This document shows positions 1 through 64,000 of a DNA stretch of 64,000 nt, piece by piece. The stretch spans positions 122,388,001-122,452,000 of the forward strand of contig NC_059427.1 in NCBI RefSeq assembly GCF_021028975.2, given 5' to 3'. Made by a program: the position numbers and the translations under genes. Numbering within the stretch: the stretch's first letter is position 1; every line of letters begins with the position of its first letter. The stretch is from Sphaerodactylus townsendi (Eukaryota). A model generated the notes under the pieces. It was not told the DNA's origin, did no database searches, and saw only the letters and a list, made by a program, of their open reading frames with translations.

Positions 1-82
1 GCAATGTAATCATTAAGTGGCGATAGTGATAGCAAGCCACCTCTTGTGCCCATACATCTCCTCGACTTGCCAGGGAGCTCAC

Positions 83-237
83 CTGTGCACAGAAGTGAAG
101 TTCAGTCCTTTGTCATTTGTTACAGTGATGGCCTGTTTGACAGCAGCATGCAAAAGGTGGATGTTCTTATCGTGGAAGCAACTCTGGTAATTGATCGCCA
201 GCACCACAAGGAGGAAAAGCATGTGAGTGATGCAGTT
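83..237 (-). CDS. Exon 38 equivalent (TM6, start of TOP domain)
   Basis: ccag|AACTGC...CACAG|gtgagc; [37 protein letters not shown]. Confidence 0.9.
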
Positions 238-3200
238 CTGGGGAAGAGGAAAGAAAACAATGCGGAACTGAAATGGTGTAGTATAGAATGCCAGTATTGC
301 AGAAGAGAGGTTTTTAACATGAAAATGACTGAAATCTGGTGGCTGAGAGACAAAACATTTTTCTAGTCACTAATTTGGATCTATTATCCCGTTTACATAC
401 AAACAGGTGTAATATTAGGCTGTGTGAAAAGATGAACAACTGTACAACTATAAAAACAAATGATAATTGGCAATAATAGTGGTCAGATCCATTTCAATCA
501 GGTGGGCAGCAGTTGTAAATAGCAGATGATATCTCTGGTTTGTAAGGCTAGTATAGTTCAAAGCAAAGAGTTTAATCAGCATTTGTCCCCGTCCACTGTT
601 TAATTATACAGCCAAGGGTGTACCGACCTAGGGACATGGGGACACCCATGTCCCTGAGCACATGCCTTTTGGTCACGTTGGGGGGTGCTGGACACCCCCC
701 ATGTGACGAAATGGCCAGCGCCCACCCCGTAGTGCCCTGCCCCCCTCCTGGCCTCTTGGCAGGCTGGCTTCTGCCCTCCCCAGGCCCTTGGGAGAGCAGC
801 AGCTGGCCTCCAGGGACATGCAGGGGAGGCAGTGCTCCACCCCCCTCCCTGCAGCCTGGCATCTGCCCTCCCCAGAGCCTGGAGAGAGCAGGAGCTGGTT
901 TCCAGGGACTAGAGATGTGGCGCCGTCCCCAAGCCCCTACCCCCACGGACTCCTTGCAGCCAGGCTTCTCCCTTCTTAGAGCCTGGGGAGAGCAGGAGCC
1001 AAGCCAGCTTCCAGGAAACTACTTTTAAAAGCACAGAGGCCGGGGGTTGAACTCAGGGGCCCCGAGCCCCATCCATGGCCTCCGTGCTTTAAAAAGCATG
1101 TCCCTGTAGGCTGGCTCGGTTCCTGCTTTCCCCAGGCTCTGGGGAGGGCAGAAGTTGCGCTGCAGGGAGCCCGGAGGCGGGACTCAGGGCCACACCCATG
1201 AACCCTGCCCCCAGGCACAGGCGGGGCATCTGGAGAAAGACTGTCTCTAGGCACCATTTCCACCACCACCCCATACACCTTTGTATATAGCCCTGCCTTT
1301 GTGCAAGTCACTAATATTTAGCAAAATCTAGAAAAAACACTATCATTCTCTTGCAGAGGGGACAGATAATGGTTTTTAAGCTTGTTGAAGGTGATCAATA
1401 TAAGGCAGCCATTATTGCCAGTCGTATACACCATCATTTCTTTTGCTATCACAAAACAAATTTTCCAAAATGTTCAAAGCACAATATTCTGCAAAAGGAT
1501 GACAATGGGCAACAATGGCTCTTTTATACCACTTTCAACTTTCAGAAAAAATAGTCTTTAATCCTTAGTTTTAGCCATATTAATACATTTAAAATCTAAA
1601 TGTATTCTGACATCTAGTGGCCACGGAAAGTCCTAACATGGGTGATACAATTTTTTAACCGGTGGCATAGGGGGAAAAACCCATTCTGCTTTTGCATGGC
1701 TGGGTCCTTCATCTTGCAGCAACAACATATACCAGGTGCAACCAGCTGGATTGTCCTGATTATGACAACTCTCTCTGACAGCATCTCCCTCAAGGCTACT
1801 TTCCAGAGTCTCCTTCTACATTCTGGAGAATACTTTTGCCATCTCTCATTTCCTACAGTTGTTATTAGCATTGTAAAGGATAAAACAAAGGGGTGTCCAT
1901 TAACAGCCCAATTTTCCTTTCAAACACCGAGGCACACACATTAAAAAAGTCGCATTTCAACTAGAGAAACTGAGTGGGGGGGTTGATGGGTTAGACCTTT
2001 TACATCCCTGATCTTTGTCACGTATGTTTTGACCCAAAGACAATCACATTTATATAACGTAACCTTCAATGTCTTACAGTTCACTTACTTCATCAAATGC
2101 TCAATGAATTGAACGCTAGTACATAAAAGACTGCTTTTGGGTAAATTATGATACCAAAAGAGAAAATGCTTCAGCTTTTGCCATCAAAAACAATGCCATT
2201 GGCCTCGTCAGCCAGGTCACAGTGGGAAACGGATTCATTAGTCCTGGTTTTTTTTTTTAAATGATCAGTTGACAGGCAAACAGATCTATTCTAAACAGTG
2301 ACACTCTTCTGATTCCACTGAAGTCAAAGAGACATTGCCATTAGAGTTGGTTTTTATACTCAACTTGTATTGAGTCTCAAAGTGTATTGTCGAAGGCTTT
2401 CACAGCCGGATTCAACTGGTTCTGGTGGGTTTTCTGGCCTGTGCTAACACAGGATTTGCATTCACCAATACTACAGCTGCTGCAGGGCATGAAAATGTGA
2501 ATCACTCCCTGGACTGATAAGCCCCTCCCGCAATATAATACTATCAACCACATTTCTGCATAACAAGTTCCACTCAAACACTTACTGATTGGTTCCCCAC
2601 CCTGGGACATGGACAATATATACCCCAAACATTTCCTTCTCTCTGGATACAGTGATACACCTCTGTGATACACCTCTAAAGATGCCAGTCACAGATGCAG
2701 GCGAAACATTAGGAACAAGATCCACCAGACCACGGCCACACAGCCCAGAAAACCCACCAGAACCAATTTCAAAATGATTTACAATCACCTTCCCTTCCCC
2801 TCCCTACAACAGACACCTTGTGAGGTAGGTGAGGCTGAGAGAGTTCAGAGAGAATTGTGACTGGCTTAAAATCACCTAGGAGGCTTCATGTGGAGGCTTC
2901 ATATTGCTGTGATGTGTGAAAGTAAGGCAATGTCCCACAGAGCATCCAGATGTCACTTCACAATAATTTCAGACTTGTGGGGGACCATGGTAATGAGCAT
3001 ACCACAATTACATATACCATCAGAATCACCACCACCACACCCGTACTGAGTACTGTACAAGGTGAAGCATTACACCTTGTACAGCAGTGAGCAGCAGTGG
3101 CGTAGTGGTTAAGAGCAGGTGCATTCTAAACTGGAGGAACCGGGTTTGATTCCCCGCTCTGCCGCCTGAGCTGTGGAGGCTTATCTGGGGAATTCAGATT

Positions 3201-6200
3201 AGCCTGTACACTCCCACACACGCCAGCTGGGTGACCTTGGGCTAGTCACAGCTTTCCGGGGCTCTCTCAGCCCCACCTACCTCTCAGGGTGTTTGTTGTG
3301 AGGGGGGAAGGGCAAGAAGATTGTAAGCCCCTTTGAGTCTCCTACAGGAGAGAAAGGGGGGATATAAATCCAAAATCTTCTTCTTCTACATCCCTGAGTC
3401 ATACTATAAGCTCAATGAGGTCTCCAGCAGGGGTCCTCTTTCAAACCAGGTACTCTGAAGCTTAAAAGCTAATAGTGGTGTTTTCCACACGGACCTTATA
3501 TCCTGGGATGGGGAGGTGAAATATTCTGGTCTGCGCATGACTTCCACATGGCTTCTGGCTCTAAATCAGGCCCACCCTGTGAGATTTCTCTTCTCCCAGG
3601 GTTTTCAAAAATCGCTAAATTGGCAGTTCTTTTGAAAAACCCCACTCCCATGCAAACACTGCAGGAGACAGACCGGTTTATTTTTCCCGCCTCACCGCCT
3701 GCTCTCCCCACCCCAGAACGTCGGAAAAATTGGAATGTTCATGCATGCGTGGAAACGTTTGTTTGGAAAATGAAAATAAACGGGGGCTTGTGCATAATTA
3801 GCTGGAGTTCTTTCTTCTCTTAACCTGATAAAGGGCAGCCACGTGAAGGAAGAAACCGAGATACAAACAACCCGGGATGTATGATCCCGGGTCTATACCA
3901 GGATATTAGGTCCAACCAGAAAATGCAAGTGTCAGTGAGCTTCAAATATACAGTCAGTGGTTTCTCACTGAGCTACAGTGGCTTAGAAATTCCATTAGGT
4001 CCAAAAATCATAAAGTCCTGTTGTTTCCCATGTGGCTGGTTAGCGAAGGTAGAAAACGGGATAATTCTCCCCGTTGGGCTGTTTTTAAAACATGTTTTAG
4101 AAATATGGTAAAGTTCCTTGTTTAAGGAAAGTATCCTTCTTTTGATTTTCTAGAAACAAAATTAAGTATTTGAAAGTATTAAGTATTTGACAGGCAGTCA
4201 ATTAGGTGAAAAGTAGTTATTTCTGTTGGCAGTAGACGATAGGACTTGCTATAATGAGTTTAAATTATGGACAGAAAGATACCAGCTGGAAATTAGGAAC
4301 TTTTTTTTTTACAGTAAGAGTTTTTTACAGTAACAGAGAAATTATTAATGCCCCGCCCCTGGAATGCCTGGCCACGCCCCCCTTGTGCCCCGCCCAGCCC
4401 CATTGGCGCTACGCCATTGTTTGAATCCCACCACCAAGGGAACCTGTTACTAAATTTTTTGGATCCCACCACTGGATAAAAGGGTCAACTTACCCGCATC
4501 ATCCGCCTAAGTACACGGACCTTTTTGGCCTCTTCCTTAGCTTGCAACAGCCCATAACCACAGGGCACTCGTACCTTCCCAACTCTCTCAGGCATCTGCT
4601 TCACCAGAGGCTTCTCCACCAGCACCTCCCCTTCACACTCCACTGGCTTGCTAAGGAGGGCAGCATGCAGAGCCCCAATCACTACCTGAGAGAACAGGTA
4701 AATCTTAGAGTCAGAGGATGATAAAATGAGCCATGCACTACTCTTGGCTTGCAGAACAAGCATCACAAGCTACAGTAAATAGAACACAACTAAACATGAA
4801 AAGGATCTCACCGCTGCTTCTTGTGGCTTCTTTTTATTTCTAACAATTCTTAGCCAAAATTAGGAGGACAACCTGAGAGGCATGTACACCACACTCTAAT
4901 GGTGTTTGGTTGTTTATACTTTCGATTTATTGGCCGCCCTCTCCCGAAGGGCTCAGGGCGGCTTACAACACAATAAAACTCAACAATATCAATATTATTT
5001 TAAAACAACCACAATATGCGATCTAAAAAAACCAGAATAAAATCCAAAACAGTTTAGATGCCGATAAAAATCCCAGTTTAGATGCCGATAAAAATGGTTA
5101 ATTCCATACACAGTCCTTGCATGACTCCCCACTTTCAGAATCTTATTGGTCTCTCCCTCTCTCCTTCAAGTGTTCTTTAACTAGGTGAATTAGAAAGGAG
5201 TCTGTATCAGTAGCTACAAATTTGTACTATAAAGGCCAGACATAAGGCTTGATTGCAAGACACCTATCTTCTATTACAGGGCTGGTTCCAGGTGGCAGAG
5301 TTGGCCCTAGGCAACAGGATATAAGTGGGCCCCGTGTTCTCCTTTGCTACAGCCTCTAGGGGCTTTTCCCCACTCACCGTTTGTTGTGCGCTACTCTCGC
5401 CAAGTAACACGGGGTCCAGCAGCACTCCCCACTACAAGGGCGGCAACAACGCACCCGCCCCGACTCTGCCACTCTCGCGCCCCCTCAGTGCGCATCATTT
5501 CTGGCGCTGTTCGAACAGTGCCTTTTGGATGACCCTGCGCAGAGCGCGGGGCAGTGGGGAAGCCTGGGTGGTTACCCTGGGTTTCCATTTTCCCGTCGCT
5601 TATAACGTGGACCCTCCAGTCCAATCAGGGCATGGGGGGGGGGGGCGTGCGCAATGCGCGTGCAGCTCGTTTTAAATTTATGTGTCCACAAATAGACGTG
5701 GGTTCGTCAGAACGTGTGGGAATTGCAACCCACAGGCAAAGCTTTGTAGAGGAAGCGCTTGGCTTAAAAAAGAATCGCCCNNNNNNNNNNNNNNNNNNNN
5801 NNNNNNNNNNNNNNNNNNNNNNNNNNNNNNNNNNNNNNNNNNNNNNNNNNNNNNNNNNNNNNNNNNNNNNNNNNNNNNNNNNNNNNNNNNNNNNNNNNNN
5901 NNNNNNNNNNNNNNNNNNNNNNNNNNNNNNNNNNNNNNNNNNNNNNNNNNNNNNNNNNNNNNNNNNNNNNNNNNNNNNNNNNNNNNNNNNNNNNNNNNNN
6001 NNNNNNNNTTGCTGGCTTGCAAGAGGCTGCGAGTGGCTTCCTGGGGTCTGGCGGCCCAGGTCAGTCAGCTGGCTGGCGGCGTTCTAGAATTTTGAAACTT
6101 TTCCAGGCTGCCTGGCTGCTTGTGATTGGCCGAGGCAGATGGAACCTCCATGCAAATGAAGCCACGCCACCTCACCGCCTGGAGATCAATAGAGATCTGA

Positions 6201-9200
6201 GAAAGGAGCATGCATTCCGGCTTGGCAAGCTCCAGGAAAACCTGCCCTGGCCAAAAATCGCCCCCCAAATGGGTCCCCCAAGCCAGGTGAGAAAGCCCAC
6301 CCCCCGGCAGCCCCCGTGCCCCCATACGAGCATCCCCAGCATGTCTCTAAAGCGAGCGTTCTTTCCCTCTTATTTCTTATGAGCCCAGGATGAGCAGCAA
6401 TTTGTCCAGTTCAAAATTGAAAAAAAAATTCCCGGTGCAACACAACGCAGCAGCCAATCAGAACACCCCCTGAGCGAATTGTGGGGAGTCCTGCCTGGCT
6501 GCTGTGCAGCTGCCATGCTCATTGGAGGAAGGGGCAGAAGCAGCGGTGGGGAACATGACCCCGCGCTAAAAAGGTCCTGGAACAAATGAAACCGGTGAGT
6601 ATCGACATTATTTTAAAAGTGGGGAAACAACCTAGGTTGGGACATTCTTGAAGATTCCTGGGGAAGGTGGGATTTGGGGAGAGACCTGAAGGAGTCATAA
6701 TGCCATAGACTCCACCCTCCAGAACAGCCATTTTCTCCATGGGAACTGATCTTTGGAGATCAGCTGTAATTCTGTGAGATTTCCAGACCCTAACTGGACA
6801 CTAGCAACCCATTCTCTGCTAACTACTCTCTTTTCTATTTCCATTTCTATTTTCTGGGGAAAAAATAATTCATTCAAAATCCTTTCTTGATTGATGATTT
6901 TCTGGGTTGCTGTTGCACAATCTGTGGATTCTGTTGTATTTTTGAAAACGCATGGGATCTGGGATTAATGGGAGAACATTGTAAATAGTACCAAGGAATT
7001 CATTATAACGTCACCTTCAATGGCTCCAGAAAGGTGACAGAAGTTATAAAAGCACAGGAAGAGGAGATCAGCCACATCAAGGTAGTATGTTCAAGGAAGA
7101 AAGAACCATAACAAATGTTAATGGAAAAACAGCCAGCTACCAGCAAGAAGATTAACATGTAGATTGCTGGCAGCATCGCAGGAGGGAACAGCCGTTCCTG
7201 AGGTCTTCGGGGTACCCCTGGGGAAAAAAAGCCACCAAGGATGAGGATTGTGCACAGGCCAAATTCCTATTGTTTTACTCTCAAGAATAATGCACAGAAT
7301 GGGGTGCTGCGTGGTTTCTGGGCTGTATGGCCGTGTTCTAGCAGCATTCTCTCCTGACATTTCGCCTGCAACTGCATCCTCTGAAGAGGCCAGCCACAGA
7401 TGCAGGCGAAACATCAGGAGAGAATGCTGCTAGAACACAGCCATACAGCCCGGAAACCACGCAGCACCCCAGTGATTCTGGCTGTGAAAGCCTTCAACAA
7501 TACCATGCACAGAATCATTATTATCTCCACTACTAGTAACATAAAATATCAATCCAGCAGAAGGGGACAAAATTATCCTTACCTCAACTATTTCTACCCC
7601 ATAATGTCCTTCACATAAATATAAATAGATTCTTGCCCTATTTCAGAAAATAAGCCAGTTTTTCACCACTATCAATGCGTTCCATAAATGCAGTAATATT
7701 TAACATTTAACTCTATCCTAGTTTTCTGGGATATATAATTAAAAAAATCACATAAAATATTTAATTTAAAAAAATCACAAAACAAGAAACAAAATAATCA
7801 AAATATACTGAATTACAAATACAGAAATGGAAAACAATAATCAGCTTTTTATGTGTACTTCTCCTCTTCCAATGACATAAACAAAATAGTGTTGCGTGCA
7901 GTCTAAAAAGAAGAGTGGGCCAGGAATTGTTCTTTAGAGCAATATAAATTTTAGGTGCCATTATAGAAAAGGTGGACCAATGCAGTATGCTCTAGGAACA
8001 TTACAACCCCACCCTCCAATTTCCAAATTGAGGTTGTTACAGCTGCTTTTTTTGAGCAGAAGAATGTTATGGATAAAGAATTTATCTTTTCTTTTCCTGT
8101 TCCTTCCTGATCAACAATGCCACCTCTGAGCTGCTGACACACTTGCTGGTGAAAAATATGGATATCATAAATTTTCCCAGTCTATATATATAAACGTGAA
8201 ATACCACTGACTGACTGACTGACTGACTGACTGACTGATTCATCAAAAGAACTCAAAAACCACTGAAACTACAAAGTTGAAATTTGGCACACCGGTTCGT
8301 TATGTGCTTCAGGTGCTCGCTAAGAAAGGATTTTCCAAAATATTCACTTCCACTCGACTTATTAGATATTTACTGTTCAACTCTGGCCATCTGCATGAAC
8401 ATTCTAAGGGTGACAGTTAAAACCCACAAGTTTCATGTCCTTCAACATGGTATTTTCGATGGTTTTTGAGTTCTTTTGATGAGTCAGTCAGTCAGTCAGT
8501 CAGTCAGTCAGTCAGTCAGTCAGTCAGTCAGTCAGTCAGTCAGTCAGTCAGTCAGTCAGTCAGTCAGTCAGTAGTATTTCGTGTTTATATATATATAGCT
8601 TCGTTTTACAAGACATTTTAATGAAGGGCACTTTGAAGCTCTAACTCCATTTGTTGCATTGACAAGTTCTGCTAATGCCCACCAAACAACAAGCACGATT
8701 GATCCAATGGTGCGCCAACTGCACTCTAACACCACCCTCCTCAACGCATACAAACCTGTTCCTTCTGCTGAAACGGCTAAAGGGAGAAGAGGAATTAAAC
8801 ACAGAAAGCGATTTACACATTGCGTTAGAAAAAGATAACTACAGGAAGCTGCTGCAAAAAAAATGTGAAAATCAACCAGTCAGTCCACAGACAGGCTGTG
8901 AGGAAATATGCTGCATGTCACCCCAAAGTTCACAAACAGGCTGTAAAGAAGTATGCTGAATGTCACCCGAAGTTAACAGACAGGCTGTGAAAAAGTATTC
9001 CTCGACCAACCCTCACGTTAACCAGACCACTACAGACAAATACAATCAAAACAGATTACAAACCACATTATCACCTTGGACTAAGAAACATGAAGGCTCT
9101 GTACAAACACGTGATTGAAGCCACAATTTGCACAGGCGTTTGCCAAGGAGAAACCGTATTTATTCCCCGTATTCCTCTAATCTCATCAGACTACCACTTT

Positions 9201-12200
9201 GAATTTAAAAGGCTGCAATTTCCGGTAAAACTGTGTTACGCCGTTACTATCAATAAGGCACAAGGGCAGAGTTTGAAAGTGGCTGGTGTAGATCTAAGGC
9301 GTGACTGCTTCTCCCATGGTCAGTTGTATGTGGCGTGCTCCAGAGTTAGTTCACCTGACAGTTTCATCCTCCAACCAGAGAGAAAAACCAAGAATGTTGT
9401 CTACAGGGAAGTTTTGAACACTTAATCTGAGGGAGAAATGAAACTTCCATGCTGAACAAGTTATTAGTAAATAGTTCATAGTGTTTATGTATTCATTAAA
9501 TTTCAAACTTTAAGAGTATTTTTATCCGGTAAGTTTTATATTTACTATTTAGTATTCACTATATATTTAGTATTTAGTGAATTTATCAGGCTGAATGGCT
9601 CAAAACTTCATTCCACTTTCAAGTTACCATTACTCAAGTTCAACAAAACATGTATTAGTATTTGGATTTCTGCATTCCATTTTTTTAAACTCTCTGTAGC
9701 GAAGCACGGGTATCCTGCTAGTAGCCTGAATAGCTCAGGCTAACCTGAGCTCATGAGAGCTTGGAAACTAAGAAAGGTTGGCCATGATTACTTGGATGAG
9801 AGACCCCCAAGGAAGACAAGAGGAAGGCAATGGCCAACCACCCCTGCTCATCTCTTGTCCTGAAACCCCCTTGAGGGGATGTTGATTGCAACTTGATGGT
9901 TTCAGAGGAAAGTGGTAAAGATCTCTTTCTCTCTCCCATCATTCTGCTTCTCGCAAAAGTAACCTCAACATTTACACTGGATGGAGGGGATGTCTTTTGA
10001 CATTATTAGAAAACTAAACATAACGTACTGTTCTGCCTGTGTACTGTAGAAGTCATAATCAAATTAAATCACAGGATTACAATGTGATTATGCACAAAAT
10101 CTGAACTCCTATATCTGTGGTGGCGAACCTTTGGCACTCCAATTGGCCATGCTGGCAGGGGCTGATGGGAATTGTAGTCCATAACATCTGGAGTGCCAAA
10201 GGTTCGCCACCACTGTATCTTTCCCCAGCATTTTAGAAATGCTCTGAAAGTGTCTTGTTTTACTTTCTCTGCATATCTAAGTAGTATAGGTGTATAGCTT
10301 TGCTTTCCCCTTTTCACAACTTTGACAGCTACTTCCGGTCCCGCCCCCTTTCCTCCTTTGGAATGGGAAAACAACATCTTCCATCCTGCCAGAGCTGAAA
10401 ACAGCTCACATTCCCAAACCTGTGAGCATTTGAGGCTAATTAAAGGGGAGTGAATTAAAAGGTGTGAATTAAAGGGGTGAATAACATGCTTTTGAAACGT
10501 GTGTTTGATTTTATTTGGGCTGTGCGTGGAAATTGGTTTGTGTTTTGTGTGTTTTAACAAGAGGCTGTAGTCTGGGGCAGTGATCAGAGAGCAAAATGTT
10601 AGTTTCCCCAGATGCTGGTACAGTGAATGCAGTGTTTGAGAAGGGGACTTCACCAGTTTTTACACACTTTGTGGAGAACACCGAGTGCATAAGCAAACCC
10701 ATTCCTTATCCCACAGCACCCTGTGTTTTACACTTTCCCTGTTTTACTAGCGTTCTCTGGGGAGAACACAGAAAAGCAAACCCCACCCACCCCCTTTCTC
10801 TCTCTTTCTATGGAAAGCCTTTCACCTGTTGTCCCTCCCATCCCAGGTGTTTTAAATTCAGACAGTCCTATGATTTTTCAGCTTATGGTTTTACAGCATG
10901 TTCTGCATACTCTTTCATTCCCCAAACTGTGAGCTTGTTTCTAATGCATGCCCTTTTCAAATTTGGCAGGAAACGGATGCATTTCCAAAATACACAGACG
11001 GATACAATGATCCCAGCATCAGAGATCCACACAGCATCCTCCTTGGGAATGGGGAAAACAATTAGTCAGCATATCCTGCCAGAAGCTAAAAATAGCTCAC
11101 ATCCCCAAAACTGGGAGCATTTGCTCCTTGAAAAGTTTCCTGCCAGAAGCTAAATTAACTCACACACTTTATAAAATGATATCAAATGGGCATTGAACCA
11201 TCGGGATAGGGAATATAAGTTCTGAGGTGTTTCCTGCAAGATGCTAAAAAATAGTTCACCTCACTCCCAAGCCTTTTCACTTCCTTCAGCCAGGTGCAAA
11301 GCAGATTCTCTTTCCAAACGTAATGAAGCTGACAGCCCCAGAGCCTCAAATTCCCCTTTGAAAAAACCATGTGTGTGCCCATGTGGGGGTGAATGTTGAA
11401 AACGTAGGACAAATGTGGTGCTTCTGCTATGAGCCTGCAGCTGAAGGTGTGGTAACAGAGGCTTTAGCAGATATGCTTTTGCAAAACAGAACGTTTGTGC
11501 CCTTTTGCACAGTGTATATGTTTCAAGCTGACATTCACAGTAGAAACGCACACGCACCAATCCTGCAGAGTAGACCTGTCCCAATAAACCATGCAAACCT
11601 GGCCATTCCCTTACCAAGTCGATATCATGAGCACAGACATCTCTGTCTCTGATGTATGCATTTTCCCATATGTTAAGAATTTTTTAAAAAAGAAAGCCCA
11701 CCATTGTTCTGAATAAATATTGACTTTACAATAAATATTGACTATACAAAGTGCAGGGCCATTATCAGCGCGTAGGTTTAAGCAGTAAGCAGAAAATGTG
11801 CAGGCATCCAGAAACTGTGGAGAACCAGTGTGTTGTAGCAGTTAAGAAATCACACACATTTGCACGTAGGAATCGGTTTTTATTTAATTATAATTTCATA
11901 GCTGATATTTGTGTGAATTTTACAGTTTTATATACCCCCTTCTAGGTTCTCATGCAGAGCAGGCTATGGCATTAGCCCACAAAATCCAAAAGCAGATTGA
12001 ACGCACCCAAGTTACAGCATTCTAAAGTTACAGTTACACGCGTTGTGAAGGAATATACCCACACGATCTGTTTCCCCACCCTTCCTTGTAAGCACCCAGG
12101 ATGGTGATGGGGTGATAGTAGCAGCGCTACTGAATTCCCTAGGGAGTTTGTTGTGCATTTTACCACGAAAGCATGTTAGGTGACCAAAGCCGGTCATTAT

Positions 12201-15200
12201 TCTTCAAGGGCACCTCACCGGCGCCTGTTGCGGGGAGATTGAAAGCAGTTTTGAGGGTCTTTAAAGCTGGGGTCTGAATGAAAACCGTTCGGTCTGAAAT
12301 CCTGGACAGAACCCCAGCACTAGGAAAGCACACAGCCTCTAGTTGTCAGGGGGAAAAGACACGCACACAGAGAACAACTGTGGAATCGGGCATTCAGCCA
12401 TGCGACGACAAGCCCTGCAGGGCAGGCACAGGGTCAGAAATAGAGTTTGAGCACTGTAAAGCAGACCCAGCGTGTCAATTTTGATTCCGGGTGGCGCATC
12501 ATATGTCAAACAGAGCACTTTGGAGATCACTTCGAGGCTGGACTACATAGTATTATAACCTGCCACCCACCCACCCCAAAAAAACACACCTTCCTCAGGC
12601 ATCACCCCAGACTCTCCATGAATTTCCCAGTCAAGATTCTATGCAAATCCCCAAACTCTTTGCAGAAGAAGAAATGTGCTCTAAAAGGAAAATTTTGTTA
12701 TTTTTCGGTCCCTATGTTTTTTGTTTCAACGGTGTGTTCACTAAACCTTGCAATACCAATTTTAGATTTAGATTTTAGTTTTAAGCGTCAGCTATTTTAG
12801 TTTCTGTTTATTCAGGAATGCTGTAAAAACTTTTAGGAATGACAGAGCTATTTGTCCCGGTTCCTGACCATTCAGCGAATAAGAAAACTTGAATGCTTTT
12901 TATAGAAATGTAGGCTGATGACAGGCATCGTCTTTGTTCAGCTGTTAAGGTTTTTAACGCACACAGATCTATGTGTATCAAGAGGAAGGCCTGAGTGGCC
13001 GGCAGATAAGCAGATGGTATTTTGGAGTGGGTGCAGACTGTCTGAATTCACTTTGTAATGAGACTTCTGTGTAGTAAAATGGTTAAACTCTTCACAGCAG
13101 GATAGTGCCCAGATGGGTAATATTCTAAGATAGAAATTCTAAGATACACTGGGTGTCCTTTTTAAAATTTGGGAGGGGGGGGGTGTTTACAGGGTATGAC
13201 AATAGTTAACAGGTTCTGGAAAGATTAAGGGGAAGTGGTGATAAGGCCTTGTCCTAACCAGACCAGGGGTTTTCTAAACAGATGATGCTGAAGGGGCATT
13301 AAAACCCTCCCTGATAGAAATGCGCTTTCCTTGCTTTAATAATCTTAGTCCAGAGCACATGGACGGCTTTATAACATGAACGAAATTGTACTTTAGCAGA
13401 CTAGGAACAAAATGGGAGTGTTTAAGATATCCCAATTTAAGACAAAAATACTATTTTGATTATAAAGCGGCTAGCTCAAAAAACAAGAGTGAAAAGGGTA
13501 GGGAGATGGAACTGAGGGACTTACATGGAGATAACTATTTTGGCTAGGAGTAAACTTTCTCTAGAGCAGGCAACCTATAATGAGTTTCTATTTAATTTAA
13601 AAAAGAGTAATTAATATCACTGCGACCTAAGCAACATTTCATTTTCAGCAGCAAAAACTCTTTTCTAACTTGCACAGAAGGGCCAAACAACGCAGACAGC
13701 ATTTTTAAAACGTTTTTTGTAACTCTTTGGAGAAGTTTGGAAAACACAAAATCATAAAAACTGAAATACTTTTTTTTTCAACCAGGTGGAGGCAAACCCT
13801 TATAGGGCAAGAAGTAAAATAAACCAGGAGATGTTGTAACATGTAAAGCTGGCAAAATCTCTGAGATTCTGACCTCAATTACACACCCACCCTTTGGCTA
13901 CCAGGTTTCTCAAAAAGACCATTACATACGATCCCAATTATCACAATGTACAAGAAATAAAAAACATACAATACAGCGCTGAAAACAGTTCCGTTGACTT
14001 TTATTTATTTATGAAAGGGCGACACCTAAGGTTCCTGTTAGCCTTACTCTTACTACCACCATCAGGTATACTGATAGCTCCGTGTTGGGGATTTTTACTG
14101 TTCCCTTCAAAACCGGCTGCACTTTTAGCCTGTTTGGTGAGGCTTGGAAAGGTAAAGGCATTCTGGACCCAAGTGCATAGTCAGGTTACAACAATTGATG
14201 ATCATCAGTTTCCTTTTTTACCTATTATTTATTTACCGAGTCTAGCCTTATCCAACAATGAGATCCCAAGTCATTACGAACATTTATTTTTTATCATGGC
14301 GGTGACGCTTGCTCTGGGTAACCCGCACGCATGTGTGGAAACAGATAAAAGAAGTGCCACCCTTGCCCGCGGAAGGTGGAGAGACAAGGTGCTTTCCCTT
14401 ATATGTGAACTGTATAAGTAAACCTAGACGGATACCTTTTAGAATCATATAAAAATAAATGGGAAGCCACGGACCGAACAAAAAAAAAACATAGGGATCG
14501 AAAAATAACAAAATTTTCCTTTTAAGAGCACATTTCTTCTTCTGCAAAGAGTTTGGGATTTGCATAGAATCTTGACACAAGGAAATTCCATGGAGAGTCT
14601 GGGGTGATGCCTGAGGGAAAGGTGTGTTTTTTTGGGGTGGAGTGGGTGGCAGGTTGAGTTATAATACTCATAGTAGATCCGACCTCGAGAAGTGATCTCC
14701 AAAGTGCTCTGTTTGGACATATGATCGCCTTTTCACCCGAGATCAAAATTGACACGCTGGGTCTCTGCTTTACACAGTGCTCAAACTCTATTTCTACGAC
14801 CCTAACGCCTGCCCTTAAAGTGCCAGGGCTTGTCAGTCGCGATGGCTGAAATGCCCGATTCCACAGTTGTTCTCTGTGATGCTGTCTTTTCCCCCCTGAC
14901 AACCTAGAGGGGCTGCAGTGTGTGCTTTCCTAGTGCTGGGGTTTTGTTCAGGATTTCAGACCGAACGGTTTTCATTCAGACCCCAGCTTTAAAGACCCTC
15001 AAAACTGCTTTCAATCTCCCCGCAACAGGCGCCGGTGAGGTGCCCTTGAAGAATAATGACCGGCTTTGGTCACCTAACATGCTTTCGTGGTAAAATGCAC
15101 AACAAACTCCCTAGGGAATTCAGTAGCGCTGCTACTATCACCCCATCACCATCCTGGGTGCTTACAAGGAAGGGTGGGGAAACAGATCGTGTGGGTATAT

Positions 15201-18200
15201 TCCTTCACAACGCGTGTAACTGTAACTTTAGAATGCTGTGGCCAACTCTGGAGTGCGTTCAATCTGCTTTTGGATTTTGTGGGCTAATGCCATAGCCTGC
15301 TCTGCATAGCAAGGAACCTAGAGGGGGGTATATAAAACTGTAAAAAAATTCACACAAATATCAGCTATGAAATTATAATTAAAAAAACAAACCGATTCCT
15401 ACGTGCAAATGTGCAAATGTGATTTCTAAACCACAAACCACACTGGCTCTCCGCAGTTTCTGGAGTGCCTGCACATTTTCTATTCTTACTGCTTCAAACC
15501 CTCACAGCGCTTGATAATGGCCCTGCACTTTGTATAGTCAATATTTTATTGTAAAGTCAATATTTATCTCCAGAACAATGGTGGGCTTTCTTTTTTAAAA
15601 ATTCTTAACATATGGGAAAATGCATACACTCAGAGACAGAGATGTCTGTGCTCATGATATGTATCCAACAGTATTAAAGGAATGGCAGCCAGGTTTGCAT
15701 GGTTTTATTGGGACAGGTCTACTCTGCAGGATTGGTGCGATGTCGCGTTTCTACTGTGAATGTCAGCTTGAAAACACATGGCCACTTTTCTTTAAAGTGC
15801 AAGCGGGCACAAACGTTCTGTTTTTGCCAAAAGCATATCTGCTAAAGCCTCTGTTACCTCAACTTCAGCTGCAGGCTCATAGCAGAAGCACACATTTGTC
15901 CTACGTTTTTCAACACATTCCACCCCACCACATGGGCACACATGGTTTTTTCAAAGGGGAATTTGGAGGCTCTGGGGAGCTGTCAGTCAGCTTCCTCTAC
16001 GATTTTGGAAAGAGAGATTCTGCTTTGCACTCTGGCTGAAAGGAAGTGAGAAAAGGCTTGGGAGGGAGGGTGGAATCTATTTTTAGCATCTTGCAGGAAA
16101 CACCTCAGAACTTATATTCCCCTATCCCGATGGTTCACATGCCCATTTGATATCATCATTTTATAAAGTGTGTGAGTTAATTTAGCTTCCTGGCAGGAAA
16201 CTTTTCAAAGGAGCAAATGCTCCCCAGTTTACTTAGGGATGTGAGCTATTTTTTAGCTTCTGGCAGGATATGCTGACTAATTGTTTCCCCATCTCCCAAG
16301 GAGGATGCTGTGCTTGGATCTCTGATGCTGGGATCATTGTATCCGTCCTGTGTATTTTGGAAATGCATCCGTTTGACTAGCAAATTTTGAAAAAGGGCAT
16401 GCATTAGCAAAAAAGGCTCACACAGTTTGTGGGAATGAAAGTGTATGCAGGGAACATGCTGTAAAACCATAAGCTGCAAAATCATAGGACTGTCTGAATT
16501 TAAAACACTGGGATGGTAGGGACAGCAGGTGAAAGGCTTTCCAGAGGGGAATGAGAGAGAGAAAGAGGGGTAGGGTTTTGCTTTTCTGTGTTCTCCATGA
16601 GAACACCCGTTTAAAAACGAGGAGAAGTGTAAAAACACAGGGTGCTGTGGGATAAGGAATGGAGTTTGCTTATCTCTGTAAACGGTGTTCTCCACAAAGT
16701 GGGTAATGTAAAACTGGTGAAGTCCCCTTCTCAAACACTGCATTCACTGTACCAGCATCTGGGGAAACTAACATTTTGCTCTCTGATCACTGCCCCAGAC
16801 TACAGCCTCTTGTTAAAACACACAAAACACAAACCAATTTCCACGCACAGCCCAAATAAAATCAAACACACATTTCAAAAGCATGTTATTCACCCCTTTA
16901 ATTCACACCTTTTAATTCACTCCCCTTTAATTAGCCTCAAATGCTCACAGGTTTGGGAATGTGAGCTGTTTTCAGCTCTGGCAGGATGGAAGATGTTGTT
17001 TTCCCATTCCAAAGGAGGAAAGGGGGCGGGACCGGAAGTAGCTGTCAAAGTTGTGAAAAGGGGAAAGCAAAGCTATACACCTATACTACTTAGATATACA
17101 GGCTTCTATTTTCTCACTGGCAATTGTGACTTACAGGGATGCACACATTCCTCATCAGTCCAGCATAATTACAACAGTCCAGCATAATTACAACTCCCTG
17201 ATCTTGAACTCAAAAATCACTAACACAGAACATAATCCTCATTCCGACATGCAAAGAGAAATTGGGTGTTGTGGGGTTTTCCTGGCAACTGGTCCCTCCA
17301 ACTACCTTGACCATATGTACAAGAGAGATCTTTTACTGTGCTAAGAAAAAATTATCTGTGTCAGGAGATACTCTGGTTAGTGTCCAAGATTCATTAGTGT
17401 CCTCTCCAAGATTCATACGCACCAATCCGGGTGGTAACTGATGAAACTGGGGAAGGAGAAGGTTCCATATCAGAAAGAACAGCACTGCCAATGCTTGTCA
17501 TAGTAGAAACATAAGATATGGACTTGCGTAAAAAGCCCCAACTGTTCCCATGCTGTGTGATCCCATCAGACCAGCCACTACAGGGACTTTCCATCCTGCC
17601 GTCCAGAAAGAAGGAAGAAAATGTGATGAAGTTAAAGTTAACCAATATAACAAAAATATTAAGGTATAAAGAAGAAGAGAAGAGTTTGGATTTATATCCC
17701 ACCTTTCTCTCCTGTAAGGAGACTCAAGGTGGCTTACAAGCTCCTTTCCCTTCCTCTCCCCACAGCAGACACCTTGTCAGGTAGGTGGGGCTGAGAGAGT
17801 TCCGAAAAACTGTGGCAAGCCCAAGGTCACCCAGCAGGAATGTAGGAGTGCAGAAACAAATTTGGTTAACCAGATAAGTGTCTGCCACTCAGGTGGAGGA
17901 ATGGGGAATCAAACCCAGTTCCCCAGATTAGAATCCACGTGCTCTTAACTACTACATCGCACTGGCTCCTAGCATAGCAGCCACTTAAGAAATTGGAGAC
18001 CTGCAGTGTCATTCACAGCAGAGTCATGCCATTTTCATACCCAAGAAATCCCTATCTGAAGAAAAAAGGACAACCACTTGGATTTGCATGAGGCCAAAAT
18101 TGCAAGGGTTGGTTCAGAGCCCCTGAGGAGAGGCAGAACATTCAGGATTATTGCCCTAGGTGACATGAACATTTTCTAAACAAACAAACAAGTCAAAACA

Positions 18201-21200
18201 ATAGCTCTCTTTATTATATTACAACTAATTAAGAGATAAATTAATCCTTGTAAAATCTAAAATAATGAAAAGACACAGTTAATAGGCTTGAACAGATTAT
18301 GCATTTGTTCTTCCTATTCAGGTGTCTTTTTGAGCGATCTCAACCACAAAAGATCTACCTACATACCCATCATAGGCAATCTCTGTCTCAGCTTCTGGTG
18401 AAAACCTTCCGCTGTCAGATGTGACACAGTTAGAGATGTTCTCCTGAGGTTTTGTTTGGCCAGAATTGATAAAAATTCTCTCTGTGGATAAGAAAAGCAG
18501 GAGTTATACACTGAGACCAAGTCTTGTAGTATCTATGGCAATGGAAATATCAACAAGCAGAAATGAAAAGGCAGATGGAAAAATGGTAGCAAAGCCCTAG
18601 AAATGAAACCTGATTATTACAACTGTTCACCTAAATGGTGGCTGATTTTTACATTGCACCTGTGGTGACTCATTCATGCTCATGGCAAACAAACTGTATA
18701 ACTCACTTTCATTCAAAGAGTTTAATATTTTTCCACTCCTCCATCATTTTGCCTCTGATGGAAATATTATAGCATGCCATCTCAGTAATAGTCCATTAAT
18801 CTGGGCTCAGCATTTTATTCCACCAGTATTCCCATTCCTTTAAAAATCAGACTGTCAGCCAATCAATACATTTTTAAATGTATGAATTGTCTGCTTTATC
18901 TGCTTAAGTAATTTCAAACAAAATGGTAAATTACCCAAACCTTACTTTATGTATTTTGTGGTACACAATATAGCTTACAATTAATTAAGAAAAGGTACTG
19001 ATTATTAAAAAGACCATCGGTTTTAGTTTTCAGAATCAAATTAGCCTCAAACTAATGTGCCCTTAATCAAAAATTGTCCTCACCAATTCAAACTGTGCCT
19101 GGATTAATCCATTAAAGTTATTATTGATTTGTCTACCAACTAAATTTCAGAGTTCTACTTTTGATCAGTTCCCTACCATTGCCAAACTCGTAACAGTAAA
19201 CTGAAAACGTGAAAACTTGTGAGATAAATATTGAGTACTGGAGTAAAAAAAATGATTTGGGTTACCCGAGTGATGGACGCAGCTGGACCTCCTACTGTCC
19301 TCAGAACCTTCTAAGGAAAATGACAATGGGTCATCATCACAGCTGGAGAAGGACTCCATTCCCAGCTTTACCAAAGCCCTCTTCCTCTTGAGGATCCTAC
19401 TCTGATTTTTCAAAGAATCAGAGTTCCAAAAGTCAGGGGTATCAAAGATGTTGTCACATGAAGGCCATTGTTTGACAATCCTACAGATGTTTAAAAATGA
19501 TACATTCATGAGGTCTGTCCTCTGGCATGAGACAAGCTCCCACAGTTTGCTCTGGTAGGAAGAACCAGTATGATAACGCCACTACATTGCTAGGTTTAAA
19601 TTTGGGAAAGCCAGATTAAAATCTCCATTCAACTCAGTGAATTGTTCTGAGCAACTCCCAGCCTCCCCTGCTTCACAGACTTGTCATGATCTTAGAGATT
19701 TAACACACTACTTTGAACACCTTGGAGAAACTGCAAGATACAAATGCAGCAGATATGTAGCACTGAATCACCATGTAAGAGTACTTTGAGTAGGCTTCAT
19801 GTTCTCTAGTAAGCAGTGGAGATACAGATGGAAAAGCTAAAGAGTATCTTTGAATTTATCGGATTTGGCCTTAGAAATTGCATCAGCAGCCTGGGTACAG
19901 TCCAAAAGCAAGCCATGTGAGTGGTTTCGAATAATTTTAACCATCACAGGAAACCTTTCTGAAGGGTACAGGACTGTTCATCAATTAGCCTAACTCCATT
20001 TCATTGTCCGCTGTCTGACCTTAGAGAAGAAAATAGGAAGCGTGTCTGCTTATTTGCTTGAGGAAAGTCCCCAACATGTAAAATATAGCTTGCTTGAGAA
20101 AAACTCCCAACATGCACAGAGCTACCGGAAAGAGTAATACAGTGAGAACCAATCAAGATATGACAAACACCCTTCAGATGCAAATTGCCTTTTTTTGGAG
20201 CGGTTCATTTATGTGTATAAAAATAGGTGCTCTGCATAGCAGCAGTTGAGAAACAGTCTTTGAGCACAAGTTCCTGTTTCTCTGATGGCTTTAATAAACT
20301 TTACCTTCTGCCAGCATTGGTGGTCCTTTTTTCCAACATTCCTTTCTTTCTTCTTTATACTATCATGGTTCAAACTGCCCTAACTCATTTGGGAGGTGCT
20401 GCATACAAGTTAGTGTGACAAATGATCTAGTTTGGAAGGTGCTATCCAACTAAACTCAGAATATAATAGTTCCTCATCCTAACTTTTTTTCATATGAATT
20501 ATTCCATTCACTACAACTGTGCTTAGGATGTTGCATTTTAATGCTGCTAATGCTGCATTTTAAATAAAGCTGGTATCAAAGCATCTCTTTTTCCCCATGC
20601 TTTGATATCATGTACATGTGAATCATCCAAGTTTACAAGGAATTAATCTCTATGGCCCTCCTTTCTGTTGAAATCTCTCTAAAGTTGTTTGCCCTTTAAA
20701 TAAAGGATTATTATCAGATAAGTTGGTAGAAGTCTTCTCCTTTTTGGCTCTCTTTCACCTGTCTTTTCTCACTCCCTTAAGGTTCTTCTTGTTGGAAGCT
20801 GGACTTTCATTCATGGGGGACTCCTGTAAAGAGAAAAAGAAGACAGATGAAAAGGGTTTGTTGCAAATACCTCATAAAGTCAGAGGGCTCCCCTTCCGCT
20901 CCCTCCCTTGCATGCCACCCCTCACTCACTCCCCTTCCCTTGCATGCCACCCCTCCCTCCCTTCTCCCTCCCTCCACTAGGTTGGGTGGGCCAGGGCCAG
21001 ATGCCGGGGCCCCTCCCCTTCCCTCCCTTGCATGCCACCCCTCCCTCCCCTCTCCCTCCCTCTGCTAGGGTGGGCGACCTCCCCCACCATGAACAAACAA
21101 AGATTTTTTTGCACCAGGTCATCTCTTGTGGTTTGTAGGATCCCAGTCATATAAATGTTAACCTGGAAGGAACTAAGTGTTACAGTGGATGGGTTTATAA

Positions 21201-24200
21201 CAGGGGACTGGGCTCCCTTATTTTTAATATGTGTAGAAGACAGAACTTAGATAAAAATGGCTTTTCTTCATGCTCCAGCTCTGTGACAGAAGTTGTTGCA
21301 CCTGCTGAACCTGTTTCTACACCACAACTCTTCAAAATTTAGGTGGCTGAATTAGCCTCAACAAAGAATAGCATTCTATAGAAAAAATACATACTTTCAA
21401 AAATAGAAGATGCCTTTGGATGTGATCAGATGTGGAATAACAAAGCTGGAGATGGCAACAGAAAACTGGTACAGTGCAGTCATTAAAAGATAAGCCAGGA
21501 ATTGCCTCATTAAAAATTCACCTTATCAGGAATTCACTGGGTAAGCCATTATCATCTGAACTCAAGCCCTTTATTTGCAATTCAGAGTTAAAACTAGTGC
21601 TCTACCATATAGGATTATTGCAAGATCAGCTGTTGACTGCAGCCTTGATGTAGTGAATTGTTTCGGCATTATCAAGGATATTTATACTTTCTTTTCACCG
21701 TCCACAAAGAAATGGGCAGTTTTAAAATCATTTTTGCAACCTCAGTCAAAAGTGCGTAAATATTTGTCAGACACTAAAGCCACAGAAGTGGGTTTGGAAA
21801 GTCACAGTGCTCAAAAGAATTAAAAATGAATTGTAAAGGCCGCATGTCTCAAGAGAGGTTGTCTGCACTGAGCATTCAGTGCATTGGAAGGGATAAATTT
21901 AGACAAACACATTTTGATGAACTTTTGGGTAATTTTGATATGAGGAAGGCTAGAAAAAAACTTTTTTTTGGTCTTAGTGTCTCCAATTATTGCAGTTTAT
22001 TTCTGAATATATATTTCAAAAACCAACTGTTTAATTACTGTTGTTATCAGTAGTCATGATCATCCTATTAACACTTCCCAGGCAATAAAATTTGTAAGCT
22101 CAATGGTTTTTTAACAGTAAACCTACAATTTTATTTTCCTTAAAAATTCTGTTTATTCCACAAATGTTTACAAAGTTCAGTTGTGGCAAAAGTTTCTCAG
22201 TGTTAATTTTAACATTCATGCATTTTCCCGCAGTCACTGTAATGTTTAATAATAACATATCCATCCTTTAGAGCAGTGTTTCCCAACCTTTTTGACGTCA
22301 CGGTACCCTTGACTTCACTCTTCATATCTCACGGTACCCTTGATGAAAACACCCATTTTAAAAAAATTGATTTACTTCAATGATTAGTTACCTGAGAGAC
22401 ATAATAGTTTTATGCTGTTAAGTGTCTGTTTATTCATTCATTAATGATGTGAAAATGAACATAATTTAAACTAATTACATTAAGACAATAGTGCGCTCCC
22501 TCTGCCATCGCCACCAAGCCGTAAAGCGAGCTGCCGTGACAACCAGCAAAAGGGGCATTGCAAAGGGACAGGGCGGTAGCGTTGTCGCGGTACCCCTGGA
22601 AAGTGTTCACGGTACCCTGGTTGGGAATCGCTGCTTTAGAGGAAGAATTGTGAATTGTGGAATTTTAAATACCCACCATCATCCTCAGCTTCACTTAGCT
22701 TTAAAACACTCTTCCATCTTCCTCTGCTTGTGACAGTGGGGGCCTGGGAGGGGGGCCTCACAAATAAAGGCCTAGGGCCTCTATTCACCTAAATCCAGCC
22801 CCAGCATGAGGAGGGAAAGGAACAGATGAAAGCTAAAAGTATGCCCTCTCCCATGCTGAGGAAATTCTTTTGTTATCCTCAGCAAGCTCACAGAACAGTT
22901 TTACTCACGCTGCTGACAGAACACATATCCACAATGGACTCCATTCTCCCAGGGACAGATAAGAAAGAGATGCTGCCCATGTTAGAATAGTTCAGAGACA
23001 CTTCCATCTCTACAGTTTGAGTGTCCTCAGCAGGTGGGTCAGGGTCTTCTATTATGACCTGGAGGAAACAAGGGACATGTTCACATTATCTTCCCTTCCC
23101 ATTCAAGTGCTCAAAAGGGTTCTTTTAACTCAGCTAGTCTCAGATGCAAACATCAGTATCTCAATGAGCATTTTATTCCTTCAGAAGAGTTGACCAGCTC
23201 CCTAGGCATTTTACAGTTACAGGACAGATCAAGGAATTAAGTTACAAAGTAATTTAAGAAGTAAATCCACATCAGTACAAATGTTATGCCGAACCTGTTC
23301 CCAGTGATCTAATATAGTTTGGCTGTTTTGGAATTCTGCTACATCTATAGGTTTGCTTGTTGGATTGATTATTGCATTTGTTCTGTTATTACACTAAGTG
23401 GTTTTGTCAATTTCTGGGGTGTCTCATGCTTGATTGCTACTTTGAATGATAAGAGGACATTTCTCCCTTGAATTTGTGGTTGACAGCAGATTGCATTGGA
23501 TGAGAACTGTACCTTACTGTAGGTTTTCCTGAAGAAGAAGATGAATAGTAGTTGTATTGGGTAAACAACTACAGCCACAGTTACTCCAACAGCAATACTC
23601 TCTGCTGTTACAGACGTCTGCCTCCCCAAGGGATTGCTGTAAGAAAAAAAAATAATAGATCAGCCATTTAGTAACTAACTGAAAACCAAGAATTGGGATC
23701 AAACAATTCTTGAGGCTAGGAATTTGTGATTCTTGATGTGATATTTGTCCTGAAAAGCATAACCATATGGAGGCCAGGTATGGATTGAGCCTGTGGCACT
23801 TAGAAGAAGGGGGTAAACTCTCCCCACCACTACCTGTGCCATTCCCCAACAAAAACTGGCCCCCAAACTGCTTTTAGATCTAATAATGGGAGTGGTGGGA
23901 TTTGGATTTGGACCAGATTCAAATCAATGCGCTCAGATTGGCCAAATTCCAAACCTTGCAGATTCGAACTGCCCCGAACCTGTGGGAAAATCTGAGAATT
24001 TCGGATGCGTTTTTATTTTGGGGGTGTTTTTTCACATTTCAGCCTGCAGGGGGCGTATTTTTAGACGTATTGGCACCGAAATTTCAGGGTATCATCAGGA
24101 GACGGTACTGATGACACCCCCCAAGTTTGGTGCAGTTTGGTTCAGGAGGGGGCAAAGTTATGGACCCCCAAAAGGCGTGCCCCTATCCCCCATTCTTTCC

Positions 24201-27200
24201 AATGGGAGCTAACGAGATGGGGGCTACACTTTTGAGGTTTTTCCAGACACCTGGGAGTTTGGGCAGGACTCCTGGAAGGTTGGGCGGGACACCTTGGAGG
24301 TTGGGAGGGACGCCTGGGAAGTTGGGCGGGGCGCCTGGGGCTTTAGGTGGGACGCCTGGGAGTTTGGGCGGGTTGCCTGGGAGGTTGGCCGGGATGCCTG
24401 GGAGGTTGGGTGGGACACCTGGGCCACTGGGCGGGACACCTGGGAGGTTGGGCAGGACGCCTGGTGGGTTGGGTGGGACGCCTGGGCCATTGGGCGGGAT
24501 GCCTGGGAGGTTGGGTGGGACACCTGGGCCACTGGGCGGGACGCCTGGGCCATTGGGCAGGATGCCTGGGCCGTTGGGCAGGATGCCTGGGAGGTTGGGT
24601 GGGACACCTGGGCCATTGGGCGGGACACCTGGGAGGTTGGGTGGGATGCCTGGTGAGTTGGGTGGGACGCCTGGGCCATTGGGCGGGCCACCTGTGAGGT
24701 TGGGCGGGACTCCTGGGCCATTGGGCAGGACGCCTGGAATAAATAGGCGGGTTGCCTGGGCCGTTGGGTGAAACGCCTGGGAGGTTGGGTGGGCCACCTG
24801 GGAGGTTGGGCGGGTTGCCTGGGCCATTGGGCGGGACGGCTGGGCCGTTGGGCGGCACGCCTGGTGGCTTGGCGGGCCTCCTGGGCCGTTGGGTGGGCCG
24901 CCTGGGCCATTGTCATGTGATTGGCCTGTGATCCCCAAAGCTCCCCTGTGACAAAGATACAATGACCCACCTGTGACCCTCAACACCTATTGCACCATAC
25001 CAGATGGTACAGGCAGCCAAGAAGAGATTAACCATGAGCATGCAGCAAGTGAGCCTCTGCACTCGAGTGAAACGACTGTTAGGAGGACAGCTCCAGACAG
25101 AAAACCAAACATGCCAGTCAGAAAAGCCAAGACGCAATTGTGCAGGGAAAATCCGGGAAAAGTACTTCAGCTCCTGGGGACCTGAGAACAGTAATGACAA
25201 TTATCGCTCTTAGCACTGATTCTCTCCTTCTCCTAACATCAACTTCTGAGTGAAAATGCTAGCCTTTCTTTCCTAATTAGCAATCATAATTTCCTTCAAA
25301 CCACCTCACTGTACTTGAAATTACATAATTTTTGACTGCTCATTCATTTGGGGCAGAGGCGTAGCTGGGCCAAACTGTACACAGAGCACAGTGTGTTTTT
25401 TCTGTTCCCCATGGCCCCCCACCCCCTTCCCACATTTACCTTAGTTCCTTTTCTTTTTCTAGTACTTTTTCAGGCTGAAAAAAGCGGCCTCTTCACAGAT
25501 CAGGCTAAAAACTGCTTGAGGAACTATACTTCCCAGGAGACCTTGTAAGCCTCAAAGTCTCTTGGGAACTGTAGTTCCTTAGAGCGTTTTTGAGCCTGAA
25601 CTATAACAGTTTTCCGGGCTGTGTAGCCCTCATCTATGGCTGGCATCTGCAGAAGCATGTCTGGTGAGATGTGTTTCTCTCTATGGCCGCTTCTGCAGAA
25701 CCCAAAAACAGTGCCCTAGAGATGGCAAAAACTCCATCCCTGGGGGCGCTGTTCACACAGCTGCCGTGCTCCGCTCCCCCCCCACAAAATGGTAGGAAAC
25801 CGCTGCTTTCAAAACTCGCTCCATGAGTGAGTTTTTTGGAAAGCAGCGTCTTCCCGCCAGCACCTTGCGAAGGGCACCAGCGTGAGGGTGCAGCTTTCAG
25901 ACGCTGCCTGTTTGCATGTTTTGTTTACCTTGTCTTCCTCTGAGGCTCCAGAGGGAGAAGGGACACACCCACACTGTCCTCCGACCCACGTGGGTCAGAG
26001 GGCAGCATGGGCATATCACTTCCTCCCTCTGGAGCCTCAGAGGGAAGACAACGTAAACAAAACATGCAGACCAGGCCTCTGCAGTTCGCAATAGCTTCAG
26101 GGCCGCCTGTACAAGACCATATGAACAGTCCCGTGGCTCCACCAACACCATAATTTCAGCTGCTTCTGCCGCTGTGCAGAAACGGCTTATGGCACAGTGT
26201 GGAGTGATTCTGAAGATGTCAGTCATAGATGTGGACGAAACGTTAGGAACAAAGACTACCAGATCATGGCCATACAGCTTGGAAAACTCACTACAGTCAA
26301 CTGATTCTATGAAAACCTTCAACAAATCCTCAGAATATTTATGGAAATATTTGCACCTTATTTTCACTTCCTAGGGGCCTAAAAGATACTTACTCTTTAA
26401 TAAATCAGTCCAAAAACAAGCAATACATGAAAAAATCACTTCAAAAATGTGAAATTAAGCAATATTTTACAGAAATATTGTGTATTTTTGTGAAAATTAA
26501 TCTCTTTTAAATTCTGTTTTGACAAACAGTAGTGAATAAAAGTGCATCAAATGATGAGGGAGAAGGAGAGGGTTGTTTTAATTGGAATCTTCATTTTTAT
26601 CAAAAACATTTCTTCCAGTTTTCAGCGCATAGGAGAGGACTATAAAAATACTCAAATATTTAGCCATGTCTACAGAAAACAATATCTGTCTGTCTGAACC
26701 TCTCCTCATGCAAGGGTGGTGGTGGTAAACTTCCACCAATTTCCTTTTCTGTACTTTCTCATACCTTGTCTGAGGGGACATGTATTTGGGATGTTTGTAG
26801 ACTGTTGTGATATATTTAAAGACATACCTGCAGTAACTTCTGCTAGGTTCATACCAATCTCACTGTCATGTTTTCCCCTAAAGATTCCTTGGGATTGTAG
26901 TTTGATTCAGAAAACGGAAGATCCCTCACTCACTGCAATTCCAAAGGCCAGGTGAGCAACAAAACCCACTCTAAAGAATAAAGCTGGAGAGACAGAGCAC
27001 TGGGATTGCGCTTAGGCATGACCTTAAAGTAAACTGTTGGGAACTGTGCTTCAGAGTCGCGGTTCTACTAGGCTAATGCTCACATGCTGCCAGCACCTCC
27101 TTTTCCACCAGTCCTTCATTCTTTTCATTTTCCACAGACAGCCAATCCTCCACTAGGAAGAAATACATATTGTTTGTCTGCTTGTCCCATATAATGACAT

Positions 27201-30200
27201 GTTGCAGATACCAAGAAGGATCCAGACCTAAACAAAGAAAAAGAAAAGACATTTCAGCAATAGATGGCAATAGATGAAACAAGACACTTCTTCAAACAAT
27301 ATGCAATTAACTGAGAAAAAGTTGCTACTAGTTACAACAAACATCATTAATCCAGGGGCATTTAAAAATGTGTTTACGGAAGCAAAGTCTATCAGATTTA
27401 TTCAAATGGAACTTCCATCCTCATGTACCAGATGCTAGGGAGAAACAACAGGGAAAGTTCATCACCTTTATGACCTGCTGATGAGCACTTAAAGATTTTT
27501 GGTGGACTGTTGTTGATGGATTCATCTGATTTACTTTATAGTCAGCTTGGAAGGCTAGATTTCAGAAGTTTTGCCTTGTAATAAACAGCAACCCTTAGTT
27601 ACGGGTCATACCAGTGTTATCATGCCAGACGCGGATCTTCCAAATCTCTCCTAGGTTTGCATCTGTCTCCACCTGGAAAATGTCCTGACTATTTCTCTGG
27701 AAAGCGCAGCCTTTGTCCAGATGGCGAGAGCCACTTTTGTTCAGCCCATATAAGCTGATCCCTACATGGGCTGTGGTACCTTGAAAAGATACAGAGACAG
27801 CAAGAAATAATGTTCTTTTACAGACTACAGACTACTAGTGCATCATAGGCCCCTTCCGCACACGCAAAATAATGCGTTTTCAAACCACTTTCACAACTGT
27901 TTGCAAGTGGTTTTTGCCATTCCGCACAGCTTCAAAGAGCAGTGAAAGCAGTTTGAAAGTGCATTATTCTGCATGTGTGGAATGAGCCATAGTCAGTGAT
28001 GGCTGAGGAAAGGTTAAATATGAAAGGTCTTTTGAAATATGGGTTGCTCATCATATATCCATCATAATTTGCATTCTGGGTTTTGCTTTCATAGATTTCT
28101 TCAGAAAGCTTAGATCACACACACACACACATACACTCTGTGGATGACTATTCTCCTATTTCTTCTGCTCAGCTGACTCATGTCTTCCATGAATACAGAA
28201 CATCTATAGGAGAGGGGCACAGCTTTTAGTACTCTGGTCTCTGCTTTACACTGACAAAAGAAGCTGTCTACTTTAAGATCTGAAGAAACAGTGGGATCCT
28301 GTGCATCTGATGGAAGCAGCCCTGATTAATTTCAAGGAAATTAAATTGACAAAGGACATTTCCAGCCACTCCATAGCAAAGAGATGCCTTTGCAAAACTG
28401 ATGATGATATATGGGCAAAATGGAAAGGCACAGGATCATACGCTGTCTTCAACCATATTGCAAGTCGTGCCTCCAAACTAATCACAATGTCCTTTTAGAA
28501 TTTGACCATATTACAACTTGAAAAACAGCTAAAAACTAGGTGTTCTGAGAAGACAGGATGGACAGAAAAGCAATGGTTTGCAACTTAAGGAAACCTGGGG
28601 GAAAGGTCTTGTGTGATAGCACCTTAAATTGACTGTCAAATGAACAGTAACTGTTACTTGTACCTGAGCCTCTTTTCCAACCAGTCTTCACCATCACCCA
28701 GTATTTGTACTGTCCAGGTTGGCCACATCGAGGGATAATCCCTGCTCGACTGATGTCAATATCATCCAGTTTCTGGGATATCAGTGCTAGTCCCAGATAG
28801 ATAGCGAAGACAACACAGCAAGTGATGACTGTCAAAGGATTCTGCTGAGAATGCGCCTTCTGTAACACAATAGAAGCCTGAACTGAGAAAGGGGAGGGAG
28901 AGAAAACAAGAGGCTCTGCCACAGGATAATCAATGAGACAACAAGTGGAGAAACCATGGAAAGCAAAGGCAGTCACAATCTTCCTTACCAGACTGGAGTC
29001 ACTAGACATGAGACACAAAATGAAATCCTCTGTCACACCTTTGTGGGTGGACAAGTTTATCAACCAGATATCTTTCTGCAATGTATTCACAATAAAGCAA
29101 CCTGGTTATTATTTATACACCATTTGCACAATCATTTTCCACTTAGCTTACCGGTGGCAGGAAGACAACGCTGTGAGGAGGTACAAAGAGGCTAGCCCCA
29201 AAGACAGTAAGATGTTGTGTCTGGCATACAATTTCCTTGGGATTAGAGGCAGCTGTTGGGGTCACTCCCTCTATGCTCCACTGCATGCTGGGAAAATGGA
29301 AGTACTGGCAGAGACTGGCAAAGACAGAGACATGGGCACTAACAAAAGAACAGCAGAAGTGACTGGTGATGTTGATGTAATACTCCTGATGAGTCTCATT
29401 GAGGTGGTTTCTAGGCAGAATAGAAATTACCTTTTATTAAGCACAGCAATGTGATTCACCCATGAACAGCTATGGATCCACAGACTACATGTGGATTTTT
29501 ATGCTGTCAAAAGTATAGGCAATGATAAAAAACAAAGGAAAGAGGAAATGTTTGCACTGAAAGAAACCCCAAAGCTATATTATATTGTGAAGTCAGTATA
29601 ATATTCTATTATCTAATTACATAAACTCTGTAAATACTACAGATGTATAATTATGGGGTGATGGTGAGTAAATGCTTGGTCCAGGGCAGATTTTTTATTT
29701 ATTAAAACATTTATACATTTATACTCTGCCTTCCCTCATGGCTCAAAGCAAAATCTTTACATTGCCGCTGGTGCTAAAAAATACCAAAAGCGGGAAATGA
29801 TTCATCATAATCTCAGAGAAATCTGGAGAGCCAAGTAAGCTTGGTCAATACCTTAAATATTCGGTAAAATACGGATTCAGGCTTATTCAGGCATAAAGTA
29901 TCTGTATGCCTGAATAAGCCCAAATACCAGATTCGGTATGTCCGAATATATTCGTATATCCGAATATATTCGGGTCCATCTGATTTTTTTGTATTTTGTG
30001 TTCTTTTCACGTTTTGGCCTATAGGGGTGCATTTTAAAAGCTAGCAGCACCACAATTTTAGAGTCTCATCCAGAGACTGTCCTGATTATGTTTGGTGAAG
30101 TTTGGTTGAGGGGGGCCAAAGTTATGGACCTCCCAAATGGGTGCCCCATCCCTCATTGTTTCCAATGGGAGCTAACAGGAGATAGGGGCTACTCCTTTGA

Positions 30201-33200
30201 GGGTCCATAACTTTGGCCCCCCTGAACCAAACTTCACCAAACTCAGGTGATATCATCAGAACAGTCTCCAGATGAGACCCTGAACTTTTGGTGCCACTAG
30301 CTTTAAAAATGTGCCTCCTGCAGGCCAAAAAACAAAAACACCAAAAATACCCTCAAAAAAGCCCAAATAAGAGGCATTTGGATCATCTTGCATACAGGCA
30401 GGACACATTCAGGCCGATTTTGGCCTGAATATTTCTGAATTCACTCAGATTTGGGCCAAATCCAGGATTTGGTGCACCCGCATCTCCAAGGCTTGAGCCG
30501 AGTAAATGTTTGGAAGAACAAAAACTTACAGAGAAGAAATTAATATGGTGACCTCCCTGTGTCTGCTTTGTTCCAGTCCATTATAAAATATAATTTCCTC
30601 CTTCAGACTGTAGTGGAGCTCATTAGGAGATGGTGCATCATGTCCGTAGACACAAAGTGAGGGTTTCTTCTCCTGGTTGAAGCCTAGGAACAGAGAAGGC
30701 CTATTTTAATGCAACTGTAATTGATGTGGAGAGCTGGTATTTATTTTCCAGTAAGGAAACCTTGGAGGAAAGGAGAGAAAGCATCCTCTAGGCTGACAGT
30801 CATTCCTTTCAGGGGTTTTAGGACCTAAATCCTGTGGCTCAAACATGGTGTAAGATCTCAAATGCAAATATCTTTTTGCACTACATAGAAGAGTTCACAT
30901 CCCAATACTTGCCTAGAATATTGCCGTGTTTGGATTTAGTTGTCCCTTTTAAAGCTGATAAAGCTACATCTCTCAGGCTAATCCTTGACTTTGCATGAAT
31001 ATGAACTTTTTTTCAGTCATTTGTCTTCCTATTCCAGTGATGGCAAACCTTTTTCAGACCGAGTGCCCAAATTGCAACCCAAACCCCACTTATTTATCGC
31101 AAAGTGCCAACCTGGCAATTTAACCTGAATGCTGAGGTTTTCGTTTAGAAAAAATCAATTGGCTCCCTCTTCCTCCGCCCCACCCGCTCGAGCAGGGGCC
31201 AGCCTGCATTAGCCTCCAGCAAGTACCGCGCGCACCGCTCTGTCCTCACATTTCTAGGAATTTTCAAGCAACTACAGTTCTCACTGAGGTAATAAACTTG
31301 TGTCTGGGCACTGGCACTTTAGGTTGAGGGGGGGGGGGGTTGCATCCCTCATGGTTTTCCATACCAGAATTTCCCTCCCTGCAGAAAACTAGCATATAAA
31401 GGACAAGAGCAAGTAAGAATCCATTACCTAGAAATCTTGTTTTCCAAGTCAAGAAAATTTTTAAACAAAGCAACATTTAGTTACATGAACTTACATTTGC
31501 ATAGGGTTGCCAATCTGCAGGTGGGGCCTGGAGATCTCCTAGAATTACAACTGGTCTCCAAATTATAGAGATCTATTCCCCTACTGAAAATGATTGCTTT
31601 GGAGGATAGACTCTCGGGCATTATGTCCCCTCCCGCTTCTCCAAACCCTGGTTTTCCCAGACTCTTCCTTCAAATCTCCATGGTACAGCCCAGAAACATC
31701 TACCTTTTCGATGAAAACTAGGTTATAATCAAATTCAAAATGCAGTTGTATACATCTCTGCCTGAGGGCATACAGGTCTGAGGGTGTATCTGTGTAAATA
31801 TTTGCCTGTTTCTGCCCAATTACATTCTTTCTGTATGTCCATGAGTGCATTTCTGCATTTCTGTGTAAGGATGAATTTGGGTATGGCTACACCCAAAACC
31901 TAGTTTGCACTGCCAACATAATATTAGAGGGCAGAAGAAAGAGAATATAATGTTTGAGTTCTAGACTCAAGCAGAGGGTTGTAGCTTTGCAAAGGTCTTG
32001 TACTGCTTGTTGGAGTACTATGAAACAGGTTCCTCGGTTGGGCCTATTTGAGGTTCTCCCATCGCTTCTTCCACCCTGCTTCCCCTCCCCCATTACCTTT
32101 CTGCACAGTGAAACTGACATGGATGTGTGTCCTGGTATCATTACCGCCTGACTCCACTTTCACGGTAAAGTTAATTGACTCCTTTGGAGGGATGAAGACC
32201 TGTTTCTGGGGCAAGTCCTGTGACTTCTGTTGCCCAGTTGGCAACCGCAGGCTGATGGCTCTCTCTCTAGGTAGTTTGGAAACTGAAATAGGTGTTCCTG
32301 TTGGGGTGGTGAATTCCAGTAGTGCAAGGCGGGTGGAAATAGAGGAATTGGTGTAGTAGTTGAAAGGGAAGGGGTTGATGGCAAGATCCATTGTGACCTG
32401 CACAACCTCCGGGCTCTCTGCCAACTGCTCAGCAAATGCTCTGGGCACAGAGAAAAGACATTCTTCAGAGGGGTTCATGCACAGCAAGTGGCTAGAGTCT
32501 GCCCTTTTCCCTTGAACATGGATCTCAGAGACAGAGAGTGACAGAGTCTCCTCATTTAGCACACGAGACTTCATCAGGGATTTCATGAGAGCATGAGTGA
32601 GACTGAAGGCAAAGGAGACTTGGTTCCTGAGGTCTAGTTCCACTGATAGATGGCGGCTCACTTCTGGGTAGACAGTTGCATCTGCAGTAGTTAACATTCT
32701 CCCTGGGGGAAAAATATTACATATTTATCAAGGAGAGAACCATTTCTTTACCCCTTCTCTTATGTTATCCCTTTACAGGATTGTTCTGTAAAGTTAAAAC
32801 CTGTTCTGTAAAGTTAAAAACCTGAGTGGAGGTCAATGTGGAACTTTCCTGTCAGAGATATGCCAGTAAATATATCAACCCCTTCCCAAAAATGTTGTTA
32901 AGTAGAAACCACTAAAGGAAAGATCAGAGGGTCAATTCTTTGACCAAACTGAGATCCATGCATCAATATAGTATTTGGCTTAATAAAGATTTGGCTTAAT
33001 AATGATTTCTTGTTCATTGTCCTCTGTTGCTGTGCAACATGATAAGACACCTCAGGTATTTGACTTTTGGGAGTCAGTCCTTGGCATCAATAGTTTTCAT
33101 GAGACCGCAAGTCTAACAGTGATGCTTTCTGTTAGTGACAGCAAAAAAAAAAATCAAAAGGGAAAAGGACATTCTTATTAAAAGTTATCTTTCATCCTGA

Positions 33201-36200
33201 AATACTTTCTATTAGCCTGGTATTGTAGGGAAGAATTTGTACTTGGAGGAGATTGTATCCACCTTACGCACACACACCCTCCCACAAGATTTGATGCAAA
33301 GTAGACAAAATGACTGCCTTTATAAGGACTTCTTTGAAAATAGTCAGGCTTTCAAATAATACAGAGGTCTTTAACATTTTGCATCCTTAGCATTTTTCTT
33401 CTCCCCCTTTTCAACAAAACACTGCGAGGCTGCTATTCAATGCCATTGGACATCACAGGTAACTTGGCCCTGATATCTTATTTGCAATCTATAACAGCAA
33501 TCTTAAAGACATTACATTTCTCAATAAATTTGAAAAATAAAGTAGAAATGCAACTTTCAGAACCTTCAGATTACTGTGCCTCTAAATATGTTCCCACTGG
33601 GGGGAAAATTCACTTCAGGCGTTAGAACTTGTCTTGTGGGCGAGAATATACCATGCACATTTCCTTCAGCAATCCCAGGCCCCTTCCACACATGCAGAAT
33701 AATGCACTTTCAATCCACTTTCACAATTGTTTGCAAGTGGATTCAGAGGCGTAGCTGGGCCAGAGTGTGCCTGGTGCACACTCTGTTTTCCGCCTGCCCC
33801 CTCCACAGCGCCCTGCCCCCCCCCCCCAAACTTACCTTAGTTCAGCCCGGAAAGTGGCCTGTTCCCTTCAGGCTGAAAATGGCCAGGTGGGAACTATACT
33901 TCCCAGGAGACCTTGGGGCTTGCAAGGTCTCCTGGGAAGTGTAGTTCCCACCAGGCCATTTTCAGCCTGAAGGGAACAGGCCACTATTCCAGGCTGAACT
34001 AAGGTAAGTGTGGGGGGAGCAGGGCGCTGTGGAGGGGGCAGGCGGAAAACACAGAGTGTTTCAATAAGGTAAGTGTGGGGGTAGGGGTGGCCGCGGGAGG
34101 GAGAGTGGGGTGCCACAGGGGGAGGGAATGATTTTCTGCCCCCCCCAGGCATGTGCCCAGTGCAACGTGTCCCCTGGCACCCTGGTAGCTCCACCTCTGA
34201 ATGGATTATACAATTCCGCACAGTAAAATCCAGCTGCAAAGTGGATTGAAAGTGCATTATTCTGCATGTGCAGAAGTGGTCCAGGTCAGTATAGAGGAGA
34301 ACAAAGATTAAGTGATGACTCCAATTTACCAAGTATTGGCCAACTTCGTCCCCTACAGCTGTGGCAGCTATTTGTTTAGTTACCTACCCAGAATTGCCAA
34401 GATGCTGTTGCCAGCAGATGAAGGAGTTTCGTGGCCTTCCTCTGTTTCTCTGTTTATGACTTGGATCATTCTCTCAGCAGCCTCCAGCACCTGGGTCCGA
34501 GATTCAAGGCTGACTTCTTCTGGGAAAGCCTGATTTCAAAGTGGGGGGAAAGCCTTGTTCACCTGCATTCATCTTTACAAAACTGCTCCCTCTTTCCACT
34601 TTATCAAAAAAGGCATTAAATTACCATTTCACTTTCTGGAACCTGTTAGTTACCTCAATACCTTTTAACCTTCTCTTTCCAGACAGCTGAATTTATGCAT
34701 AAGCTAAGTAAGTTATAACTTAGGGCTTCAAATTACCAGCGACCATGACCAAAATGACTAAATGTTAAGGTTTACCGGGGGCGGGGGGGAGAGGGGATGG
34801 GAGACTGTTGATGATAGAATGTTATTTAGAATGATAGAATGTTATTTAGAATGTTTTTAGGTGAGTGGGCTAAGAAATGGCAAATGCAGTTCAATGTAGC
34901 AAAATGCAAAGTGATGCACATAGGGGCAAAAAATCCAAACTTCACATACAAGCTACAAGGGTCAGTGCTATCAGTCACAGACCAGGAAAGGGATTTGGGC
35001 GTCTTAGTTGATAGTTCCATGGGAATGTCAACTCAATGCATGGCAGCTGTGAAAAAGGCAAACTCTATGCTGGGGATAATTAGGAAAGGAATTGAGAATA
35101 AAACTGCAAAGATTGTCATGCCCTTATATAAAGCAGTGGTGCTGCACCAAGCGACTTGAGTACTGTGTCCAGTTCACAATGGGTCACGCATCTCAAAAAA
35201 AAGGATATTGAGGAGATAGAAAAAGTGCAGAGAAGGGCAACAAGGATGATTGCGGGACTGGAGCACCTTCCCTATGAGGAGAGGCTGCAGCGTTTGGGAC
35301 TCCTTAGTTTGGAGAGGAGACGTCTGAGGGGGGATATGATTGAAGTCTATAAAATTATGCATGGGGTAGAAAATGTTGACACAGAGAGAAATTTTTCTCT
35401 CTTTCTCACAATACTAGAACCAGGGGGCATTCATTGAAAATGCTGGGGGGAAGAATTAGAACTAATAAAAGGAAACACTTCTTCACGCAACGTGTGATTG
35501 GTGTTTGGAATATGCTGCCACAGGAGGTGGTGATGGCCACTAACTTGGATAGCTTTAAAAAGGGCTTGGACAGATTTATGGAGGAGAAGTCAATTTATGG
35601 CTACCAATCTTGATCCTCTTTGATCTGAGATTGCAAATGCCTTAACAGACCAGGTGCTCGGGAGCAACAACCGCAGAAGGCCATTGCTTTCACATCCTGC
35701 AAGTGGGCTCCCAAAGGCACCTGGTGGGCCACTGCGAGTAGCAGAGAGCTGGACTAGATGGACTCTGGTCTGATCCAGCTGGCTTGTTCTTATGTTATGT
35801 TCTTATGGAGAAGATTGATTCACAGGGTTGCCATGAGTCAGAAATGACTTGATGGCACTGAACACACGCACGCGCATGCGCACGCGCACACACACACACA
35901 GAGGCGTAGCTCCAAGGAGAGGGGGGTGCGATGCACTGGGTGCTCACCCCTGTGGGGGTGTGGTGAGGGCGTTCTGGGGGCACAACGGGGGCATGGCGGG
36001 GTCATTCTGGGGGGGGACAGGGGCAGAGGACGCACCAGTGCACCGGGCGCTTCCCCACTTGCTATGCCTCTTTACACCCACACTACAGGCCAGTTAGCTG
36101 TCAATTACTTTGTTGGCATTTTTTGTTATCCATTGCTGAGGAAACATTTGGATCTTCTGCCTCAGGTACTAAAACCTCTATCTGACCTCCAAGGTCACTG

Positions 36201-39200
36201 AGAGTACAAAAAGAGACCTACCACACATGCTCGCAATGCTGCACTAAGCTGATCAACATCCTTCACACTGGAGACATTCAGGGAGGCCAAGACTGCAGTG
36301 ACATTGCTGCGGATGGAGATCCGGTCCCGTAGCTCCTTTGTATCACCCTGATTTCCCAAATCCTGGAAAAGACAGGAGAAACCCCTACAGGCATGTATCT
36401 CTCTCTCTGTAAAAATGCTACGAAATATACTTGTCCAGCAATAATAATAAATGTTAATCTGTGTACACATATAAGGAGTTTTCTTCTACCAAGTTCTTAC
36501 TTTATTGAGTAGACTTATGATAGCCAAGGAGTATGGCATCACTTCCTGTGGGTTGCCTTGTTGGATTAAACCCCACAGCTCTGATCTGCTCTTTTCCTTC
36601 AGCCAACTGGTTACTGACTTAAACTGTGGTGGAAGATCAGGCATGGTGAGCATCAAAGTTCTGGAAGAAAAGAAAATCATTCTCTTGCAATTAGGTTTGT
36701 CTTAAAACCAATATTCATAATTAAATTCATGAAATTACCAGGGTTTACTTCCAAGTAAATGACACTGGGAACGGAATTAAGATTTCAGTTCTACAGTATT
36801 TGTGAATTGCAGTTGATATTCCCAGGGTTGCTGCAAAGTCACATTGCATACACAGCCAAAAATGAAATGATAAAATCTGTTTTAAAACGTCTACAATATC
36901 AAAGAATGAGTGAGCTCCAAAATAAGCATATCTGAATTCCAGTTAAAATTTACAGTGATTCTCAAATGAATGAACATTTTCTCATTAGTTCAAGAAAAAA
37001 GGGCCCAGTAAGCAACAACTTCAGTTGTGATAGGGATTAAAGCATGTGATTGTAGCTCAAAAAGGAGACTCACTATAGCCTAGAACAGCGGTTCTCAACC
37101 TGTGGGTCGCGACCCCTTTGGGTCCTAAACATACTTCAATAAAAACGTATTGAAATTAAGGGGATTTATATACAACTAACTGAAGTTAGGAACTGACCTG
37201 AGCCCGACCCTAATTGGAAACGGGTGGGATATAAATTTAATAAAATAAAATTAGGAATGGACTATGTGTGAGTTTTCTTTTGCAAATGTACCCTTTCTTC
37301 TGCATTAGAGGCATTAAAAACTACAACTGGAAAATGAAAATTTGCTACAGTCCTCCTCTAACGAATGCATTGGTATCACTGTCAAACAGTATCACTGTCA
37401 ATAGAACTATCCCAAGTAAACAAAACAAATGACTGTAGGTTTAATCTCCCATTTCTCCAATTGAAAGGGTTGCTTTCAGTCAGCACTGTCTGCCTTCTCA
37501 TCAGCTATGGCCTCTGGAAAAACAAGGTGCAACTCTATGGCACAGATTTACTATGCAGCCCATTCCAAACAGATCCCCCATTTACTGGTTTAATGCCAGG
37601 ATCTTTGCTCCCTGTGAGTCCTCTAGCTCAACTAGGATATTGATGCTAGAGAGATTGGTGAGACTGCTTGCTGGCAGGAAGGTCCTAAAGGACGATTTGA
37701 TCCCCCGATACAGGCAGAAGTGCCAGCAATGGTTGCTGGGAGGAGAGCATATTTCAGCAGTCAGGGTATAGATCAGCTGCACAGGGCTGTTATCCTCATC
37801 CATCCAACCTGGAAAAGCAAAGGAAGGAAAAGGTCTAAGTTATATGTGGTGAGTTGTATGCATGACTTCAGGTTCAGTCATATGGGTATATGGATCATGC
37901 CCCCTCTCTTTCCTACTCTGACATATCTTTTTATCACAGTTGAGTATGTAGCAATCAAACACAAGTCTTATACAGTGCAACCCAACAGGTTTTTCTTGCA
38001 CCACAGAATGGTAAGCTGCATTACTGCAGTCCAAGCTCTGTTCAAGACCTGAGTTTAATTCCAATGGAAGTCAGTTTCAGGAAGCCAGCTCAAGGTTGAC
38101 TCAGCCTTCCATCCTTCTGAAGATGGTAAAATGAGTACCCAGCTTGCTGGATATAAAGTGTAGATTATTAAGGAAGGCAATGGTAACCTCCCCACCCCCC
38201 CATTAACATAGTCTGCCTAATAAACATGGCGATGTGACATCACTCCATATGTCAGTAATGACTTGGTGCTTGCACAGGACTACATAAGAACATAAGAACT
38301 AGCCTGCTGGATCAGACCAGAGTCCATCTAGTCCAGCACTCTGCTACTCACAGTGGCCCACCAGGTGCCTTTGGGAGCTCACGTGCAGGATGTGAAAGCA
38401 ATGGCCTTCTGCTGCTGCTGCTGCTCCTGAGCACCTGGTCTGCTAAGGCATTTGCAATCTGAGATCAAGGAGGATCAAGATTGGTAGCCATAGATCGACT
38501 TCTCCTCCATAAATCTTTAGTACCTTTTCCTTTATTCTTACATAGTTGCTTGGCATTACAAATGACACAGGTAACCAAGGGCTGTATATTCTCAGTCCAT
38601 GAAAGTCAGTGTTTGCTTACCTACTTGCAGCTTCCACAACAACTAAGCTTGAATTTCTTTCAAAGAATAGCTAATTGAGTTTTGATTACCAAATTATAGC
38701 ACCAAATTCCTTTATTATCCCAACATACATCCTTCCTTTCCACATGGGCAGCACAATATTCAGTAAGAGTGATGGTGGAATTTGTTGAGTTACTTACCCA
38801 TGCACTGAAATTTAACGGGTGTCTCCAAGATATAGATGTTGTTTTCTGGTCTTAGAATACAGACCCCTCCTCTGGGTGGGTTGTTTGGAGTGAGAGTGAG
38901 GCTGGCCGATCCCTGTAGCTGTCCATCAAACTGCATGGCCAACACTGTGAAAGTGTAATTTACTCCATCCTGCAGAATCCCCTGCCTAATCACCAGATCA
39001 CGATTGGAGTCCCCCGTGGAAGTGGTCACGTTGTCCAAAGTCAGAATCTGGCCATTGGAACTCTGAGCTCTCCATTCATACTGCATGGATTAGATGGACT
39101 GTCTGTAGTAAGCACTAGTCATAATATCAGAACTGCATCTCTGGCCCATTATGAATGGAATGCTTACCTTGGGACTCTTCACTGCGCAGTGGGTTTATGA

Positions 39201-42200
39201 TGGGATTTCCTTGCATTTCTCCGTTTACATGCAAGGAGGCACTCACTTCTTGCCCTGCATCTTTTCTGCTGAGCACTCTCCTGGTCCTGCTTTTTCTGGT
39301 ACTCTTAACTCCACCCATCAAGTCATTCTTAAAGGCACAGATCCCATCACACCAGAGGTGTAGCTAGGAAAAATGGAGCCCGGGGCAAAATCTGAGCCCC
39401 CCCCCCCCCCCCCGGGCCATAGGCGACCACCCTCCCTCACCACGACCAAACAATTTTTTGCCCCAGGTAATTTGAAAGGAGATTGGGGGGGACTGGGAGA
39501 GCTTGCTCTACCCATGAATCCCGTGATCCATGGGCAGAACAAGCTTGCTGTGGATGGGGTGGGGGCTGGGAGAGCTGGTTCTGCCCATGGATCCTGTGAC
39601 CCATGGGCAGAGCAAGCTTGCTGGGGTGGGGTGGGGGGGGGCTGGGAGAGCTGGCTTTGCCCGTGGATCCTGTGACCCATGGGCAGAGCAAGCTTGCTGG
39701 AGTGGGGGGGGGGGGGCTGGGGCTGGGAGAGCTGGCTCTGTTCATGGATCCTGTGATCCATGGGCAGAGCCAGCTCTCCCAGCCCCAGCCCCATCAAGCT
39801 TGCTCTGCACATGGATCACAGGATGCATGGGCAGAGGAGGCTGGAGCGCCCCTCTATCTCTGAGAGTGAGCCTCTCAGAGAGAGAGTGGCGCTGCAGCCT
39901 CCGTGTTTGTTTTTTTAAGCCAAGAAAGGTTTCCTTTCTCAGCTTAAAAACAAACAAAAAAAGCTGAGGCTGGAGGCATCTGCTGGGAGAGGGAAGGCTT
40001 CTGCCGGGCTCTGTAGGCCCAGCTGGCCTTTTTGGATGCCGGGGGGAGAAGGCTTCTGCCGGGCCCAGGCTGTGCCTCCACCCTCCTGCACCCTACTGGT
40101 CTTGGGCAGCCTGCAGGGCCGGGCCTCCTTCCCTCCTTGGCCCACCCCCGCCCTGCTCCGCCCCACCCTGACAGACTGCTCCTTCAGCTGGCTCTGCAGA
40201 CTGAAGGAGCAGTCTGTTGTGGTGGGGGTGGGCAAAAGGGGGAAGGGGTGGGGTTTGGGGGAGCAATTTTCCTCTCCCCCATGTGACTTAACAGGGGGGC
40301 GCCTGGGACAATTGTCCCCGGATGTCCCCATTGTAGCTTCGCTACTGCTTAACACCCAATAGTCTTGAGATTGGTGGCTTAGTAAAAGCTTTTTAATTAC
40401 TGTTATATCAATATTGTATCCTCTTTTAAAAAAATAACCCCCCCCCCCCCAAAAAAAAATGAAAGAGGCAATAAAATTCCCTGGACCACACACTGCTGAA
40501 GAAGGGGACGTGTGTAGAGCTGATATTCTCTCCCCCACTCCATGATTTGGAGTAGTAGAAACAGCAATAAATCTCTCAAAAGTAAAAAGGGAAGTAGTTA
40601 GTAATAATGGTATTCTTCAGATGTAGTAAAGAAGAGCACTGAAGCAGAAACACAAACTGAAAAACTGTCTGAACAACTCTGTTTTCAAAATGACAAGAGA
40701 CCTGTGTGTAGGGCAAGAACAGCTAAATCATGGTTGCTTTCTATCCCTGGAACTCAGAACATGCTGTCTCACCTGTGTTCTGTTGTCACAGCTGTTGCAC
40801 TGTCCAGACAGTGTGACGTGGACGCTCCTGCTGACCTTGTAGCTTGACAAAGCACTGCAGGAACGGCACTCCAGAGTCACTGGCAGGGTCTGGTTAGAGT
40901 CAATCCATACCTGCTGACCAATATCAGAGGGCATATCAAAGCCTCACAGAAATAAGACACTTTGCAGGAATGCATACAAATGAAGCAACACATTGGCACA
41001 CAAAAGAGGCAGAAGGTGCTCAGTAGAGCAGTGCTGCTGTTGTAGGATAAGGCAAAAGGGTAAACACATCCAGGCAAGAACATAAAATGATAAATTTCCT
41101 CAAATTCCCAATCCCCCCCGCCCATGTCCTGTTCACAGAGGAGTATCTAGGGAAAATGTAGCCTGGTGCAAAATCTAAGTATCCCCCTGTCCCCTGTATA
41201 GGTGGCCTCCCTCCCCCACCTCAACCAAACACCTTTTTTTACAACAAGTCTTGAAGTCAGTGTATGGATCCAGGGGGAAGGAGGAGGGGTGTGGAGGGTG
41301 ATTTTCCGCTCCCCCCCATGTGACTAAATGGCCACAGCCCAGGGACATTTGATCCCATATGTCCCCCTGGGCAGTATGCCTCTGCCTATTCAGTTGCAAG
41401 ACTAGAAACAAAACTGACTGCGTTATTTCAGTTTCCATTGTCTGCTCAACATTAGCAAGTGGAACGCAAGTGCAGCTCATTGACACTTTTCCAAATTTAT
41501 CAGCCTTCTACTTGAAGGACAAGTGTAGTCTGAGGTCTGCCCATCATGGCGAGAGGACAAAATCATCATTGACAAATATAAGATGCTGAAAAACCTGAAG
41601 CAAATTCCCTTGCTGGACCCTCTCTGTGCAATCTTATCCACAAATTTCAGCTTATAAATAGAAGACTTACTTCCTCATATTGTGTCTCTCACTCTGGTCC
41701 TGCAGATCAAACTTGTACTGTGGATTCCATGTTTGGAACTCCATTCATAGGCATTAAGGAGCTGACTCTGATTGTGATGATGTTATGAGGGGAGAAAGGG
41801 CGTAAGCCATTTTCCTCTCATGGAAAGGTGCTATTTGCTCCAATGAAAAACTTATGTGCCGTCCATCAATATACATTTTCCCAATGGGGGGAAAAGTGCC
41901 CCTGGGCCAATTCAGGTAAGGAAATGGCACAAGGGGAAAGTTTATACCCCCCATCCCCTATATGCCATGGTCCTACTCCAAATTGACTCTGCATGCCTGA
42001 GCAAGTTCTCAGCATAGAACTTGCTATGTGCATATAATTGCTAGAACCTAGGAAAGACATGAGAAAAACATAACACGTAGCTAAGTTGTTATAGAACCAA
42101 GGCACTGCACTCTCTCCAAAGAGGAAGTATTTTAATTGCTAAAATTACCAGGCTAAACAAACCATGGACACACAACAGCCAGAACTGCCACTGACATCTG

Positions 42201-45200
42201 TGTGGGGTGGAGGCAATTCTTTAAAACCATAGTGAAGAGTTGTGTGACAGGAGTAGGCCTGATGTCCTGACCCAGACATGGCTATTTGCTCCAGTCCCAG
42301 ATCGATTCAGGGGACTTATGATTTAGGAAAGGGCTTTATTTTTGCTTTGTCATAATGCACAGAGACAGTGCTGGCAGGTGGCAATTGGAGATGAGAGCAG
42401 AAGGGTCTTGGCCAGAGGTGGGATCCAGCAAGTTCTCACCAGTTCCCGAGAGTGGGTTACTAATTATTTGTGTGTGCCGAGAGGGGGTTACTAAATGGGT
42501 CTGCTTTTCCGTTAGAAATTCCATTAGGTCCAAAAATCATAAAGTCCTGTTGTTTACTATGTGGCTGGTTAGCGAAGGTAGAAAACGGGATAATTCTCCC
42601 TGTTGGGCTGTTTTAAAAACATGTTTTAGAAATATGGTACAGTTCCTTGTTTAAGGAAAGTATCCTTCTTTTGATTTCTAGAAACAAAATTAAGTATTTG
42701 AAAGTATTAAGTATTTGACAGGCAGTCAATTAGAGGAGAAGTAGTTGTTTCTGTTGGCAGTAGACGATAGGACTTGCTATAATGAGTTTAATTATGAACA
42801 GAAAGATACCAGCTGGAAATTAGGAACTTTTTTTACAGTAAGAGTTTTTTACAGTAACAGAGAAATTATTAATGCCCCGCCCCCCGGAATGCCCGGCCAC
42901 TCCCCCGTCGTGCCCCGCCCAGCCCCATTGGCGCTACGCCACTGTTTGAATCCCACCACCATGGGAACCTGTTACTAAAATTTTTGGATCCCACCACTGG
43001 TCTTGGCATCCTGATATGGTCTTTAAGTGTAGAGATAGGGGGTCTGGGAGATCTACAGATGGAAGCGCATCCCTGCTGAGACTGAAAACAACTTTAAGTT
43101 GAAGACGTAGAGACAGGATTTAAAATTCTGGAACACCTAAGTGTGAGAGTAAACAGTAGTAGTAAAGCCAAGCTCACCATCTGTGCCACAGAGACAGGAC
43201 TTTTTCCAGGCTTCTTCACAGTAAGGGTGAAGCGATAAGACACCCCTGCACTTAGCATAGAGTGGGGGACAATGACTCTGTCACTGCCCACCAGAGATGG
43301 AAAGTCACACAGAAATGTGGACGTATGAAGTGCCTGTGACAGAGATACAATTAATTAATGCCCCTTTAGGATGCCTGTTTCTGCTCTAACAGTGGTAAAT
43401 CAAAGAACACTGGTCATATCTTATTAAAGACTTCTTAAAACATGCAAATTCTAAAACATAGACTAGATTTATCTTACGCTTTTTAAGGATAAAACGCTTT
43501 TTATGTGGCGTGTGCCCAAGCTTTATCACCCCCAATGTAAAAGTCTCCATCCTACATGACACTGGCTCTTCCCACACAAACCAAATAAAATGTTTCCTCC
43601 ATGGAGTTCCACATAGTTTTTAGACCAAAATATTTTATTTCCTGCCTTGAAATGGTTTATTTGCATGATGTTCCCAATCAATTCTTTTTTTAAAAAAAAT
43701 GGCTTTCTGGAAGTGTTTCTTTTGTAAAAGTGTTTTAACTTGCTGTGCAATCTCTTTAAAATGTTTCCCATGCCACTTTGCAGTCCCCAGACTTCCTCAC
43801 TGACACCATTTTCTGGGGGTTCAGGGGGTTGGGGGAGTTGTGTCTGTGTAGCTACATACCCTGAAAACAAGACCTATCCCAAAAATAAGTCCTAGCATGA
43901 TTTTTTGGGGATTTTTGGAGGATGCTTGAAATATAAGCTCTACTTCAAAAAGAAGGCCTTGTTACAGATTCCCCGGCACAGCTGACCTGGTCGCAAAATC
44001 ATGGGAAAAAATAAGACATCCCCTGAAAATAACCCCTAACACAAAAATTAATATAAGACCCTGTCTTATTTTTGGGGAAACACGGTAGGCATGACCCCTA
44101 GAGAATCGCAGCACAAATGTGTAAAAAGAACCCCGTAACAACCACAAAATGGCAGCCAGGAAGCGTTTTTGAGGGGTTGAGTGCAGACAAATGGAAGGTT
44201 TTGAAAATGTTTACAAAACATTTTCAGGGGCTTGAGCGAAAAGGGCCACTATCTAAGGGCAGTTTAAAGAGAAGCTTAGACCAAAAACCATATGTGCATT
44301 GCAAAGCTCACTAAATATTTGAAATGTAAACCTGGTATAAGACTATTTTAAATCACCTTTTTATTCTTACATGTGCCCACTAATAGTAGACTGACTGAAA
44401 AGTATTTAGGATGACATGTGTGAATACAACCTTGATATTCCCCTGTAATTTTTTGAAATCTAGATATGAGATATGAAAACAGGGGCACACTCTCCCAGTA
44501 GAATAACTTTCAAAGAACAGAAGGGAAATGAAGATTGCATTCACAGACACAATCCACTTCCTGATAAAGCAGGTTATAAAGTTATGCCAGCAATTGCTAC
44601 TTCAGTTTACTTTATGACAATATAGCAAAAGGAAAGTAGAGCAGATGTCACAAGAAATCTTAGAGAAAATGCTTAGACCAGATTGGAGTCACACATACTT
44701 GCCAAACTATAGTACTGTTAACAACCTTTCAAGACATCATATAAATGTTTAAGGACTCCATTCTTTGGAGTTATACATCCCAGTAACCAACTCCCTTAAC
44801 TATGAAAATTATATGTGTAATGGTTGACTTTTCAACTTCTATTACCTCCAGTTCACAGCTCCACTGGTATTCCAGAGAGGAGTCTCTTCTCATTTCTATA
44901 TCAGGGTCGTATGATTTGCTTCCATCTAAAACCAGATCCAATTTAGCTGTCCAGCTCCTCCAGGATCCCCCTTGGATGACTGGAACCAGCTTGCTGGAGA
45001 CTACAGTGAAGTTACTGGAAACCACCTGAAACAAAGGAGTGTTCTCAAGAGAGACAGTGAAACGTAGGCAGTAGGGACCAACATCCAAAGAGAGCGCTGG
45101 GAGCACAAGGCGTGGAGTTAGTCGATCTATGTAAGGTAATGAAACTAGGTTAGTGCTGGACAAATGATCACACGTAGAACTGTGGAATATCTCCCACTGA

Positions 45201-48200
45201 TATAAGGCCCGGTAGGCTATACAGTTTTTCAAGTCCACATCAGCCTCAAAATAGCTATGGTAGGACCTGGAGATCACAGAGGGAGGATCCACCAGCTTCA
45301 CAGTGGGGTTTTTGCAGCCCAGCTCCTGAACAGTTATTTTTGTCTGTGCCAGGACAAAACTGATTTGGTTGTAGACTCTAACTTCTACCAAGTAATCACC
45401 AGCATGGTTATACTTGTGAAACACTCTACCATCTCTATAGTCGGCAAGAGACTTCACCGAATCCCCAAACTTCCATTCAGTGTGAAGATTGCTGCCGCCA
45501 ACAACAATCACATCAAATGATACTGTTTGATTGACAAAAGCCCTTGTTCCATTGCAGGACAGAGTAACAGCCTTTACTGGCGCCTCTAAGGTCCTCATAA
45601 TGGTAAGAGTGTCTGCACAGAAAGAGTTGCTGGCCTCTATTAGAATGGTCAAGTTGCCTTCATCGGAGGGTATGTAAGTAACCTGCTGGCCTGTGGCATT
45701 ATAGTCAGGAAGCCCATCAAGTTGAAATGCCCAGGAGAAGGTAATACTCTCCCCACTTTGCACCGTTGCTTTGAATGTAAGTTCTTTATTGGATTCCAGG
45801 ACCGATGGGCAGTCACTTAAGAGGTGCAGCCCCTTCACCTTTTCCAGGACTGTTACCAGAATAGCAACTGTCTGATTGCTAATGCTGTTGTAAGCAGACA
45901 CAAACACTTGGTGATGGCCTGGCACTGGAAAAGACAAACAGAAAACCCCTCTCTGATTTTCTACATAAATATCCAATGAAGGGATGCAGAGGGCAAAGGC
46001 CATGCTTGTGCCTTGCAGCACATGCAGAAGAAAAGTAACTTCCTCATTGGTGCATACGTTCTGCTTGTCCACTGTCACAGCCAATCCAGCCACAGGTTCA
46101 TGAACAGAGACTGTATCCATGATTGTACTTTCACTGATGTCATTCCAGACTCGCAGAAACACTTTGTAGTCTCCAAACTGTTCAAATTCACATGAGATAT
46201 TCTGTTCATGGAAGGTTAGTTTCTCTTCTCCTTCCCTCCACAGCTGCCACTCCCACGCAATGTCAGAGCCTGTGGCTACCATACCCAAAAGCTGTGCAAT
46301 GGCACCTGATTTCAAGGAGAAGGGCCTCGTGGCACCTATCAAACTGAAATTTGCGCCAAAAACAGGTTCTTGGACTCTGAGTTCTCTGGAGCCATTGCTG
46401 GATCCCAGAGCATTGGAGACTGTGACAAAAACCAGTTTGGACCCCAGAGTGGTATAAGTATAGGAAAGGGAGGAGAAGGTGGTAAACAGGGGCTGTGCAT
46501 CTTTTTCCATTCTCCACAAGTAAAGAAGATCTATCCCAGAAGTCACTGAGATACTCAGATTCACTGGTTTCCCCACTGCAACCCTATCAGTGGTTGAATG
46601 AATTTTGACACCAGAGACTCTCTCCAAGACTTCTAGGGTAAGACTGGAGGTAAATTCTCCCAGAGCATTCCCAACTCTTACCTCCACTAAAAGATTGCCA
46701 GTTGTATTGGGGAAGAATGAGAGCAACTGCTCTTCAGCAGTAAACAACTGCTGCTTTCCTTGTGAAACAGTCCACTGGGAAGTGACATTGGAGCCATGAG
46801 TAACCTCACTGAAGAGTGAGAATGGTTCAGCAACGGCCACATATTTGTTCTGTACCACATGTTCACTATGAATCACCACCCCTTGGATGGTGTCTTGGAC
46901 TTCAATGGTTATATTAGCCTTCTCCATACTCACTGCATTCTCCACCATGGCAAACACCACAAAAATCCCAGCAGTGGAGAAAATATAAGAGAAAGTGGCT
47001 ATCCCTTCTTGCAATTCACTTGCTTCACCAACAGCCCAATAATACCGGACATGATCCCCAGCAGCTAAGGAAGCTCTGAATGTGACTTCCTGTCCAGACT
47101 CACCCACTGGATGCTCAACATATAGAGTCAAGTTCTTAACCAGAGTCAGCACCACCATGGCAAGCGTAGCTGTTTTATGACTGATCAGATTCTCACCGAC
47201 AACCACAATGGTAACATCTCCAGCCTTCTGATAGGTGTGAGAGGCTCTCTGACCTACCTGTTGAGGTGAGGCATCTCCAAAGTCCCACTTAAATGTAGCT
47301 GTAGCATCCCAGTTGATTTCAGCTTCAAAAAGATAGGCAATCCCTATAGCTAGAAACATGCCAGTTTCACCACTGGAATGAATGGAGATAGTACTAACTG
47401 CTCTCTGAACAACAACAGACACTGAGGCATTTTGTCGGCTTACCATGTTCCACACAGTCACTGTCACCATGTACACTCCAGTTTCCAGGTACACAAAGGT
47501 AATTTCCGGTGTTCTAGAAAGCACAGGGTCTTCATCAATTCCAAAATCCCAATGGTACTTATACTGGTGCATGGGGTCAGGTACAGGATCCACTTCAGCC
47601 AAGAAGGACAGTGGTTCTCCTAAAGCCACGGCAGGCATTGGAGCCAATAACTGAACTGATCTGATTTTGTCCTCCACACAAATGGTAAGCTGATGAGAGA
47701 CAGTACTCACTGTGCCATGGGCTGTTAGATTCAACTGGTATTTCCCAGCAGCCATGTAGCAGTGAAGAACTGTGACATTTCCATGCTTGATGGAAGGGGG
47801 GCTACCATCTTGGAAATCCCAGCAGAACTGAACTTGCTTTACTGGCCCTGTTACAACAGCCTGGAATAAAGATGGCTCCCCTGTGGAAAGACAGCTATCA
47901 GCCAGGATGCTGATAATCTGAAGTTTATAAACCTCAACTATAGTGGATACAGAGTTAGAGGCAGCAGCACTGTGAGCTGTCACAGTTACCATGTATTCTC
48001 CTTCTGCAGCAAAAGTGTGAGAAACAATGCCACGTGACAGATTGATGTAGATGCATCCATCCCCCATGTCAAAAGACCAGTGGATATCTGCACCAGAGAC
48101 TACTGTAGCATTGACAACTGTGACTGAACCTAGTTCAGTAGGTCCACTAGATGTTATATGCAGACCCAGGATTTCTTCGCTGATCAACACAGATTCAGTC

Positions 48201-51200
48201 GATGAAATTTCACTAATATTGTTATGGGCTCGCAATGTCACATTATAAATTCCACGCTTTTTATAGGAATGGTACACAGTAGAATTTGGTCCTTCTTGTA
48301 GAGGTGATCCATCGCTGAAATTCCAGAAATATAAGATACCGTACGGGGAAGGAGAAACCAACGCCTCAAAACAAGTAACCTCATTAACTGAAGGGGAGGT
48401 TGGCACCACCAGTATAGTCACCATGCCTATAGGAATGACAGCACGGACTCTGGTCACCTGATGAATTTGTTCATATTTGTTGAAGGCATCAACTCTGATC
48501 ACATAGTCACCTACAAAAGAGAAATGGGCAGCATCACTTGGTGGTATATTTCTTTCCCCAAAACTGAGCTTTCTAGGTTTAATATTTTAGTCATAGCCAT
48601 GATTTTTAAAGAGACACTTTCTCTCAAAGGGCATAGCAAATAGCTTAGGAAAAGGCCATCCTCGACCCAGACTGATTATGAACTGTCCTTTAGCTATACC
48701 CCTGTGATGCCAAATCACCAGCCTAGTTATGCTGTCATTGATTGCAGTCATAGACCTCAGCAAGGGTGAGGATACTGCCTGTCCAATGCAACAGCTGCCT
48801 GACTTGACATGCCAAGAAGAGGAATTGGAAGAGGAAGAAGAAGTGTGTGGATTCATACCCCGCTTTTCTCAACTGTAAGGAGTCTCAAAGTGGCTTACAA
48901 TCACCTCCCTTTCTCCTCCTCACAACAGATACCATGTGAGATAGGTAGAACTCAGAGCCTGCCTCTTCTTCCTTGCTTGTATGTCAGTATTCTTACCTTG
49001 ATCCCAGTTTTCTATGCTGGTCTTATCTCCTGTGTCCTGATTCCCAGGGTCCTAACCTTATTGTAGCTAATTGTCCCATTACTAAATTTCTGGAATTAGT
49101 TTTCTCATTTCATCATTATTTTTTGTCCTCTTTCCATCTCTTCCTCCAACTTTTCTCTCCTCTTCATTTCAGGAAGGAAAACATTGCCTGGAAGCTCCTC
49201 TATCTCCCTAGCAATTTTCCAGAACCAACCTGGCTGAATGAACGCATGGGTCACACTGGCTGATGCTTGAACTTGTTCTGTCCATGCAGATGGATGTGGT
49301 AGCTGAGCACTGTTAGGGGAAGTCAAAATACTCTCTACCATTGGGCTGTTGTCACCAAAGTTCCATCTGTAAGCAGAAATAACTTTGTCTAGAAGTATAG
49401 AAAGCAAAGAAATGCATCGGGGGGTAGAGGGAAAGAAGCAGAGGTCAGATTAACAGTGTTTTCCTCAACTTAAGTTTTTACATTCTGTAAAATTTAGGAC
49501 TGCATCTTGCAGAAAACAGAGATGATGCACATAAGCAGAGACCCTTGCAACATTTGACAGTTCAATGCAAAATTTCTGCAAGAAATACCTGTTGATCTCT
49601 AGAGTGTATGAAGGATAGGTACAGAAATTCTATGAGCCAGAAGGATCGACCAAACTCTTCCTAAAAATGAACTACAAGCAGCAATCACAATATGAGTTCT
49701 TCCCTGGGCTTTCCCTCCCATCAGTGCTCTTCCAAATTATCCACATCTACCTTCTGTATCTGCCAAACCTCTCTTTTCCACAAGGCAAATACAATGTCTG
49801 ATGACAGAAGTGGACAACATGTCAAATGATATTACGTTAATTTGCATTGTATATCCTAATTGTACCATTTATTATTTCAGAAACTCAAATATATCCTGCT
49901 AAACTCACTACTGAACTGAACCTGGTGCTCCTTGCTGGTAGCATGCTGCAGTCTAGATAAGATGAGTTCCAGTACAGGAAGTAGTTTCAGAGAATCTGGA
50001 TTTAATACATCCTACCTCTGAACATGACGTCAAATTATTTTTCATAGAATCATAGAGTTGGAAGAGACCACAAGGGCCATCAAGTCCAATCCCCTGCCAT
50101 GAAGAAACACACAATCAAAGCACTCCTGACAATTACATTAACCTGTTCTTTATAGGATATCTCATGCTAGCAGAGAATCCTGTTTAGGATTAGAAAAGGA
50201 TTTTCTCCAGATCTGTTAAATAATTTTTAAAGCCACTGTTTGTCTTTCTCTGATGAAGGAAACTCAGTTCATTTTGCTATTTTCCCATTTGATAGCAACA
50301 GCCTATGGCTGCCTTATGGTCTGGACTACATCATTTGAAGTGTGTGTGTGTTGGGGCAGGGGCTACTTTGTTGGTGTCTTGCATCAGAGGTTGAACAAGA
50401 CAGATCCTTGCTCTTTCCCCACTGCTTTTGAATGCATGAAAATTTAAGGACATAGATGGCCATATCTCATGAATTCAGGTGAACATACCACACACACACA
50501 CAACACCTATGTACTCTGATAGGTTCTATCGGGTGATATAATGTAAGGCTTTGTTAGCATGACATTTCCTTTGAATAGTTTCTTCATGTTCCATTTTGAT
50601 TCCATACATATGCGCGCGTGTGTATTCAGTTTTAATATTATAATGTTTTGCAAATACAAAAAAAGATGTAAACATCTACAATATATCAGTCTTTGCAAAA
50701 CTTGCATGATAACAAGCTTAGCAACCTATTTCCTCATACGTACAAGATACACCATTCCTTTATAGGTACATTATTCCTAAATACAATATAGAATTTTCTT
50801 TTTGACATTTTCTTCCAGTTTAATAGATATTCCATAATGGTTAAAATACCCTTTTATCTTGAGCAGATTGTTTCTCATTCCACATCTGTCTGTACATCTT
50901 TTTTCTTAAATGGCCAGTCTGTAATGCTAGATAAAACTTAAGGGATCTTCTTAATTTGATTTTAAAAATCACAACCTTGGATAATGTCAAAAGGTTAGTT
51001 CACAGGACCAATTCAGTTAATGACTACTATGGTAAAAGCCTAGCTCATGTCGTTTGGCACGTCCTTCAGTTGTTCAGCTGAGTTTATGCTTCACCAGGAG
51101 CTAAATTCAGCTTTTCCCCTCTAAGGGTTTCCAATAGATCTCATGCACTAGAATGGTGAGGTGAAAGGGATTTGGCTGTTTTAAAGTTCTCCCCCCTGAG

Positions 51201-54200
51201 ACTATAATATAGGTAACACTCCAAGTTGTGGAGTTCTGTGATGTGAAATTAAAATACGTTACTCTGTCACTCACCTCACAGTGAGATCCACAGCAGTGTC
51301 CGCTTCTACCTTGAATATCAGAGTCTGGAGAGCATTGACTTCCACAACTCCTGGAAGGCCCAACAGCTCAGGATTTGCCAAGGGTCTCACTTCTTCAACA
51401 GTGAGTACCAGCTCCATAGTTTCAAAACTCACAGGGTTCCTTGCTATCAGCTATGCAAAACAAAAACAAAAGAAAGGAAAAAACCCATCTTCTTAAAAAG
51501 GTATAGTTCCTCCCTGCCAATACCTACAGTAATTGACACACACACCCCGCAAGAACATTAAAATGTGTGCAGCTATAGGTTTTTACTTATATATTTACTT
51601 CATTTATAATTCTCCTCTCTTGTTTAAGCAGATTGCAGAATTAGAAAAACCTTTATAAAAATACTAGAAACAATGCAATAAAACTGAAACAATGCAATAA
51701 AACTGAATCATGCAATTAAAGAACAATGGGGGCGTGGGGGGGGAGTCCAGTGTGATAATCTAAAAAAAACAATGCATGTAGGACCGAGGAGAGGAAAAGG
51801 GAAAGCTACCTGAAATACAATAGTAAAGAGGATGAGGTGACAAGAAGTCCTGGTGAACATGAATGAATTAAACCCAGGGAAGTTACTTCCTCTTTCAGTC
51901 CACCCCAAACCTTACAAGGCTATTGTAAAGATTGCTGAAATAATGTGTGTGAAGTGCTGCATCAGTATTCTTATTTATACTGCCTTAAATGGCTGCTTCC
52001 TAATTCTAAGTTATCTTGGTATGGTAGTATCTTACCTTCAGCTGGTATGTGGCAGGTCTCCTAAATCTGACCATGTAGTTCTGACCACTGTAGGCAAACT
52101 TGTCCATGTTATCAATGACCCAGGTATAAGACACGGAGGAGCCCTGACTGATCTCAGCTTTGAAGACCTGGTCAAAGCAAAATCAAATTATTAGAATGGC
52201 TCAAGAATTGGTTCAGCCTCTTGGCTGCTGTGACAGATGGGCACAGACCGCGCTCCTTCCTATCAGTCACCAGTCCCCTTACCTTGTTTGGTGTCCCCTT
52301 GGCTGCTGACCATGTTGCTTTTACTGTTCTCTACTGGACTTACTCTTTACTCTCCCTGTGTTATTTATGTACAATAAAGGTCTCTGAATCTGAACTTGTT
52401 TGGTGCATGTGCAGAGCATAACAAAATAGGCAAAACTGTTCATACTTTGATCATCTACTTCACTGTTTCTCAACATACTATCTGGAATCTGGCAATAAAT
52501 TTGGCATCCTGAACATTGTATTATAAAATAAAATATTTTTGCTATACTCTGTTCTACATAAAGATGGTACTAGATTGTAGATTCCTCCACCACAGAACAA
52601 AGCATGCCAGACTTTCTTTGTTGTAGAATGCTCCACCTAGGTCCTAGTGCCTACTCAGTCCTGTTCCCCCCATCCATTTGAAAGTAAAAATAGATTTTGG
52701 CATAAATACCAAACCATGTTCAACAAGGCACAAAATAATGGTTTTGACAAAAGCAGTGTGTAAAAATGAATGATAATTCTCATATTCACTTGAGACTACA
52801 TTCTAATACGGAAGGACACAGCTTTCTCAACAATTGCACTCAACCAACTGACCTATCATCTTTATGTGAAAAAGAGTATAGTACTCAGGGATGCAGAAAG
52901 TTTGAAAACAATTATACCAGGAGCTTGGGAATTGAGGAAGCAAGAGTTCCTGGGATTTACGTGATCCAGATTCCCATGGTTAAGAAACTCCATTCAAATT
53001 TGTTGCTTGGGCTGAATGAAATAGACAGAGTCTGTATGGTCAGAGTACTATGACCCTTGTAGAACTATCCTTGTACATGGAACGAGGATATATGCAGCCA
53101 GCACCAGATGCCCTTCATGTTAACCTAGAGATAAAAAAGGAACTGACATCAGGATGTACCTGAGACACCCCCATGATCATCTGATAGGGTCCAGGGGGTA
53201 CCACATGGAGACCTTCAATGGCATCATATGCCTGAATCTTCATTGACAACTTCTGGGTGGTGCTGACTTCATTGGATACCAGGATGTTCAAGATCTCCTC
53301 TTCTCTTGGCTCATCCACCACAAACTGCACTGAGGAAAACCAGGTATCTGCAGTATCTCTGTAGCAGGCAGGCACATGTGTTACAATGCTTGCTGGGCAA
53401 GTGCCCGCAAATGGCACTCCAACTCTCTCCACTGGTGATGTCCAGCGAGCCACAGCTTTGCAGCCAGATACAATCTTGATAACAAGCAAAATCTCCTGTT
53501 TAGTCATTACATTAAGCTTTCCATTAACTGGTATGGGGTAGATGAGCTGTAAACCACTGACTTTGGATGGCACCTGCATTGCACAGTGAGCCTGCGTGCT
53601 GCCGACAGCATTTTTCACTGTTGCTGCATAAGTGTACAAGCCAGGTTCCAACTTTGGGCCTAGTAAAGAAGTATATGCCAAACTTTTCATCTTATGTGCA
53701 AAAGTCACTCTGATATCACAAAGGACACTGTCCACCCAGGTAGGGCTGGGAAACCCGACGATACTTCCCTCCCACCAGCCGTCCTTCACAAGGCTGATGT
53801 AGCTCTGTCGCCAGGGGGAATGCGTGTGTGGCAGGCACTGTAGAAATAAGCCCACACCAGCATCATGTTGTATCCCTATAATGTCATCCGGATACACAAT
53901 AATATCTTCTTTTGGCAAGAGAACCTAAAATGCACAGAAAGCACAGGAGCATTTAGATACATTCTTCAGTTAACGTAGCACATCTTGGCTTCACTGTTCA
54001 TGCAACTCTTCCTGCTGTTATCAGTCTCAAGGTAATGCACACAAAACAGAACAATACAACAATAAATAAACTAATCCACGTGGCATTATAGCAGTCAGTG
54101 TGGTGTAGATGTAGCAGTTTGAGTGTTGGACTAGGACCTGGGAGACCCAAGTTGAAGTCTCCACTTTGTGATGGAAGCTTGCTGGATGATCTTGGGCCAG

Positions 54201-57200
54201 TCACAGATGCTCAGCTTAACCTACCTCATAGGGTTGTTGTGAAAATAAAATAGAGAAGAGAAGAATGGTGAAAGACATTTTAGGTCCTCAAAATTGCTTA
54301 TCACATATTTAGGAGAAAAATATATGAAAAAACCTGACAAGACAGAAAAACTTGAAAGGGCTGCGGGACACAACATGTCAACTATAGCATGTTTATGGAT
54401 ACACTTACATGGAAATGGGTGTTTTCACTGCTTGGGGTTAGCAATAATGGAAGATCAGCCACTGGGGCATAGAAGGGTGGCACTCCTTTGTACCGTGGTG
54501 GATGAGGAAACTGCAGGTGGCCAGTTGTGTTCTCAAAAGCATATGAGCTGCAAGGACTGGAGATGTCCAGGCAGTGATCTTTCAAAGGACACCACTGGTG
54601 TCCATTTGAACACCAACCCCTGGTGTTACAAGATAGCTCCAAGTAACAGCAAGCAAAAGACGATTGAAGCAATTCACACCCTGAGAAGAGAAACACAGGG
54701 ACTGAGTTATGCTAGGCTTATTCAAAAGATACAAATATCAATAGGAATATGTGGGCTTGTGAGGGGAGGAGAGACTGAGAATGTTATTTGACCTAGTACT
54801 TGCCAGTTCTAGCGCTTGGCGCCGAGCCGGCGTTTTTAGAGTGCGCTGGGAAGCGCACTTTTCTGAAAACGCCAGCTGGAAGCTGCTGCCGTGCGAACGG
54901 CAGTGGCTTCCTGGCGCTTCCCCCCCCCCCACTCCCTGCCTTCACTCACCTGCTCTCCGGCCCTCCGGCCCGTCGCCGGGGCCTGGGGACATGCCCCCCT
55001 GCTCTGCAACACGGAAGCAGGGCGCAGGGCAGGGGAGGCGTGTCCCCAGGCCCCGGCGACGCGCTGGAGGGCCGGAGAGCAGGTGAGTCGACCGGGCGAC
55101 GGCGCCCAGCGGCGCCGTCTTCCTGGTTCTTTCTGGGACAGTCCATGCAGACGGTCCCAGCATCGTCGGGTCGACGTCAGAAACGCCGACCCAAGCCCTT
55201 CCGCCTCCGTGCGGAAAGGGCCAAAGAGATAAGGACAATCTGAAGTCAGTTCAGATTGGCTGTTGTGGGTTTTCCAGGCTGTGTGGCCATGGTCTGGTAG
55301 TTTGTGGTTCTAGAAGAAGAAGAAGAAGAAGAGTTTGGATTTATATCCCCCCTTTCTCTCCTGCAGGAGACCCAAAGAGGCTTACAATCTCTTTGCCCTT
55401 CCCCCCTCACAACAAACACCCTGTGAGGTAGGTGGGGCTGAGAGAGCTCCGAGAAGCTGCGACTAGCCCAAGGTCACCCAGCTGGCGTGTGTGGGAGTGT
55501 ACAGGCTAATCTGAATTCCCCAGATAAGCCTCCACAGCTCAGGCGGCACAGCGGAGAATCAAACCCGGTTCCTCCAGATTAGATACATGAGCTCTTAACC
55601 TCCTACGCCACTGCTACTGTTTTTCCTGCATCTATGGCTGGCATCTTCAGAGGCATGTCATGGTTAAAATGATTTCTCTGAGTGTTTCCCTCAGTTCAGA
55701 TTATTTAAAAAAAGAAGAAGAATTGCAAACAAACAGAAAAACAGAAAACACAAATTTTTGAAGCAAGGTCATTGTATTTTGGTTAGAGAAAACAGTGGTG
55801 CTGGAAGGAACTATCAACACAACAGCCTCTATATAAAAATAAATCATTTTTCAAGAAATGAAAATAAATTTTCAAGAAATGAATGATGTAATTTCTTTCC
55901 ACTTTTATCATCCATCAGATCTGAGTTGGGTTTGGTGAAAGAAATTGAGCTCTTTTGTTTTAAAATCTCAGGGCCTCACTAGCGTTAAAAGTCACAAAAA
56001 GCCAAGCCAGTTGAAGGAAGGCCAAACTGCTCCCTTGGTGGGTGAACAGAACAGAGAGTGCAAGAGAGGGAGCAGGGGTTAGTCTGTCTTACCAGGGGGG
56101 ATCAAGTGTTGGCTGGGACTGCAGTATGGACGGTAGATCTGAAAACGGCCGTGGACTGGCTTCTTTGTTGCTTGCACACCAAAGTCTATAGAACTGACTG
56201 TTCCATTATGGCTGAACCAGAGGCCAGGAAACAGCATCAGCTGCAAGACAGAAACATCCGAGGAAAAACAGAGCAAAATGACGTGTGAAGGAAAAAGGCC
56301 TGAGCAGGAGTTACTGAGCATGATTGGCTTCTATGTGGCTGAACACCAGAAATTCCAAAACAGTAGAAAGAGGAAGTGGGCACTGTCATAAAATATTTCC
56401 TGGTAACTTTGTTGCTACCCAATATACTAAGATCATATAATGTGGATTAAAATTATATTTGTCTCCATTTTATCAAATGTGTAGGTATGGGGGAAAAAAT
56501 TTGGTTCCCTCATAGGAACGATGGATGGAAATGCCTAGGGAGCAGCAGTGGCGTAGTGGTTAAGAGCAGGTGTACTCTAATCTAGAGGAACTGAGTTTGA
56601 TTCCCCGCTCTACCATTTGAGCTGTGGAGGCTTAGCTGGGGAATTCAGGAAGCACAGCCAGAAAACAATAGACTCAAGGGTCCACCTAATGTAGCCTCCT
56701 GTTTCCAACAGTAGCCAATCAAACAACTTTTTGCTAGCTGAGATAACCAATTTATCTCAGTAAATCTCAGATGAGATTTAGGCAGAGATCTGTAATTTCA
56801 GGATCCCTTTTAAAATAATTAGTATTACGTCGGCTACTCTCTAGTAAGAAGCCTGGTTTTAATGTTATTTATTTATTTGTTTGTTTGTTTGTTTGTTTGT
56901 TTGTTTGATTTATATCCCCCACAGGGCTCAGGGCGGCAAACAATAAAAACAGTAAAAACAGCCATAACAATAATACAATAAAATCAGTCAACAATAGCAG
57001 CAACAGATGACAAAAAAACCCCCACCCTCACCCCTTCGTACTCACAGGAGGCCAAGATGGTAATATGGAGATCAAATACAGCAATCAACCCGGCTGGGCA
57101 GATGGAAATGCCTGGTGGAATAGGTCCGTCTTACAGGCCCTGTGGGAACCTTGCAAATCCCACAGGGCCCTGATCTCGCTAGGGAGTGTATTCCACCAGG

Positions 57201-59815
57201 TAGGGGCCAGGGCATATTTTTGTCAACAGATCAGTGATAATGACATATTTGACTTCTGGTGAATGTTACCCAGCATTAGGGTGTCAATTTATTAATTTTA
57301 CCATTTTTAGATATTCCTGTTTCTTAAATTAACTGTGACTGCGTTGGATTTTCTGTGTGGACTGGTCACTTTTCACAAACTGTTTGGCGAGACTGGTGTA
57401 ACTAAATCCTTGGCACTGCTCAGCATTAAGTCAAGGTTTCCTTCACTGTTTGTCAGGTACATAACTGCTGATTTAAGGTATAATCCTTCATTGCTTGTCA
57501 GCTATATGACTGCTGATCTAAGGTCTATCACATCCAAAATGCTGTTTCTTTCTCATAACTTTAACCAGTGGTAGGATTCAAATAATTTAACAACGGTTCC
57601 AAAAGGACTCAGTGGTGGGATTACAACCAGTTCTCTGAACTCGACAAAAAATTTGCTACTACTGACTTTAACAAATATTTACTTGGTCAATATGACAGTA
57701 ATCAGTCACTAATTTTGACACTATTGTTTTCTTTTGCCCATGACTTCTTTTACTTCATCTCAAAAGCATCAGCTTTGGTTGGAGCAGAGGCTTGGGTCCA
57801 GTACTTTCTGCCTGTACATCACCTCCTCTTTCCTGCTGTATTTCAATGCAACCTCCAAAATGCTCCTGCATGGTAGGATTGCCAGCTGTGGGCAATATAT
57901 TGAAGTTCTAGAAATCAGAAATCCCCTCGTTCAAGTATCAGGAGCCTTTTGGCATCTGTACCTGACATTAAATGATGGTTTGATTGTGTCCCTTCCACCT
58001 GCTTGCCAGTTAACAACGTATTCTAAAATAACAGAAATGTTAAAATTGGGGTCATGTATCATGAAGACAAATGGGTTCAGCGTATACATCTAAGGTATTA
58101 CCTCAATACTGCTGGCCGCCAAGGAAGGTGTTTCTTGTCTGATGCTGATATTCTTCACATTATAACTACTACTAAACACTGGAATTCCTGTCACAAATAT
58201 ATTTGGGGTGGGAAGGGCAGCTGTAAACACAGAACACATTTAAACATGTGTGAGGTTTAATTGCAATGGAATTTCTCATGAGAAAAATGTCCAAAGCACT
58301 TATTAGCTCTGTCTTCCTATTCCACAACTGTTCTGTTTACTCATGAATTCTGGTAAGGTACTTTGTCAAACAAAAATCAAGAGTCTATATAATGTTTGCT
58401 GGATTGCCTGATACCAAGAATCCGGAGAGGCAGTATATAAATTCTGTAAATAAACACACATACCACCCTCCTGTATTCCTCCGGATCATTTAAATCATTG
58501 CCATCTAATCATCCTGCTGCTCTCCTGTCTAGTATTTCACTTTTGGTACATGAAAATAATTATTTGACATTTGCTTTTATACATATATGTATATTAGTTT
58601 CTCAGATTCCTACTTTGTTTTTCTTTATCATACACTTTATTTCTTTTGCCAGAGTATGACTTTTTAAAAAATCTGTTATTGGAGTATATATCACTTATTC
58701 AAGAAAGTCTTCTTGCATTTCATGGCTTCCTTGATACTATTTAATCTCCTTGGCACCTTCTAGAACAGATATTTCTTGTCTGCAACATACATTTCATCTT
58801 ACCCCATATGATAGCAGTTTTAAAGAACTCTGCTTTCTAGGGGAACTCATTCCCTTCAGCTTCCCTTTAAGTAATCTCCCTAATTTTTTTCTGGAAAGGG
58901 GATCCATCTGACATTAAAGAACAGCAGTCTCATTATTTAAATCCCAGAGATCACCCCCTTATGCATGCGCACGCGCTCTCGCGCGCACACACACACACAC
59001 ACACACGAGAGATTACTAGAATGACTAGTACCTCCAGTTCTCTTTTCGCAGATGAATGATGATTTCCCAGAACATGGGTTGTATCTCCAGGGCCTTTTTG
59101 AATCCAGGAGAAGCATCTGAACACAGATTTCATTTTCTCCTACAGATTTGCCTGAGGGCATCTGCTTCTGGAATGGATCTACAGGGTACCCATCTACCCA
59201 GTGCAAGGATCCTAAAGAGTCAAGGTCACTCAGTCCAATCCAAACTAAACCAGCACTGCTAAGGAGAAGAAAACAGAGGGGCAAAATCAAACGAGGGCAA
59301 TACCTTGGATTGTAACAACATTTATCAAGGGAGGCGGACAGTTTTAGTTTCTCACATGCTGTTGTTAGGTTAATCTATCTAGTACCTTTTTATTCAGCCT
59401 TTCTCTGATGTGCTCAGGTTTCTGAACACCCATGGGTCTTCCTTCCTCATTTTATCCATCCATTGAGATGTTAGGCAGAGAGACAGTGAACAGCATTCAC
59501 AATGCAAATAAATATGTAAATAGGGTCACTCAAACAGCATGGACTATACAATTTAAAGTATGCGTATAAAATATCCCTTACAGTATATGAGGGTGTGACA
59601 TTTTTAAATAAGTGGCACATCACAAGTTATTTACCTAGAGAAAGAGTTCTGTAGATAGGTTTGAATCTCCAGGGACCTCACTACCACTAGATCTCCTCCA
59701 GGGACTTCCTGGCAGACCTTTCTGGCCTTCTGCCATGTCTCCTTAGTTTCACTAATCCAGTAACAGTTCAGGTTCTGCAAATTGATCAGTCCAGTTTGTG
59801 GACAAGAGGTAGTAT
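83..59815 (-). CDS. pkd1b: Polycystin-1-like gene (probable pkd1b paralogue), multi-exon and partial: 33 exons equivalent to PKD1 exons 6-38
   Basis: Hand-spliced GT-AG exons give one continuous frame (10,192 nt) with polycystin-1 domain order: C-type lectin, PKD repeats, REJ, GPS (CQTQHL^[11 protein letters not shown]), TM1, PLAT, TM2-6. Several exon sizes equal the human PKD1 sizes I recall (132, 176, 160, 196, 144, 211, 203 nt). Family assignment is secure; pkd1b versus PKD1 is inferred from divergence (about 0.7). Confidence 0.93.
613..1283. mobile_element. hAT-like non-autonomous element
   Basis: CAAGGGTGTA...TACACCTTTG termini; 8-bp TSD TATACAGC/TATATAGC. Confidence 0.7.
2377..2765. 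mobile_element. Penelope-like element fragment (inverted pLTR arrangement)
   Basis: TATTGTCGAAGGCTTTCAC end plus CCTCTAAAGATGCCAGTCACAGATGCAGGCGAAAC core; related copies at 7289-7502, ~25610-25720, ~26190-26325, ~55255-55680. Confidence 0.65.
3089..3387 (+). mobile_element. tRNA-derived CORE-type SINE (Squam3-like)
   Basis: A box TGGCGTAGTGG, B box GGTTTGATTCC, GTGACCTTGGGC core, (CTT)n tail. Confidence 0.85.
3983..4474 (+). mobile_element. 5'-truncated copy of the hAT element at 42413-42999
   Basis: High identity to ~42512-42999; ends GGATCCCACCACTG, 19 nt from the exon 37 donor. Confidence 0.88.
4494..4685 (-). CDS. Exon 37 equivalent
   Basis: [15 protein letters not shown]...[43 protein letters not shown] (PKD1 AKEEARKV motif). 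Confidence 0.93.
5781..6008. other. Assembly gap (228 N)
   Basis: Run of N in intron 36, flanked by GC-rich repeat-like sequence. Confidence 0.99.
7015..7217 (-). CDS. Exon 36 equivalent (TM4, TM5)
   Basis: 203 nt; [33 protein letters not shown]...[21 protein letters not shown]. Confidence 0.92.
7289..7502. mobile_element. Penelope-like palindromic pLTR fragment with hammerhead core
   Basis: ~80-bp inverted arms around TCCT-CTGAAGA-GGCC...GGC-GAAA-CATC-AGGA (7377-7419). Confidence 0.7.
8181..9721 (+). mobile_element. Helitron, internally deleted and non-autonomous
   Basis: 5' TCTATATATATAAA then (CTGA)n; 3' GAA-loop hairpin (9694-9709) then CTAG|T; RepHel remnants inside; no TSD. Confidence 0.9.
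9090..9425 (+). pseudogene. Helitron RepHel C-terminal PIF1-family helicase fragment
   Basis: VFIPRIPLI...[24 protein letters not shown]...[13 protein letters not shown]...[10 protein letters not shown]. Confidence 0.93.
9722..9900 (+). mobile_element. Degenerate 5S rRNA-derived SINE with RTE-like tail
   Basis: GAAACTAAG...TACTTGGATGAGAGACC resembles the 5S internal promoter, followed by GGAAGGCAATGGCCAACCAC. Confidence 0.55.
10115..10215. mobile_element. Short hAT-like MITE
   Basis: TIR GTGGTGGCGAACCTTTGGCACTCCA/TGGAGTGCCAAAGGTTCGCCACCAC; no TSD found. Confidence 0.75.
10273..12725 (+). repeat. Left arm of long inverted repeat
   Basis: ORF 10069-10653(-) shares its peptide with 16642-17187(+); 12012-12197(-) with 15056-15295(+). 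Confidence 0.97.
14477..17097 (-). repeat. Right arm of long inverted repeat (indel-rich copy)
   Basis: Near-identical to the left arm at ~14950-15240 and ~16715-17097, with many short insertions elsewhere. Confidence 0.97.
17423..17595 (-). CDS. Exon 35 equivalent
   Basis: [10 protein letters not shown]...[13 protein letters not shown]; donor gtgcgt; phase 1 joins exon 36. Confidence 0.8.
17671..17969 (-). mobile_element. tRNA/CORE SINE (Squam3-like)
   Basis: Reverse-strand homolog of 3089-3387. Confidence 0.8.
18367..18481 (-). CDS. Exon 34 equivalent
   Basis: ccacag|AGAG...GATGG|gtatgt; [39 protein letters not shown]. Confidence 0.78.
19266..19480 (-). CDS. Exon 33 equivalent
   Basis: [21 protein letters not shown]...[27 protein letters not shown]; phase 2 to 1. 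Confidence 0.82.
20759..20823 (-). CDS. Exon 32 equivalent
   Basis: tctttacag|GAG...ACAG|gtgaaa; 65 nt, phase 0 to 2, required to join exons 31 and 33. Confidence 0.75.
20885..22803 (+). mobile_element. Decayed hAT (Tip100-like) transposon with transposase remnants, filling intron 31
   Basis: [38 protein letters not shown] and dimerisation-domain [26 protein letters not shown]; 3' TAAATCCAGCCCC; C-rich subterminal repeats 20900-21065; 5' TIR not found. Confidence 0.75.
22274..22633. mobile_element. hAT-Charlie-like MITE nested in the decayed hAT
   Basis: CAGTGTTTCCCAACC...GGTTGGGAATCGCTG; perfect TSD CTTTAGAG. Confidence 0.9.
22909..23058 (-). CDS. Exon 31 equivalent (cytoplasmic loop)
   Basis: tccag|GTC...AGC|gtgagt; [37 protein letters not shown]. 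Confidence 0.85.
23513..23636 (-). CDS. Exon 30 equivalent (TM3)
   Basis: [29 protein letters not shown]. Confidence 0.92.
24246..24912. repeat. 21-bp G-rich minisatellite (~32 units)
   Basis: Consensus near CCTGGGAGGTTGGGCGGGACA / CCTGGGCCATTGGGCGGGACG. Confidence 0.95.
24971..25181 (-). CDS. Exon 29 equivalent (TM2)
   Basis: 211 nt; [45 protein letters not shown] (PKD1 HIWLS..PP.SRFTR.QR motif). Confidence 0.95.
27084..27227 (-). CDS. Exon 28 equivalent (PLAT/LH2)
   Basis: 144 nt; [48 protein letters not shown]. Confidence 0.95.
27612..27779 (-). CDS. Exon 27 equivalent (PLAT/LH2)
   Basis: [56 protein letters not shown]. Confidence 0.95.
27848..27988. mobile_element. Harbinger-like MITE
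   Basis: GGCCCCTTCCGCAC...GTGTGGAATGAGCC with 3-bp ATA flanks; related copies 33678-34282 and 60626-60776. Confidence 0.7.
28664..28859 (-). CDS. Exon 26 equivalent (TM1, PLAT start)
   Basis: 196 nt; [57 protein letters not shown]; alternative in-frame acceptor at 28877. Confidence 0.93.
29152..29410 (-). CDS. Exon 25 equivalent (GPS autoproteolysis site)
   Basis: [36 protein letters not shown]^[16 protein letters not shown]; H-L-T codons at 29214-29206. Confidence 0.94.
29835..30490. mobile_element. Unclassified palindromic DNA-transposon-like repeat (related copy ~23890-24240)
   Basis: Imperfect internal inverted arms GGCCAAAGTTATGGACC/GGTCCATAACTTTGGCC; CCGAATAT subterminal repeats. Confidence 0.6.
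30530..30683 (-). CDS. Exon 24 equivalent (GAIN)
   Basis: [26 protein letters not shown]...[10 protein letters not shown]; donor gtaagt. Confidence 0.88.
32097..32702 (-). CDS. Exon 23 equivalent (REJ/GAIN)
   Basis: [25 protein letters not shown]...[30 protein letters not shown]. Confidence 0.94.
33744..34199. mobile_element. hAT MITE (CAGAGGCGTAGC family) nested in Harbinger-like MITE 33678-34282
   Basis: TSD AGTGGATT/AATGGATT; host halves rejoin to match 60626-60776. Confidence 0.85.
34388..34529 (-). CDS. Exon 22 equivalent
   Basis: [48 protein letters not shown]. Confidence 0.9.
34858..35807 (+). mobile_element. CR1 LINE 3' fragment (frameshifted ORF2 C-terminus plus 3' UTR)
   Basis: [16 protein letters not shown]...ERDLGVLVD...[28 protein letters not shown]; TTCTTATG tail. 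Confidence 0.95.
35899..36072. mobile_element. hAT MITE (CAGAGGCGTAGC family)
   Basis: CAGAGGCGTAGC...GCTATGCCTCT, inserted next to a (CA)n tract. Confidence 0.7.
36222..36362 (-). CDS. Exon 21 equivalent
   Basis: [34 protein letters not shown]; donor gtaggt. Confidence 0.92.
36501..36660 (-). CDS. Exon 20 equivalent
   Basis: 160 nt; [26 protein letters not shown]; donor gtaaga. Confidence 0.92.
37086..37121 (+). mobile_element. 5' terminal fragment of a SPIN-like hAT element
   Basis: CAGCGGTTCTCAACCTGTGGGTCGCGACCCCTTTGG matches the SPIN terminus as I recall it. Confidence 0.6.
37586..37808 (-). CDS. Exon 19 equivalent (REJ)
   Basis: [16 protein letters not shown]...FCLYRG...[15 protein letters not shown]; donor gtaaat. 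Confidence 0.92.
38005..38282 (+). mobile_element. Sauria-type SINE
   Basis: GGTTGACTCAGCCTTCCATCCTTC...GGTAAAATGAGTACCCAGC body and GGAAGGCAATGG RTE-like tail. Confidence 0.8.
38283..38516 (-). mobile_element. CR1 3' UTR fragment inserted at the SINE tail
   Basis: CATAAGAACATAAGAA start; reverse-complement homolog of ~35572-35807. Confidence 0.88.
38798..39080 (-). CDS. Exon 18 equivalent (REJ)
   Basis: [34 protein letters not shown]...[10 protein letters not shown]; donor gtaagt. Confidence 0.93.
39353..40347. mobile_element. hAT-like element with internal ~65-bp palindromic minisatellite (39480-39845)
   Basis: CAGAGGTGTAGCTA...TAGCTTCGCTACTG; flanks CATCACAC/CTTAACAC; unit GGGCTGGGAGAGCTGGCTCTGCCCATGGATCCTGTGACCCATGGGCAGAGCAAGCTTG, last unit inverted. 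Confidence 0.7.
40773..40910 (-). CDS. Exon 17 equivalent (REJ)
   Basis: [41 protein letters not shown]; donor gtgaga. Confidence 0.92.
41136..41384. mobile_element. hAT MITE
   Basis: CAGAGGAGTA...TATGCCTCTG; TSD CCTGTTCA/CCTATTCA. Confidence 0.75.
42413..42999 (+). mobile_element. hAT non-autonomous element, complete
   Basis: TIR CAGAGGTGGGATCC/GGATCCCACCACTG; perfect 8-bp TSD GTCTTGGC. Confidence 0.92.
43178..43333 (-). CDS. Exon 16 equivalent (REJ)
   Basis: [33 protein letters not shown]; donor gtgagc. Confidence 0.9.
43859..44085. mobile_element. Tc1/mariner (pogo-like) MITE nested in a Harbinger-like element (~43564-44320; uninterrupted homolog ~62350-62832)
   Basis: TA flanks; right end GTCTTATTTTTGGGGAAACACGG; the empty site is visible at 62521-62550 on the reverse strand. 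Confidence 0.75.
44846..48510 (-). CDS. Exon 15 equivalent: giant 3,665-nt exon with tandem PKD (Ig-like) repeats and start of REJ
   Basis: 1243-aa ORF with repeated W(D/N)FGDG-like motifs and G.Y.V.V.A.N..S strands, ending [12 protein letters not shown]...YQWSC; ttgtag|GTGAC, GAG|gtaata. Confidence 0.97.
49230..49366 (-). CDS. Exon 14 equivalent (PKD repeat)
   Basis: RWNFGDNSP...VTHAFIQPG; ttacag|ATGG, CAG|gttggt. Confidence 0.9.
50043..50130 (-). mobile_element. CR1 3' terminal fragment
   Basis: CATAGAATCATAGAGTTGGAAGAGACC...AAGTCCAATCCCCTG. Confidence 0.75.
51275..51450 (-). CDS. Exon 13 equivalent
   Basis: 176 nt; [20 protein letters not shown]...DTAVDLTVR; donor gtgagt. Confidence 0.9.
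52036..52167 (-). CDS. Exon 12 equivalent (PKD repeat)
   Basis: 132 nt; [44 protein letters not shown]; donor gtaaga. Confidence 0.9.
53160..53924 (-). CDS. Exon 11 equivalent
   Basis: 765 nt, within ORF 53115-53918; [14 protein letters not shown]...[16 protein letters not shown]; ttttag|GTT, CAG|gtacat. Confidence 0.92.
54409..54680 (-). CDS. Exon 10 equivalent (Cys-rich, LDL-A-like region)
   Basis: ttctcag|GGTGT...CAT|gtaagt; [38 protein letters not shown]. Confidence 0.88.
54800..55222. mobile_element. CpG-rich Harbinger-like element fragment with internal palindrome
   Basis: Inverted arms ~54944-55007 / ~55017-55088; ends GTGCGGAAAGGGCC. Confidence 0.55.
55312..55615 (-). mobile_element. 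tRNA/CORE SINE (Squam3-like) inserted into a Penelope fragment
   Basis: Highly similar reverse complement of 3089-3387 with (GAA)n tail; partial copies at ~2775-2895, ~48828-48950, ~54090-54290, ~56539-56650. Confidence 0.85.
56093..56240 (-). CDS. Exon 9 equivalent
   Basis: ttgcag|CTGATG; [38 protein letters not shown] resembles PKD1 VMVFPGL..AEFGTQ..LQVYR; donor gtaaga. Confidence 0.88.
58102..58220 (-). CDS. Exon 8 equivalent
   Basis: tttacag|CTGCC...ATTGAG|gtaata; 119 nt, phase 1 to 0 bridges exons 7 and 9; [40 protein letters not shown]. Confidence 0.8.
59032..59255 (-). CDS. Exon 7 equivalent (C-type lectin, C half)
   Basis: LVWIGLSD...LHWVDG...EICVQM...[16 protein letters not shown] (WIGL motif); NAGNAG acceptor (alternative 59258), donor gtacta. 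Confidence 0.9.
59635..59815 (-). CDS. Polycystin-1-like exon 6 equivalent (C-type lectin, N half)
   Basis: tttcag|ATACT...TCTAG|gtaaa; [56 protein letters not shown] is a typical CTLD start. Confidence 0.9.
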
Positions 59816-61693
59816 CTGAAATTGTAACAAACAAATTGTCAGCTTTCTTCCAACAGTTTCAGATTATGTCCACATCCTTGTTGTAGGAAATGGTAGCTGT
59901 TTTTCTTCAGATTGTCTAAAATGCTCCAATCCATGGTATCTAATATGTAAAGAATGACCATATGCAGTGCTGGCAAATAGACGATTAATATAATCTAATA
60001 AGTTATATTTACTTTAGTTATTGATTGTCCTATTGTCCCATTGAAACAAATTCATCCTGATCATTTGAAGTCCCTTCTGCAGTCAGTAGAACTTAATCAT
60101 GTTCACTCAGAATAACAAAATTGAACTCAATTCAAAATGCCTTCTATAAATTACAGCAAGGGTTCTCACGAAAGAAACAAATAGTGCAGTGAAAGGTGAG
60201 GGAAGTGGAAAAATGCATCAAGGAGTTTAACAAGGAAACAATTCAATGTTTTGTGAGTTTTCTTGTTTAATCTTTGAAGCATGTAAATGGTACAAGGCCT
60301 TTCTCTTCAAGATCCCAGAAACCACTGGCCTGTATCCTACTACTCCACTATCTAAAGTCTGAAGACTTCCTTCATCCGAAGGAACCTTCATCCAATTTAA
60401 GTGACTGTTCTGTCAACTTCAAGTCTCTTCAAGGAATTTCCTCCAGCCTAAGGTGGGATGCTGCCCATTCCTGTGTGTTAAAGCTCAGGCAGAAAAACAG
60501 GATGCCCTTCAAAGTGTTGAGTTATAGGGTAACAGTGGAAGAGACTGAGCAAGCACTTTTTCAAAATCTTCCAAACAATATCCAGTGGTTTAGATCCTAA
60601 CTTCATTTTATATTTGGAGAAGTCTGGGCACTTCTGCACATGCAGAATAATGCACTTTCAATCCATTTTCACAATTGTTTGCAAGTGGATTTTGCTATTG
60701 CACACAGTAAAATCCAGCTGCAAAGTGCATTGGAAGTGGATTAAAAGTGTGTTATTCTGCACGTGTGAAAGTGCCCTTAGATTCTTCTCTAAGCACTGCT
60801 GAACCCACATAAATTAGGATTCAATCTCACATTCCCCCTCCCCTTTAAAGCAGTGATGAAAACCTGTTGGTCAATTCACAAAGAATATTTTCAAGCCTGA
60901 GAATCTGTGGAGATGGGATACAATCAAACCAATAGTAGGGAGAATATGGTAAGCTTTCTAATTAAAGCAGTGTTGCTATTTCTTTATAAGGAGGAAAGAA
61001 ATACAATCACCCTGTCCATTACAAAGTCCACAGTTTGGAATATAAACAACACAAACCAGGCCCCACAAAATTGACCCCCCAAAATGCATGCAAAACATTT
61101 TTTAAAGTCAAATAAATGGAGTCATGACTGTATAGTGAACATTGTTGCTGTGAGACAAATGCCCTGCTTAATATCCGTAGCTATCATGGCAACAACCAGA
61201 GCTATTCTGCTGGCAGCTGGAAAAATTCATTGTCATGACAACCCTAAACAAAGTTTGATCTGTTGCTGACCCCCATAAATTCTCCCCCATGATAGAAAGT
61301 GCTCCAGGGTGCTTCCCGATTTTCTATGTACTAAAATTCAGATGTCACTGAGAGGGCTTTGTTTGAACCTTTCAGACTCTAATTTCAAACCCTGTGCAGA
61401 CAACTTGTTACTGTTGCTGGGGAGCTTGCCTTTTAGCACCAATTGCCCTTTTTCAAACAAAAGGAGAATAGGGTGGAGAGTGATTTAGAAATAAGTATTA
61501 CCTTCTGGTCTACACATGAAATCCAAGAAGGCAGTAAAGGTCTGAAGTGGTACAATGGATTGTACCACTTCAGATTGTAGGTGATCACATTCTTAGTGCA
61601 CTCCAAACTTACAACAACAACAAAAAACCACCTCTTGCATGCAAAAACTAGTCAGGTAATTACTAGCAAGTGCTGCAAGCTTTCTGCCTGGTA

Positions 61694-62160
61694 CAGAGGC
61701 GGGGCTACCAGGGGAAGGAGGGTGTACCACGCACCAGGCGCACGGTTTTGGATCATGTGGGGGGTGCAAAATCCCCCTCCCCCAGGCCCCTCCCCGGCCC
61801 CCCACACCCCCTGCGGCGCCCCCCTTCCTCCCTTCCCACACTTACCTTAGTTCCTTTCCTTTTCCTAGAACTTTTTCAGGCTGAAAAAAAAAGGCCTGTT
61901 CACAGTACAGGCTAAAAAACGGCCTGAGGAACTACAGTTCCCAGGAGACCTAGTTCCCATCAGGTGGTTTTTAAGCCTGAACTGTGAACAGGTGTTTTTT
62001 TCAGCCTGAAAACGTTCTAGGAAAAGGAAAGGAGCTAAGGTAAGTGAAGTAAGTGTGGGAAGGGGGGAAGGGGGTGCCGCAGGGGGCACCACAGGGGGCG
62101 CCCCGGGGAGCGGAAAATATAGACTGCACACGGGCGCAGTTTGGCCCAGCTACACCTCTG
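61694..62160. mobile_element. hAT MITE (CAGAGGCG family; partial copy ~25354-25610)
   Basis: CAGAGGCG...TACACCTCTG; TSD GCCTGGTA/GTCTGGTA. Confidence 0.8.
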
Positions 62161-62994
62161 GTCTGGTAACCTGTGGCCCCACATCCATCTCCAGAGGGCC
62201 TTCATTCAGTTTAACTGCTACTGCCACAGCTGACCAGGAACAAATAGCCATAAAGACAGCAATCTTTTTTGGCTTATATTTATGAATGTATGCTCATAAT
62301 CACTGTGGAAATCAACACAATGTTGTAATGTTGTATTTAGAAGTGTATTAGCTTTGATTAAGTGAGGTCCTTTCCACACAAGCCCCTGAAAACATTTGGC
62401 AAACATTTTCAAAAAACCTCATTTGACTGCACTCACTTGCTCAAAAACACTTCCTGACTGCCATTTTGTGGTCATTCCGATTTTTTTAACTTCTTCAAAG
62501 TCTCATGCTGTGATTCTCTAGGGGTCATGTCTATGTAGCTATGTAGACACAATCCCCCAAATTTTAAAAAAAACTGATAGAAATATAGTGTTAGACAGCC
62601 AACACAAGCTCAGAAAATGGCACTGAGGAGGAATTCCAGGGACTGCAGAGAGGCAAGTGACAAAGCAAGTGACAATGTTTTTTTAAAAAAGAATTGCTTG
62701 GGAACAGCACGCAAATAAAATGTTTTCAGGGAGGAAATAAAGTGTTTTGGGCTAAAAACCATGCAGAACTCCCTGGAGGAAACATTTTATTTCCTGCCTG
62801 AAAATGTTTTATCTGTGTTGTGCAGAAAAGGCCAGTGTTCACATCTTCAAGAACTCTGAGGAATGCAGATGAAAGAAAGTAGGACTCCTCAACTATAGTG
62901 TAGGAGTCTGAGATTCAGTCTGAGCTTAGCTGCAAGGTCACACACAAGGCCTCAGTTCCAGATCTCTAAAATAGGAATAAATAAGTTAATTTAC

Positions 62995-63097
62995 CTGGAT
63001 GATGCAAGGAAGAAGGCAGAATGATCCAAGAAAGAAAAGCATTTTCATCTACAGCAGCCTGGCCCCCGGCAGCGATGACAGAGAGCAGCAGTGCCAT
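62995..63097 (-). CDS. Candidate upstream (first coding?) exon of the polycystin gene
   Basis: ATG preceded by in-frame TAA; MALLLSVIAAGGQAAVDENAFLSWIILPSSLHHP; phase-1 donor CAG|gtaaat compatible with the exon 6 acceptor. Confidence 0.35.
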
Positions 63098-64000
63098 TTA
63101 GGGAGGGCCTGCTATATTTCAAGCCTATTGCCTGTACAGTTATGCCTTCAGAACATTAGATCTGGTCTGGTTCAAAGAATATAAACATTGGACAACCATT
63201 ACTATAAATTAACTCTATTTAAGTACTAGGGATAATTCCAAAGACACAGATTCTATATTAATTTAAAAACAGAAGGAATATTACTTGACTGGGCTGCACT
63301 GATAGCTGTTGTTAAAAGTGATTGTTCTACACAAATGCCAGAATACCGAGCTTCGCTTCTTATCAATCTCTGGTGAATAGAAAAACTAGTCATCATTCAT
63401 TACGGTCAGCATTGGTACAGCTGCAACACTCAATCAGGTTAAGGCCATCCAAGGAAATAGTGCAAAAAGGGAATACACAATCACACAACCTCCCCAAATC
63501 CTAACCATGATTTTAAAAGACTATCCAGAATACATTACAATAAATTTACGGAAGCTTCTGAGGGTATGCACTTGAAGCAGAATTATGACCCTAGGAGGAA
63601 CTAGTTCTCATTTTATGGGAAGTGATTTATTATGGGCCAATGGACCCAGAATGACCCTTGTTCTGTTATATCACTAACTCATAGTAGAATCTCCATTCTT
63701 TACTTTAAATTGTGATCTCTGCCTAACAAATATATATATTTCAGTGCTTATTTATAAGGTTGGGGAGTTTGTGCTTATAGCGCCGCATTAATTCTTGTGT
63801 TTTATTCTGGAATGATTAATTTGGTGCATTTTCACAGCCCCAGAGCAGATCAACCATTTCTCTAGTATTTAAGGTCAAGGGTACAAATGAATTATTCTCT
63901 TTACTCAAAGGGTGATTAAAGTATGTATGAAATTAGCTTATCTGCACTGAGTTATCTGGTTAATATTCTCCTTGCACCAGCTGCGTCCATATACCATTTC

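What the first reader, a model, noticed from the sequence alone, without database searches (positions are those of the whole stretch)
10273..17097. 6.8-kb fold-back element with ~2.5-kb TIRs and Maverick/Polinton-type AGTAGT termini inside a polycystin intron
Seen: 10273-12725 and 14477-17097 are reverse complements around a unique 1.75-kb spacer, with AGTAGT at 10280 and ACTACT ending 17090. The outer ~380 bp look nearly identical and CpGs are retained, suggesting a young element. Known: Mavericks/Polintons are virus-like, protein-primed DNA transposons with AG...CT ends, short terminal tandem repeats such as AGTAGT, and TIRs usually of hundreds of bp; they occur in non-avian reptiles. Inference: a non-autonomous Maverick-derived satellite element that is mostly TIR (about 74%), with unusually long arms and no polB, integrase or capsid, so it would be mobilised in trans.
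Basis: partly seen in the sequence, partly recalled or inferred. Interest (0 to 1): 0.8.

Follow-up and report, generated by a model that had tools for sequence, protein, structure and literature searches.

The report
Gene-less fold-back element in lizard intron
A 6.8-kb gene-less mobile element made mostly of two long mirror-image arms sits in an intron of a lizard polycystin-like gene; it may be a stripped-down relative of virus-like Maverick transposons, but one of their hallmarks is missing and one arm appears poorly sequenced.

Summary
The fold-back is in the sequence: arms 10277-12726 and 14480-17093 (74% of the element) surround a 1.75-kb spacer, in an intron of a squamate polycystin-1-like gene. 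Two corrections. (1) The 90% arm identity and the '380-bp young zone' look like sequencing noise. The right arm has 184 extra bases against 20 missing, and internal repeats side with the left arm at 13 of 15 indels. The arms are probably near-identical. (2) The Maverick 6-bp target-site duplication is not met. The flanks of AGTAGT/ACTACT are TATCTA and TAGATA, which are reverse complements. The only perfect abutting direct repeats at symmetric ends are ATAT, TA and AT. No Maverick, transposase or other gene was found. Best reading (about 0.5): a non-autonomous Maverick derivative whose inverted repeats were lengthened by copy-back, as reported for truncated virophage EMALEs and Galileo. Main rival (about 0.27): a cut-and-paste element with an ATAT duplication. 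Other copies and raw reads could not be examined, so membership is unproven.

The parts
10277..12726 (+). Left arm (about 2.45 kb); the cleaner of the two arm sequences
   Evidence: internal repeats favour its state at 13 of 15 arm indels
14480..17093 (-). Right arm (2.61 kb as assembled), reverse complement of the left arm with 184 extra bases, 20 missing bases and 49 substitutions; looks like unpolished long-read sequence (inference)
12727..14479 (.). Spacer, about 1.75 kb, unique in the window; no known gene or RNA; inner arm boundary fuzzy by about 10 bp at a T/A run
10280..10285 (+). AGTAGT, Maverick-type (AGT)2 motif, 3 or 7 bp inside the outer limit of the symmetry
   Evidence: motif described in PMC8097293 section 7
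17085..17090 (+). ACTACT, mirror of the left motif
10273..10276 (+). ATAT, left copy of the longest perfect direct repeat abutting symmetric ends (candidate 4-bp TSD; palindromic, so it may instead be part of the inverted repeat)
17094..17097 (+). ATAT, right copy
10273..10659 (+). Outer block, 386 of 387 identical to 16711-17097
12014..12304 (+). Internal block, 291 of 291 identical to 14949-15239
10331..10346 (+). ACTTCCGG and CCGCCC boxes 50-70 bp from the end (labels ETS-type and Sp1-type are recalled; function untested)
   Evidence: positions
10351..11262 (+). Degenerate subterminal direct repeats: 10351-10432 resembles 11037-11123 (E=2e-12), shorter copies at 11137-11164 and 11231-11262; also three 13-14-bp units at 10438-10482
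13873..14421 (+). 182-codon open frame in the spacer (ATG at 14011), then AATAAA at 14454 and an A10 run at 14480-14489; longer than nearly all shuffles, but no homologue and not host-like in codon use
17421..17618 (-). Host polycystin-1-like exon upstream of the intron (tblastn limits); 327 bp from the element's right end
7012..7218 (-). Next host exon, downstream of the intron (tblastn limits)

Best explanation
A real, probably recent, non-autonomous mobile element of about 6.6 kb: two near-identical 2.45-kb arms and a 1.75-kb spacer, most likely a defective derivative of a squamate Maverick/Polinton. Shown: fold-back anatomy, intronic position, AGTAGT/ACTACT near the ends, no detectable gene. 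Inferred: (1) it retains about 4.2 kb of one end of a Maverick (ordinary TIR plus adjacent non-core DNA); (2) the other end was rebuilt by copy-back (template switch or panhandle repair), turning subterminal DNA into extra inverted repeat; (3) it needs pPolB and integrase from an intact Maverick in trans; (4) the flanks became mirror images because pairing of the long arms converted a 6-bp TSD into the reverse complement of its partner (two central bases differ). The apparent 10% arm divergence is mostly sequencing error in the right arm.
For: AGTAGT occurs 15 times per strand in 64 kb, so finding it within 10 nt of the boundary is about a 0.2% event. It is the commonest vertebrate Maverick end and is the end motif of TIR-bearing rows for Anolis (2 of 3 rows), Paroedura (1 of 3) and Pogona (2 of 8, one with a variant 3' motif). 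One Anolis element called intact there has only a 4-of-6 TSD. [quoted passage not shown] Butterfly polintons have about 2-kb TIRs that include formerly internal genes (10.1101/2025.02.07.637071). Vertebrate Mavericks mostly have accessory regions outside the core modules, so an end fragment may lack core genes. Exons on both sides are collinear and the two flanks differ, which argues against a simple fold-back read chimera.
Against: 6-bp TSD not met: TATCTA vs TAGATA. The 7-bp mirror symmetry beyond AGTAGT is not chance (0 of 4958 random pairs reached 6), so this reading needs an extra, unobserved conversion step. The arms exceed the longest TIR among 134 intact vertebrate Mavericks (1,447 bp). 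No trace of any Maverick protein: Pfam 0 hits in 12 of 12 frames; PDB no hit better than E=0.31 in 6 frames; PHROGs best E=0.021 among 15 ORFs; protein-collection searches empty. No second copy was seen, and none could be sought outside the window.
Confidence: 0.5

Rival explanations
1. A non-autonomous cut-and-paste (DDE) fold-back transposon with ends CTAAGTAGT...ACTACTTAG (10277-17093) and a 4-bp ATAT TSD, of Sola1-like (AWWT target) or atypical piggyBac-like type. The subterminal repeats would be transposase-binding sites and AGTAGT a coincidence. The TA and AT 2-bp readings are variants of this.
For: A perfect ATAT direct repeat abuts symmetric ends and accounts for the whole 7-bp symmetry with no extra event. 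AWWT is called a hallmark of Sola1 (PMC3845634). piggyBac TIRs start with a conserved C and ATAT sites are rarely seen (PMC5381638). Repeated subterminal motifs are present. Non-autonomous Galileo copies lengthen TIRs by recruiting internal DNA (PMC3573991).
Against: ATAT is a palindrome, so it cannot be told apart from inverted-repeat extension; a symmetric exact 4-mer turned up in 309 of 5000 random draws. It leaves AGTAGT as a roughly 0.2% coincidence. piggyBac TIRs average 14 bp, and its non-TTAA sites were mostly put down to mutation. Neither family is among the six superfamilies found in Anolis (PMC3014272). No transposase relic.
Confidence: 0.27
2. Partly an assembly artefact: a longer element, perhaps a full Maverick with about 390-bp TIRs, whose interior was mis-extended or mis-filled, so that the same end appears on both sides and the long arms are false.
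For: The region is poorly finished: about 10% extra bases in the right arm over 1,776 nt. The clean outer block (387 bp) is close to the mean vertebrate Maverick TIR (402 bp). The window has a 228-N gap. TIRs and multi-copy status caused assembly problems and false indels in EMALEs.
Against: A contig extended along the wrong end would continue into the reverse complement of the spacer's end, but the left arm runs into different sequence. A perfect 291-bp block also lies deep in the arms. The noisy right arm looks like a long read joining spacer side to flank (inference). Host exons are in order and 27 exon HSPs (9,606 nt) have no stop.
Confidence: 0.13
3. A single-locus inverted duplication (template switch, or a fold-back inversion of an older insertion), not a mobile family.
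For: No other copy or fragment in 64 kb. Mirror-image flanks are what a local duplication would give.
Against: The symmetry stops within 7-11 bp of a recognised terminal motif and the host flanks are otherwise unrelated. The whole unit is foreign to the window and has internal subterminal repeats.
Confidence: 0.1

Closest known systems
Vertebrate Mavericks/Polintons (PMC8097293; read: passages, section 7, supplement parts 1 and 29 of 43 and row searches)
   Same: (AGT)2//(ACT)2 motif near the ends; long TIRs; present in lizards and snakes.
   Different: Intact ones are 12.7-24.6 kb with 7-8 core ORFs, TIRs of 46-1,447 bp and 6-bp TSDs. This is 6.8 kb, has no detectable gene, 2.45-kb arms and no 6-bp TSD. 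That survey started from integrase plus pPolB hits, so it would not have found gene-less copies.
Truncated EMALEs, endogenous mavirus-like virophages of Cafeteria (PMC8547959; read: passages)
   Same: Short (5-15 kb) derivatives of Maverick-like viruses with TIRs said to be regenerated; TIRs up to 2.3 kb; TSDs mostly 3-5 bp.
   Different: Protist host; EMALEs are recognisable by their genes; three truncated cases; no sequence relationship was tested.
Butterfly polintons with about 2-kb TIRs (10.1101/2025.02.07.637071; read: passages)
   Same: TIRs expanded to about 2 kb by taking in internal sequence.
   Different: Those TIRs carry hexon and protease genes in full-length elements; here no gene is detected.
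Galileo 2-TIR (Foldback-like) elements of Drosophila (PMC3573991; read: passages)
   Same: Non-autonomous copies that are almost all TIR, with internal direct repeats; TIRs lengthened by recruiting internal DNA.
   Different: P-element superfamily, 7-bp TSD, TIRs up to about 1.26 kb; no such TSD here.
Sola1 and piggyBac non-autonomous elements (PMC3845634, PMC5381638; read: passages)
   Same: 4-bp AT-rich TSD fits ATAT; first base C fits piggyBac.
   Different: The examples read have short TIRs (14-36 bp) and different terminal sequence; no transposase here.

Membership tests
Maverick/Polinton | Terminal motif (AGT)2//(ACT)2 or (AG)3//(CT)3 at the very ends | tested here: inconclusive
   Motif present at 10280 and 17090, but the symmetry runs 7 bp further out, so the true end is not fixed from one copy
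Maverick/Polinton | 6-bp target-site duplication | tested here: not met
   TATCTA vs TAGATA, 4 of 6; no exact 6-mer at any of 16x16 end positions scanned
Maverick/Polinton | Long terminal inverted repeats | tested here: met
   2.45 kb; longer than the 46-1,447 bp of intact vertebrate elements
Maverick/Polinton | pPolB, integrase, ATPase, protease, capsid genes or their relics | tested here: not met
   expected for a non-autonomous copy; sequencing indels could hide a relic in the spacer
Maverick/Polinton | Ends shared with an autonomous Maverick in the same genome | not testable with these tools
   No eukaryotic genome or Dfam/Repbase collection available; an indirect test through the open frame crossing the right end found nothing
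Sola1-like DDE transposon | 4-bp AWWT TSD | tested here: met
   ATAT at 10273-10276 and 17094-17097; hallmark per PMC3845634; weak because palindromic and seen in 309 of 5000 random draws
Sola1-like DDE transposon | Sola transposase, or termini shared with an autonomous Sola1 | tested here: inconclusive
   No Pfam hit; termini unlike the two insect examples read; no library to compare
piggyBac | TTAA TSD and short TIRs starting with C | tested here: not met
   TSD would be ATAT, TIR 2.45 kb; only the first C fits
hAT / Mutator / P-type foldback | 8- or 9-bp TSD | tested here: not met
   No 8- or 9-mer with at most one mismatch in the 16x16 end positions scanned
Any mobile family | Dispersed copies with the same ends; empty site in relatives | not testable with these tools
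   Only the 64-kb window was available; none within it

The most novel reading that the evidence does not exclude
Lizards carry a spreading family of gene-less, copy-back ('snap-back') Maverick satellites: 6.6-kb elements with 2.45-kb TIRs that fold into an almost wholly double-stranded racket, parasitise intact Mavericks for replication and integration, and homogenise their arms strongly enough to overwrite their own target-site duplication. That would be the vertebrate Maverick counterpart of a defective-interfering viral genome, invisible to surveys that start from integrase or polymerase.
Probability: 0.3. Interest if true: 0.65.

Novelty: new variant of a known kind. Interest (0 to 1): 0.4.

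Why it matters
The large vertebrate Maverick survey started from protein hits, so gene-less derivatives were not counted there. A multi-copy, mostly-TIR satellite would show which cis sequences suffice for Maverick replication and integration, and copy-back arms would be a footprint of strand-displacement replication (inference). If the ATAT reading is right, it is an unclassified long-TIR DNA transposon in squamates. It is also a practical caution: one arm of a long inverted repeat can stay unpolished and mimic age or a TIR boundary. I found no paper describing such an element in lizards in four searches (also 62), but the library lacks most subscription papers and Repbase Reports. From recall, Repbase does list non-autonomous Polintons in other animals; I could not check this.

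Tried and rejected
Coding content. Pfam on 12 frames covering both arms and the spacer with stops read as X: 0 hits. Pfam on 10 element ORFs: 0. PHROGs on 15 ORFs: best E=0.021, unknown function. PDB on 6 frames of left arm plus spacer: one hit at E=0.31. phmmer against 1.84 billion representatives with one of the six spacer frames only: 0. Word-based protein searches with the frame crossing the right end and with 11251-11760: 0. ESM Atlas with 2 ORFs: no usable hit. A host codon model scored 9 of 9 element frames tested negative, while 2 of 2 flanking exons (part of the training set) scored positive. Against this, long ORFs are more frequent than in shuffles (4 of at least 120 codons, P up to 0.007), which stays unexplained. 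RNA: 6 Rfam matches, all below gathering score; no tRNA. Contamination: no match in plasmids or phages. Nanopore 'missed base' deletions in the left arm (PMC7229812; read part 1 of 4) were considered and disfavoured, since internal repeats side with the left arm. A Markov likelihood comparison of the arms gave only a small difference and was not used. Natural decay of the arms was rejected on indel bias. A search for 'piggyBacA', a recalled label for ATAT-targeting piggyBacs, gave only unrelated papers, so that lead is unverified. Carp rows with a CTAAGT motif have non-matching TSDs and were judged uninformative. Passages of PMC4455052, PMC6431247, PMC10748475, 10.1101/2024.01.15.575659 and 10.1101/2023.10.06.561300 added only background. 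Viral and metagenome contig collections stayed unchecked; the bacterial genome collection was not scanned as irrelevant. bioRxiv supplements were not seen; the butterfly polinton preprint's could hold gene-less forms.
Full report
Observation. Self-comparison of the window shows one large inverted repeat, 10269-12726 against 17101-14480, at 89.8% identity with 190 gap bases. The arms make up 74% of the 6.8-kb unit. The right arm and spacer match nothing else in the window. AGTAGT starts at 10280 and ACTACT ends at 17090.

Host context. The 1271-codon frame at 44774-48586 carries PKD and REJ domains. Its best named relatives are reptile polycystin-1-like proteins (Rhineura 70%, Elgaria 70%, Zootoca 68%; mammalian polycystin-1 about 31%), so the host is a squamate and the gene a polycystin-1 paralogue. 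Aligning three homologues to the window gives a collinear minus-strand exon series. The element lies between exon 17618-17421 (aa 3639-3703) and exon 7218-7012 (aa 3703-3771), with no exon missing. Twenty-seven of the exon alignments (9,606 nt; 4 of 31 left out) contain no stop, so unique DNA here is accurately sequenced. The intron claim is confirmed.

The arm divergence is probably not biological. The outer 387 bp differ by one transition, and a 291-bp block deep inside is perfect. The rest has 104 gaps in the left arm against 14 in the right and 48 substitutions, 2.5 indels per substitution; seven other repeat pairs in the window give 0-0.22. In bases, the right arm has 184 extra, 20 missing and 49 substituted, almost all within 1,776 nt. 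To ask which arm is wrong I used degenerate repeats inside the arms as referees. Self-search found three such alignments in the left arm and none in the right. At 15 indels inside them, 13 favour the left state and 2 the right (P=0.007 if independent, which they are not fully; some segments were found by searching the left arm only). In all 15 the state without the extra base wins. This fits insertion-rich raw long-read sequence left unpolished in one arm; that PacBio CLR reads are insertion-rich is recalled, not from a call. Nanopore reads are reported to miss bases in inverted duplications (PMC7229812), which would predict deletions and fits less well. So the 390-bp step is not evidence of a TIR boundary, and the arms are probably near-identical. 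That suggests youth or arm-to-arm conversion, though polishing can itself homogenise arms. CpG retention is modest and confined to the middle.

The ends. Outside AGTAGT/ACTACT lie TATCTA and TAGATA: reverse complements, 4 of 6 identical as direct repeats. The symmetry extends 7 bp past the motif, then 3 of the next 4. No random pair among 4958 reached 6 bp, so this needs an explanation. At symmetric ends the perfect abutting direct repeats are ATAT (ends 10277/17093), TA and AT. No exact 5- or 6-mer, and no 8- or 9-mer with one mismatch, was found in 16x16 end positions; one asymmetric 6-mer with a mismatch and two asymmetric 4-mers are at chance level. Two readings remain. Either the ends are AGTAGT/ACTACT and a 6-bp TSD was converted to its mirror image by arm pairing, or the ends are CTAAGTAGT/ACTACTTAG with an ATAT TSD. 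The first explains a motif that would sit within 10 nt of the boundary about 0.2% of the time (15 per strand in 64 kb) but needs an extra event. The second needs no extra event but leaves the motif to chance, and ATAT is palindromic, with symmetric 4-mers arising in 309 of 5000 draws. One copy cannot decide.

Content. No protein, RNA, plasmid or phage similarity was found; only one of six spacer frames went to the deepest search. The arms hold degenerate subterminal repeats and, 50-70 bp from the end, ACTTCCGG and CCGCCC boxes, which from recall resemble ETS and Sp1 sites of adenovirus ends. The spacer has a 182-codon frame (13873-14421), longer than the best frame in at least 298 of 300 shuffles under each of three models, followed by AATAAA at 14454 and an A10 run at the arm boundary. 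It has no homologue and scores as non-coding under a host codon model. It may be an accessory-gene relic, a captured transcript end, or chance.

Mechanism. I favour (0.5) a defective Maverick derivative. One end region of about 4.2 kb was kept and the other end was rebuilt by copy-back, so subterminal DNA became TIR. It would be replicated and integrated by an intact Maverick in trans. Only the anatomy is shown; origin, copy-back, trans-mobilisation and TSD conversion are inferred. Support from print: (AGT)2//(ACT)2 is the commonest vertebrate end motif, and most elements have accessory regions outside the core genes (PMC8097293); lizard and snake Mavericks, including a gecko's, have this motif, and one intact Anolis copy has a 4-of-6 TSD; truncated EMALEs are flanked by regenerated TIRs, with TIRs up to 2.3 kb and TSDs mostly 3-5 bp (PMC8547959); butterfly polintons have about 2-kb TIRs. 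Against: the TSD test fails, the arms exceed 1,447 bp, and no Maverick sequence similarity was shown. Rivals: a DDE fold-back element with ATAT TSD, Sola1-like or piggyBac-like (0.27); partial mis-assembly of a longer element with about 390-bp TIRs (0.13); a single-locus inverted duplication (0.10).

Membership and novelty. It is built like a non-autonomous long-TIR element (Galileo 2-TIR, truncated EMALE). It cannot be filed as a Maverick: the 6-bp TSD was tested and not met, and shared ends with an autonomous copy could not be tested. In Anolis, Polintons were reported as seven copies with a 584-bp TIR in the one complete element (PMC3014272). Searches showed no paper on a gene-less, mostly-TIR Maverick in lizards, within a library that lacks Repbase Reports and most subscription journals. 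All papers were seen as passages or named sections as stated, none in full. Verdict: real-looking, new variant of a known kind, family assignment open; interest 0.4, and 0.65 if a multi-copy copy-back Maverick satellite is confirmed.

Noticed in passing
window 8180-9720: Helitron-like relic in the same intron: starts TC followed by a TA run, ends in a GC-rich hairpin-like stretch and CTAG (end features recalled as Helitron-type), with a helicase C-terminal fragment at 8991-9425 (weak Pfam helicase hits, E=0.0014 and 0.019). Its 5' end is partly duplicated in inverted orientation with (ACTG)n tracts (8183-8281 vs 8441-8595).
   Followed up: partly
window 10111-10219: Small MITE-like hairpin with 25-bp inverted arms (10117-10141 / 10189-10213), about 55 bp left of the element; gives sub-threshold miRNA-like Rfam hits.
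   Followed up: partly
window 237-59792, minus strand: Intact multi-exon polycystin-1-like gene (about 70% to lizard polycystin-1-like proteins, about 31% to mammalian polycystin-1), with a 3.7-kb PKD-repeat exon at 44834-48511. One tblastn hit at 36219-36665 spans a short intron.
   Followed up: yes
window 24010-24912: GC-rich 21-bp minisatellite (31.5 copies) next to a repeat that recurs at 29988-30349, where it forms a short inverted pair.
   Followed up: no
window 34830-35796 and 38289-38516: CR1/LINE-like reverse-transcriptase fragments at 34830-35437 (label from reading the translation; not searched); 35572-35796 and 38289-38516 are a 228-bp inverted pair at 92%.
   Followed up: no
window 3983-4475 and 42512-43000: A 494-bp interspersed repeat pair at 95% identity, of unknown family.
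   Followed up: no
window 5781-6008: 228-N scaffold gap, showing a scaffolded or gap-filled assembly.
   Followed up: partly
window 13873-14489: Unexplained: 182-codon frame, AATAAA 33 nt after its stop, and an A10 run exactly at the spacer/right-arm junction; resembles the 3' end of a transcript but has no homologue.
   Followed up: partly
window 17662-17955, 3086-3395, 55317-55618, 48828-48957, 56537-56648: Several copies of one SINE-like family at 77-93% identity.
   Followed up: no
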